From NCBI GenBank assembly GCA_965644295.1, contig CBFFRP010000578.1:1-64000 (forward strand): a stretch of DNA of 64,000 bases, given 5' to 3'. The stretch comes from Paraphysomonas bandaiensis (Eukaryota > Protista > Chrysophyceae). Shown here piece by piece: positions 1 to 64,000 of this stretch. The notes beneath the pieces are model-generated. The model ran no database searches, was not told the DNA's origin, and saw nothing but the letters and a program-made list of their open reading frames with translations. Positions within the stretch are counted from its first letter, which is position 1, and each line of letters begins with the position of its first letter. A program made the translations under genes and the position numbers.

Positions 1-222
1 ACACACGATAAAGGCGAATTTCATATCACACAAAAAGAACGGAAGTGGTTGCACCTTGGTGCTTGCGGCGACGCACAAGCAGCTTTCGTAGCGTTAAATA
101 GTAGGATAAAAGAGTTTGTATTGATTAGTTACGGGTAGTGGTCTAACTAGTATGACTAGCATTCTTCTAGCCACTAATTGATGCAAGGTCTCAACGCCTA
201 TTGCTAAATAATCAGACATTCA
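1..222 (+). mobile_element. 3' end of non-autonomous retroposon family copy (rest lies left of window)
   Basis: Reverse complement of 18097-18318 and of the matching end of the 22177 copy; ends ...AATAATCAGACATTCA at 222. Confidence 0.9.
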
Positions 223-610
223 CTACTATGGCTATATCGTCCCGCGCTTAAAATCCTCATGATGTTGAAAACTTAATATTAGATTGTATAGCTATTTTAG
301 TAGCTTGCTTGCTGTATTAAGGTATAGATGTTTCCTGATTCACATTAAGAAAACAAATGGTATGTATACTGGCCGTGTATGATTTGGGAATAACAATTGC
401 ACCATAGGTCAACTCAAACAATAATTCCCTAATTTTATATATATAATAGCTACAACAAATTCACTCCAAACTCAGATGAATACTGATAAAATAGCAACTG
501 CGAGGTGTTGAAATTCGTACAAAAGTGTGATGATGAATGTGAACAGTTGTAGTCGCACGAAGGGCTTCTTATTGTCTTAATTAGCATATCATCATCACAT
601 TTATATACAA

Positions 611-777
611 TACGCTTAACCTCTGCTAGTGCACCTGATTGAATGATATGAGAATGATATGAGGCACACAATATCCTCTCATAAGCACAATATAACGCGA
701 ACCCTGAAAGAACTGAATACCACTGCCCTTTACTGCCTGTACGGCATCGGATATGGCACTTAGACTCTCCTTGTTAG
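611..777. repeat. Diverged dispersed repeat, paralog at about 1477-1625
   Basis: Colinear shared blocks TACGCTTAACCTC, GATATGAGG(C/T)ACACAAT, ATAAGCAC, CTGAAA, GATATGGCAC, ACTCTCC. Confidence 0.65.
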
Positions 778-1941
778 AAATTGACATTCCCTGTATAATA
801 AGACCTTGATAAACACTTATATAGAATATTATATAATTATAAGAGATACCATACTTCATTCATTGACGTTCACCAACTCTTTTTATCTCTACTACACCAA
901 CCATTTCTAGTACGATCTTACATCGTCACTATCTTGTACAGTCAGTATATTTCAGTTTCATCACTACAATGGCTATCATATTATTGGTTCTCATAATACA
1001 GCTAGCTACTACTGTATTCTTTGAGTAACGGATATAATTCTAATATCTTGGAAACTACAGCTTTTAATTGCTCACAAACAGCAAAACTCAACACTCCTGA
1101 AATATTCTCAAAGTTATTTCAAAGTCCTGGCAATGAAGATAGATTGCTTGCACTGACATCGTTATGATAAAACTCATGATGGTGGATTCTCTACAATTGT
1201 GTATTATAATGAAATCACGTACATATGACTGTCATTATCATAATTAGGATAGAAGTGAGCTTCTGTTGAATCGAATATTGAAGTTGAATGCCATTGTATG
1301 TCTATATTTGCCCGGTGCTGATATGAGCGCTCTATTGAGACAAAATGGGGATAATATCATATTGATTGTATTACAAATATTTCAATTAATTGAAGCAGAT
1401 CGTTGTCAAATATGCTTGCTATTATTTTCTCTGTCCCGATCAATAATTATAGACATCTAATTGACAAAGAGTTTTTACGCTTAACCTCGGCTGTTGCAAC
1501 TGGCTCGATATGAGGTACACAATCCTAATAAGCACGACGTGACCCAAACTCTGAAAAGACTCCTGGGTGCCACTACTTTACATTATCTTCAACTTTAGAT
1601 ATGGCACATGAACTCTCCAGTTAAGTTGTATGTATACATGTTTAAAATTCTTGAATTATTCCTTCGAAGGCTTGGTTAGGACGACAGATCACTTTCACTG
1701 ACGTCATTCTGATCGTGTACATTTCCAATAGAGTATCCCGTCAAGCCCTGTCTGTAAATAACGAAATTATACTTGTTACAAAAACAATATAACAAATTTT
1801 ACAGATCCATTCAGTGAGCAGTCACAACAGCTAAATAAACACTATTCGCTAGCTATAGTGCTGAAAGTAGTACACAACTAGTTTACACGAATTAAGCTAC
1901 GCTACAAGAATTCGTCCACTACTTTAACTATCACATGGTTG

Positions 1942-4900
1942 TCACTGGGGTTTATTTCCGTGAAGCCAATAATGATATCTAGCAGCCTTCAATGCAGAAA
2001 GCCATGACTTGCGCTCTGATACACTCCTGCAAAAAACGTTAAAACTATATATATATATGTTAGACACATACGTTGTGTAAAACGTTTTCACGGTGCCATT
2101 TTTCATTTCCACTTGAAATGGGAATTGCTCCTTAGTTGGATCATCTGCAGCATGAGGAATGCGCACTTCTTTTGTCTGACTTATAAGCATGGCGTCGAGA
2201 CGAGTGGACGGGTCATCCGCTAGATATATAGTGAGGGTGTCTTCATCCAGTACACACCATCGCTTCGTAGAAACCTTTAGTAACTTGCCTTTGATTATCG
2301 TCAAATGGCCAGCGTAATGGATAGGGTCAAAATTCGGTTCTTGCTGCTCCATTTCTTTCGTCCTCATATGCAGAACATGAAGTAATTCCAATTCACAATT
2401 TTCTCTTAAGAAATGCTCAACATACGGCTCCAGCGCTTTCGAAGGAACAGCAGCCTCGATCAAGCCACTCAAGAGAGATACACCCTTGCGACGAGAGGTG
2501 TTGGAAGGGTTGCAGCTGAGCTGCTTCAGAACTTGACAGTATGCTTCATCCGTCAATGCATCACTACTCCGAGCAATAGAGCAGAACTCCTTAACTAACA
2601 TAGGAGGGAAATTGCACACATGATCGCCCATCGCACCAAGCAGACACTTGAAAGCAGTAGTAGCAAGCATAACCTCATGCTGGTCCGATAGACGCGTCAA
2701 AGATGTAGAGATCAATTCGCTCGAAAACTTTTTCCTGGCATCCTCCATGGCCGGGTCTGCAAAGCGGCGTAGTGCAGGGTATCGATACCACAAATGTATA
2801 TCTCCTTCTGCATCTTTTTGCGAGAAGGCTGCATCATCAGGGTTTATCTCTTCTGCAGGAGGATGTGATTTGTGTTTAAATGCTCCTGGGTGAGGCTTCA
2901 CAACAGCCCTCTCCGCAGCAAACCGTTCTCGCTCTTTCACCATTTGCATCACCGATCCATCTACTCTCTGACAACCCTGATCATCCCGATTCTCCTCTTT
3001 CGGCTTCATTGTGTTTGGAAGTGAACAGGATGTCGAAGCAGTGCTTGCGTTCAACTGTGACTGCTCCGACACAATTCTCACTGGGTCAGAGATAGCGTCA
3101 GCGAGAGACTCTGGCTCTTTTTTTTGCATAGAAAAGTAATATTCATTTAATTCAACATTCAGAATATTAACCATGTCCTTACGGCCCAGAAAAGTGTTCA
3201 GATCAATAAGCGCCCGAAGAAACGCTCCATAGTCTTCTCTCCATCTACCTACGAGATAATTTACAAATTGAACTTCGTCATCATCGACCTGCCAGGCTGC
3301 ACATTCTTCTACTGCTGCCATCATTGCCTCTATATCACGACCTTGCCATGACAAATGTGCTTGTCGCACACATAGTTGAGCTCTCTCAAGATTATTGACC
3401 GTGCTTCTATAGATATCCAGCGATGATCTAGTTGACAGCTCTATTGCATCTGCTGCAGTGATGGCTTCTGTCAGAATAGAAACTCGATAAGGAGGGGTAG
3501 AAACAGATCCGAGGATATCTCTAACTTCAGCCAGCTTATTTATCACATCTCTCCCTTTAGCTATTGTAGCATCCATTGTGTCTATGCTGAACAAAACTTT
3601 CGACTGGCGGTCAGGCAAAGCTTCTATCTGAGATAATAAGAATTTTATCTGACCGGAATCTTCCTTGTCGATCGCATCAATCAGAGATGACTCAATTTCT
3701 TTCGTCTTTTCTGCATCTGCAGAAATCATATCATGATCCATAATCATAGTGCGGTAGAACTCTAACTCCTTTGTGCCATTAGACAGGAGATCAATTTCGT
3801 ACTTTGAATCCATCGATACTAGCTGCTTGAATTCCGACCACGTCGAATCGGCAGAACTGCTATCAGGTCGCAAACCAGCAGCGCATCGGCGTATAGACAA
3901 GATGTAATCTGCAACTTTCACGAGAGACTCGGAAGTGGGATACAGGTAGTCAGTCACGTTCTCGTCGTCACATACCGAACATAGTTCTGTCAGTGCACCC
4001 TCAAGCTCAGCTGTATTTTCTAGTGCACTTCCAGAGGCGACGTCTCTGTCAAGCGCGGCAGTTAATTCTCGTAGTGCTGTATTTTCTCGAGTTAAAAGAT
4101 CAAGTCTTCCCTCAATCTGAGCCGTAAGAACATGAAAAAGATGTCGCGATTGTATATCTAATAGCTTTCCATATTCTGCATTCTCTGGACCACTATCCGA
4201 GCGAACCAAATAAGGTGCTTCAGTTACAATAAACTTATTTAAATTAACAATATCAGATATAGTGCCCTTCATTTCTTCGCTTTCCGTACTTCTCAGGGAC
4301 TTTTGACTTTGCATGACGATTCTCTTGCATTTCTCAATGATCACTGAGCTTCTATTCACCTCATCGGATGCTCTTTCCAGTACAGGGTCAATATCCGACC
4401 CAGTTACTGCTGCTACTACTTCAGGATACTCTTTGATGTGTTTGTCACAGGACGACCACAGCGAACTCTCAGATGTTTTGTCTGGGGCAACGTATCCGCT
4501 TTGCTCCTTCACATCTGCGGATATAGCGAATACACTGCCACGTCTAGGGTGCGGGGATATCAATACATTCGCCCGGCGCGGTGACACGGGGAGTGGCTTT
4601 TCAGAAGACTGCTGACGAGATCGCTGCATGTTCTTTGGAGGGACAGGTGGGGGCAAAGTCGGTTTCACAGTCGGATCTTGGCAGGACGCCTGACGGAGAG
4701 CATTTAAGAGCAGTTCACGTAGCTCAACGATGTAGTCTACAATTTGCATGGCTGCTCGTGCACGTTTACCAAGTTTCCTTTTGCCAGATCTCGCAAACAT
4801 CTGAATTCGTGAGACATAGTCACAAGATACACCCCCTGTATCACCCACAGCACTGTAAGTCGCGAGAATATTGCTAATCAAAGCGTTCTCTTCTTCTATC

Positions 4901-7900
4901 TGTGCTAGTACTTCTTCCAGACTCTTCGTCTGATCTTCCGCGAAAGAAGGAATATCTTTTCTGATATCACGAACACTATCCATACATTTCTGGAGGGTGC
5001 TAATATCAATTTCATCTTCAACAAGCAGAGAAAAAACTTCTCTTAACACTCCCGCCCCAGCTCCTACATGCTCCTTATACATGTTTTGCAGCTGCACTGC
5101 AAGCGGGTTCTTTAATAGGAGATCCCACGACCGTTCGACAGTGCTTAGCCAAAACTCATCAATGTCTTTCGGTTCAAAGTGTTTGATATTCTGTAGTCGG
5201 TGCAAGGTCTCAATTCGATCGTTAACTACTCTCACTTCCCGCTCAATTACATTTTCATACATTGTGAAAAGGGGTATTTTCCTTAATCTCACTTGTATAT
5301 CCAGAATAGTCGCCAAAACGCTGTTCTCACTGTCCACCGTTTCCGGAATATCTGACTCTCTCGCCACGACAATTTGATCAAGCTGAGCTGCTATATCGCA
5401 TATCTGGCTTTTTAGAATCTTTATCTGCTTTCTAACCCGCATTCCACGATACACCTTCTGTACAAGGATCACCTGGGATGAAATTTCCTTAGATCTGTAG
5501 GTGGAAAGCACGCGGTCAACAGACGCTTTCCAGAACACCATCGTGTCGCCGACTTGAATGTCCTCAGTGGCATTTTTCATGTTTGGCAAGGTTGACAGCA
5601 ATTTCACCATCTGTTCACACACATCCCTCGTGTTGTAGGGTCCCATTATACAGCTGAATCGCCGGTTTGTGTTATCCCTTACCAAAGGACCATAGCGATT
5701 AATAAAAACATCGTGACTGAACTGGAAGTGATAGCCACGTTTGCGGATTGCTAATGCATCGAATGCGCCTGACTGTTTCAGCTGCTGGTGCACACATACG
5801 CAATGGAAGAATTGAGCTTGCTTAGAATCATTTGGTTTAACACAGCGAATAAAATGCGGAGCAGATTCATTGAGTTTACGAATCAGGTCATCAAGTTGCA
5901 ATTTGAATTGTCCGCCCACAGTTAGTTGCTTGGGTCTTGCTCGTCCCTTCACTTCTTTAGCTTTCTCTTCTTGCTGCAATTCCTCCATGGTCTTCGGGGG
6001 CTCGAATGAGAGATATGACCGTTTGATCATGTTTTCGAGATCCTCACCCAACTTATCTTTGTTCTTATCGAGAAACTCATGAACTTTGTAATATACCCTA
6101 TCAAATAAACAGTGAGAGTCTTACAAACAACAGAAATTAGGATCATAATACACTATGGGAATATCTATTTATCTATAAAATATTTATATCACACTAACCG
6201 CCCAGCGTAATGATCGATGGCAAAGCTATCTTTCGATGCCTCTCCCTTTGCAAGAAGAAAACGTGGGTGCTTCGCGTGCTTATCCTTAAGTTTGTTCAAG
6301 AATGTAGTCCCGTTGGATCGCGGAACTCTGCATTCGTCATCCAATATCGCCATGATACCACTAGCCCCTTTCATCTCGATGAGATCTAACACAATCTAAT
6401 GATAGCGTTACAGACATTAAATTTATAGTAAAACTAGAACCTGGTTGTCAGAAAAGTTAAACTTCTCACAGGGAATATTTTCTCGTTCACACGCTTCCAT
6501 TTCGTCCTTAAATGTGTGCTGATTAAAGTGCTGCTGCAATTTTTCGTTCGCATAGTTGATACAAAACTACAGGAAAACCATCTATTAACTGGTGTTACAA
6601 CAAAGACAAGCGTACAACCTGCTCGAATCCATTAAATTCAAATATTTCAAACCCGAATATATCGAGTATTCCAATGTACCTTCTGTTCGATACAGTCGGT
6701 TTTTTATACTTTCCAAGGTCGTCGTTTACGTCACCGCCACCAACGCTGGGGTCGATCATAGCAAGGTTGGTGCGATGAACCAACCAGTCAAAACAGTTCT
6801 TGTACATGGCCTTGCACAGTGCATCCCTTGTTTCAGCAGCCTGTGTTGCACTCAACTGGACAGAGTTCACCTCGCCCCGCACTAGTAGTTCTCGCGTTCT
6901 CAGCCGAAGGGAGATCTCTTCCGTGGGTAACCCCATCAAATGCGATACGTTTTGTAGAGACTCTTTGCACAATTCAGTGGGCTCTATTTCACATCCCCCA
7001 GAACCTGTGCTCGAATCCGCAAAAGTGATATTGCCTAGATGAAGAATGGTCGCACAAACTGCAAAAGCGTCATTCAATTCAGGCTGTGTCATACCCAACT
7101 TTATACAAGCAAATTCCATCTCGTGAAACTGCTCCGTGTCAGATACTTTAGGGATGGATGTACACCCGCTCTGCGTGAGGAACCTATAACTATCTGGAGG
7201 GCCCAGATTCAGTCGAGAGAGGTCGGCTCTGGAGGATTTAAACGCTGGAGAATCTAAGTCTCGCAAAGTTTGTCTCTTTAAATAGGTAGGAAGAATAGTT
7301 GAGTCCTTCCTGCTCTCTTGTTCCTCTACTGCTGCTCGACATACCTGATAGAAAATATGATACGACCGCTCCCCCATTGCCTGTTTGTGGACACGACTCT
7401 TTTCTAGTAGGTAGTTTGTAGTACCACACCCCACAACCACCCCGTCCAATTCAAAACTTAGATTCATAAACTTCCCAAAGCGTGAACTATTATTGTTTCG
7501 CAAAGTCTTTGCGTTTCCAAATGCTTCTAAAATAGGATTGGCGGAAAGGATCTTTTGCTCGATACCAGAAGCGGACCCAGCAGCTTCAGAGAGAAACGAC
7601 ATACATAATTTTGTGGTCTCGGTTTTACCTACGCCAATACCAGGCAAACAAAAACAAATTATCATAAGATGAAATAGCACATGTTATTGGGGACGAATCA
7701 ATACCTGCACCAGATTCTCCACTTATGAGAATGGCTTGGTTCTTTCCATCCCGCAGCATTGAGTTGTACGCACGACGAGATACGTCAAAAGGATGAGGTT
7801 TTAATTTACACTTACTATTATTCTGAAGATACTTATTCATTACTAGTGGGGTGTACAGAGGAAGTAAGCGGAAAGGGTTAACGGCTATCAATATATCTCC

Positions 7901-8282
7901 AACAGCAGTATACACATCATCATTCTTATATCTCTGAAAAAAATACAGTTACAAGTCCATTGCTTTCATTATAATATTATTCAACCTCAGATAGTGTGTA
8001 CACAATACTCTTCTCTGACAAGTCCTCCATATGAATGAGGTCATCAGGAAGGCGCTTCAATCCTGATAGACTTTGAATGTCCTCACATACATCATCCGCA
8101 GCACAGTCGAAGACATCGCCATGCTCTGTAGTGGCTACGAACATATCAGCACTTTTGCCTCGATTAACTTTAGCAGGAACCCATTCGTAATCACGCAGAA
8201 CCCAACGATAGTCTGAATCGTCCTCTGCGGGTGTAGAGTATGATGCCCTGTCCTCTGACTGCCAGAACCCGGGATGAGACAT
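1942..8282 (-). CDS. Unconventional myosin: motor, IQ, long helical tail, MyTH4, PH (multi-exon)
   Basis: GESGAGKT P-loop (across an intron), NNNSSRFGK switch I, DIFGFE switch [14 protein letters not shown]-like [12 protein letters not shown], MyTH4 [19 protein letters not shown]...ERKSWLSAL; six short GT-AG introns join the ORF pieces. Confidence 0.93.
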
Positions 8283-8290
8283 GATAGAGG

Positions 8291-8314
8291 GATAGATAGA
8301 TAGATAGATAGATA
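8291..8314. repeat. (GATA)n microsatellite just upstream of myosin ATG
   Basis: Six GATA units seen directly. Confidence 0.9.
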
Positions 8315-10693
8315 GCTATACTACAGTGATGGAGAGAGATGGATTAGCACACAAGAGGCATGAAAGAGTTTATATGATAGGATATATGCATGAGATGTAG
8401 GTGTAATATGTCCAATCCTGACGACCTTAACCGATACCTGCAACATACCTACCTACCTACCCATACATACATCCATCTCGTAAAGTGTCGGACAAAAAAG
8501 GAGCAACTTCCTTTCGTTTTTCAAAATAACTTTTTACAGAGGACTTTTACACTCTACTTGTAGTGTATATGAAGGTTGTGTCTAAAACATTTTGGGTAAA
8601 AAATGTAATTATGCTTTTTTTACATAATTACCCAAAAAGAGGCGCTGCTAAGAGGTAAATCCCATATATGGGCGATAATAGTATATGCATAGAGCATAGA
8701 GCTGATGGAATATAAAGTCTAATATACTATATATAGTAGAGCAATGATGTTTGAAGATGTTGTGTATGAAGACGAATGCGACAGCAGTGATATGAGTGAT
8801 AGTAATGACAACAGTGACGACAGGAGCAGATCCCGTGCACAGTGCCACAGGATTGAAGGAGATCGACTGGTCTGAATGTCTTGAGTCTGTAAGGGAGGGG
8901 AAGGATGTTGAGTGCACTTTCGGTATCCCTAAGAATAGAATTCGGTGGTTAAAAAACGCCATTTGCTACCACGACGAGGACACAGTAGTGAAGGGGAGGC
9001 TCTATTGTGAGCCATTTTCATATTCTGAACACTAAACGAAGTTGAAAAATTTATGTGCTTCAATCACTATTTCCTCAAATGAAGTGCTGACAGCATCTGT
9101 ATTCGTATATACGGTCATATGATTTACACTAACTTGAGTATGCTTGACACACTGGTCCCTTCAGATTCCACTTTCGTTTCATATTTATAGAGATAGGTGA
9201 CATGGATCCTCATGGTGGCCTCTCACCATTAGGAACACGATGCAAGCGACCCGTCCCCTCCACAATAATATAACTGCATCAGTGATGAAAGCGACTAAGA
9301 TTGGAAGTATGCCTGTATCAGTACTTGAAAAAGGGTTGTGAATAGGTTGTTGGGGACACTCCCGTCAATAAAGCACCTTAGTTGAGACCCGGGCACCTGA
9401 GCAGACCATCAGAGCAGCCACCAAATGCCATCATGTCATCAATATTCCACCAAGCAGGAAGGCCCACTAAGTTGAGGAACGTATGGCTGCCATAAAGCTT
9501 GCGTTATTGGCAAAATGAGCGGAGCGATATCGAGGAGCAATTTGGAGTTCTATTTTATACTCTTGACCAGGGATTTAAGCCTTTGAATGCCTCGATATGG
9601 AATCTTTATCAGTAATGAGCGTCTTTGTGTCAGACGAGTCTAATCACTTCTGGTGGCCAGTGTCATCGATAGGTTGTAGTTTCCTCACTCCGGACCACCT
9701 ACCATCTTGCCATCGCGCTTGATAGGGATTTGATGGCAGTGACGTTCGACCTCCATGACCAAGCTGGTTATGGGTATAGTCGAAGAAGTGAAATATGAGA
9801 AATAAATACTCTCACCTATATGCGGATGCTATCTGTGCAGCGAACGGGGGGTCGCTACGAATCAGTCTGAATTTAGTGGATGGAGGCCTTGTATGTGACA
9901 CCATGGTGTGAGCAATTTGTGTATGATTTATTGTTATCTTTTCGATTAGCTTCAGTTTTATATGATTAGCTAGCTTGAGTGGTTTATTTTTATTTTCTTT
10001 AATATTAATATGATTAACTGAGAGTAAACACTTTTTATTACCAAGTCTTTATTAGTTTATTAGGTAGGTTAAGAATGCTTGGTAGTTACTAGTTACTAAT
10101 GGGCTAATAGATAGTTGAATAGTTTCTCAGTGTCCTACCATACCCTACGTATAATGGGGCTCTGCAAACTAGAAGACCTGTGAAATGTCTGGAAGGTTTA
10201 CCTACTAGCTAGTAGGTCTGTCATCATTTACAATACTCTTAACGTTTCAAGAGAACCTCGACACGACTGTGGGCTGTGGGCCCCTTGCTATTCGGGTCTC
10301 TGGAAGTATTATTTTTGGAATTACTGAAAGTGATGCGCAATTTATGTATTTGTTGCATTCTAGAATTTCTGTTAGTTTAATTCAACGATTTAATGCATTA
10401 GCGTGCACACAACTTCGAGAACTTTCAGAAGAATAACACGCTTTTCAACTACCATTTCACATAAGCTAATAATAGACCTTCAAGTGCAGGTCATAGACGC
10501 GTAACAATAGAATATCAGTAGCTACAGGCCAGATACTACTGCCAAGTACATAAAAAAACAGATCACTTAAAGTGATTAACTTTCTCTAGAAAGAACACAA
10601 TAACTTCATAATTGTTGGACACCACACCCAATTGCTCTGGGCAAATGAACAGCGATCTCCTCAGCAAGCAATTCTAAATTCCAAAAGTTAAGA

Positions 10694-11630
10694 TTAATTC
10701 GAATAGTTGAGATTGGTTATAGACTTCGGCTGCACTGCTGTTCCACCGGATGGATTCGGAACCTGAATTATATATGAATGGGAAATGGGAAAATTTCATG
10801 CCCTAGTAACTTACCATAGCTAGTTGTGCGAACCGATCCCACTCTATGCCGCCTGTGCGATCGTGGTCAAAATATGCAAATAGAGCAAGTGCTTGGTAAT
10901 CATCAAAGTATATATTGGACAACTCCAAAAATTTCTTGAACTCATACTCGTCAAGTATTGAATCGTCATTAAAGTCAAAGTAGTCAAATATTTTACGAAG
11001 TCGAACATGCTGCTGGGCATAGCTATTCACTCGCTCGGAAAGTTTGCTCTGTACCAGATGTAATAAGGCTTCTTGCGTAAGGTTGCGGCTATGAACATGT
11101 TCAATGGCAGCTTTATATCTGGACAGCATTTTCCCAGTGTCACTGTAACCACTTTGAACATACTTCTCTTGTTCCGGCCTGGAATACTTGCCTGGAGAAC
11201 TGTGTCCATCATCAATACTAACCTTGTATTTACACACGGGGGCAAGGCCATGCTGTGTGTCCTCTGACTGAATAACTGGTGTTCCACAAACGTCAAATGA
11301 CTGTGGAATATAACCGGTGTAGCCGCGAATGACATACCGCTTCTGCTTGGTGTCAGCAAGAGTTGAGTTCTCATCGCTCGTATCCAGGTTATGAGAGCCC
11401 GTAGTCCAATCACATTCCGTTTTGCAATAACTGTGTGTCGAACCGCAAGTCGACATCATCGACTCATTCGCCAAAAAAGTTTCTCTAGAAGATGCATACG
11501 GATCATATATATCAGGCGCGACTCGGTTTCCTTTCCGCTTTAGAGTACGATAGTACTTTAACGGAGATACTATCGAATGTTTTAGTTTAAATTTTTCCAA
11601 TCCTCGTGTGTTTCGATTCGTATTCATCAT
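10694..11630 (-). CDS. EF-hand protein with GYTGYIP motif (possible ciliary microtubule-associated protein)
   Basis: EF loops DFNDDSILDEYEF and DHDRTGGIEWDRF; intron about 10814-10765 adds terminal exon VPNPSGGTAVQPKSITNLNYSN*; true start uncertain. Confidence 0.8.
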
Positions 11631-13150
11631 TTAAAAGACTGATATTATAAACCAATGCTCTCTAAGCTAATCTCGAAATAAAAAATACTAGTACTGAAAA
11701 TGTTTCAGAGAATGTGGCCAAAGATCTGAGAAACTAGCATTGATTGCTTGTAAGTATATATATCTGGATGGAATATATGATGATATCAGAGTTTACATCA
11801 CGCAATATCATTCTTTGGACATGCATATTCCCGGCTTTGTAAGACACCAAACAGCAGCAGATCATTGAACACAGACTCTGTAACCGTCAAACATGGTATA
11901 CCGCTGCCGTATAGTCCGGTATTCCTGTTGTTTGTCGACCTGTTGTTGGAGTAGTATGGGCAGTCAACATCTTATTTTTCGGAAATATATTGAAGCAAAT
12001 ATAATCTATATTACTGCAATATAACTACGGCTAGAATACACAAAATTGTTGTCTCAATAATAGAAGCATCTTTGAACAAAAACATAGAAAGGATGCCGAT
12101 ACGCCCCCACGGTAGTCATGTGTATAGATGCATGTCCCACAGCTGTACAGAGAGGGACATATCTAGGCTAGATATCCTCCTGAGCGACACACACTGTTGC
12201 ATGGGCTAATTGATAGATTGATAATAAGCTCCTGCACTATCAGAGAAAATTATGTAGTTTGTGTTTGAATGATTATTGCTGTGCAAGCCTATCGCCACTA
12301 TAATATATGCCGTAGAGGCCTCGGTGCTCCCATCCAGAGGTTTGAACAATGCCATTAGCACAATTTCTATGCTATTCTCCTTTAATATTTCTTCACCTCT
12401 AGCTTCATCTAGCTGGATGACAGATAACAAAGGCTGATTATGAGTAGTTTGATGTAGTCAAAATTACTGAAATACTTGAGATTTTGGGGTATCTTCTTGA
12501 AACGGAGTTTAAAAGGCTCTTACTACTGATTTAGTATTTGCTGGAACATTCAAGGTGTGGTATGTTTTGAAATCAGTAGTGAATAAACCAGAATGGGTAG
12601 AGCTACAAGTTATGCATACTAGATCATAATATCGTGTTGTCTTTTCATGTTATTTATTTTTTGATTTTGTTAGAGTTTATTTTCTTCAACTAAATAACTG
12701 TAGGTGTGAGTGAATTCCCATTAATATTAGTGGACCTTGAATGTAAACCTAATGTTGACAAATAGTTTACTATGATCACGAGAACCAATCATGACATGCA
12801 TCAACAAGCACCTTTCATAAACGCACACGTCTAAACTGAAATCATGATTAGATTGAGTGTGATGTTGACGTATAAACATGTAGACTAGCGTGTTATGTAC
12901 AGGTATTAACCGTAGTATTTCGTTTTATCTTTTCACTAGTTTTGTTTTATTATTTAATTAAATCTAGCTATCAGTCTCTGAAACAACTGTTGTTAACTCA
13001 TCTCAAGATGTATTTTCTCCGACATAGAAATTCATGCAATATGTACTGTGATTTCCGAAATGAAATTACATGCAATAAGTATGGTTAAAATGAAGTGCAG
13101 TCTTTGAAATATCAATATACACATATTATCTATAGTTAATACCTCCATTA

Positions 13151-14052
13151 TTACAGCCATGCACATTTATTCCAAAAATAATGCAGCACTCCATAGGTCA
13201 TTGTTCCCTTCGGAGGATTCGTTAGTAGGTTTGTTAATCGTGGACATGCAACACATGTGAGTGGGTACACTAATGTGGCGAATATATAAGGAAATGCGCA
13301 CGCAAAAAATCCAAGTGATACAAAAGAAATCTGCAGGTTGACCAGGGCTCCAATAAAAGTAACAATTGCAACTACATATTCACCAACAGATTCGGCGACA
13401 GCAAGTTGCCATATTGCACTGATAAATAGAAGTGTTTTTAAAATACCGATGGACGTGCACTGTTGAAAGAGAAAATAGGCTCGAAGTCCACCGAACACAT
13501 CCAAACCACTTTCATCTAACACAGGGTTTAGCTCCTTACCTGGGTTAGCAATCATATACCAATAGTTATACATTGAAAACGGCACATATCGCGTCACGCT
13601 ACGCGTCTCGTTATCCACACGCCACGTTAAACCCGATTTACACTGACAGATATTGCAGATAACACTACCAAGAGTGGACTCTTCAGTTGAGGATTTAGGC
13701 TTAGTTATTTTAATATTTTGATATATCGGAACAAGTACCCACGCCATTATTGCATAGGCAGCAGCATAAGATACCATAAGGGTATCTAGTAGACCAGGCG
13801 ACATATAACCGCCATAGATAATAACAGCCACCTCATATATCCTCGAACACATTTGATAACGCGCCCACTACAATTCAACAGACTTATATACAAATACTCC
13901 CCCATATATAGCCTTACCACAACAGGAGATACAGATATACACAGAATCTGACGGGGCATAGCCTCCACAACTGGGGGGAGTTTCTCGCTACCTGAGTTAG
14001 GAGGATTTAATTTGACTGCATCTCCTTCTTCTAATCCAAGCGATTCTTTCAT
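13151..14052 (-). CDS. Hypothetical multi-pass membrane protein
   Basis: GTAAGG...TTGTAG intron joins ORF 13786-14064 in frame (SPVV|WARYQMCSR) to ORF 13151-13852; several hydrophobic segments; start uncertain. Confidence 0.7.
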
Positions 14053-14106
14053 TTTGAATACCAACTATGACAAAAGTTAATGTGAGATATGAAGATACTT
14101 CTCCAT

Positions 14107-14386
14107 GTGTATGTATGTATGTATGTATGTATGTATGTATGTATGTATGTATGTATGTATGTATGTATGTATGTATGTATGTATGTATGTATGTATGTAT
14201 GTATGTATGTATGTATGTATGAATGTATGTATGTATGTATGTAGGTGTATGTATGTATGTATGTATGTATGTATGTATGTATGTATGTATGTATGTATGT
14301 ATGTATGTATGTATGTATGTATGTATGTATGTATGTATGTATGTATGTATGAATGTATGTAGGTAGGTAGGTAGGTAGGTAGGTAT
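14107..14386. repeat. Compound (GTAT)n/(GTAG)n microsatellite, about 280 bp
   Basis: Seen directly; accounts for the YIHT/MYVC ORFs. Confidence 0.98.
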
Positions 14387-14532
14387 GTGTACCTATACGT
14401 ACGTGGGTAGGTACATTTCGGTACAGTATGTAGGTACAGCAGTACAGTAGAGAGTCGTTCATTGTAGTGATCTGGATCCGATTCGTGTTTGCGCTGCATG
14501 ATAGTCGCCCCCTCACTGCTCCCATAGAGCCA

Positions 14533-17500
14533 ATGCAATCACTTACTACCCATTATTTATCTGGTCGTAATTCGGGGTATGGTGTTTCTATCACCAAGTG
14601 TGTGTTGCTGACAGCAGTGGTGTTAACGAGTGTACTCATAGAGGACTCTGCAAGCCAATGGCTCCCTAAGACAACAAGCACTACATCCCTCCCCTCTAAT
14701 CACTTCCAGGTTCATAATGCAAGGAAGTATTTACAAGACCTCACAGCAATGGGCCCTAGAGTGACAGGCAAGATAACGATCATGTCTTATGATGCGCTCA
14801 GCAGATCAGATCAGATCAGTTCAGTTATGATGTGTGTTTACAGGATATCCTGCAAATGAAGTTCAAGCTGTTGATTTTATTTGTCGTACTGTGCGAGAAA
14901 TTAAGGCCAATGCTCCTGAGCATGTTGTAATAGACGTCGATGTTCAGCACCCGTCATCTGAGTTCTACACAGACTTTCTTGGTGGAATAACCAACGTATG
15001 TGCTCGTGGAATATTTATTAATTAGAATAATTAATGTTTTATTAGTTCTACAGCAACCTTACTAACGTTGTAGTGCGCCTAACTTGGCCAAGTATTGGGG
15101 GTTCTGTACCTATAGATCAAAGAAAGGCTGTACTGGTAAACTCGCACTTTGACACAGTGCCGAATAGCCCTGGTGGTGCTGACGATGGCCTTGGAGTAGC
15201 GGCTATGTTAGAAACTTTGCGAGCCTTATCGTCAGGCCCCTCTCTGCGAAATCCTGTTGTATTTCTGTTCAATGGTGCAGAAGAGTCCATACAAATGGTG
15301 CTCTAATCCGTAATGTTTGTACTCTTGTCGTAATGTAATACGAATTTCAGGGTGCACATGGGTTCATAACTCAACATCCTTGGGCAAAATCTGTGCAGTA
15401 CCTTGTTAACTTGGAGTCTATTGGGTCCGGTGGGCGAGAGATGATATTTCAGTGCAATTCCCCTTGGCTGGCTAGGTTCTATGGACTACATGTACCGTAC
15501 CCTCACGCTCATGTACGTCAATTTATGTAACTGTATGTGGTGGAGAGTAATTAAAATACAAAGGTGATTGCGCATGAACTGTTTAAGTATGTGCTCTGGA
15601 GGGCAGCGGCAACGGACTGGTCTACACTATTGACATATGGTCCGTATGTGTGCTATGCTGTATTAGTTATCTTCATAGACTGCCAGGTCCTGCTGGTATG
15701 GTCGGCGTGGACTCCGCGTATGTTAAGAATGGATATGTTTATCACACCAAATTTGATACTGCTGATATTATAAGCGGTATGTAGCCATACATTATGGATA
15801 TTTTGTTCTAATAGGAGAGTTGCAGACGGAACTATAAAGCACACTGGAGACAACCTGGTTGCGCTCGCCAGGGCATTATCTCTCAACCGAGAGTTTCCAT
15901 CGTCGGATATAATCGGAGGACCCTCAGTTTTTTTTGATATATTGGGGACTTGGTTTGTGTCATACAGTGGGACCAGTGTGGCTGCTTTTCATGCCATTGT
16001 TTCCGTAATAGGGCTACTTGCTGTTGTACTTCTTTCTAAAACACACGGTACTCGTGACATGCTTACCCTGTTTTCTCTTCTCCGAGACGAAATTTATTGC
16101 ATTGTAATACCTACTATTATTGGTGCAGTTGTGGGTTTTTTGGCGTGGTTTATTGCTCCTATGCGGTGGTACGATGGTGGTACATTAGTTGCAGTTTTGT
16201 TGTATGTACCCCCTGCTGTACTGTCTATAATATATGTGAGAGGGAAAATGACAGCACGACATCACTGCAATACAGAAGCACGACTGCAGGGATCACTTTT
16301 TTTCTGGTCTATTCTTCTGATAATACTGACAGCTTGTGGTATTATGAGTGCCTATCTCTGTTGCCTGTGGATATGCGCCATTGTTGGAGCGCTGGTGTTG
16401 TGTAGATGGATCTCGCGTTGTATAACATTCTTGCGTGTATCAAAGTTTCGAAAGCCTAATGTCTTCGTTTTCCATATTCGCAACGCTCTTGTAGCTGTGT
16501 CTGGTCACGTTTATGAAGTTGTCTTAATTCCAGTTTTGTGCTTGTGGTGCAATCTTGTGCATACAGTGTTGACTATGCTAATCCCGCTGCTAGGGAAGAC
16601 AGGAACTGTAACTCCGGGAGATCCTATTCTCGGTGCCATAATTGGTTTGTTTATTGCTTTACCTGCGGGTGCAGTATTACCACATACAGTGCGTGGGCCA
16701 ATTAGTGATCGTATATTGTCATTCGGGGTGGTGATGATTCTCATTTTTGTTGTTGCATCATCACAACTGAGCGCCTACTCCTCGCTTCACCCCAAACGGA
16801 TGTGGATTCAGCACATTCACCGACACATTACTGATGCAAACGGGATAGTACATAGTGATCATGGAATCTGGATAAGCGCATTTGATGGGATGGGTATGAG
16901 TCCATTTTCAAAACCAATATTCAGAGGTACTGAAACAGGCGTGCCAAATGTATTGCAGGAATCACGATTAAGTTCTAATCCCTGTAAATCGGCGATAAGT
17001 GATTGTTATTTTGAACTTCCGTGGGTTTACCCAGTTGCTGATGCCATCAGAGATTCGTACTACATTCCTACCACTAATCCCCCGGTAATATCTGCTAACG
17101 AGGTAATTCGAAATTTATGTCGTGTCTGTGATAAAATGATTTTGGGTGCCAGATTCTCAGTGTGCATCACAGTACTAGTACCGAGAACACTGCAAATTTG
17201 ATGAAACATGACTACAGAATAGTTAATATAGAGATTAGTGGCCCTCCACATATGAACATTATACTTGATGACAGCTCGCGGGGTAATCGTATCCTGGGGT
17301 GGTCACTGTCATCTACTAGTCGATCTATTCGCAAGCAATGGACACCACCCTCACCAGTGCGCTTTGAGGGAGTGCACTATATGCAAATAGGGTTTGGATT
17401 ATGTCCATCCAAAAAATGCAAGAAAATTCTTTCTTTAAAAGTATTCGGCGAAGATGCAGTTCGAATAGCTGTTTATGGGCATTATATGGACAATGATGAT

Positions 17501-17596
17501 TCTGAAATTCTGGAGTTGGTAAATATGCTTCCGTTGTGGGCTAAAGGTGCGGAATGGACTCGTTATCCGAGTGTCCTAATATCGCAATACATATAA
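14533..17596 (+). CDS. ERMP1: ER metallopeptidase 1-like, M28 family membrane peptidase (multi-exon)
   Basis: GPRVTG..NE, LVNSHFDTV, GGADDG, FLFNGAEE, GAHGFITQHPW, VNLESIGSGG, GYVYHTKFD, about 8 TM segments, HPKR motif. Confidence 0.9.
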
Positions 17597-18093
17597 ATAC
17601 TCGTATGTATCGAAATAAATATTCAAATGGACATCTTGACATATGTCTCTGTTGTGCATTTTTACCTGATTATCTCTTCATGGTGCTTTAAATATAGTTT
17701 TGAGACCTTTTTGAATCCGTCTATCAGTTAAAATGTTAGATGAAGTACTTTGATCGCTATATTTTAATGAAATGGATTAATTTTTGTTACGGTAAGATCG
17801 GTGTCTTAACCGACTGTGCAACAATTGAAAAGTAAATTAATATCAGTTCATTCCACTATACTTGTACCTTGTACCATTATTTAACCCTAAATACCTTGTG
17901 TTAGTTCTGTTATGTGAAGTCAATGTGTTAAAGACGTATATAGTTATATTTAACCACGGGTGTTGGAATACGTATGGTTCTCTAAGATAGTACTGTAGAA
18001 TACGTTAAATACAATGTGAAAAACAGTACTACGTAGTCAATACTCAAAGGTGCTATATAGCTATAACATAACAGAAGTTGACATTATTTGCTA

Positions 18094-19813
18094 TATTGAA
18101 TGTCTGATTATTTAGCAATAGGCGTTGAAAGCCTGCACCAATTAGTGGCTAGAAGAATGCTAGTCATACTAGTTAGACTACTACCCGTAACTAATCAATA
18201 CAAACTCTTTTATCCTACTATTTAACGCTACAGAAGCTGCTTGTGCGTCGCCGCAAGCACCAAGGTGCAACCACTTCCGTTCTTAGTGTGTGTTATGAGG
18301 CTCGCCATGATCGTGTGTCCTGGGACTCACCGGCGCGTGTGATCTGGAGGTCTCCTCTTGGGATGAGACTCCACTCGCTATATGATAGATAGCCTTATGT
18401 ACCTCACGGGGACTGACTTATTAGCCTTATGGCAGTTAGGGGAAACAGTAATATGCCCTTCTGAGATTGGCGATCTGGTGGCCTTCCTTTAGGCATTGTT
18501 CCAAGTGGCTCGGAGGTATGTGGATGAAGGTCTTGCAAAAGGTTATGGCCTACTGTGAAGAAGCGTCGAAATAGGCTCTTTTGCTGTCTTAGCCAGCGGT
18601 AGAGAACACATGCAAGAGGGTGTATAGCTGTACAGGGGTGGGATATGAGGGTCATCCGGTGTGTCCAGCAACAGGGAGTCGAGAGGGAGTGTGATGGTGC
18701 AAAAGAGGCAACATCTGATTGAGGAGAGGGGGACTGCGCAACAGAACTAGGTCTGCCAAGGTCGGGTACTCTGATAGACCTATGCACGAGATGATGATGA
18801 TGATGGTCTGGAGGAGAGACTCGGACGTCCTCAGCTACCCTTGTTAGTGTCTGTGTTGGTGCAGGGGGGTACAGGCTGAGGCATAGAGTGTGTGTGGAAG
18901 GAAGATGACGGCAAGGTGTCAGAGACGGAGGGAGGGGAGATGGTTTGTCTGGAGGTTCTCGAGGAGGAGGTAGAGTGTAAGGTGCGTGTGTATGACAGTG
19001 CAGCGGTGCTATGAGTGTGTTGGACAGAGAGAAGAGCCTGTACTGCAGGTATACAGGTACAAGTACATGGTGATGTGTCCAACAGTACAGGTATACAGGT
19101 ACATGGACAGGTACATGGGACGAAGTGAGCTGTGTGGTGTACTGCAGTATATTTGCACCGTATTGGAATGGTATACATCCTGTAGGACACAGTAGTACAG
19201 TAGTCGGGTATACCGTATGCGGAATACTGTGTCCATCCAATGAGATGTGTGGGCTGTGGGGATGATAGGCGAACAGGGTGAGGGGGTGCTCTGCTTGGTG
19301 CATAGACGCACAGACTAACCATGCTGGGTTGGTTTGTGCGGTCGTCAAGAAATGGTCCTGTCTTACAAGGTAGCGGGGCCGATGGAGAACATGGGTGTTA
19401 GCGAATGAACAAGTGGACCGTTTTCGAGTGCCTACCCGCACGAGCCATGCGATGAGTGGTTGTAACCGTAGAGAACGGTGTGTGAGACAGATGCGTCTAC
19501 AAGGGAGATGTCCAATAGGAACAGACAGCGCTGCAGTGGTGCAGGCACTTGGTTTAACTGACGGCGTTAGTGAGGAGAGTGGTTGCAAAGCCACGTTATC
19601 AAACGGGGAGCGTGTACAACATGGTAAGACAAGATGTTTGTCGGCAGTGTGGTGTGTTTCAAAATGTTGCCCTGCTTGGAGAGAAGGGAACAGTCTGAGC
19701 CCGGACCCGCTGATGGGACACAACCACGGTCTCAATGGAGACATTGAGCTTGGAGCGAGCTAAAAAGGTATAACTTTTTGTTGAACTGTGTTTTTACCAG
19801 AAGAGGAAGAGAA
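18094..19813 (-). mobile_element. 1.72-kb non-autonomous retroposon, copy A
   Basis: 15-bp TSD TGACATTATTTGCTA at 18079-18093 and 19814-19828; empty-site paralog near 44407; homologous end to end with copy B. Confidence 0.92.
18404..19744 (-). CDS. 446-codon His/Pro/Leu-rich ORF of retroposon copy A, no recognisable domain
   Basis: ATG about 70 nt from the element 5' end; same start and stop as in copy B; protein function unproven. Confidence 0.45.
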   Translation of the reverse strand: MSPLRPWLCPISGSGLRLFPSLQAGQHFETHHTADKHLVLPCCTRSPFDNVALQPLSSLTPSVKPSACTTAALSVPIGHLPCRRICLTHRSLRLQPLIAWLVRVGTRKRSTCSFANTHVLHRPRYLVRQDHFLTTAQTNPAWLVCASMHQAEHPLTLFAYHPHSPHISLDGHSIPHTVYPTTVLLCPTGCIPFQYGANILQYTTQLTSSHVPVHVPVYLYCWTHHHVLVPVYLQYRLFSLSNTLIAPLHCHTHAPYTLPPPREPPDKPSPLPPSLTPCRHLPSTHTLCLSLYPPAPTQTLTRVAEDVRVSPPDHHHHHLVHRSIRVPDLGRPSSVAQSPSPQSDVASFAPSHSLSTPCCWTHRMTLISHPCTAIHPLACVLYRWLRQQKSLFRRFFTVGHNLLQDLHPHTSEPLGTMPKGRPPDRQSQKGILLFPLTAIRLISQSP

Positions 19814-20514
19814 TGACATTATTTGCTAAGGTTTACTATTCTCAACTGATAAGATGAAATTATAAACATTACATGATAAAGAACCTAAGTTGTGTTCGAT
19901 GTGTTCAACACCATTCATTTACTACTATAGTGTACAAACCACACACTCAGTGATCGTATCCTGTATAGTCATCCACTTCTACTTCAGTTTCATACTACAT
20001 AATATAATGTACTAATTACATATATATCTTTCGATCCTTGCATCTCACATAATACTGCACTCAATTGCAAGTATATAGAATCTTCAGATCTCAACATAAC
20101 ATTGAAACTGAAGTATTATATCATGACGATTCAAGATACGGAAGATGAGCAGTGGTTTACATGAACGAAATAATTTGTTAGCATTGGACATTTATTTCAC
20201 TGAAGTTAACTTTGCTCTACATGTAAACCTTAATCTTGCTGTTGAACACAATGCACTTTCAAGTAAGAAATCATAATTATTATTCTGAACACTCCACTAC
20301 ATATTCGTGTAACATATGTTGAAACATCTGTCCTCAGCAACATCTGTTTCTCATGTTCTTCAGTCAGTTCTATATCTTGTATAGTCACACATCAGTAACT
20401 GAATTTAATTCCTTTGTAACTATAATCACCGGTTACACCTATGAGTTGACACTACCTATTGCACACAGATAACTCACTTCAATTGCACAATATAGATCAC
20501 ATCATATTGCAGAA

Positions 20515-21160
20515 CTCAACACTCCCACTCAATTGGATGTAGTTAACCATTCTAAAATTTGTGAAGAACATTGCTATCGGATACGCAACCACCGAACCTC
20601 ATAGGACACTGGTGGACGTATGACTCCGCTGGTATAGCTAGCTCCCACCATTCATTCACACCTAACTAGTTACGACGAGCTCTCTTTACCTTGGGTACCT
20701 CTGCGATAATTTGTTCCCCCAAGATTTCGCTCCCTCTGTTCAATGAATATTGGACCACACAAAGCCTTGGTATATATATCAGCCACCTGTTGTCGATTGC
20801 TCACATGAATTAACTTCGCGGTATTAAACTGTTCGGGATCTACATGCTCTTTAATCATATGATACTTAATCTCAATATGTTTTGATCGTTGATGTTGCAT
20901 TGGATTTTCCGATATATCCTGAGCACTTTTTGACTATCCAGGAATAATGGTGTGGGCTCGTCAATTTTCAACCCTACTTCTCCAGTCACCCCCCGAGACC
21001 ATATCATTTCCTGTAATCCGTTATATAAGCATTGATACTCTGCTTGCATAGTCGATGTAGCTACAGTAGACTGAAGTTTGGAAACCCACGATAGTGGCCC
21101 TCCAGCTCCAAACATAACAATATTATTGTAATACATTTTGTTGCTGCGAATGTACACGAC
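20515..21160 (-). mobile_element. Ty1/copia remnant: frameshifted RNase H, polypurine tract and start of 3' LTR
   Basis: LSWVSKLQSTVATSTMQAEY, RSKHIEIKYHMIKE, QVADIYTKAL; frameshift near 20930; minus strand TGAGTGGGAG followed by TGTTGAG at 20521. Confidence 0.88.
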
Positions 21161-21769
21161 TGTATTCTTCGTCCTGAGAGTAGTGCTGCATAATTAATAT
21201 ATTATATTTTGGTATTATGGACCGATTGATGATATGGTGCACCGCACATGGAGTTATTCAATCATTTTTCTATTTTCCGAAGTGTTGTTTTGCCACAGCA
21301 GCAGTAGCGACCTCGAATGTGGCGGCGGTTCCTGGATGAAAGATTTAACTGCAGGACACGACGATTTCCCCAATCGAAGTGGAGGAAACACCGCCGCAGC
21401 TGCAATCATTGATAGATCAAACACTGTTATCGATTTCTCATAACAGAAAAATAGAAGATACGTTCCTATAACTGATGACACGATGACACCTAATTTCTAA
21501 AATTCAGAAAAGAAATATTTTTGAGATATAAGAGATTAAGAGAGCTGTAGGCCTCCCCCAGAGAGAGAGGGAGCTCCCTTACCTCCCCGGTAAAGAGAGA
21601 GGGAGCTTAAAATTGTCATTTTTCAGATTCTAGGAATTTGCCCCCACAGGTGTCATCGTGTCACCAGAAGGGGATTTGACGTAGATTTTATATGATAGCA
21701 TCGTAACTCTCGTGTTGACACCAAAATAATTCACGTGCCTAAACCAGTATACCCCTTTAGTGTATACCA

Positions 21770-21845
21770 ACACACGTGTCGCTTCAGACAGACTGCAACC
21801 ATGCCTTCTGTGAGGACTGCTTACAGAATCTCTATAATACAACTG
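21770..21845 (+). pseudogene. RING-finger-like fragment
   Basis: TDCNHAFCEDCL matches the C-x-H-x-F-C-x2-C core of C3HC4 RINGs; flanking Cys pairs not found in frame. Confidence 0.45.
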
Positions 21846-22176
21846 AAGATGTTGAAAAAATGAATAAGATGAGTCCAGCAAGTAAAATTAATTATCTATC
21901 TAACAAATCTTGCATCTATTCAGAAAAAAATTATCTCTTTAATGGAACTCGAAAGGCACAATAATCCGTTAGAACCTGCTGCCCCTATTGTAATGCCAGA
22001 TGAATATGATGTTTTGGTTTCCGACATCAGGGAAACAGATTTCGTTGATATTGGATCAGAATTGGGTGTCGGTAGGTTAACGCCAACAGATATTGATAAA
22101 ATTTCTTTCCCAGTTGATGGAATTATGTTTGGAGGCTCAACAAGAATATTCGTTCCGTTAATAGTAACAATAAGAA

Positions 22177-23893
22177 TATATATTGAATGTCTGATTATTT
22201 AGCAATAGGCGTTGAAAGCCTGCACCAATTAGTGGCTAGAAGAATGCTAGTCATACTAGTTAGACTACTACCCGTAACTAATCAATACAAACTCTTTTAT
22301 CCTACTATTTAACGCTACAGAAGCTGCTTGTGCGTCGCCGCAAGCACCAAGGTGCAACCACTTCCGTTCTTAGTGTGTGTTATGAGGCTCGCCATGATCG
22401 TGTGTCCTGGGACTCACCGGCGCGTGTGATCTGGAGGTCTCCTCTTGGGATGAGACTCCACTCGCTATATGATAGATAGCCTTATGTACCTCACGGGGAC
22501 TGACTTATTAGCCTTATGGCAGTTAGGGGAAACAGTAATATGCCCTTCTGAGATTGGCGATCTGGTGGCCTTCCTTTAGGCATTGTTCCAAGTGGCTCGG
22601 AGGTATGTGGATGAAGGTCTTGCAAAAGGTTATGGCCTACTGTGAAGAAGCGTCGAAATCGGCTCTTTTGCTGTCTTAGCCAGCGGTAGAGAACACATGC
22701 AAGAGGGTGTATAGCTGTACAGGGGTGGGATGTGAGGGTCATCCGGTGTGTCCAGCAACAGGGAGTCGAGAGGGAGTGTGATGGTGCAAGAGAGGCAACA
22801 TCTGATTGAGGAGAGTGAGACTGCGCAACAGAACAAGAGTCACTGAGGTCGAGTACTCTGATAGACCTATGCACGAGATGATCGTCATGATGATGATGGT
22901 CTGGAGGAGACACTCGGACGTCCTCAGCTGCCCTTGTTAGTGTCTGTGTTAGTGCAGGGGGGTACAGGCTGAGGCATAGAGTATGTGTGGAAGGAAGATG
23001 ACGGCAAGGTATCAGAGACGAAGGGAGAGGCGATAGTTTGTCTGGGGGTTTTCTAGGAGGAGGTAGAGTGTACTGTGTGTGTGTATGACACTGCAGTGGT
23101 GTTATGAGTGTGTTGGACAGAGAGAGAGAGCTGGTGATGTGTCCAACAGTACAGGTAGACAGGTACATGGACATGGTGATGTGTCCAGCAGTACAGGTAG
23201 ACAGGTACATGGACATGGTGATGTGTCCAACAGCAGTAGAGGTATACACGGAATGGTATACATCCTGTAGGACACAGTAGTACAGTAGTCGAGTATACCG
23301 TATGCGGAATACAGTGTCTATCCAATGAGATGGATGGGCTGTGGGGGTGATAGGTGAACAGGGTGAGGGGGTAGCCTGCTGGGTGGATGGACCACAGACA
23401 AACCATGTTGGGTTGGGCTGGGTTGTCGTCAGGAGACGGCCCTGTTGTGCAGTGGAGAGGTGTCGAGAGGAGACAGGGGTTGCAGAGAAGGTACATGGGG
23501 GCCGTTTGCGTGGATCTGCTCGCACGAGCCATGCTGTAAGTGGTTGTATCCGTAGAGAACCGTGTAGGAGACGAAGGTGTCTCCTTAGGTGATAGCATAT
23601 GCATGCGGTCAGCGCTGCATTGGTGCAGGCACGTTGTTTAACTGAAGTAGTTGAGTAGGGTGAAGGTTGCAAGGCCAGGCAGGGGGGCTTGGAGCGTGTA
23701 CAACATGGTGTGACAGGTAATTTGTCGGAAGCGTGGTGGTCAACAAAATGCAGCAGTAAGGGAGTGTAAAAGGCCCTGGGCACACTGATGTGACTCAGCC
23801 ACGTTCTCAATAGAGACATTGGGCTTGGAGCTGGTTAATAGGGTGAAACTTTATGTTGGACTGTATTTGCCATCGTAGGGCAGAGAATTTTTC
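22177..23893 (-). mobile_element. 1.72-kb non-autonomous retroposon, copy B
   Basis: 11-bp TSD AACAATAAGAA at 22166-22176 and 23894-23904; (TA)n tail; interrupts a reading frame. Confidence 0.93.
22491..23819 (-). CDS. 442-codon ORF of retroposon copy B
   Basis: Colinear with ORF 18404-19744; contains about 42-bp tandem repeats near 23133-23240. Confidence 0.45.
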   Translation of the reverse strand: MSLLRTWLSHISVPRAFYTPLLLHFVDHHASDKLPVTPCCTRSKPPCLALQPSPYSTTSVKQRACTNAALTACICYHLRRHLRLLHGSLRIQPLTAWLVRADPRKRPPCTFSATPVSSRHLSTAQQGRLLTTTQPNPTWFVCGPSTQQATPSPCSPITPTAHPSHWIDTVFRIRYTRLLYYCVLQDVYHSVYTSTAVGHITMSMYLSTCTAGHITMSMYLSTCTVGHITSSLSLSNTLITPLQCHTHTQYTLPPPRKPPDKLSPLPSSLIPCRHLPSTHTLCLSLYPPALTQTLTRAAEDVRVSPPDHHHHDDHLVHRSIRVLDLSDSCSVAQSHSPQSDVASLAPSHSLSTPCCWTHRMTLTSHPCTAIHPLACVLYRWLRQQKSRFRRFFTVGHNLLQDLHPHTSEPLGTMPKGRPPDRQSQKGILLFPLTAIRLISQSP

Positions 23894-24440
23894 AACAATA
23901 AGAACAACATCTATTGTTGTGATATTCCTTTTTGACACAAGTTCACCTAATTCATATCTGCGTACGGACACGCTTTTTGCTTTAGGCTTTACTGAAAGTA
24001 TACCAGGCTCAACAAACGTGGACATACATGGGACGTCATTGAATGTACATCATTCACAGAGCCATTTTGAAAATGTTGATCTATTAGGACAAGATTTCAT
24101 GAGGGGAGCAGGGATCGAGGCTGTTTTAAGGTATTCGCGTATGTCAGTAACATTTGCAAAGGCCAAATGTTGATCTATTGGGTTGGAGAAAAAATCTGAT
24201 TTGTTGAGTTTAAGTAATTGATTAATTGTAGAGGGTAGAGGGGTATACCGGTTTACATAGCATGGTCACAGCATATTTAAAAAGGGATATAGATTTAGCA
24301 TGTAGATAGAGTTTACTATTTAACCGTTGGTTGTTGGTGGGTGCAATGCTATTGTACCAGACAAACTCTAGAGAAAGAAAAAAGAACTTCGTAAATAAAA
24401 ATTCACGAAAAGTTAAATTAGCAGCTTCTCTGTATCAATT

Positions 24441-26059
24441 TTACATAAGAAGATCACGAATGATTTGAACGAAAATCGACGCTGACACCAAAAGTGATCG
24501 CTGAAGACAAACATAGTTAAGATGAAAGATTACCGTGCACGCATGTTACCTCATCAATGTCGAAGACAGATTTGTGATGCGGCCTGATGTCTCCAGGCAG
24601 GGCACATCCGACAAAGAAGAAACACCCTATTTCACAGACAGTAACACTCAGTGCAATAGGCCGAAGGCAAAAGTATTAGTGCACCTGGGCGCTTCTGTAA
24701 GAAAAATGAAAAGTCTTCTGCACCCATTGTAATCATTGGTCGCCCAGATCTTCCTTCGCCAACAATCTGAACGTACATTTATAAATGAAAAGGATAAATT
24801 GTATGTATAGAAAACCTTGGTGGAGGCTGTGTTCACGACTTGAACACACTCAGGGTAGGAATTTACAGTGGGAGGATATCCATCTACAATTACATTCCCA
24901 TAAGGAATAGAGCTTCTTGCATATATAAATAATAACACTAACACTGATAGTCCATTGTGATTTCTCCACCGAAAGTCTGTGCCACCCCACAACACACACA
25001 GCCCATACGAGACTTGATAAGCTCTTGAGTTTCCGGAGTGAAAGACCGAGTGGTGCCGGTAATAGTTACATTATCAGCGATAATGTTATGCGCATATCCT
25101 CCGTTGATAGTCCCACATGTCACAACACCAGTTTCCAGAGGGTCCTGCTCAAGATAAAACAATTATATATTCATCAAGAATATTAAGAAATCATATGTAC
25201 CTTGTTTCGTGATATGACAGTCTGCAAAGCTGTAACAACAGAGGCCGCCTCAACAACAGCATCTACAGTTCCTATAGCAAGAAATATTTATTGAGGAGAA
25301 TTCAGCTCTTGTCTGTATGTTTTACCCTGAGGAGCCGCACCATGCCCGCCCTTGCCCTTCACCTGGATACTGAATTTATCAGATGCTGCCATCATAGGCC
25401 CATCCTTGCATCCCACTAGACCAAGCGCTTCGACTGGATGCAGAACATGTATGATAAGATACTGTCATCAAAAATAAAAGCAATAAAACACGATACTTAC
25501 AGCTCCACAAATGCAGTCCATATATGGCATCCACACGAGGACCATGGGGACCTTCTTCAAGGCATCCATCTTTTATCATCTCAGGAGCACCGGCATACCC
25601 CTCCTCCGCAGGCTGGAATATGAGCTTTACCACACCTGCCATACGCTCCTTCTCGTGGTTAATAACCTTGGCAGCACCAAGCAGACCTGCCATATGCCCA
25701 TCATGTCCACAGGCATGCATGAAACCCTCATTTTGTGATTTATAAGGAATATCAGCCGTCTCAGTAATGGGCAAAGCATCCATATCTGCTCGCAGGGCTA
25801 TACAGGGTCCAGGTCGCCCTCCACGAATAAGAGCAACCACACCAGTACGTCCAACTCCTTCCCATATCTCATTAATCCCATATGATCGTAATACTTCCAC
25901 TACTTTTGCTGCAGTACGTATTTCTTGAAAACTCATTTCGGGATTAGCGTGAAACCATCTGCGCAGCTCTATGAGCTCTCCTTCAATAGCATTCACTTCA
26001 TTAAGAATATTCAAGGATGCTGTACATGTACTATTTCCTGGAAGAACTGATGTTGACAT
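24441..26059 (-). CDS. M20D amidohydrolase (Acy1-like/IAA-amino acid hydrolase family), multi-exon
   Basis: RRWFHANPEMSFQE, LRADMDALP, MHACGHDGH, FQPAEEG, GGHGAAP, AEDFSFFL, HHKSVFDIDE. Confidence 0.93.
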
Positions 26060-27320
26060 TTGTTGAATAATAAGCGATATGTATGGTATGATATGGACAC
26101 TGTGCTGCTGTGATATGTGAAGCTGCTTCTATATATATATATATGCATCCACAGATGCGAGAGATGCAATTGTTCTGGTCCAGATAATATCCCCAATATG
26201 GGAGTTTTTGTTGATGTCATACAGTGGAATACTTCTGGATGGACATTCCAAATACTCTGTACATATAGAAAATACACTGTATTTTATTCTGTATTTCACT
26301 TATAGTTTCATGCATATCTTCAGTAGATATCTATGCATACCATACATACATGCACACATAGATGCATGCATGCAGACAGGAGCATATCCATATCTTTATC
26401 TGATGAAATCATCAGAATCAGACAATGAGAGGTAATGGATCTATCATAGGATATTATTCGGTCAGAAGTTAGATGTGCTGATAAGCTCTCTGCTGATATT
26501 AGTTGTTTTGGCTCCAGATGATGTAATAGAGTCCATTCGAATTACTCTCAATGTATTGTAGGATGTTCCCCCAACCATGGATGTCCTAGTATGCAATATA
26601 TGACAACATATTAACCATATCTATGTATATTGATTGTTGCTGTGGACACTATTCTTAGAACCGAAGGGTTTAATAGTAAGTGCAGGAAATTTTCCAAGGA
26701 AGCAATCTTAACTTAGCTTGTAATCCGTTTTAGGCTCTGTACTCTAGCTTCTTTTTACGCAATGATGTCCATATATCTATCTATAGGCGTAGTACTTATA
26801 TTAATTTCAAGAGTTCTATCACTAATCAAGAATGGACATACTCTCACAGTTCCAGTTTTTGTTTTCCCTTGCACTCATTCATTTTTCAAAAATGTACTGT
26901 AAGGCACGTAAACAAGAAGTTGAAATTTGGAAAGAATGAAGTAATATACTTGACTTTGAGAATACCTATCTATAATTCAGTATTTGTAAAATACTCGTTG
27001 AAGCAACTTTAGCTTTGAATTCGTAGTCTATGGCAGCAATTGCAATTACAATCGAATACTTCAAACTAATTCTTATGTAAACTTGGATCAATATGGTTGC
27101 AGTTTGACATTGTTTACAATAAAATTCATAATAATTACGAAATGTATATACAAATAATGCTCACCATAGTATAAATCACAGTTGCCCACACCAGAAAGGA
27201 GCACCAAGCTCCAGTTCGATGTCTTGCTATTTCCAAAGAGTTAAAGTAATTGCTACATGCTTTATTCCAACAAGAGCGTAGCCAGATATGCAGATTTCAC
27301 TACTCGTAAACTATGTACTG

Positions 27321-28502
27321 CTATGTGGGAGCTTCTGATATCAACTGGGTAGGAGGTACTTGGTACTTTTCCAGGTGCGCAAGTTGACTATCAAAGCGAT
27401 TTCTCATGTGCTTATACAACTGCATATCACACGTATTATGAGTTTCTATAACTTCACGTAGCTCAACATTAAGAGTATGCAAGGTCTCTTTGTTTTGAAC
27501 TCCTCTATGTATATGTTTGTCATGAGACATGTTCATCCACGGAAACCAATGTTTCAATACTCGTTTGGTGCTTTCCCACTCCTCCAGGATACCAATGACA
27601 CACTGTTCACTGTTTCTCATCGCAATAGATGCCGTGGCACTATCCACGCGTGGGGGCAGTTCTAATGTCTCACCTGGTGCAAGTACTACGCCAGTAGTAA
27701 CACGCCTGCCCGAAGCAAATCGACAGGCAGCATCTTCAACACCTTCGTCGTGTAGCAGTATTCCTGTGAAAGTTTGAGATGCACGCAGCAGTTATACATA
27801 TCAACATGCACATATACCTGAGTGATCAGTTAAAATTGTCCCACGTCGGTGTGACTCTACGAATTGTTCCAGCTCTATTTGTGAAAGGGAATTAAGCGGT
27901 TTCATGTAGTACGGGCCACCCTTCTCTCTGCACAGCCAGTTAACATTCTGCAAGTGCGTATTACTGCTATAAACTTAACACAGTACCTAAAACAGCGTTG
28001 ATAATAATAAGATATTACTCTTTCAACTGGATGTCTTCCCATTATAAAGCACGGTGGTGGGCGTGTCTGGTTTTCCCCTATCCAGTAGGGCAGCTCTGTC
28101 CACACGCCCCATGCGAAATGACCCGCCACTACAGAGAGGTTGCTAACACGATCATAAAATTCTTCTCCCTCCTGAGGAATACGGTAGACTATATTTGGTA
28201 GACCGTCTTTGGGGGGTATCAAACGTCCTAACTCCAGCTCGACTGCAGACTCGTACACAAGACTACATACATACTATAAGAACTTTCACTGTCCACTAGA
28301 GTGATATATTCAAGACGTACTGTCTGATAGAGCTTCCACCAGTTTTGTCAATATGAATAAACACAAAGGGGTGCTGAGGTGTAGGGAATGTCTGAATCGG
28401 AGGGAGAACATCACTGGAAGCACATTCCTCTGAGGACACTGAATGAACTCCCCGTATCAGCCATACCACTGCATGAATCACATATAAAACACACACTTTC
28501 AT
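27321..28502 (-). CDS. Secretory-pathway sulfotransferase-like protein (multi-exon)
   Basis: Hydrophobic N-terminus; 5'-PSB FIHIDKTGGSSIR; 3'-PB GRHPVERVISYYY; VIGILEEW and NTCDMQLY C-terminal motifs. Confidence 0.82.
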
Positions 28503-28948
28503 TACAGAATATGATTTCTATTCATCCTTCCAAACTATTTATCTCTCCCCTCATTCTTATACATGATACTGCTGCCCTGCTCATATAGTATGCATATGTA
28601 TACTGTGGTGAGATATGGACAGCAGTACACCGGACAGCAGTACCACTTGTACCTTTATACACACTCCTCCTGTACATTTAGATTTCAATATACGAGTACA
28701 GCGCCCGTATTATATATGGTCATATGTGCATATATACATATATATACCACCCACACCTAGTCACCGTATTTTCAGTTGGATCTTTTTGTAGACCTATGCG
28801 CACTGTGTATACCGCGTATAATAACGTTATGTGTGAGTGTTGTGTGTGGGTATATATGGATGGGTTGCAGTGAGTAACAACAACAACTACAAGCTATAAG
28901 ATTAGACATATTGAACTCATAAACTAGAATCTATTGTTGTAAAGTGAA

Positions 28949-29845
28949 ATGTCTTCCTTTAGTAATGTTACACAGCTTCAATGTATGTGTTTAAAGCACT
29001 TGTTCACTAAAATTCGAGATAGAAACACTAATCGGGCTGATTTCGTTACTTACAGCCGACGTTTAATGCGGGTGATCTGCGAAGAAGGGATTGCATGTTT
29101 GGATGCAGCCCCTCTTACCATAACTACCCCTACGGGATCGACATTTGACGGGGCTGTTGTCGACTCAACTAACATTCTGGCGGTGTCAATCATTCGTGCA
29201 GGAGACTCCATGTTGGTACGATAGTGCTATTAGTCGTTACTATTGTGATATAGTAATGTATGTATATTGACCAGGATACATTTTTGGAGGTGTGTCCTGA
29301 GGCAGCTGTTGGAAAGATTCTAATACAACGAAATGAGGAGACTGCCCAACCAATGCTCTACTACAGCAAAGTTCCACCACTAGCTGGAAAAACAGTTGTC
29401 ATACTTGATCCCATGGCCGCAACAGGAGGATCTGCTATTTGTGCCATTCAGGTTCTTATTGACAAAGGGGCCGACCCTAAAAGGATATTTTTCTTTAATG
29501 TTGTGGCATGTCCGGAAGGCTTAACCGCTCTCACCAACGCATATCCAGGTTTCTGCACTTACACACTGTAAATATTGTTTACACATTGTGCGTGTATACA
29601 ATGTAGTTTATATACCGTACTAGATAGTGTAGTACGAATAGATACTTACAAAATGTATTACTGTGAAAACTCATTTGGATCATGTAGACATGAGAATTAT
29701 CACTGGGTGTATTGACGAACGTCTAGATGCTAAGGTATGTCTCGATGCCCCCTATTATGTTAAATTTTCTCATGGATATAATATGCAGAAATATATTGTT
29801 CCTGGACTAGGTGATTATGGCGACCGCTACTTTGGAACCACATAA
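28949..29845 (+). CDS. UPRT: Uracil phosphoribosyltransferase (4 exons)
   Basis: TKIRD, VSIIRAGDSM, GKILIQRNEET, ILDPMAATGGS, YIVPGLGDYGDRYFGT. Confidence 0.96.
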
Positions 29846-30744
29846 TCGAGTTGTTTCGTGTAGCGAATATCATTTGTGTCGTGAATATGGTCACAGTGCT
29901 AAATGGTTTTGTGTAGTGCAAGCAGCTGTACGATGATTTTGTAGTTATTAATATCGCCTGATTGGCTTTCCTACGTAACGTGCAATGGAGTTGTCGAATC
30001 TTAATATTACTCGTGTGACTTAATCATTGCGTAATAATGGCCACTTACATGTAGTACGTAGCACTCTAAATCTGGCGAATTCTTGTACAAATGTACAATT
30101 TACTGTCTCGTGTAGAACGTTTCAACGTATAACTATTTTGCTACTCGTTACGTAGTTACCATTAACGGTTACCAGGCCCTGGTTTGATTGCATGGACACG
30201 AACAACTTGTGGCCGAATAGCAAATTTTGCCCCATTTTGACAGCGTTTGATCATCTGGGCAGTGCGGCTGAGTGTTGCGACCGCGCACCACTACCTATGT
30301 ACACATTGCTTAGTTCAGCGCTTCCCCGCCCGGGTTCTCACTGCATATTCAGCGCTAAATACTAAATAACGTGTGATAATGATATAGCTAGTTGGTTTCA
30401 GTAGGTAGTGCCAATTGATTGACGTTGTGTGTGTCTAGTATCTACAGATATATGTGAGGTACTCCCTCATATCATTATGGGTGAATTTCGCTAAAGGGTT
30501 TATGTACATACCAAATCACATCAGTGCATATATTTCATACGTGAGAACACAATCTGCGCATTAGTGAGTCAATAGTTATAAAAGCAAACATTGGTTTTAG
30601 AATACTACATTTAAACCACAAGGTTTTAACTACTATAGCAAACACCTCACCAAACAGCTGGCAATGGCGCAATGACTAATATGAGTTGATATTCGGGTGT
30701 CAAGTCCGTATCTATAACAGAAAAATACAATTCAGCAACCCGAT

Positions 30745-32451
30745 TTAAAACTGGTCGTCCGAGCCAGAGTCGTCATCATTTCCATCGTCCATGTCGTCAT
30801 CATCATCGTCGTCATCATCTTCGTCATCGTCATCATCGTCCAAAAACTCATCTGAGTCATCATCAGAAGCTCCTCTATTCATTCGATTTCTCGCAGCACC
30901 GCGGCCCGCTCCTGGCCCTAAGTCAGAATTTACACTCAATTCCTCATCATCATCACTTCCTTGATCTTCACCAGAGTCACCAGACATATCATCGTTTGAA
31001 TCGGCTTCACTGCTGTCATCACCGTCTGAGTTTGTCATAGATCCAACAACTCGAGCACCACCCCGGCCATTTGCACCAGCGCTCCCATTGATGCCTCCAC
31101 TTTTTCCGCCCCTATTGCAAAAATAATTTACATATATATCATTACTATTCATCTTACATTGATCCTCCTCCCATCCCCTTCCCATTTATCAACATAGGAC
31201 CATCTTCATCATCATCGATCATTCTGTTTCCACGAAGTACAGCAACTTCTTCTTTCAATAGCCTCTCACGCATTTTCTTTAGGCGGCGCTCCTGTTCTTC
31301 CTTTCGCTCTTCTTCGCCCTTATGATATGATTCCAATTCATGTTCCAAGTAATTTAGATTACGATACTTTTCCATGTAAATATCATAATGCCGTTGAAGT
31401 TCCCTTTCTAACTTCTCTTGCTCATCCATAAATTGTGGACGAACATTTTCAAGACTTCGAAGCCGCTTTTCCGTTCTTTCAAGCTCCTCTTGTTTCTTAC
31501 GTATTTTAGCCTCGATATTCTTCTCATCCAATTCCATCTCTTCGGATTCTTTGCGCATATCTTCGACAGATTGGTGAGTCTGATCTATCAATTCACGAAC
31601 ACTTCTTTCAATAAAAGCATGCTCCTTAGATCCTTCTACAAATTTCCTCAGTTAATTAGTCAGATAAGTAACAAGTGACGCACCCAATGATGAACCCGCT
31701 AAGTCCAAGAAACGCAATGCATGAACACGGTCCAGCCTGATAACAATTATTCTAGTACCCAGTAAGAAATATATATCACCTTTCAGCTGATTCTGTCGAG
31801 AGTAAATCAAACAGCTTAGCCCCTTTCTGGGTGATATCAGATGCCAGAGTTCTGGCCGCTTTGACTTCTTGTACTTTAATTGGCGGTGGAGGGGCATCAT
31901 CAGATACACCCTGTTTTGATTTTTTACTGGAACTAACATGAACAATATGTTAGAATACGTTCATAATGTAAAAATAAAGAATACCGATTTAACACAGTTG
32001 CCAGCTTCAGTAATTCTTGGACTGCACGACCGTCAGATGCATAAAGCTTTTTCGTATTTAATTTTAATCTAGCTTTTGCGATCATTAGTGAAGCAATTTC
32101 TGTTAAAAATTCCACTCTTTCATTTTCAAATTCAACTCTGTCTGATATTGCAGTTTCAGGATCGTATCTTGTGTGCAATGAGAGTTCATTAGAATATATA
32201 TCAACTTGTCGTTGTACTTACAATTTCACCATCCAGTATAATATATCTGCCACCAACTCAAAATTAGGTCGTCTGAAGTTTTCCACCTTACAAAACAATC
32301 ATTAATATACGATAGCATCACATACTATTAATTACCGATATTAAGCGAGGATATCCCAGTGCTCTCATTATCTCCGTGAAATCTAAGACAATGTGAGTTT
32401 AATATACATAACTAAAGAGTTTATCATACTTCTTATTTCACGATATGACAT
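30745..32451 (-). CDS. CLUAP1: Clusterin-associated protein 1 / IFT38 (IFT-B), multi-exon
   Basis: MSYREIR, MRALGYPRLI, ENFRRPNFELVA, KLYASDGRAVQELLK, VRPQFMDEQEKLE, acidic tail. Confidence 0.93.
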
Positions 32452-32941
32452 GATGAATATTAGTATGACCAAGATAAAATATAACAGAGAATGGGAATAT
32501 AACTTATACTTGTCTTTAGTTTGGTCACTTGACTTTATTTTAAACTCTCTATTCAAATAGTCTATAAGTGTAACCACTATATGTAGAAGAAACTTGTAAC
32601 ATATAGAAAATCACGCTACTTTGCCGTTGAGAAGATGTATGTATTGCTGTATATGTTGTATGTTGTATTACTATACGGAGTACAGTATATACAGCAGTAC
32701 ATGTACTGTGCTGTTGTACTCCACGACCACTTCGGTATGTCTATATGCACACCCCCATGAGTACAATATATATACTACCAGAATATGCGTACAGAGTGTA
32801 CAGCAGTACACTATATATACACAGCATCAAGAGCTGAGAGGGCTGTAAGATATATACACACATACACATGACGACGATTGATAGAAGAAGGATTCCATTG
32901 CACAGATTTTCGTGTCAACCAAAAATCAAATAACAGACATC

Positions 32942-33565
32942 ATGTTTACAATATCCAGGGCACGTAAACGAGCAATACATGTTGCTCCTAGTACGTATAG
33001 GAGGTCCTGTGGAAGACTCAGAGAAGATCACAGTGTCATGAGTAAGTATGTGGAAAATATCTTGCAACAGAAAGTGCGTTTGTTGGATACTGTAACAGAT
33101 ATCGATTATTCAAGATCTCATAACGTATTCTTTGGATCCTCAATTGGGGGGCATATTAGACACTCCTTAGATCACTACACTAAACTATTCACTTGTGTTG
33201 AAAATATCAGTACAGACAAGAGTAGTATAGTGCATTATGACTCCAGAAACCGGCAGACTCCTGTAGAGAATAATAGACTAGTAGCTATTGAAGTTATTCA
33301 CGATACAATACAAAGGTTACGGTTCATTTTACAACGCAGTTCACTTGAATCCCAAGTTAAAGTTGAGTTTGTTGGAGATCCCGTAAAAGGCCATGTATTT
33401 ATTGCCGATTCAACTATTGCTCGTGAGCTTGCATTCGTTGCACATCACGGGACACATCACTTATCAACAGTGAAACTTATGATGGAAAGGATGGGATATT
33501 CTGTAAGTGATGACGTCGGAGTTGCACCATCGACTGCCAATTTTAAGTCAAAACACAACGCCTGA
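32942..33565 (+). CDS. DinB/YfiT-like four-helix protein with possible mitochondrial presequence; intronless
   Basis: SSIGGHIRHSLDHY, YDSRNR, RELAFVAHHGTHH, GVAPST; Arg/Ser-rich N-terminus. Confidence 0.82.
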   Translation: MFTISRARKRAIHVAPSTYRRSCGRLREDHSVMSKYVENILQQKVRLLDTVTDIDYSRSHNVFFGSSIGGHIRHSLDHYTKLFTCVENISTDKSSIVHYDSRNRQTPVENNRLVAIEVIHDTIQRLRFILQRSSLESQVKVEFVGDPVKGHVFIADSTIARELAFVAHHGTHHLSTVKLMMERMGYSVSDDVGVAPSTANFKSKHNA

Positions 33566-34158
33566 TAAAAGACTCCTTCGAGTTGATAGGTTTGAAATAT
33601 ATTATGTCACGCTACACTCTGATCGAGAAATGCAGCACTTTGCTTCTTTGACCAGAAATTAATTACACTTTCTTGTAATGTAGTGTAATTTTCGATATAG
33701 TAACTTCTTGCGAACGTTCTAGAAATTGTAATTTATAAGATAGTTTGTGGTAGTCGTCTTTAGCTGAACTGTCAAGCAATATTATTATGTATTATTAACA
33801 TCGTTGGTAGACTGCATCTATAGCAGCTTGTCAGGACGAATGCAGTTATTACCTCGAACTTCGACATAGTGAAAAGCTATTCTTGGCCAAAATATAATTG
33901 ACATTTACATACCAGGCACAATCGGTGTTAAAGCAAACGAACTTGTTACGTCAATACAGATTAGAACATTACGAGCTATCAGCGTAGCCAGATTTCAATG
34001 CTAGAATAGCTAGTACTTATCTATCATAGAGTATACCGAGAAGCAATAACTAAAATACATACTACAGATAAACTTTTATTCTCACAAATTGTAGTCAAAT
34101 AATTCTTTGACGGAAAGCACACGTAGTAGTAGGAACCATATCACAAGATATTGATGCG

Positions 34159-35316
34159 TTAGTTCAGCAGGACCACATATTGACGTTTATTTCGATCTTC
34201 GATTTTAAGACGGTCCGAATTGTTTCGGCAAAACGCAGAAAGTTTGCCAATTCGTCCTCTCATCTCAGGGTGCCAATTATAGAATTGATTCATGTTTGTG
34301 GTTAACGTTTCTCTCTTGGGCTGGGTGAGTAGCCACGAACAAAACGTGTCTATCACCTCAGTATCTCCTTGCTTTTTCACAATCTGCGGCTTTCCCTTTG
34401 AATTTGCCTTGCCAGAAGTCCGAAAACGAGGTGATAAAATATTGCAGCTAGAGCTGCTCATAGTATTTGGACTTTCTGTATCCTGCATGTCCTTAACTGC
34501 TTGGACGAAGACATCTTTTAGTTGTTTGTCGTCCGGAAACTTTGCCATAGCATCCTTTAAGGTCTGAATTCCCTCTGCATTCTTCTTAAGTTTCATTTGA
34601 GCGGAGGCTGCACATAAATAATTATCTATTATATCAAAAGAAGAAGGATAGGCAGTAATAGGTATCGGGGAGAGAAAGAGGTTAGGGAAGGTAGTACGAT
34701 GACAATGTATTTCATCACGTATGTGCTCACCTTTTCTGTAATAGCCTTTTGCCCAGTTTGGAGCCAGAGTAATACAACATTCAGCATCACGCAATGCTGA
34801 AGTAGAATCCCCTTTCATAAGATTGGCATATGATCTGTTCGAAAGCATACGCTCTAGACTCGAAACTTCAACAATGGCATCAATAGCAATAGAATAGTTC
34901 ATGATGGCCATGTCAAATTTTCTTTCTTTAACATTAGTATCTCCATCCTTTTTCATCTATATAACAAGATTGTATATTGTTAGATTGAAAACATATCGTG
35001 CAAACATATATACCATTGAAGCGGAAGCCACACTTTCAGCGAATGTCAAGTCCTCATTACTCTCACACTTCATCTCACTCTCAATGACTGGGCTGCTTTC
35101 CTCAGTTATGTCAACGAGATCTTGCAAGTAATCAGAAACAGTTTGTTTCTCTTTGATTTGACCATATCCGAAATCTCCCTTTATAGTATAGAAAGGTTCG
35201 CCATCCATCAGATGAGCATCAATAACAGTGACGATCTTGTTCATATTGTCTTTGGTATAACGAACTTCCTCCCCTACTTTGAAAGGATAAGAGTATTCTT
35301 CACTTGGTTGTGTCAT
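34159..35316 (-). CDS. TPR-containing protein with small N- and C-terminal domains (3 exons)
   Basis: STI1-like TPRs (LSNRSYANL, ALRDAECCITLAPNWAKGYYRK); introns near 35010-34959 and 34730-34610. Confidence 0.82.
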
Positions 35317-36256
35317 TGTTGCAATTATTATCAATCAAATTATATGAATTGTTGTGAAATTATGAATAGATCTCATAAACATACTCTGACCATGTCCCTC
35401 GTTTGGATACTGTCCACCAAATGGATACTGCTGGATCAGCAAGATATACAGCAGTGCATACAAAAATAGGCAGTTTGTTTTCTCAAACACTAATTTATAG
35501 AGACAGAAATTAAGTTTTTGAATAAAAAACCATTTTTTGTACTTAAAAGTTGGAAGTTATATGACGTTGTGTGCGTTGGAATGTCCACATAAACACCTCA
35601 ATGAGTATCGGCATCCTTCGTATATTTTTGTTCAAAGATGGCTCTAATATTGAGACAACAATTATCTGTATTCTAGCCGTAGTTGTATTGCAGTAATATA
35701 GACGCTATTTGCTTCAATTTATTCCCGAAAAATAAGATGCAGACTGCCGATACAGAATCATATGCATGCTGTGATGTTATTAAATGAATCGGTAGAGAAT
35801 AGCAAGAATATCGTCTCCTGATAACGAATACAGAAACTTAAAAGTGGCATGGGATTTACATCTTTATCAAGTACATATCTATGTCTCGGTGTCACACAGC
35901 CACTGCCACATTGAGAGCTCATGAGCGATTCATTGATAATATTCACGATGATAACAGTGTAATTCGGTCATATAAGGGCAACTTGTTATAATGACTTGCT
36001 CAGTATCAGTTTATATGAGTGCGTGAGGTTTTATCACCTGAGAATTGGCACACTTTTAGCGATGGACACTGTGGTTTTCTGTATTTGAGGATAAGCGTTC
36101 AGTTGTAACAACGTTCAATCCCTACTATGTAGTTATATTATGCAACTGGAGGATCCCGCTTGAGTAAGCAAAAGATATACATGACGCAGATAAGTACATA
36201 TAGAGTGCTCATGTAGTGGAATACACTTAGCGCATTTCATTGAAACTGTACCTGTA

Positions 36257-36772
36257 TATATATTGAAAGTATATTGAAAGTCTTATTATTAGCAATAGGC
36301 GTTAAAAACCTGCACCAATTTAGTAGCTAGATGAATGCCAGACAAACTAGTTAGACCTCTACCTGTAACTAATCAGTACATACTTTTTTATCATACTATT
36401 TAACGCTACGGAAGCTGCTTGTGCGTCGCCGCAAGCACCAAGGTGCGACCACTTCCGCTCTTAAGGTGAACATCCCGGATGCTTGACTTCAGCAGGCAGC
36501 CCAATACCCCGGTTACCCTTCAGGTGGGCCCTGTCCCGGATGCCCTTGAGGTGGGCCCATTCCCGGATGCCTGTTTATTCGTCAGGGCCCAAAGACGTCT
36601 ACACAAGTGACAATTGGTGTACCTTGTACCACACAAGCATTCGGCTATGAGTGGGCAGAAGAATAATATCTGCTGACTATGTTTGCGGCTCACGTTAGTT
36701 TTTTAGAGAGAATCTCTCCGGTACTTATCCCCCAGAACACCACGAAAAGGTGCGAGTCCGACTTTGTTGAGG
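36257..36772 (-). mobile_element. 516-bp retroposon family copy C with a different body
   Basis: 15-bp TSD GAAACTGTACCTGTA at 36242-36256 and 36773-36787; shares the ~200-bp 3' end; TCCCGGATGC repeated three times in the body. Confidence 0.88.
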
Positions 36773-37213
36773 GAAACTGTACCTGTAGTCACCATAACTG
36801 TATAACTATATAGCACTTTATCAAATATAAGTGTTAGATATTCCAACCCTTGTTAAAACGCGTGGGGTTTCCATTTCCACACGTAAATACTACTTATTAG
36901 AAAGTAAGAAATTCGGGCGATTTTCAGGGGGTCGTGTTAGCCCTTGCCCCTTGCTTCTCGTTGCCACGTATGGTTAGTTAAGGATAGTGCAGTGGCCCGT
37001 CTTAACTAGCTAGACAGTGGCTTAGCATTTTCCCCTTTTATGTTTGGATCATGTAAGTATTGTGTATACGTAATTCGGGTAAGATCGGCACTGCAAAACA
37101 GACAACAGTAATACCCCGGGATTCTAACAAAAATGCAAGCATTGTTTAGCTAATTAGCGCAATCACCACACTTGTGTACGTCCTCGGAACAGAACACTAA
37201 TAACACAAAAGCT

Positions 37214-39180
37214 CTACGTCGAAATAATATGAATTTTTCTATACATAGGAATTCTAAGAAATGCAAATACAATTGTGAGTGTATCTTCTGGTAAAACTGT
37301 TTTAACGCCTCCTTTTTTCAAGCATAACAAAAATGAAATCTTTTTTTCAAGTGGCCATGGAGCAGTGTACAAAAGTTTCGAACTCGAGCTTAACGCACAT
37401 TCTTCGGGGACTTCATACGTATCATCAACTAAATCGGATTTCCTAATCTCAAAATGCGTGACAAAATTATCGTTCTCCAGTGCCTTAAGGACAGCTTCGA
37501 ATCCCAAGACTCCGATATGGTTTCCTGACAACTTCAATATACGTAATGGATGGAAGTGCCGTTCCTGCACAAATCAAACAGATCATTTTCCTTTAACATG
37601 ATATCAATCATACTCACCGCAATGACTTGACTAAGAATACTTGCGCCTCTATGTCCCACACGATTGTTTTCTAATTCCAGCACTGATATCGGAGGAATAA
37701 CTCTCATATAGGGGGGACCATGTACTACTGTAAGCCCACGCCTCATATCATCTCCACTTGATCTAAAGTGCGACTGCTCGCGCTGCCAGAGTCCAGTACT
37801 GATATCCACAAGAGGGTGAGCACACGGAGTGTTACGCGCCCAATTCATATTCAACACAAGAAACAGTGCTTCCATTGATATTCCCTCCACTCCTAACAAT
37901 ACACAAGTATAGTCATGCACGTATAGTATATGACAGATAAATCTCCTGACCACAATTATTCATGGAAAGCTTCTGCAGAGATTGGGCGCATCGTAACATA
38001 GCAGACAGTTTTATCACTTCCCCATGTCCCATTCTGCGACATGTGAGAACAACTTCCGACACAGTGGTCATGAACGCACCTACATCCGGAAAGATCAAGG
38101 ACGCTCAAACCTACATCATGGTGAAACAATGGGCGCAGAAGTTGAATATCTGTAATGCGATGATATGCCATTTCTAGGCATACCATCTGCGGCCCACTTT
38201 CATGGATCTAAGTGTACGGATTTAACAAACTAGGTGACACAATCAATGCAACATACTTGTGAACCATATGTAGCGGCCGCCTTACACATAGCCCAAACAT
38301 CCTCCGAAGGCTGATACGTAGAGTCGCTTTCACACATATTTCCAGATATTGGCTGCTTCATACCAACATTGAATGCAATAATATCATCATTTCCAATGGA
38401 GCAGTGGTTCAGACATAAGCTCTGCAATGATGACCACCGTACAATAAATCCCAACACAAACATAGTTTGAGTAGATAGATTGACTCGCTCCAAACTTAGT
38501 CTTCGAAGAGAAGAACATTCAAATATTGCAAGAATGCAACTTATTGCAACAGTCTCACACAGCGAATTACCAGAGATATCGAGAACTTCAAGTGAATTAT
38601 GACCAATTAATGAACTAAATATATTCGACATTGGAGCTCCGCCCCACAAGCCAAGCGCACATGATTTTAGAGACAACTCTGTTACGTGTCTACCTTGCGA
38701 CGACAACCACGAGGACAATGCCTCAGCTGCTTCAGGGTGGATGGCATTTTCGTCCAATTGTAAACATTTCAAATGTTCGAACTTTGTGCATATCGAAATA
38801 ATCTTACTCGTATCTAAACGGCAACGTGATACATTTAACCCACATAGTTTAATGTGACTAGTAGTCTTTTGTAAAAATTGTTCAATATTAGATTTGCTGC
38901 TTCCCTGTAGACTCAAGTGCATATCGCACTGCTGGTCGCTCAGTTTATCGACAAGTCTATTAAATTTATCGCCATATTTACAATATAACAGATTTAATTT
39001 TCTGACTATAACACCATGTGCTATGACATCATTAAATACTTGTATTAGATGATCGTCCTCTAGATTAGTCTGAGTGAGAGTGACGTCTATCACTGGTCGA
39101 GACAATACACAATAGGGTGAAGTAAAGCGTCTGAGATCATCAATAGATGATACTATCTCCGGGTGATCGAGATATTCCAT
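37214..39180 (-). CDS. Ribonuclease-inhibitor-like LRR protein (multi-exon)
   Basis: Repeated LxxLxLxxN/C motifs (LEVLDISGNSL, LQSLCLNHCSIG, LRILKLSGNHIG); short introns link the ORFs. Confidence 0.85.
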
Positions 39181-39779
39181 TGTACTTTATCAAGACTCTG
39201 TTTATTAGATGGAGATATATAAGCACTGTCGACAGCAGTGTATCATCGCATACAGTATCATATATATGGAAACATGACTGCTCCATCCTCCTGTATATAT
39301 AGCTGAAGATACAGAACATAGAGCCTGTATTATTGTTGTATTCTGCAGTATATCACTGTATTACAACATGTACTGCTGTAATACATCCAATACGGTATTG
39401 CTATACAGAGCTCCTGTGGCACTTGTAAGGTGGCCAAGCACTGTACATTACGACTATATCCATATACCATTCTAAGTAACCCACAGTACTCACATCTCCT
39501 CTAAACAAATGCCTGTATAGGGCCCTCTGACTAGAAGGTTGAAGGTAACCGTTACATAGAGCGATATGATAGTGTTCTTTCATGTGATTCACAATATCAT
39601 GATGAGGAGTTTGGGTTGAAGAGTCAGTATCGATTTTAATACACTGGAATGTCACACCTGTGAATGACCACACCTGATCTCACCTGACCTCACCTGGCCT
39701 CACAAGACCTCTCTACGGGGGAGTGTAGCGACCTTTTGGTGACATACGGGGATGCATACTCACCTCGCTAATGATGTGC

Positions 39780-40125
39780 AGCAGTTGTGACAAAGAAGTC
39801 CGACCTCTCGTACTAGCAGGCAGTGGCGGTGTGCCCAGCCCAGGCGAGAAATATAGCCCGCAAGTTCTTGAGTAACATAAGGGAGTGCGTAGAGAAAGAG
39901 GTCTTCCCATCATACAGGCCAGACCTGGGGGACGTCGAAAACTGGGACGAGATAGGACTTGACCTCAGAGGTGCACCCACCAGGGACGGCAGGAAAGGTG
40001 TTTCTCTGTGTAGTATGCACCCTTCAGCTGTCGCTTCTGTATGGAATTCACCGAAAGACAAGAGCTATCATCATTTACTGAAGTGGTGCGTCGATGGGTG
40101 ACTTACACCTCAACCATGACCCACA
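39780..40125 (+). mobile_element. Possible decayed pogo/Tc1-mariner-type DDE transposase fragment
   Basis: VENWDEIG resembles the N-x-DE-x-G first catalytic Asp motif, followed by LLKWCVDG*LTPQP; in-frame stops. Confidence 0.4.
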
Positions 40126-41136
40126 TTTTATGTGTGGGATATACTGACTGGAATACTTTGACAGTATTAGGCTTTGCACCACCCTGTTATCTGTTATTAT
40201 GGTGAACTGTGCCTCGGTTTTAGTAAAAGGTGTAATTGAAACCACCTAAACTGTATACTTAGTCAGACTGAGAGATTGTGTAGGACTAAGATTCGAAGAT
40301 GCTGTTTTCTATGAGAATATGGAGTGCTCAGCAAATATTTATTCACATGGTTCAATTTATTCGTTCCTTGTATCAATGGTGTATACTTACAGCAAAGTTG
40401 TACTCTATGGTATCACAGTGTTAATCAATTACCCGAGTTCATGCACTAAATATTTCTTATTTAATACAGAGCGCTATAAATGCGTATTTTCTAGAAAATA
40501 AAGTAATGTCTCTTTATCGAATTCGAACAATGCTGCGGTCTTATATCACGCTGTATACACAAATTCGAACAGAATTGTCGCGTGAGCGGGATACTACCAC
40601 ATTTATTCTCGCAAGAACTATGTTACTACTGTGTACTGTCAATGGCCAATAGACCACTGTAGACACCTAGTGCATATAATAACGTTAGAAATAGTGAGTC
40701 CATTCGTAAAAACCAAGAGACAACATATGTCTCAGGACTGGTACACTATTCGGACAATAATTTTCGTGTAAACGTGTTATCAGAGGCCATATCTGTTTTG
40801 TGTTATTCTGTTTCTTTCTCCGTGTTTGACAAATTTGTGAATATTAAGCCACAAGTTAATAATAGAGGACATTCTACTCTCAGATCTTAGCTAGTATCAC
40901 ACATTACATATACAGCTAAACAGCTGAATAAATTTGGAATAAAAAACGGAGGAGCACAGGGCACTAATATTATAAGAAACAATGGATCTTTCATTACGAC
41001 ACATAGTCAGACGATTGGCTACATACTAAATACTTCAAAGCACTTCTGACCAGGTGGTAATGCTATAGAAAAGATACCAAATTGAACTCTACATATTTAC
41101 GGATTGTACATGCATATGAGCCTGTTTAGGAATCCA

Positions 41137-41792
41137 TTATTTCATCTTTCTCATTCTTCTCGGGGTAGGATCTGAAAACTGTCCAAACGTAAAAGCTAGA
41201 GTAACCGAAGCCAGTCCACTTAAAATACACGCTACCCCAAGAAACGTCCAACTCCTACCCGCAAAAACGTTTAAGGCCTACAAAGTTAAACATTATGGCA
41301 ATCTGGCGATATATGTTCCCACCAACCTTGCTACCCCCGTCAATAAACTTAGATATTTTAGAAACGCCTCTTCTGGCAGATGATCTCCCCATGTCTGAAG
41401 TAGATAAGAGAAGGGACTTTTGTATCTTGATTCTGCTTCCTTCCTCAGCAGGAATTTTGAATTTAATTTGAATGCCGTATCCATATTTACTTGATACTTT
41501 TCTTTTGACTCCTGAAGTAGATACCACTTTGCCATCGTTAATTCGTACTAACTCAGCGTCAATCAAATCAGACCGTGCAAATGAGTGTGTTGTTTCAACA
41601 GCTTGAACATCTCTTACAGAAACATGACACATATCATCTGAGCATATGACTGTGCTTTTTAGCGAACTATGTCTACAATGCAAATATCCGAGATACATGC
41701 AGACCAGAGACCCCACTACCCATAGTAAGGACAGGACCACCTTCAATAATAGTGAATACAATCATCATTTTGTTATATGGTTTTACCTTCAT
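41137..41792 (-). CDS. Hypothetical two-TM membrane protein (3 exons)
   Basis: MK|VVLSLLWVVGSLVCMYLGY...; intron near 41326-41279 adds a second TM ending FGQFSDPTPRRMRKMK*. Confidence 0.72.
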
Positions 41793-42389
41793 ATTAACCG
41801 TAGAAAAGTTCACACCATTTGCAGTTTTCTTCGATACACCATGCAATGGCAGATCATCATTTCGACCGAACATGGTTCACTACTTTAATTAGATATAACT
41901 ACACTGCATAAACTGGAAACGTCTCTAGTGCTTATCGTTCAATCAAGTATAACAGTGATGAGTATTTAAACTACTGTGTGTATATATATAATACTCCTGA
42001 TTTTTGTGGCCGTTGAAGCTCTTTGTATACCATAAATTGCTATACAGTATAGCAGCACAGTGTATTTATTGCATCATTGCCCGTCCACACATCAGAACCA
42101 TCTAGATCAACCACTACAGAGTATACAGTATACACAGTATACAATATGATAGCAGGTATATACGGTATTACGGTATGACGGTATTGTAGAGGAAGAACTA
42201 CGTTCATATGCCATGCATCCATACTAGGCATACCCTCGTATACCGTATATACCTTCCCATACACACTACTGTTGGGGGTTTCTTCAATATAGAGATGCAC
42301 TGTATGTATACAACATCCGCCCATATAGAAACACAATCACAGCGATTGATCTCATTGATTATTAACCCTTACAAATAATTGAATTAAAC

Positions 42390-43674
42390 ATGTCTGAAGT
42401 AATTGAAGGTAATGTTATTGTCTTGTCATATGACAAACTACTCGCTGGAGAGGATTTAACAGACGAGATAGGCCGAGCATTCGGCAGTGAGGGTCTAGGG
42501 ATCCTTACAGTAGAAGGCATCCCTGGCTTACAAGAAGCAAGAAATAATCTCCTTCCTTTAGCTCGTTCATTTGCTGAATTACCGGACAATATTAAAGAGA
42601 AGTACGTACATGCCGAGAGTTTCTATTCGTTTGGATGGAGTCACGGAAAGGTATGAGATTCGCTTTACATTATAACCATACAGTAATATTAATATAAGGA
42701 AAAACTAGACGGTGCTTATGATTTATCGAAAGGTTCTTATTATGCTAATCCTCAGTATGATCGACCTGTTGATGACGAAAGTTTAATTGCAAAGTATCCT
42801 GCATTTTTACATCCTAACATCTGGCCCCATGAGGACATGCCTGAACTAGAAAATGCATTCAAGGCCCTTGGACAGCTAATTGTTAATGTTGGCAAACTTG
42901 TATCCACCCAATGTGACTTGTACATAAAGAAGCAGTGTGCAAGCTATGCAGACAATCGACTTACCAAAATAATAGACAACTCCTTGTGTTGTAAAGCAAG
43001 ATTGTTACACTACTTCGATGTCAATTCTGTAAACGCTACAACAGCAAGTCCTTTAAAGAAGTGTCGCACTGAAGAAAGTCAGGATTGTGGGACATCGACT
43101 GATAATCATGACCCTTTTTCGTCGTGGTGTGGCTGGCATAATGACCATGGTTCTTTGACAGGACTTGTATCTGCGATGTTCATGGACGCCGATGGTAATG
43201 TGGTATCCAACACTGACCCCATGGCTGGTAATATTTGTATACTAGTTTATTAACTCTAATGTATTTCGAATAGGTCTATATATTAGAAACCGAAAGAGTG
43301 AAGTTGTGAAAGTTTCTATTCCTCAGAGTCACCTAGCATTCCAGATTGGTGAAACTGCCCAGGTTCACTCAGGCGGTATATTACAGGTTAGTGACGGTAT
43401 GTGCTGTAATAAAACTGCTAAGTAGTACTAGGCAACTCCTCATGCAGTGAGGGGAAGTACTGCGGCTGGAATAACGAGAGAGACTTTTGCGGTGTTCATG
43501 GAACCAGATTGGAATGAACCAATGACTTGCCCGGAAGGAATCGACCCGGACATGGCTCAGACACAGTCTGCTGCTGCCAACCTTCCGAGAGGTGTTCCGT
43601 CTCTAAAATCGAGATGGAATAACGAAATGGATTTCGGACAGTTCACTTCAGCAACGTTGAATGCTTACTACTGA
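42390..43674 (+). CDS. 2-oxoglutarate/Fe(II) dioxygenase, IPNS-like (4 exons)
   Basis: AFGSEGLGILTV, FGWSHGKE, KGSYYANP, GWHNDHGSLT (HxD), ATPHAV (distal His), RETFAVFMEP. Confidence 0.92.
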
Positions 43675-44395
43675 AGCCACAGTTATTTTAAGCCTTGTTG
43701 GAGCTCTGCCTCGTCCTAATCTCTTCAATAGGTTGAGAATGATTCGTCATATAGAGCAGAATCTATTATAATATAAGCACGATACGTATTTCAACTATAT
43801 GCTCGTGGTATCCGTTAAAAAGTAATAACAGTCAAATACACCAAAATATCCCCGAACTTACTTTTACTCAACTTTTCCACTAGTTCAAATGGAAAATTCT
43901 AAAATAGAAAACACTCAATACTTCCAGGCTTAAGCTTGTACATGTAAAAATGGAACAATTATTACAGTTTTTGGACTTATGAAATAAAATCAAAAATGCT
44001 GGTGGCTAATTGCGAAAAGCATTGCGGGAAAACATAACTTATGCACATTGGGAAACGCTCAAGTGCTGTGCTATTGACATCAGCCCTACGTGTTGAGAAA
44101 CGCTCATTTTACACTAGATCACAGAGAGAATTTGTCGTAAGACTAGATAGATTTATTAGTATCGTTTACACGAAGTTGTGATAACCAACACTAACTCATT
44201 ATAATCCCTGCATAATATCCTACATATGCGAACCTCTCGTTACTGAACATATCTTGAAAGGTCAACCTATTTCAGTTTCTCAATATCATCACAGCATTTG
44301 TACATCACTATATTTCACTGTATTCTCGTACATTGTCTTCAAGTGACATACTGAATATACTAGAATAAGATCCATATTCTAATACTACGTTTAAA

Positions 44396-44706
44396 ATAAC
44401 AGAACTTGACATTATTTGCTAAGGTTTGCTGTTCTCAATTTATACGATTAAAATAATAAAATTACATGATAAAGAACCTAAGTTGATTCGGTGTGTTCAA
44501 TGTTCAACACCAATCATTTACTTCTATAATATACGAACCACACACTCAGTAGCCGTATCCTGTACAGTCACCAACTTATACTTCAGTTTCATACCACAAT
44601 ATATAGAATACTAATTACATATAGATATACCTTTCGACCTTTCGATCCTTGCATCTCACAAATAATACTGCACTCAATTGCAAGCAAATGAATCTTCAGA
44701 CCTCAG
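44396..44706. repeat. Uninterrupted copy of the LTR-like repeat at 18068-20096
   Basis: Long shared blocks, e.g. ATTACATGATAAAGAACCTAAGTTG, ACCACACACTCAGT, TTTCGATCCTTGCATCTCACA. Confidence 0.85.
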
Positions 44707-46431
44707 CTTTGGTGTTGACGTGTTGACATTGGTCATTTCTGGATAGAAGGTCTTATAATGGTGCGATAGTTTGTCTAAGCACTGTACATCATGACAATGA
44801 CAGCAAGTGTTTATCCCATATTATTGAAGGCGGAGTCGGAAAGTCAACACACGCAGGTAGAGGTTGAAAGACAACAGACAGAGCAGCTCAAAATTCAACA
44901 TGTTAATTCCAAATAAGATTATTTATAGCTAGTTTTAGTATTTAATGAATGATACACCTCGTATTCCTAGCAAATAAAGATTGATTATAAACTTCTAATG
45001 AACAATAACGCCTAACAGTATAATAGCAAGACACTTTTGAACAGGGTGTTGTCACCACATATGTTTGCGTATCTTGTACAGTCGCGTGTCTTATATTGTC
45101 TGATAATTTTTCCGTCAATTGATATTCCATTGTATATATGTGTTGAATTCACGCGTTGAGAGATATACGTGAATCAATGAATCTAAATAATTTCATGATT
45201 GCATTGCGATGCACCAATGTATATGTATACTACATGTCCATGTAAGCAAATATATGTATACAGCGCAATCAAATATAATGAAACGTATAAAGGAATGAGC
45301 AACGCATTTTTGAAAGGTATCCCTATGGTGGGTAATATACTTCAGTGCACAAGTCCAACCACATGTGATGGTAAACCCGTAAAGGATATACAGGCTAAAC
45401 ACACTCACCTATCACCAACAAGCACGTACATTATATTGTACATATAGGGAACTTAATGATAGCATATATCAACAGAGTCAGTATCGAGTCGTAAGGACTT
45501 ATCAAACACAGTACAGGAGCCCGTAATTTCTATTTCAGTAGAGTGCGTATGGATGATGAATTCCTTTAGCAGTATATCCTCAACTAGCTTCAGAGCACAC
45601 CCATCATGATGCACACAATATACCGAACGAGCTTTAAAAGAGACAAATAGATGCAATAATCTATATGGATTTCATATATAAATAGCGTTTAAAGGTTTGT
45701 ATTGTGATGAACAGGAAGAGAAAGCTTACTGCAATTATCCCAGCTTACTATGATAACTGTTTGCTGCAATCTCGTATCATATCCACTCTGTACAGCAAAG
45801 CACTGCCCACCAGCACCATACTTCCACTTGGAAGATTAGGAGGGTCAAGCTAAAAATGAAATGTAATTGCACATGTCAACAATTTAAATGCGTGGCAATC
45901 GATATCATGAGAAATGTTGTGTGGACGAGACTGACGTCAACAAACTGTGTGATTTACTTCGAGGACATACATATGTATATGACCCACAAGCTTACATTAG
46001 AGGTCAGTATAAAGCAAGATAGAGTTGCACAGAAAATGTGGAACGAGTATATTTAATACCCCCGTTAGAGTAAATAGTAAAATGAACTGTTCTATCACTC
46101 AGCGATTGTAATATGTTAAACTTGTGAAAAAAGCTAAGAACTCCATGAAAAAGCGATATTTATATTATTACTGAGTAGCTACAAGGAACGCACATCAATT
46201 ATTTAATTGCAAAATATTTTGCAACAACATATTCCTCTTGCATCTATTTAGCATCACCTCCACAACACCACATAAATAGATTAGCACTCCCTAAAATCTT
46301 CAGGTAATTACTAATCTCTTCATCAGGTTGGCAGTTCCAGAAACTTTATTAGCGGTCGATTATTACCACAAAAATCTTTAAGAACATGCACACAAATACA
46401 TCATGACTTCTTTTAGATAATGCTGAAGCCA

Positions 46432-46447
46432 AACCCTAACCCTAATC
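46432..46447 (-). repeat. Short interstitial telomere-like (CCCTAA)n tract
   Basis: AACCCTAACCCTAATC. Confidence 0.6.
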
Positions 46448-46542
46448 TCCAAAGGTAGAGATACTGCCCCCAAATACTGCTGCTAGAGCTATATTACCAT
46501 ACATGAAAGCCTTACTATTGGCAGTAGGCGTCAAGAATCATA

Positions 46543-47040
46543 TTGAAATTATGATTATTGAGAAGCGCAAGCTTGTGCATTGCCGCGACCAACCTAACAA
46601 CTCGCACGACAGTGAGCATAACAGGATTCTTATCTAGTTACTATTGCATGCACCGGCAAGTGCTCAACTATACGACACGACGTAGTTAGCTATACAACAC
46701 GACTTAGTTGCGTGTTTAAGCCGGATCATACGCTCCTGCCCAATCTACTTGTCCTAACACAAACAACTTGCGGTCGGTGTCTTTGGCATATGTCTCGTGT
46801 ATATGCGGCAGATATTTAGGGTATTCTTCAAGGTGGTGTTCACAGCAGTAGGTAGTCTGGAGGGAGAGTAGAATAGCAAAGCGGTCTCACTGGTGCAATT
46901 TTGCACGCTGACGCATGAAACAGATATCTACCAAAATCTGTTACAAATTCAATCTGACTCCAATGTCTTCCCTCCATTATGTGCACTCGTCCAGCACATG
47001 CATCCACCTTGCACTCTTCTCCCGAGTGGCTTACGCTTGA
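46543..47040 (-). mobile_element. Related retroposon copy E nested in D
   Basis: 14-bp TSD CGTCAAGAATCATA at 46529-46542 and 47041-47054; TATTGAAATTATGATTATT terminus and GCTTGTGCATTGCCGC hairpin variant. Confidence 0.82.
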
Positions 47041-47084
47041 CGTCAAGAATCATAACCAGATAAGTAGCTACATGAAAATTATTC

Positions 47085-47102
47085 GATTAGGGTTAGGGTT
47101 AG
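47085..47102 (+). repeat. Short interstitial telomere-like (TTAGGG)n tract
   Basis: GATTAGGGTTAGGGTTAG, absent from the other family copies at this position. Confidence 0.65.
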
Positions 47103-47385
47103 ATCGACTTCTACTTGTAACTAACTGCTGCAAATTCTCATATCCTACTATGTAACGGTACGGAAGCTGCTTGTGCGTCACCGCAAGCACCAAGGTATGA
47201 CCACTTCTGGTCTTGTGTGTGAAGGAGAAGCTCTCTATGGACGTGAGTCCATGAATTACGAAAGGATTTAGTCAGGGGGACGCCCCTTAGGGTAGGGCTC
47301 CGCAGGACTTTGTGGAGGCACTGTATTGCTTCCTCCTGCGTTTCCTACTGCTTGAAGAGCTAGATGACGATATCGTAATCATCAC

Positions 47386-47422
47386 ATATATGAAAGTCTG
47401 ATTATTACATGAGTACGGTTGC
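47386..47422 (-). mobile_element. 37-bp extreme 5'-truncated copy F
   Basis: 13-bp TSD TCGTAATCATCAC at 47373-47385 and 47423-47435 around ATATATGAAAGTCTGATTATTA... Confidence 0.8.
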
Positions 47423-48626
47423 TCGTAATCATCACGAGTAGGACGTGAGGTGTTTAGAGTCGATTAATCAGAGGATACTGCAGCATCGCTGTTAGCGTTT
47501 GTGTCACCCTCAAATTCAGTAGTTGGCGATACATCATCCGAGTATGAATACATGGATGTCGCATTACCACGGAAGAAATGGTCCCCACGATCCGCCATGA
47601 GGTCGTAATGTGGTGGCCGTACAACTGATTTACCTTTAAATAATAATAATCTCGATTCTACTGTTCATAAAGGTACACCTGCTGTGAAAGACATCCTCGG
47701 AAACTTCTTCGACCAATTACTACCCTTCATATATTTCTCATTACCTTAATCATTGAGGCCCTTCCTAATAAAACTGATCAAATAGTCTTCCATCCTGGGT
47801 GATCAGAGGATTCGCTCGCCTAGGCATCTTGCCATAGTGGAGATCTTTCTCCTCGTAGCCTGTTTACTTCTCTTCGGCATGTTGAATAGTATTATAATGA
47901 TATATACATATATAGGTGATATAATATCTTTATATTATAGTACTCTGCTCCCAAAATATGCAGCCAATAAAAGCGAATAAACATCTCCCAAGGGCGGTGA
48001 CATTTTCAAACCTACTAAATTTTCCACTTTTTCCTACTAAATTTTGCATCTGTTACTACTAAAAATGAACGTTGAGCCGTATTTAAAGTTAGTAGAGTAT
48101 CGAATAAAATTCTTAACTTAGTTGGAATGTCTGCAAATTAAGTAGGCTCAACTGCCATTTTTAATTTAATAGGGATGTCAGCAAAATTTAGAATGAACAA
48201 ATGGCGCTTTTTGGTTTAGTTTAGTTTATTTGAATATATATTATAACGAAAGTTTAGTCCAGTGGGCAAATATAGATGTTTACATTCTCATCGACCTTAC
48301 CTTTGGATTATACTATTGAACCATGGCTTCATATAGCGTCCCTCGAACAGCTCTAGTTAATTCCTATCGGAAATAATAGCTCTGCTGATCATATTATCTC
48401 AATATAACAATATCGTTATTTGCTGGCGACAAAAATACATGACTAAACATTCTTATTACATATAAACTATAAAGCAAATACGAATTGAACTAGACATTGG
48501 CAGTTGTCTTGTAAATACTTATAATATGGTAAATTTCTGAAAATTCTGATCGCAGCTCAAAAAGAGCAAACCTACTTTAAACTACAAACAACCAAAATAT
48601 TTGAGATATATATATCTCAATTCTAA

Positions 48627-51600
48627 TTACAGTAAACTTGAGAATGTATGATTAATATCGTCATTGTGACTGTTGTCTTCAAACAAAACACCAGCACTCG
48701 GAGAAGGGTCACTTTTCCACTCTATATTAACAGACCCAACGCTCAAAGTATGTGGCTCTCCGGGGCTACGGTCGAGTCCCCTCATAGAGACCTCCCTCCC
48801 AAGATATTTGATCGTCTCCTCCAACTCTGTGCTATCCACAGTTGAAGACGACTCTGATGAATCATCTTGGCCTTTTTCTATGTCTGAGGTATCATTGTCA
48901 TCGTCCCCATGTACTGTAGGTACCGCAGCAAATTGAACAGACCGGCCTCGTTTGGTATCAGCATCATCATCTTTTGCTCCCAAAGATGTATTATTTCCTG
49001 AAGAGTCTGTTGCATTCTTCGCGGATGACATTTCTTCCAACCCTTTGCTGGACCCGGAGGCTTCGGTCAAAAACTCTGCTCCAGACACACCGTCCATGTC
49101 ACTATCACTAGAATTTTCTATAATATCCTTTCCATACCAGTCATCAAGGTCATGGACATCCGTCTTCGTGCCACCAACAAGACTATGGGCACTTTCCCAT
49201 GTATGGTGGAATTGCTGATGTGCTTGTTGATAAAGAGGAATCGCATCAAGATACTTTCCTTGTGCACTTAATACTTCGGCCAGGCCGTTAATGACCTCAA
49301 CCTTTTCCATGGGGTCCACAACGTCAAGGTTGAACTCATCATCTTCAACACTCTGAAGATTCAGTGCCTTCCTAAATGTTTCTTCGGCGTCCTCAAGGTT
49401 CCCGTCATCTCTCAATTCTTTCGCACGCAGTAACAGGAGATGGTGGGCTTGTCCAGTTGGCACAGAATCGTGATTAGCGTACTTCTCTTCTAGCTGTTGG
49501 CGATCATATGATCGCTTCAAAAAGTACAAGCCGATACACAACAAACAGCATAAGAATAAAATTGGGAAGGCAATAGAGTATATCAGTGTCCTAGTTTCTA
49601 CCACTGCATCATCAGCAGATGATTTTATGACAGGAACTGGAACTGGTGCTGGGGTGGGACTTTCGTTTCTATCGCTCTCATAAGTTGCATTTTTTTCAAA
49701 CTCGAGAACGGTACCCAATAATACTGAACTTTCGGTTGAAAAGGCGTATTCTTTCTCACCACTCACAGACTGCAATCTTCTATGGCGCCGATCGGATGTA
49801 TGGAATGCATTGAAGGAGACGGGACATGAGCACGTGGTCGAAACACCATCGAACTTAACCACATTGCAGCTCGAATCCTCTGCTCCGGTTCCATCTGCGC
49901 ATATGGGGAGGGTATTATAAAGGGGACAGGACACGGTCCACGTTCCAAGAGAATTCGCTAGACATTCAACTTCTACAACAGTAGATAAGCCATTTGTAAC
50001 ATCTGCACTACAGAAATACTCTTGTGTGGAAAACGACGGCTCTTTCTCGCAATACAGTTCCACTTGGTGAACTTCGTTTAAATGTGTCACATCACTGCTT
50101 ACATTGCGCGAATGGGGCATTGTCGTCCACACAGAAGCCTCCTCGCTGACAGACACGTTTTCAGTCGTACTAAGCATGATCGAAGATATGGTGCGGCCAG
50201 CTGCACTAATGACAGTGCATGTTGCGTTCTCGACTTCACAATCAGGCTCAACAATGTCACTGAATGTAGATACTTGCAAGATATACTTCGCGGCAATGTT
50301 CAAGTCGAAGAAGTTAAGCACCTCAGAGAAATTAGATGGTGGAATAGGCTTCTCATTCGATAACGGAAAACCGGCTATGGAATTCGACAACGTAAATGGC
50401 CATCCAATAGCCACATATACACTGAACTCACTGTACACTCCGCTTGCTTCTTCGCCGACCAATAATATATCAATAATATTTTCGGTGATAAGATCAACTA
50501 AATCCGGTACCGAGTACATATTAGACAAATCAAGTTTTCGTCTCTGGCCAGATGCACCGGCCTTTGCAGCAGCAGAGTCTAACGTATTCACGCAGGAGAG
50601 TAAACTTAAAGCAGTGTCGACGCTTTGAAACTCAGACTGTATAAATATATTGCTAACTTCTGACGAGTATACTATGGCAGCTTCAATGACAGCCGGGAAT
50701 TCACCAGTTTGGACAACAGTACCATTCGCAAATAGAGAGCAGAGACTTATGGCAGATTCAATGTACAGCGAATTTTCCGTAAATTCAATTTCATTCAAAT
50801 GAGATGTCACAATGTCAATTAGAGAAAATATGATGTCAGCAATATTAGCTTTATCATTATCTCCATTTAAGCTGATATAATGTTCTACGGCAATATGTGC
50901 AGAGGCTGCACTCTGAAAGAGTAGGTTGTAATCTCTTATGCCTGTGGCATACTCAATTTCACTAACTATCTTGTCATTAAGAGTGTCAACACTAGCATAG
51001 TCACGGGGGGCGACAATAACATCAGTCGTACGCGACGTCGACGCGCCAAAGCGATCAAACACTGTGCCTTTCAGAGTAAGATAAAATTTTCCATCACGTA
51101 AAGACCCAGCTGGTAAATAGCTTGACACAAAAGAAAACTCAGAGAATGCTGTAATAAGTGTACTATCGGTACCGGCGTTTAAGTAGGCAAATGAATACGA
51201 GAGAGGCAGATCATCGTCCTCACATAGAATGGATGCCATCGAAAAATTTGTCCCTGAGGTGCCTGCTACCCCTTCTATAGGGAAAACATCAAAATCACCA
51301 TAAAGAGGACCAGCGTTTACTTGTACAATGACAGATGTCACAGCAGCTGCACAGTCAGTGCAGTGGTTGGGATACACTGCTAGCTGAAATATATAGCTGA
51401 CATCGCCATTAGCCAGAAATGTACGCGGCACTCTATGCGGAAACGAAAAAGTACCACCACTCGTAACTGTGAAGTTGAGCTCCGATAGAGTTGTGTCAGA
51501 CGACAAGATGCTCCACACAGCAATGGCGTCTGACGATGAAATAACAGTCGACGACAGAATAATATCGTCATTCCAATTCACTACTCGATTACCACTCTGT

Positions 51601-54600
51601 TCATCACTTTCCAGCACAGAAACTTCCAGGACTGGGGTCGTCTTATCTGCTGCTGTCGTAACCAGCTCAACAGTAGTCTCAGCTTTCGAAATCACATTGC
51701 TGATAAGAACCGTGAATTCATACGTGGCTGACGAATCCAAAGTGTTAGCGGGAATCGTAATCACTGATTTTGTACTCGAGACTCCATCTAAACCACATTC
51801 ATCAAGCGCAGGGGAAACCTTAATACAATCCCAACTATATGACAGATTTGATTCTTCTCCACGTTGTGTTCCCACACTTTCGTCGTAAGAAAATGACGCG
51901 TCCAGCTCAATCACATCACCCGCCGACTTGGTTACATAATTACCCCCGCGAATTAAAGGTACAATCGACCCATCTAGAACATAGACTCTCATTGAAGATG
52001 AAGCTGATGTCCCAGCTACTACATCAGTAACCACCAAAGTAATCTTATAATCGGAGCCTGAAGCAAACGAATACGGCGCCGCGATGAAATTGAGAGGACT
52101 GGATGCCGTGTTAATGACGCTAGTTATTGTTTTTCCCGCACTCGACACAGTCCACTTGTACGACAAAGTACTACTTGTCGTGGACGTACCGCTACAAGTA
52201 GAGGGCGATGCTCTGGCGTGAATTGCAAATGTTTCATACGTGAATATATTTCTTCGACGGCTGCCATCGAAAAGAACATGGGGGACAGTTGTTTTCAATC
52301 TCTTAACAACAGTAACTGAAGACGAGTCAGACGCTCCCAAGAAATTTTTCAACATTAACTTGAATTTGTAGGTTCTTCCAGAAGTTAAATATGAGCTCGG
52401 AATCTGTCGACATCGAGATTTTTCTGAGCAGGTCGAAAAAGCACTGTTCAAATAAGCGGTGACTTTTGCATCTGCCCCCTGAGTAAGTGACTCCGCAGAC
52501 CATACAGCTTCAGTCCAATTTCTTCCTCCACTTCCACTAGATTGTTCGTAGGAAAGTTGCAGCGACGAACAGGCAGATATCCACTGAGGGGCGGTTATTC
52601 GCACAGTTGGAATAATTGGATCTAGTGGAGCTTCAATTTCTACTTCCGCAGCAGGAGATGCGCCATACGATGGGCAAGTCGTCGAGCCAGCAGTACAAGC
52701 CGCTGTTACCACACCGGGAAGTAAACTAAGTGAACTTCCGACTGAAGGGACAGGTGAAAGAAGCGCTGGTAATGCAGCCTTGATCTCTCTGTCAGACAAG
52801 AAAGTACAAGATGAATCACTCGCTCCAGCAAAGGAGAATATTCGGTCACATGAAAACACTGTATCAAATAAACCCCCATTCATTCCCATATCTGTTCTAG
52901 AGTCGAAAGTAATCACAAGAGACGCACCCGAATTCGAAAATTTGGCCGCTAGCAGCGTAGGGGGTTCAGGTGTAACATCAGTTCCATAGGCTTGAATTAC
53001 AACATACTCATCTGCACTGTATGATGACGACACATTAACGTAGTACTCTTCAGCACTATCTCCTGACACATTAAGTGTCACATAATAGCACCCAGCATCT
53101 AAGGGGTATATTCTAAACGCCTTGGAAGCATCGATAGACGATGTACTGGTAAACAATATCTGCGAGGGAATAACACTAGCGGTAGAGACCGTTAAACTGT
53201 CGGGTGATATCAGCAAACTGCACTGCCCGGACTGTGGCAGGGGCGCGAAATAAGTTTGCACACCAATTTCTACAGCTTTCGACGGCCTGTCGTTTAATAT
53301 TATAGAAAATTTCGAGGACGACTGAGCCGTAGGAATACGATAACCAGAATACGATAGGTATATGGCCTTTAGTCCGAGTATGGTCGATTTTACCGCCATG
53401 TCATATACGGTACTTAAAGCAGTTTTCTCGGCGCCGGATTCTTGCTTTAAAACTGACTCAGTATAGCACAAAATCGTGTAATTGACACCAATAGCCAATT
53501 TAGTCAATTCCACTTCGAAACTACCCGGTCCACTCGCATAGCCACGAACCCCACTAACCATGATACTTTCCACACTCGTGATTACTGGAAGTCCGTCGTA
53601 TGCAGCACAATACAGATACCCTTCGGCAGAAATATTGTGTAACGTGACAACAATACTTCTCATGTTGAAATTAGGAGCAGTGGAAATATGAGAAAAAGTA
53701 GGTGGAGTTGTTAGTGATTCAATATCCATACACATACCCGAGGATCTACCACCGACACCATAACAAGCCACGTCCGTAGGGAATGCTAAATTACTGCCAC
53801 AATCGCAAGGTGTTTCACAATCAACACATACTCTTAACGTAGAGTCACTACACATTTCAGTTTTCCATGAATGACCACTGCATTCCACAACACCATCAAC
53901 TTCTTCGCTCAATGCAGTGTAGAATGAAGTTAAACTTTGCTCGTCATCACAAACAATATGCCTAGAATAAGAGTTCGCCCTTGAGCAACCAGAGCAATTA
54001 GCACCAGCAACTACCACGGATACTGAACGTGGTATTTTGAAATTGTAATCTACAGTTGCGTTCGCCAAGAAGCTTCGCCACATACTCGCACCTCCACTAC
54101 GCTGATCTCCATACCACACACTATCCTTGTAACGGTAATCGCACGATGGCCCGTTAATAATCTCATCAACAATGCTTTCCGCCAATTCGATATCGTATGT
54201 AATTGTAGGTGTCGCAGAAGCACGTACTGTGGGCTTGCTTGTCGGGAAATAGGTTGGCAAAAAGGTATCATCGAAGCTACAACTATTCAATAACTGGTAA
54301 AATTGAGCCGAGATATTAGGATCAAAAATACTAATAGATAATGTAGATGAAATCTGTGCTTTTGTGGAAGAACGGATTAGCAAATCACCATCAACATCCG
54401 AAGAAAAAAAAGAATGAACATTCACATGAATATTGGGATATGAGACAACATTCACAGACGACACAGACTGCCCAACAAATGGTGAACTGTATAAAACACG
54501 AATAGCATCATTTAGAAAATCCGTCACAAAGAGAACAGGACGATTCAGGTGTGAATAAGCGTAAGATATAGTCAATGGATAGGAAAACTCCGCTACATCA

Positions 54601-57600
54601 CCCCACCCATCACGATACCCTCCAGCAGTAGTGTATACATCACTGCCATTACGATCCTGAGAAAAGTCATAGCCAGCATACGTACTCACGTAACCCGAAT
54701 ACACCGAATACTTACGAACAGTCATCGAACCTACATTGAAATCATCGAATTCACTTCCAAACTCAGAAAAACTTTCAGTAAAATACAAAGAATCACCCAC
54801 GGGATCATACGTAATGCTAGACGGAAATGCCAATAGGGCACTCGTACCAAATCCATCCTGCAGATATGGAGTGGGATCATCAGAACCAATGCCTCCATAC
54901 GTCACACTAGGATCTCCAGCCAAAACCGTTATCTCAGAGTAGTGACTCACACCCATAGGTATCCGTAACAATAAATTCAAACCCAACGATACTGTCACAT
55001 ATATCATGCCATGGCTCTCCACAGCTGCTACCCCAAATATATACACATTATTAGGCCAAGAATTAGCTGTCTTGAACGCAGTTAATGCTGTGTACTCATT
55101 ACGAACATATGCTGATATCGAGGTGGAACTCGTGTCTCGAGTAAGGTTAAACAGCTTCGTCCGATCAGTCACATATAGATACGATCCGGCCTTATCAACA
55201 TCCATACCAGGAAAGCGACCTCCAGTGCTTAGGCCATCAGATTCAGTGAACACGAATCTATCTCCAGCACTATTCGATACCGTGTATACATATCGTGTGG
55301 CGAAGTCAAGTATACGAATGAGTTTGCTATCATCGCTACAAACATATAGTAAATCTGAGTCGTTGTCATACTTCATTTTGCTGACTTTGCTGAAAGATGT
55401 GTTACTGTTTTCAAAGTTTCCATCTTCACTGCCGCCACTTGGTCCTCCTGTTACAAATTTTGTCTTTGACGAGAAGTCCAATATATTACCATTCGTTATC
55501 GTCCCATTTACAAATAATATTTTGCTTGCAATCGAAACAAAAAAACCGGATACTCCAGAGTAATATCCAGGCTCCACACCAACTGCTCCATTTATATTTG
55601 CTAAAGTGGAGACGTTGACGACTCTACCATCCACGGTTGGCAAAACCGAAGGATTACAAGTCACAGTAGGATGGATAGTTGGCAAAATGCTTGGTAAAGG
55701 AGACGGAAAAAGGGTAGGTGGGAGAGTATTATTCACAGCCTTAGACCCAACCGCAGTATAAACAACGCGAATAGCATCATTTAGAAAATCCGTCACAAAG
55801 AGAACAGGACGATTCAGGTGTGAATAAGCGTAAGATATAGTCAATGGATAGGAAAACTCCGCTACACCACCCCACCCATCACGATACCCTCCAGCAGTGT
55901 AATATGAACCATCCTCATTACGATCCTGAGAAAAGTCATAGCCAGCATACGTACTCACGTAACCTGAATACACCGAATACTTACGTACAGTCATCGAACC
56001 TACATTGAAATCATCGAATTCACTTCCAAGCTCAGAAAAACTTTCAGTGAAATACAAAGAATCACCCACGGGATCATACGTAATGCTAGACGGAAATGCC
56101 AATAGAGCACTCGTACCAAATCCATCCTGCAGATATGGAGTGGGATCATCAGAACCAATGCCTCCATACGTCACACTAGGATCTCCAGCCAAAACCGTTA
56201 TCTCAGAGTAGTGACTCACGCCCATAGGTATCCGTAACAATAAATTCAAACCCAACGATACTGTCACATATATCATGCCATGGCTCTCCACAGCTGCTAC
56301 CCCAAATATATACACATTATTAGGCCAAGAATTAGCTGTCTTGAACGCAGTTAATGCTGTGTACTCATTACGAACATATGCTGATATCGAGGTGGAACTC
56401 GTGTCTCGAGTAAGGTTAAACAGCTTCGTCCGATCAGTCACATATAGATACGATCCGGCCTTATCAACATCCATACCAGGAAAGCGACCTCCAGTGCTTA
56501 GACCATCAGATTCAGTGAACACGAATCTATCTCCAGCACTATTCGATACCGTGTATACATATCGTGTGGCGAAGTCAAGTATACGAACAAGTCTTTGTTC
56601 TGCAGAAACAGTGACGTATAACGTATTTGTTGAGGCGTCATACTTCATCGTTCCAATATTTTCGAATCCTACTTCATTACTTTCAAATGATCCATCTTGG
56701 TTTCCATGCGCAGTTGAACCTCCAGCAACCTTAACAATAAAGGGAGGGTGGTTTGTGGCGGAATTTTCAATGGTGGATTGGTTGATAAACATTATCTCGT
56801 TAGTGATGGTGGTATAAAATACTCCCGACATGTTCATGTAACTACCATATTCAACACCAATAGATCTATTTGCTGTAATCGCTACGGATGACACATTTAT
56901 AAATTTGTAGTCCACTGTGGGAGTCAGAGTTGGGGGAAAAGTCGAGGGACTCAGAGTAGGAATTGAAGTTGGTATGGGTGAAGGCGCCACCGATACCACC
57001 TGGGTTGGTAGCATACTAGGGGCAGAACTAGGAAATGATGACGGAAGACAAGTTGGTAAATCCGTCGGAAATTTAGTTGGTATAACCGTTGGTCTCAATG
57101 TAGGCGAAATCGTCGGTGGAGAAGACTCTATCGATCTTACAACTCCTACTCCAGTATAAACAACGCGAATAGCATCATTTAGAAAATCCGTCACAAAGAG
57201 AACAGGACGATTCAGGTGTGAATAAGCGTAAGATATAGTCAATGGATAGGAAAACTCCGCTACACCACCCCACCCATCACGATACCCTCCAGCAGTGTAA
57301 TATGAACCATCCTCATTACGATCCTGAGAAAAGTCATAGCCAGCATACGTACTCACGTAACCCGAATACACCGAATACTTACGAACAGTCATCGAACCTA
57401 CATTGAAATCATCGAATTCACTTCCAAACTCAGAAAAACTTTCAGTGAAATACAAAGAATCACCCACAGGATCATACGTAATGCTAGACGGAAATGCCAA
57501 TAGAGCACTCGTACCAAATCCATCCTGCAGATATGGAGTGGGATCATCAGAACCAATGCCTCCATACGTCACACTAGGATCTCCAGCCAAAACCGTTATA

Positions 57601-60600
57601 TCAGAGTAGTGACTCACGCCCATAGGTATCCGTAACAATAAATTCAAACCCAACGATACTGTCACATATATCATGCCATGGCTCTCCACAGCTGCTACCC
57701 CAAATATATACACATTATTAGGCCAAGAATTAGCTGTCTTGAACGCAGTTAATGCTGTGTACTCATTACGAACATATGCTGATATCGAGGTGGAACTCGT
57801 GTCTCGAGTAAGGTTAAACAGCTTCGTCCGATCAGTCACATATAGATACGATCCGGCCTTATCAACATCCATACCAGGAAAGCGACCACCAGTACTCAGT
57901 CCGTCGTACTCAGTGAACTCGTAAGTATTTCCAGTGACATTCGATACTGTGTATGCAATACCTGATTTTAAATCTAATGATCGTATTTTTCGATATGTAT
58001 CATCACACGCATATATAATATCATTAGCATTATCATGTATTATGCTTCCAATTGTTGGTTCTCCACTGAGATTGGGTCCATCCTGGAAGTCCTCTGTACT
58101 AATATTGACAATGGTAACAAACATTGGTACTCTGTCTGAACGATATGACCCGATACCGGTGTCATTGACGAACAACACTGCTGTTCCAGTTGTAACAAAA
58201 AGTCCCGATGCACCCATGTATAGTCCTGATGCTAAACCAACCATACCCTTCATATTCTCAGATAGAGTGGACACATTGACAAACCGATAATCGTGTGTCG
58301 GGGATAATGTCGGACCTGTCGGGCTACAAGAGGGTGTGGCAGTGGGGACTGATGTCGTTGGCAGCGAAGTTGGGGTAGAGGAGGGTAAGACAGAGGGAAT
58401 GACAATTGGGCATATCGTTGGAGACGAAGTAGGACTCCACGATGGTGAAAGAGATGGAGGCGATGATGGTACATCAGTTTGTGCAGCTGAGGGGTGTGAG
58501 GTGGGTACATATGTAGGGCTACTACTGGGATGACATGAAGGATTAGTGGTTGGACTTGGAGTAGGATCACATGTCGACAACAGAGTAGGCTTCAGTGTCG
58601 GCGTAGTGGTAGGATGTCGAGTGGGGGTGGCAGAAGGAGAGCATATTGGTCCCATAGTCGGCTCAAAAGTAGGAGTTCCACTTGGTAAAAAGGTTGGAGC
58701 GGCTGAAGGTGTGCAACTCGGGATGCCAGTTGGATGTAAAGACGGTGTATGGGAGGGAGTATGAGAGGGAATAGCCGTTACACTAGCGGTTGGGTAGGCG
58801 GTCGGGACTCCAGAAGGGCTACTGGACGGATTGATACTTGGCACAATAGAGGGACAAAAAGATGGAAAACATGATGGACAAATCGTTGGCCTACTATTAG
58901 AAGGCTGAGATGTCGGGAAAGAGGTTGGGGAGTATACGGAATACACAACGCGAATAGCATCATTTAGAAAATCCGTCACAAAGAGAACAGGACGATTCAG
59001 GTGTGAATAAGCGTAGGATATAGTCAATGGATAGGAAAACTCCGCTACACCACCCCGCCCATCACGATACCCTCCAGCAGTAGTGTATACGTCACTGCCA
59101 TTACGATCCTGTGAAAAGTCATAGCCAGCATACGTACTCACGTAACCCGAATACACCGAATACTTACGAACAGTCATCGAACCTACATTGAAATCATCGA
59201 ACTCACTTCCAAGCTCAGAAAAACTTTCAGTGAAATACAAAGAATCACCCACGGGATCATACGTAATGCTAGACGGAAATGCCAATAGGGCACTCGTACC
59301 AAATCCATCCTGCAGATATGGAGTGGGATCATCAGAACCAATGCCTCCATACGTCACACTAGGATCTCCAGCCAAAACCGTTATCTCAGAGTAGTGACTC
59401 ACACCCATAGGTATCCGTAACAATAAATTCAAACCCAACGATACTGTCACATATATCATGCCATGGCTCTCCACAGCTGCTACCCCAAATATATACACAT
59501 TATTAGGCCAAGAATTAGCTGTCTTGAACGCAGTTAATGCTGTGTACTCATTACGAACATATGCTGATATCGAGGTGGAACTCGTGTCTCGAGTAAGGTT
59601 AAACAGCTTCGTCCGATCAGTCACATATAGATACGATCCGGCCTTATCAACATCCATACCAGGAAAGCGACCTCCAGTGCTCAGGCCATCAGATTTGGTG
59701 AACACGAATCTATCTCCAGCACTATTCGATACCGTGTATACATATCGTGTGGCGAAGTCAAGTATACGAACAAGTCTTTCTTTGTCACCACAGGCGAATA
59801 GGATGTCGGAGTCATCGTCGTATTTCATTCTGTTTACGTCATCGAAATGGGCTTCACCGTTGTCGAAAGAACCATCTGTACTTGCTTTTACACTTCCACC
59901 AGCAACATGTATAGCAGATATATTGAATCTGATGTTCGTGGATTCGACATCGTACTTGTTAATAAACACTATCTTATTGGCGATTGAAACAAAAACACCA
60001 GCCATATTTATATATTGTCCCGGTTCAACCGAAACAACACTACCTAAACTGAAATAAGTAGAAACATTAATGACTGTGTTATCCGTTGTAGGAAGAACGG
60101 ATGGCAAATTAGTAAGACCTAGAGAAGGCAACATAGTCGGATTACGTGAAGGGAACATTGTTGGCTTCCTAGTTGGAGGACTTGTAACTGCTGAAGGAAC
60201 AGCACCAATACCAGTATAAACAACGCGAATAGCATCATTTAGAAAATCCGTCACAAAGAGAACAGGACGATTCAGGTGTGAATAAGCGTAAGATATAGTC
60301 AATGGATAGGAAAACTCCGCTACACCACCCCACCCATCACGATACCCTCCAGCAGTAGTATATACGTCACTGCCATTACGATCCTGTGAAAAGTCATAGC
60401 CAGCATACGTACTCACGTAACCCGAATACACCGAATACTTACGTACAGTCATCGAACCTACATTGAAATCATCGAATTCACTTCCAAGCTCAGAAAAACT
60501 TTCAGTGAAATACAAAGAATCACCCACGGGATCATACGTAATGCTAGACGGAAATGCCAATAGAGCACTCGTACCAAATCCATCCTGCAGATATGGAGTG

Positions 60601-63600
60601 GGATCATCAGAACCAATGCCTCCATACGTCACACTAGGATCTCCAGCCAAAACCGTTATCTCAGAGTAGTGACTCACACCCATAGGTATCCGTAACAATA
60701 AATTCAAACCCAACGATACTGTCACATATATCATGCCATGGCTCTCCACAGCTGCTACCCCAAATATATACACATTATTAGGCCAAGAATTAGCTGTCTT
60801 GAACGCAGTTAATGCTGTGTACTCATTACGAACATATGCTGATATCGAGGTGGAACTCGTGTCTCGAGTAAGGTTAAACAGCTTCGTCCGATCAGTCACA
60901 TATAGATACGATCCAGCCTTATCAACATCCATACCAGGAAAGCGACCTCCAGTGCTCAGGCCATCAGATTTGGTGAACACGAATCTATCTCCAGCACTAT
61001 TCGATACCGTGTATACATATCGTGTGGCGAAGTCAAGTATACGAACAAGTCTTTCTTCGTCACCACAAGCGAATAGGATGTCGGAGTCCTCGTCGTATTT
61101 CATTTTACCTACATTTCCAAAAGTTGCTCCACTAGAAAACAACCCATCGTTACTGTCACCAGTCGATCCACCTGCCACAGTCAAAACTGTACGGGGTTCA
61201 GTTGGATCATAAGACTCAACACTAGAACCTACAATAAATATGACAGCACTTCCATTGGTTACAAATACACCAGAGCTGTCCAAATACATTCCAGACTCCA
61301 CCCCGACAACACTCCCAACAACAGAGAAAGTTGAAACATTAGAAAATCTGTAATCTACAGAAGGCATCGACGTTGGCACACTGGACGGGAAAGATGATGG
61401 CATGTGGGAAGGTTTGACACTTGGGAGGTGTGTAGGGGACAACGATGGAAAATATGTGGGCACTCGAGAAGGGAAGTAGGACGGTGAAACGGTAGGACGA
61501 CAAGTGGGAGGCTTCGATATCTGCGATGGGATTGAACCCACGACAGTATAAACAACGCGAATAGCATCATTTAGAAAATCCGTCACAAAGAGAACAGGAC
61601 GATTCAGGTGTGAATAAGCGTAAGATATAGTCAATGGATAGGAAAACTCCGCTACACCACCCCACCCATCACGATACCCTCCAGCAGTAGTATATACGTC
61701 ACTGCCATTACGATCCTGTGAAAAGTCATAGCCAGCATACGTACTCACGTAACCCGAATACACCGAATACTTACGTACAGTCATCGAACCTACATTGAAA
61801 TCATCGAATTCACTTCCAAACTCAGAAAAACTTTCAGTGAAATACAAAGAATCATCCACGGGATCATACGTAATGCTAGACGGAAATGCCAATAGGGCAC
61901 TCGTACCAAATCCATCCTGCAGATATGGAGTGGGATCATCAGAACCAATGCCTCCATACGTCACACTAGGATCTCCAGCCAAAACCGTTATCTCAGAGTA
62001 GTGACTCACACCCATAGGTATCCGTAACAATAAATTCAAACCCAACGATACTGTCACATATATCATGCCATGGCTCTCCACAGCTGCTACCCCAAATATA
62101 TACACATTATTAGGCCAAGAATTAGCTGTCTTGAACGCAGTTAATGCTGTGTACTCATTACGAACATATGCTGATATCGAGGTGGAACTCGTGTCTCGAG
62201 TAAGGTTAAACAGCTTCGTCCGATCAGTCACATATAGATACGATCCGGCCTTATCAACATCCATACCAGGAAAGCGACCTCCAGTGCTCAGGCCATCAGA
62301 TTTGGTGAACACGAATCTATCTCCAGCACTATTCGATACCGTGTGTACATATCGTGTGGCGAAGTCAAGTATACGAACAAGTCTTTCTTCGTCACCACAG
62401 GCGAATAGGATGTCGGAGTCCTCGTCGTATTTCATTTTACCTACATTTCCAAAAGTTGCTCCACTAGAAAACAACCCATCGTTACTGTCACCAGTCGATC
62501 CACCTGCCACAGTCAAAACTGTACGGGGTTCAGTTGGATCATAAGACTCAACACTAGAACCTACAATAAATATGACAGCACTTCCATTGGTTACAAATAC
62601 ACCAGAGCTGTCCAAATACATTCCAGACTCCACCCCAACAACACTCCCAACAACAGAGAAAGTTGAAACATTAGAGAATCTGTGATCAACAGAAGGAGCA
62701 AAAGTAGGCGCTGTCGGGGAAACAGAGGGTGGATGCGTTGGAGCCTCAGTTGGCAAAATGGTGGGTGTTGACGTTGGAAGAGATGTCGGTAGTGCTGTTG
62801 GGGACACGGTCGGAGAGAACGACGGGGCAGATGTCGGAACCGACGTAGGAGATCTCGTTGGAGAAAGAGTAGGATCCACTGTCGGTGCGTAAGTAGGAAC
62901 AGAGCTAGGTATTGTACTTGGGGCCGACGTTGGAGTAAACGTAGGACTCGATGTAGGATGTGACGTAGGATCTCTAGTAGGAATCATTGTCGGGGTACTA
63001 CTCGGTAACGCTGTAGGAGAACGAGTAGGAGTCGAGCTTGGGGATGACGTCGGATGCACTGTAGGAACCCTCGTTGGACGAGATGTTGGAGAATGTGTAG
63101 GGGAATTCGTTTCTCCATCAACAGTCGGGCGTGATGTCACTGGCGCCAAACTTGGCTCGCCACTAGGAACACAACTAGGGGCTCCACTGGGGGCAACGGT
63201 GGGAACAGATGTCGGTAGTGCTGTTGGGGACACGGTCGGAGAGAACGACGGGGCAGATGTCGGAACCGACGTAGGAGATCTCGTTGGAGAAAGAGTAGGA
63301 TCCATTGTCGGTGCGTAAGTAGGAACAGAGCTAGGTGTTGTACTTGGGGCCGACGTTGGAGTAAACGTAGGACTCGATGTAGGATGTGACGTAGGATCTC
63401 TAGTAGGACTCATTGTCGGGGTACTACTCGGTAACGCTGTAGGAGAACGAGTAGGAGTCGAGCTTGGGGATGACGTCGGATGCACTGTTGGAACCCTCGT
63501 TGGACGAGACGTTGGAGAATGTGTAGGGGAATTCGATTCTCCATCAACAGTCGGGCGTGATGTCACTGGCGCCAAACTTGGCTCGCCACTAGGAACACAA

Positions 63601-64000
63601 CTAGGGGCACCACTGGGGGCAACGGTGGGAACAGATGTCGGTAGTGCTGTTGGGGACACGGTCGGAGAGAACGACGGGGCAGATGTCGGAACCGACGTAG
63701 GAGATCTCGTTGGAGAAAGAGTAGGATCCACTGTCGGTGCGTAAGTAGGAACAGAGCTAGGTGTTGCACTTGGGGCCGACGTTGGAGTAAACGTAGGACT
63801 CGATGTAGGATGTGACGTAGGATCTCTAGTAGGACTCATTGTCGGGGTACTACTCGGTAACGCTGTAGGAGAACGAGTAGGAGTCGAGCTTGGGGATGAC
63901 GTCGGATGCACTGTTGGAACCCTCGTTGGACGAGACGTTGGAGAATGTGTAGGGGAATTCGATTCTCCATCAACAGTCGGGCGTGATGTCACTGGCGCCA
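48627..64000 (-). CDS. Giant (>5120 aa, 5' end outside window) type I membrane protein: P/T/S mucin-like repeats, six NHL-like propeller domains, Cys-rich region, REJ/PKD1-like module, GPS-like Cys motif, TM, cytosolic TPR pair
   Basis: Single uninterrupted 15.4-kb ORF; QDGFGTSALLAFPSSI and GYRDGWGGVAEFSYP NHL-like motifs; LDASFSYD, LSYSWDC, DDDLPLSYSF REJ motifs; TM IAFPILFLCCLLCIGLYFL; AEVLSAQGKYLDAIPLYQQA. Confidence 0.9.
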   Translation of the reverse strand, partial: APVTSRPTVDGESNSPTHSPTSRPTRVPTVHPTSSPSSTPTRSPTALPSSTPTMSPTRDPTSHPTSSPTFTPTSAPSATPSSVPTYAPTVDPTLSPTRSPTSVPTSAPSFSPTVSPTALPTSVPTVAPSGAPSCVPSGEPSLAPVTSRPTVDGESNSPTHSPTSRPTRVPTVHPTSSPSSTPTRSPTALPSSTPTMSPTRDPTSHPTSSPTFTPTSAPSTTPSSVPTYAPTMDPTLSPTRSPTSVPTSAPSFSPTVSPTALPTSVPTVAPSGAPSCVPSGEPSLAPVTSRPTVDGETNSPTHSPTSRPTRVPTVHPTSSPSSTPTRSPTALPSSTPTMIPTRDPTSHPTSSPTFTPTSAPSTIPSSVPTYAPTVDPTLSPTRSPTSVPTSAPSFSPTVSPTALPTSLPTSTPTILPTEAPTHPPSVSPTAPTFAPSVDHRFSNVSTFSVVGSVVGVESGMYLDSSGVFVTNGSAVIFIVGSSVESYDPTEPRTVLTVAGGSTGDSNDGLFSSGATFGNVGKMKYDEDSDILFACGDEERLVRILDFATRYVHTVSNSAGDRFVFTKSDGLSTGGRFPGMDVDKAGSYLYVTDRTKLFNLTRDTSSTSISAYVRNEYTALTAFKTANSWPNNVYIFGVAAVESHGMIYVTVSLGLNLLLRIPMGVSHYSEITVLAGDPSVTYGGIGSDDPTPYLQDGFGTSALLAFPSSITYDPVDDSLYFTESFSEFGSEFDDFNVGSMTVRKYSVYSGYVSTYAGYDFSQDRNGSDVYTTAGGYRDGWGGVAEFSYPLTISYAYSHLNRPVLFVTDFLNDAIRVVYTVVGSIPSQISKPPTCRPTVSPSYFPSRVPTYFPSLSPTHLPSVKPSHMPSSFPSSVPTSMPSVDYRFSNVSTFSVVGSVVGVESGMYLDSSGVFVTNGSAVIFIVGSSVESYDPTEPRTVLTVAGGSTGDSNDGLFSSGATFGNVGKMKYDEDSDILFACGDEERLVRILDFATRYVYTVSNSAGDRFVFTKSDGLSTGGRFPGMDVDKAGSYLYVTDRTKLFNLTRDTSSTSISAYVRNEYTALTAFKTANSWPNNVYIFGVAAVESHGMIYVTVSLGLNLLLRIPMGVSHYSEITVLAGDPSVTYGGIGSDDPTPYLQDGFGTSALLAFPSSITYDPVGDSLYFTESFSELGSEFDDFNVGSMTVRKYSVYSGYVSTYAGYDFSQDRNGSDVYTTAGGYRDGWGGVAEFSYPLTISYAYSHLNRPVLFVTDFLNDAIRVVYTGIGAVPSAVTSPPTRKPTMFPSRNPTMLPSLGLTNLPSVLPTTDNTVINVSTYFSLGSVVSVEPGQYINMAGVFVSIANKIVFINKYDVESTNIRFNISAIHVAGGSVKASTDGSFDNGEAHFDDVNRMKYDDDSDILFACGDKERLVRILDFATRYVYTVSNSAGDRFVFTKSDGLSTGGRFPGMDVDKAGSYLYVTDRTKLFNLTRDTSSTSISAYVRNEYTALTAFKTANSWPNNVYIFGVAAVESHGMIYVTVSLGLNLLLRIPMGVSHYSEITVLAGDPSVTYGGIGSDDPTPYLQDGFGTSALLAFPSSITYDPVGDSLYFTESFSELGSEFDDFNVGSMTVRKYSVYSGYVSTYAGYDFSQDRNGSDVYTTAGGYRDGRGGVAEFSYPLTISYAYSHLNRPVLFVTDFLNDAIRVVYSVYSPTSFPTSQPSNSRPTICPSCFPSFCPSIVPSINPSSSPSGVPTAYPTASVTAIPSHTPSHTPSLHPTGIPSCTPSAAPTFLPSGTPTFEPTMGPICSPSATPTRHPTTTPTLKPTLLSTCDPTPSPTTNPSCHPSSSPTYVPTSHPSAAQTDVPSSPPSLSPSWSPTSSPTICPIVIPSVLPSSTPTSLPTTSVPTATPSCSPTGPTLSPTHDYRFVNVSTLSENMKGMVGLASGLYMGASGLFVTTGTAVLFVNDTGIGSYRSDRVPMFVTIVNISTEDFQDGPNLSGEPTIGSIIHDNANDIIYACDDTYRKIRSLDLKSGIAYTVSNVTGNTYEFTEYDGLSTGGRFPGMDVDKAGSYLYVTDRTKLFNLTRDTSSTSISAYVRNEYTALTAFKTANSWPNNVYIFGVAAVESHGMIYVTVSLGLNLLLRIPMGVSHYSDITVLAGDPSVTYGGIGSDDPTPYLQDGFGTSALLAFPSSITYDPVGDSLYFTESFSEFGSEFDDFNVGSMTVRKYSVYSGYVSTYAGYDFSQDRNEDGSYYTAGGYRDGWGGVAEFSYPLTISYAYSHLNRPVLFVTDFLNDAIRVVYTGVGVVRSIESSPPTISPTLRPTVIPTKFPTDLPTCLPSSFPSSAPSMLPTQVVSVAPSPIPTSIPTLSPSTFPPTLTPTVDYKFINVSSVAITANRSIGVEYGSYMNMSGVFYTTITNEIMFINQSTIENSATNHPPFIVKVAGGSTAHGNQDGSFESNEVGFENIGTMKYDASTNTLYVTVSAEQRLVRILDFATRYVYTVSNSAGDRFVFTESDGLSTGGRFPGMDVDKAGSYLYVTDRTKLFNLTRDTSSTSISAYVRNEYTALTAFKTANSWPNNVYIFGVAAVESHGMIYVTVSLGLNLLLRIPMGVSHYSEITVLAGDPSVTYGGIGSDDPTPYLQDGFGTSALLAFPSSITYDPVGDSLYFTESFSELGSEFDDFNVGSMTVRKYSVYSGYVSTYAGYDFSQDRNEDGSYYTAGGYRDGWGGVAEFSYPLTISYAYSHLNRPVLFVTDFLNDAIRVVYTAVGSKAVNNTLPPTLFPSPLPSILPTIHPTVTCNPSVLPTVDGRVVNVSTLANINGAVGVEPGYYSGVSGFFVSIASKILFVNGTITNGNILDFSSKTKFVTGGPSGGSEDGNFENSNTSFSKVSKMKYDNDSDLLYVCSDDSKLIRILDFATRYVYTVSNSAGDRFVFTESDGLSTGGRFPGMDVDKAGSYLYVTDRTKLFNLTRDTSSTSISAYVRNEYTALTAFKTANSWPNNVYIFGVAAVESHGMIYVTVSLGLNLLLRIPMGVSHYSEITVLAGDPSVTYGGIGSDDPTPYLQDGFGTSALLAFPSSITYDPVGDSLYFTESFSEFGSEFDDFNVGSMTVRKYSVYSGYVSTYAGYDFSQDRNGSDVYTTAGGYRDGWGDVAEFSYPLTISYAYSHLNRPVLFVTDFLNDAIRVLYSSPFVGQSVSSVNVVSYPNIHVNVHSFFSSDVDGDLLIRSSTKAQISSTLSISIFDPNISAQFYQLLNSCSFDDTFLPTYFPTSKPTVRASATPTITYDIELAESIVDEIINGPSCDYRYKDSVWYGDQRSGGASMWRSFLANATVDYNFKIPRSVSVVVAGANCSGCSRANSYSRHIVCDDEQSLTSFYTALSEEVDGVVECSGHSWKTEMCSDSTLRVCVDCETPCDCGSNLAFPTDVACYGVGGRSSGMCMDIESLTTPPTFSHISTAPNFNMRSIVVTLHNISAEGYLYCAAYDGLPVITSVESIMVSGVRGYASGPGSFEVELTKLAIGVNYTILCYTESVLKQESGAEKTALSTVYDMAVKSTILGLKAIYLSYSGYRIPTAQSSSKFSIILNDRPSKAVEIGVQTYFAPLPQSGQCSLLISPDSLTVSTASVIPSQILFTSTSSIDASKAFRIYPLDAGCYYVTLNVSGDSAEEYYVNVSSSYSADEYVVIQAYGTDVTPEPPTLLAAKFSNSGASLVITFDSRTDMGMNGGLFDTVFSCDRIFSFAGASDSSCTFLSDREIKAALPALLSPVPSVGSSLSLLPGVVTAACTAGSTTCPSYGASPAAEVEIEAPLDPIIPTVRITAPQWISACSSLQLSYEQSSGSGGRNWTEAVWSAESLTQGADAKVTAYLNSAFSTCSEKSRCRQIPSSYLTSGRTYKFKLMLKNFLGASDSSSVTVVKRLKTTVPHVLFDGSRRRNIFTYETFAIHARASPSTCSGTSTTSSTLSYKWTVSSAGKTITSVINTASSPLNFIAAPYSFASGSDYKITLVVTDVVAGTSASSSMRVYVLDGSIVPLIRGGNYVTKSAGDVIELDASFSYDESVGTQRGEESNLSYSWDCIKVSPALDECGLDGVSSTKSVITIPANTLDSSATYEFTVLISNVISKAETTVELVTTAADKTTPVLEVSVLESDEQSGNRVVNWNDDIILSSTVISSSDAIAVWSILSSDTTLSELNFTVTSGGTFSFPHRVPRTFLANGDVSYIFQLAVYPNHCTDCAAAVTSVIVQVNAGPLYGDFDVFPIEGVAGTSGTNFSMASILCEDDDLPLSYSFAYLNAGTDSTLITAFSEFSFVSSYLPAGSLRDGKFYLTLKGTVFDRFGASTSRTTDVIVAPRDYASVDTLNDKIVSEIEYATGIRDYNLLFQSAASAHIAVEHYISLNGDNDKANIADIIFSLIDIVTSHLNEIEFTENSLYIESAISLCSLFANGTVVQTGEFPAVIEAAIVYSSEVSNIFIQSEFQSVDTALSLLSCVNTLDSAAAKAGASGQRRKLDLSNMYSVPDLVDLITENIIDILLVGEEASGVYSEFSVYVAIGWPFTLSNSIAGFPLSNEKPIPPSNFSEVLNFFDLNIAAKYILQVSTFSDIVEPDCEVENATCTVISAAGRTISSIMLSTTENVSVSEEASVWTTMPHSRNVSSDVTHLNEVHQVELYCEKEPSFSTQEYFCSADVTNGLSTVVEVECLANSLGTWTVSCPLYNTLPICADGTGAEDSSCNVVKFDGVSTTCSCPVSFNAFHTSDRRHRRLQSVSGEKEYAFSTESSVLLGTVLEFEKNATYESDRNESPTPAPVPVPVIKSSADDAVVETRTLIYSIAFPILFLCCLLCIGLYFLKRSYDRQQLEEKYANHDSVPTGQAHHLLLLRAKELRDDGNLEDAEETFRKALNLQSVEDDEFNLDVVDPMEKVEVINGLAEVLSAQGKYLDAIPLYQQAHQQFHHTWESAHSLVGGTKTDVHDLDDWYGKDIIENSSDSDMDGVSGAEFLTEASGSSKGLEEMSSAKNATDSSGNNTSLGAKDDDADTKRGRSVQFAAVPTVHGDDDNDTSDIEKGQDDSSESSSTVDSTELEETIKYLGREVSMRGLDRSPGEPHTLSVGSVNIEWKSDPSPSAGVLFEDNSHNDDINHTFSSLL
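54490..62684 (-). repeat. Six intragenic ~1.13-kb domain repeats with near-identical ~0.75-0.85-kb cores
   Basis: FVTDFLNDAIRV occurs six times (near 61560, 60230, 58955, 57170, 55770, 54500). Confidence 0.95.
62760..64000 (-). repeat. 426-bp (142-aa) near-perfect tandem P/T/S repeat, at least three units
   Basis: GTGATGTCACTGGCGCCA at 63131, 63557 and 63983. Confidence 0.95.

Follow-up and report, generated by a model that had tools for sequence, protein, structure and literature searches.

How do two copies of a repeat that encodes no reverse transcriptase come to have ORFs of 446 and 442 codons, when some 90 codons in the middle are read in different frames? The question arises in a window of 64,000 nt at the start of contig CBFFRP010000578.1 of the chrysophyte Paraphysomonas bandaiensis (assembly GCA_965644295.1), which contains both copies, here designated A and B. 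The two elements, with their ORFs, untranslated regions (UTR) and target-site duplications, are located as follows.

18092-19813, minus strand: copy A, a complete retroposon lacking reverse transcriptase, A-type, 1722 nt, with ends set by ~40 genomic copies
19814-19826 and 18079-18091: target-site duplication of copy A, 13 bp, GCAAATAATGTCA
18404-19744, minus strand: ORF of copy A, 446 codons plus stop
18092-18403, minus strand: 3′-UTR and tail of copy A, 100% identical to that of copy B
18327-18362, minus strand: counterpart in A of the LINE ORF-end remnant, PKRRPPDHTRR-stop
22179-23888, minus strand: copy B, a complete retroposon lacking reverse transcriptase, B1-type, 1710 nt
Flanks of copy B: target-site duplication, 11 bp, TTCTTATTGTT, the 5′-junction having 5 additional nt, GAAAA
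23820-23888, minus strand: 5′-UTR of copy B, 69 nt
22491-23819, minus strand: ORF of copy B, 442 codons plus stop (the stretch under study)
22179-22490, minus strand: 3′-UTR and tail of copy B
22414-22449, minus strand: LINE ORF-end remnant in the 3′-UTR of B, out of frame, reading PKRRPPDHTRR-stop

A and B are non-LTR retroposons of about 1.7 kb without a reverse transcriptase. The sequence-only reading had noted that they share start and stop positions and that both end ~70 nt upstream of the ATG; by measurement their similarity stops 69 nt upstream of the ATG, and this is a true 5′-end flanked by target-site duplications. The terminal sequences are (A)TTCTCT...CAATATA, and A and B do not differ over their last ~600 nt. 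The flanking sequences differ in all 44 full-length copies sampled, 39 of which have a detectable target-site duplication of 7 to 14 bp, and 0 to 6 extra nt are present at the 5′-junctions. The 3′-end is fixed, with every match stopping at one base, and 5′-truncated copies, that begin for example at query positions 519, 591, 742 and 766, are common. The B-type 5′-head occurs 90 times in the 62.5-Mb genome, in some cases at the 5′-ends of LINE-2b copies. Neither ORF has a Pfam hit and neither copy has a reverse transcriptase or endonuclease, in agreement with the earlier designation of the element as non-autonomous. A scan of positions 17900-24100 against Rfam (E up to 1) returned no tRNA, 7SL, 5S or ribozyme match, and classification as a SINE was rejected as there is no tRNA, 7SL or 5S head recognised by Rfam and the head is the 5′-end of the LINE itself. 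A copia fragment, unrelated to either copy, is located between them (20855-21157). That A and B might be solo LTRs flanking this fragment was also rejected, given their different duplications of 11 to 13 bp and non-LTR ends; they have no TG...CA termini, 4 to 6 bp duplications or pairing as LTRs around gag-pol, and are independent insertions. Contigs assembled from polyA marine metatranscriptomes tile the element, not its flanks, and are uninformative with regard to strand, ends and translation.

Judged from their alignments, A and B are internal-deletion derivatives of giant LINEs with a single ORF that encodes SET, endonuclease and reverse transcriptase (RT) domains, and the ORF of each is an in-frame patchwork of the N- and C-terminal ends of the LINE protein. 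The parts that have been kept are the 5′-end, with the 69-nt leader and the LINE's own ATG, ~240 to 350 codons from the N-terminal part of the protein, which is poorly conserved, and a diverged copy of the last ~100 to 150 codons together with the 3′-tail. LINE-1 is a ~12.3-kb element with all three domains, and the 5′ ~580 nt and last ~275 nt of A are 89% and 85% identical, respectively, to LINE-1 and to its 3′-end. For B, the exact 30-nt head is positioned ~5.85 kb upstream of RT matches on several contigs, and the B-like N-terminal 240 aa begin open frames of up to 3021 aa (LINE-2b); the likeness of LINE-2b to B2 is based on scores and coordinates only, with the B2-like N-terminus scoring equally in the long frames of LINE-2b and in the short elements. 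The C-terminal part aligns with the end of the LINE ORF via an L037 intermediate, and at least two deletions were in frame. The family has a mosaic structure with sharp block borders, and the many differences between A and B in the 5′-region exist because these 5′-blocks match different LINE lineages, the head of A resembling LINE-1 and the B-type head and N-terminus being present in LINE-2b. The 37-nt ORF-end remnant is found exactly in 62 places, only in short elements and fragments, and no LINE with the exact B-type 3′-UTR was identified. In the LINEs, the N-terminal region has to stay open because the reverse transcriptase lies downstream of it in the same ORF, and much of the openness of the A and B ORFs is inherited from the LINE.

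In the middle of the ORF, A encodes HPLTLFAYHPHSP... where B encodes TPSPCSPITPTAH..., and both the ORFs and frame tracking bear out the earlier observation that ~90 codons are in different frames with the original frame restored at SLSNTLI. It also holds that each of these peptides recurs in an alternative-frame ORF of the other copy (19009-19311 in A and 23053-23604 in B). Nucleotide alignment places A and B in phase up to approximately codon 146 of A and codon 143 of B, then out of phase until a CT run just before SLSNTLI (codon 239 of A and 233 of B), and in phase thereafter. The features involved are as follows.

19305-19315, minus strand: site 1 in A, GTCTGTGCGTC, with a +1 insertion (extra C) at the start of the swap, ~codon 146
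23390-23399, minus strand: site 1 in B, GTCTGTGGTC, in the uninserted, LINE-like state
19017-19038, minus strand: site 2 in A, CT run GGCTCTTCTCTCTG, 1 nt shorter than that of B, which restores the frame
23110-23132, minus strand: site 2 in B, CT run AGCTCTCTCTCTCTG
19011-19317, minus strand: stop-free stretch of A (element nt 497-803), in which TAA, TAG and TGA are absent from all forward frames
23104-23320, minus strand: stop-free stretch of B (element nt 569-785), likewise free of stop trinucleotides in each forward frame
23132-23233, minus strand: tandem array in B, 2.4 units of 42 nt (14 codons)

The middle of B is in the frame of the LINE, and A has a +1 insertion that is compensated ~90 codons later in the CT run. 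The extra C is present in A-type and L038-type elements and absent from B, B2, L037 and LINE-1. In other A-type copies the CT run is 2 nt longer than that of B, with an identical effect on the frame, and in all A-like variants the length of the swapped interval modulo 3 is that of B. Two independent compensations in the CT run are not claimed, as the shorter state is derivable from the longer by a 3-nt deletion. The CT run is likely hypermutable. Compensation was possible because the interval, made up largely of the 42-nt tandem units, is stop-free in every frame, and the stop-free stretch of A covers almost all of the swapped interval; the equivalent stretch of LINE-1 has stops in both other frames. 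Differences in the number of 42-nt units also account for ORF classes of 428, 442 and 456 codons. Given exactly two frameshifting indels, the chance of a compensated, stop-free pair is ~0.16, a value estimated by reasoning and not computed. There is no need to invoke dual coding or programmed frameshifting in this region, as the alternative frame is open mainly by virtue of the stop-free 42-nt units.

Retention of the ORF was evaluated in two samples of full-length copies. In the first, 23 of 29 have an ORF of 428 to 456 codons, and in the larger sample 28 of 44 have at least 396 codons from the common ATG. As most copies are very young, retention in a single copy says little. All of the propagated classes sampled, with ORFs of 396 to 484 codons that cover ~78% of the element, start at one ATG and stop no more than ~300 nt from the 3′-end. 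Two 1-nt deletions in C6/C7 runs, common to two and to three independent insertions, break the ORF and, if real, indicate that broken elements still transpose. A comparison of shared and private indels for lengths in multiples of three yielded too small a number of clean events beyond the repeat region, and is partly circular when limited to intact ORFs.

The amino-acid sequence is almost neutral, with dN/dS about 0.6 to 1.0. For the N-terminal part dN/dS is 0.62 to 0.79, and for the C-terminal part 0.6 to 1.1, with none significantly below 1 in pairwise tests. The structure predicted for the ORF B protein has a mean pLDDT of 27.7 and no fold, and a protein word search among 5.8 billion entries returned only two near-identical proteins and no further relatives. 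The peptide would be under almost no constraint and is probably unfolded. The private variants of 36 B copies comprise 4 nonsense, 49 nonsynonymous and 22 synonymous changes and conform to neutral expectation (3.1, 50.5 and 21.4, respectively), and shared variants number 0 nonsense, 65 nonsynonymous and 34 synonymous. On the internal branches of the C-terminal tree there is no nonsense change among 99, a result with a probability of 0.05 to 0.06 in composition-weighted simulation, and the statistical case within the RT-less lineages is marginal because this probability is no lower. The strongest statistic, P = 0.005, comes from comparing the entire ORFs of A and B, and is due mostly to divergence in the 5′-region that stems from the LINE lineages. 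The C-terminal half that is specific to the short elements is still open in lineages that have diverged by 8 to 15%; its shared variants are 12 nonsynonymous to 12 synonymous, and the internal-branch N/S is 1.4, with about 2.35 expected. The compensated frameshift is a hint, and no proof, that translation is more important than its product, and selection for openness within the RT-less lineages themselves is only suggested. The proposal in the sequence-only reading, that selection may act on translation, with ribosome loading, NMD avoidance or access to nascent RT as candidate mechanisms, and not on sequence, therefore stands in part: a non-random ORF is kept in every propagated subfamily sampled and dN/dS is near neutral, but much of the openness is inherited from the LINE, the simulated probability is marginal and two ORF-breaking deletions are shared.

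Several explanations for the ORF have to be weighed. A C/A-rich strand is stop-poor, and has here a G fraction of 0.16 to 0.17, stretches of 216 to 307 nt that are stop-free in all frames and alternative-frame ORFs of 100 to 183 aa, but it is hardly credible that chance would in this way produce both an ORF of ~440 codons and alternative frames that are open. Frame 0 has no internal stop, whereas the other two forward frames have 17 and 9 to 11, the number expected from composition. For each copy 6000 randomised sequences were generated, half of them mono-nucleotide shuffles and half first-order Markov sequences. Their longest open runs had a median length of ~115 codons and peaked at 317 to 373, and none of the 6000 reached 447 codons, as compared to the 447 to 451 observed; composition alone does not account for the ORF. 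The ORF is also collinear and in frame with the LINE ORF, and a shortage of stops due to composition, rejected as an explanation of the complete ORF, applies only to the local stop-free stretch that allowed the frame swap. A more serious alternative, which we nevertheless consider unlikely, is that inheritance and youth suffice: the ORF would be a passive leftover of the LINE with deletions that were in frame by chance, 5′-blocks refreshed repeatedly from LINEs by recombination or template switching, and a 3′-half from one recent source with too little time to have acquired stops, all without selection on translation. The sharply bordered mosaic, the identity of the last ~600 nt, the 62 exact occurrences of the 37-nt segment, the equal scores of the B2-like N-terminus in long and short elements, the exactly neutral private variants, the marginal probability in the tests specific to the short elements and the frameshifts common to two or three insertions are all consistent with this. 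It accommodates less readily a +1 insertion that has been compensated, with the frame kept in every A-like length variant, a C-terminal half that remains open at 8 to 15% divergence with no nonsense among 99 internal-branch changes, at least two in-frame deletions, and propagated classes that, without exception, begin at the common ATG and end ~300 nt or less before the 3′-end.

It is also conceivable, and in our estimate improbable, that the product is a functional protein, namely a disordered ORF1- or Gag-like RNA-binding or assembly factor identical to the N-terminal module of the LINE polyprotein, which would have to be made in cis as in half-L1, with the middle a dispensable linker that tolerates either frame. 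In its favour, the N-terminus is common with the LINE and contains patches of conservation, for example SLRLQPL.AWLVR...RKR. The C-terminal segment YRWLRQQKSRFRRFF, which is basic and aromatic, does not vary between subfamilies and has a helical prediction of low confidence, and the 12-to-12 ratio of shared variants and reduced internal-branch N/S point the same way. Against this, dN/dS was never significantly below 1 in the pairwise tests, there is no Pfam family, no confident fold and no relative that is not near-identical, and ~90 residues have been replaced wholesale by those of another frame. The segment YRWLRQQKSRFRRFF is invariant also at synonymous sites, because the whole of the last ~600 nt is identical, which points to constraint at the RNA level. 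The account we favour, and regard as somewhat probable, is that the ORF is an in-frame remnant derived from the LINE with a frame that has been kept open by selection on translation and not on the peptide. The elements are inserted by target-primed reverse transcription with the LINE proteins supplied in trans. The A/L038 lineage gained the +1 insertion at about codon 146, a length change in the CT microsatellite ~90 codons further on restored the frame, and the frameshifted version then continued to transpose. In active lineages, selection for translation of the RNA would keep the frame open to within ~300 nt of the 3′-end, candidate reasons being that the RNA would escape nonsense-mediated decay and that it would mimic the LINE mRNA, on which ribosomes terminate beside the 3′-tail. 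More tentatively, and with considerable doubt, translation itself, and not the peptide, may be the cis requirement for trans-mobilisation of an RT-less LINE derivative. Ribosomes would then have to read from the LINE's ATG to a stop codon near the 3′-tail, so that the RNA evades nonsense-mediated decay or imitates a LINE mRNA at the point where new LINE protein engages the 3′-end, and active lineages would keep any open frame and lose sequence constraint. With such a requirement, replacement of ~90 codons by another frame would be harmless and frameshifts would be rescued by compensating changes.

LINE proteins have a cis-preference for their own mRNA, and the known means by which non-autonomous elements reach them are untranslated RNAs, as in SINEs and SIDEs, or a functional ORF1, as in HAL1. 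The A/B family is abundant and young, and all that it keeps is an open frame, the sequence of which is almost unconstrained. With frame-swapped and length variants and identifiable parent LINEs, it provides a natural experiment that sets "must be translated" against "must encode a protein". If selection on openness fails, it is still a worked example of a long ORF in a repeat that is an inherited in-frame remnant, and such a remnant should not be annotated as a gene.

Among known elements, the R2 and R1 SIDEs (short internally deleted elements) of Drosophila (Eickbush and Eickbush 2012, PMC3414825) are similarly non-autonomous non-LTR elements generated by internal deletion, with the 5′- and 3′-ends of the autonomous element kept, mobilisation by target-primed reverse transcription, no pol III or SINE-type origin, and hybrids between element lineages with signs of template jumps. 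They are, however, ~0.5 kb, rDNA site-specific, begin with a ribozyme and have no ORF, whereas members of the A/B family are 1.5 to 1.8 kb, dispersed, and contain an in-frame LINE ORF remnant of ~400 to 480 codons. Non-LTR SIDEs are stated to appear rare (PMC3414825), and the A/B family has at least 90 full-length 5′-ends. Both ends are homologous to an autonomous element and the enzymatic core is missing, but the element is not non-coding, and the A/B family is thus a variant of the SIDE kind and not a typical member. RIME and NARTc, the partners of ingi and L1Tc in trypanosomes (PMC5814959, PMC1874656), are likewise dispersed, abundant, truncated LINE versions without RT that share the first tens of nt of the LINE, the internal promoter region, and its 3′-end. 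They are much shorter (0.26 to 0.5 kb), with a 77-nt Pr77 promoter/ribozyme as their hallmark, and retention of a long fusion ORF is not a defining feature.

HAL1 (half-L1) is LINE-derived and non-autonomous, keeps a LINE coding region without RT, in the form of a recognisable, conserved ORF1 protein, and depends on RT in trans. The A/B family resembles these mammalian elements (mentioned in PMC5753468) in the retained coding region, missing RT and dependence in trans, but its ORF has no recognisable domain, is almost neutral and tolerates replacement of ~90 codons by another frame. Of the purifying selection expected for an ORF1- or Gag-like protein of the HAL1 type, only a weak synonymous excess in the C-terminal half was found. 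Alu RNA is an untranslated, 7SL-derived pol III transcript that docks on ribosomes via SRP9/14. Access to the LINE machinery is, in the ribosome-linked hijack of L1 by Alu and in L1 cis-preference (for context see PMC2666806), tied to translation and ribosomes, as may also be the case here; unlike for Alu, the candidate link in the A/B family is translation of the parasite RNA itself.

A search of the organism's own genome (62.5 Mb, 669 contigs) for copies of the two RT-less retroposons A (1722 nt) and B (B1-type, 1710 nt) gave about 40 scored full-length matches among 2126 candidates. The 3′ base is identical in all matches, 5′ truncation is frequent, and the exact 30-nt head of the B type occurs 90 times genome-wide. 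For comparison, 44 distinct full-length copies were extracted. The element termini are (A)TTCTCT...CATTCAATATA, the flanks differ in all 44 copies, a target-site duplication of 7–14 bp is detectable in 39, and the 5′ junctions carry 0–6 additional bases, often A. These duplications and junction bases, with the fixed 3′ end, are marks of target-primed reverse transcription. A search of the region found no match to tRNA, 7SL, 5S or ribozyme families, and a Pfam search with both ORFs gave no family match for either.

ORFs of the two copies
18404–19744, minus strand: ORF of copy A, 446 aa
22491–23819, minus strand: ORF of copy B, 442 aa

The frame of these ORFs (frame 0) has no internal stop, with 17 and 9–11 stops in the other forward frames and 16–24 in the reverse frames of A and B. 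Randomised sequence does not yield ORFs of 440 codons; for each copy, the longest open run among 3000 mono-nucleotide shuffles and 3000 first-order Markov sequences was ~115 codons in the median and never exceeded 373, versus the 447–451 observed. The ORF is kept in most copies, 28 of the 44 having 396 or more codons that start at the shared ATG. Similarity between A and B ends 69 nt upstream of the ATG, close to the ~70 nt first read from the sequence, and DNA identity climbs from about 65–70% at the 5′-end to 100% in the last ~600 nt. Codon-phase tracking on a multiple alignment bore out the sequence-only reading that ~90 middle codons are read in different frames. The ORFs are in phase as far as codon ~146 of A and ~143 of B, out of phase from there to a CT run just 5′ of the motif SLSNTLI (codon 239 in A, 233 in B), and in phase beyond. 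The peptides quoted in that reading are each found in the alternative-frame ORF of the other copy (19009–19311 in A, 23053–23604 in B).

The A protein matches the beginning of far longer open frames in the same genome, which belong to giant autonomous LINEs. The complete LINE-1 (L032/L041/L042, at G000:C146:358235-370593) is ~12.3 kb long with a single ~4000-codon frame, which one stop and one frameshift interrupt in this copy. LINE-1 encodes a SET domain (PF00856, E = 2e-9) immediately upstream of an endonuclease (PF03372, E = 1e-9) and a reverse transcriptase (PF00078, E = 8e-15), with repeated cysteine-protease-like segments further upstream. LINE-1 copies, with further ones in L031 and L033–L036, are 98–99.7% identical, and the lineage is therefore very young. 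The first ~580 nt of LINE-1 are 89% identical to A, with an ATG at position 70 in common; at the other end, ~275 nt of LINE-1 match the A and B tail with 85% identity. The RT-region proteins of additional LINE lineages are 75% and 55% identical to that of LINE-1. Two of these, LINE-2a and LINE-2b, were characterised by coordinates and scores. Several contigs (C20, C25, C231, C440) have the exact B head ~5.85 kb upstream of a LINE-2b RT match, and LINE-2b frames of up to 3021 aa begin with 240 N-terminal aa that resemble those of B (88% to B1) and score equally to those of the B2-type short elements. As the 5′ blocks of A and B match different LINE lineages, the many amino-acid-changing 5′ differences, correctly noted from the sequence, are mostly differences between lineages.

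No long frame of the genome contains the final 202 aa of the B ORF. Via an intermediate of the L037 type of short element, these residues align to the LINE-1 ORF at its C-terminal end (TQ.RT.AA... to PKGRPPD). A 25-aa piece of the short-element ORF matches LINE-1 residues ~872–897 in frame, and the 3′ UTR has a second, out-of-frame remnant of a LINE ORF end (PKRRPPDHTRR-stop). A LINE with a 3′-end exactly matching the B tail was sought and not found. From these alignments, the short-element ORF is an in-frame patchwork of both LINE ORF ends, and the short elements are LINE derivatives with internal deletions. The short element has the motif P-[KR]-x-[RK]-P-P-D at three places, two within the ORF and one in the 3′ UTR remnant (22414–22449, 22539–22562 and about 23034–23060 in B), and the LINE ORF has it at two or more (LINE-1 residues ~880 and the C-terminus). 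It may have served as the microhomology for the internal deletions, or be a signal.

Where the frame swap starts, LINE-1, B1, B2 and L037 have GTG-GTC in common, and A-type and L038-type copies have GTGCGTC, a +1 insertion. Since the former are without the extra base, the B frame is ancestral, the LINE frame, and that of A derived. The CT run that restores the frame is 1 nt shorter than that of B in L001, L002 and L038 and 2 nt longer in L003, L044 and L043; these states are 3 nt apart, so that one compensation and a later in-frame change may account for both. The swapped interval is 322, 295, 373, 304 or 337 nt in A-like variants and 313 nt in B, all equal modulo 3, and lies inside a stretch without TAA, TAG or TGA in any forward frame.

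Stop-free stretch, all forward frames
A: element nt 497–803
B1: element nt 569–785
L037: element nt 578–885

Much of this stretch is made up of 42-nt tandem units, whose copy number gives ORF classes of 428, 442 and 456 codons. At least five A-type insertions have differing target-site duplications, and the frameshifted version has thus transposed.

In the family alignment, blocks of 63–83% identity directly adjoin blocks of 96–100% identity with sharp borders, as exemplified by B1 and B2 (alignment columns 300–500), by L037 (distinct over the first 300 columns, identical to B1 in the middle and LINE-like at the C-terminus) and by A (LINE-1-like 5′ 580 nt and a B-like remainder). The 3′ third (18092–18690 in A, 22179–22780 in B) is 100% identical between A and B, with one 37-nt segment exact at 62 genomic places, and the 5′ two thirds combine diverged blocks. 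A uniform 3′ third on a mosaic 5′ part suggests that reverse transcription switched templates or that one 3′ module swept recently. The same 3′ terminus, 80–93% identical and without the ORF body, is present in further insertions at 1–225 (plus strand), 36270–36569 and 47100–47214.

The sequence-only reading had proposed that selection may act on being translated rather than on protein sequence, an idea that dN/dS near 1 with few stops would support. By the Nei-Gojobori method dN/dS is 0.6–1.1 for the C-terminal 200 codons (seven lineages, none significantly below 1) and 0.62–0.79 for the N-terminal 145 codons (A, B1, B2 and LINE-1 pairs). Structure prediction from a six-sequence alignment had a mean pLDDT of 27.7 with no residue above 70, and a protein word search of 5.8 billion proteins returned two near-identical sequences only. 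The subfamily-invariant segment YRWLRQQKSRFRRFF...PKGRPPD falls in DNA that is identical at all sites, which points to a constraint at the RNA level.

Variants among 36 independent B-type insertions (nonsense, nonsynonymous, synonymous)
Private: 4, 49, 22
Neutral expectation, private: 3.1, 50.5, 21.4
In at least two insertions: 0, 65, 34

Selection on openness of the frame gains some ground from the absence of nonsense changes among the shared variants and, in a tree of 55 C-terminal halves, on the internal branches (58 nonsynonymous, 41 synonymous); terminal branches have 84 nonsynonymous, 52 synonymous and 2 nonsense. Simulation with composition-weighted substitutions, however, put the chance of zero stops in 99 changes at 0.05–0.06; for A versus B it is 0.005 over the whole ORF and 0.028 for the N-terminal part alone, which is largely LINE history. 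Two ORF-breaking 1-nt deletions in C6/C7 runs, common to two (L019, L053; alignment column 212) and three (L021, L025, L028; column 1119) independent insertions, count against a strict open-frame requirement; they could be propagated broken elements or homopolymer assembly errors. That the short elements are selected for an open frame is thus plausible and mildly supported rather than demonstrated. Marine metatranscriptome contigs (polyA-selected and cDNA, two studies), many mismatch-free, tile almost the entire element, with zero coverage of the flanks. They are uninformative as to strand, ends and translation, and a multi-copy DNA contaminant is possible.

The trypanosome RIME/ingi and NARTc/L1Tc pairs have a like design, a truncated LINE with common ends. 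HAL1 reportedly retains a conserved ORF1, whereas the ORF sequence drifts here. Among described kinds, the SIDEs (short internally deleted elements) of R2 and R1 come closest (PMC3414825). Non-LTR SIDEs are called rare, and those of R2 and R1 are without an ORF (PMC3414825). The short elements are distinguished from these known kinds by a long in-frame remnant ORF, open despite sequence drift.

Between A and B, and unrelated to either, is a copia-type polyprotein fragment (RNase H/integrase end; 20855–21157, minus strand). Elsewhere in the window, an 8-nt unit forms a long array at 14036–14420, where overlapping register copies number at least 36, and 54466–62005 and 62773–63924 hold six ~1.3-kb tandem modules, with cores 90–99% identical, and three 426-nt repeats.
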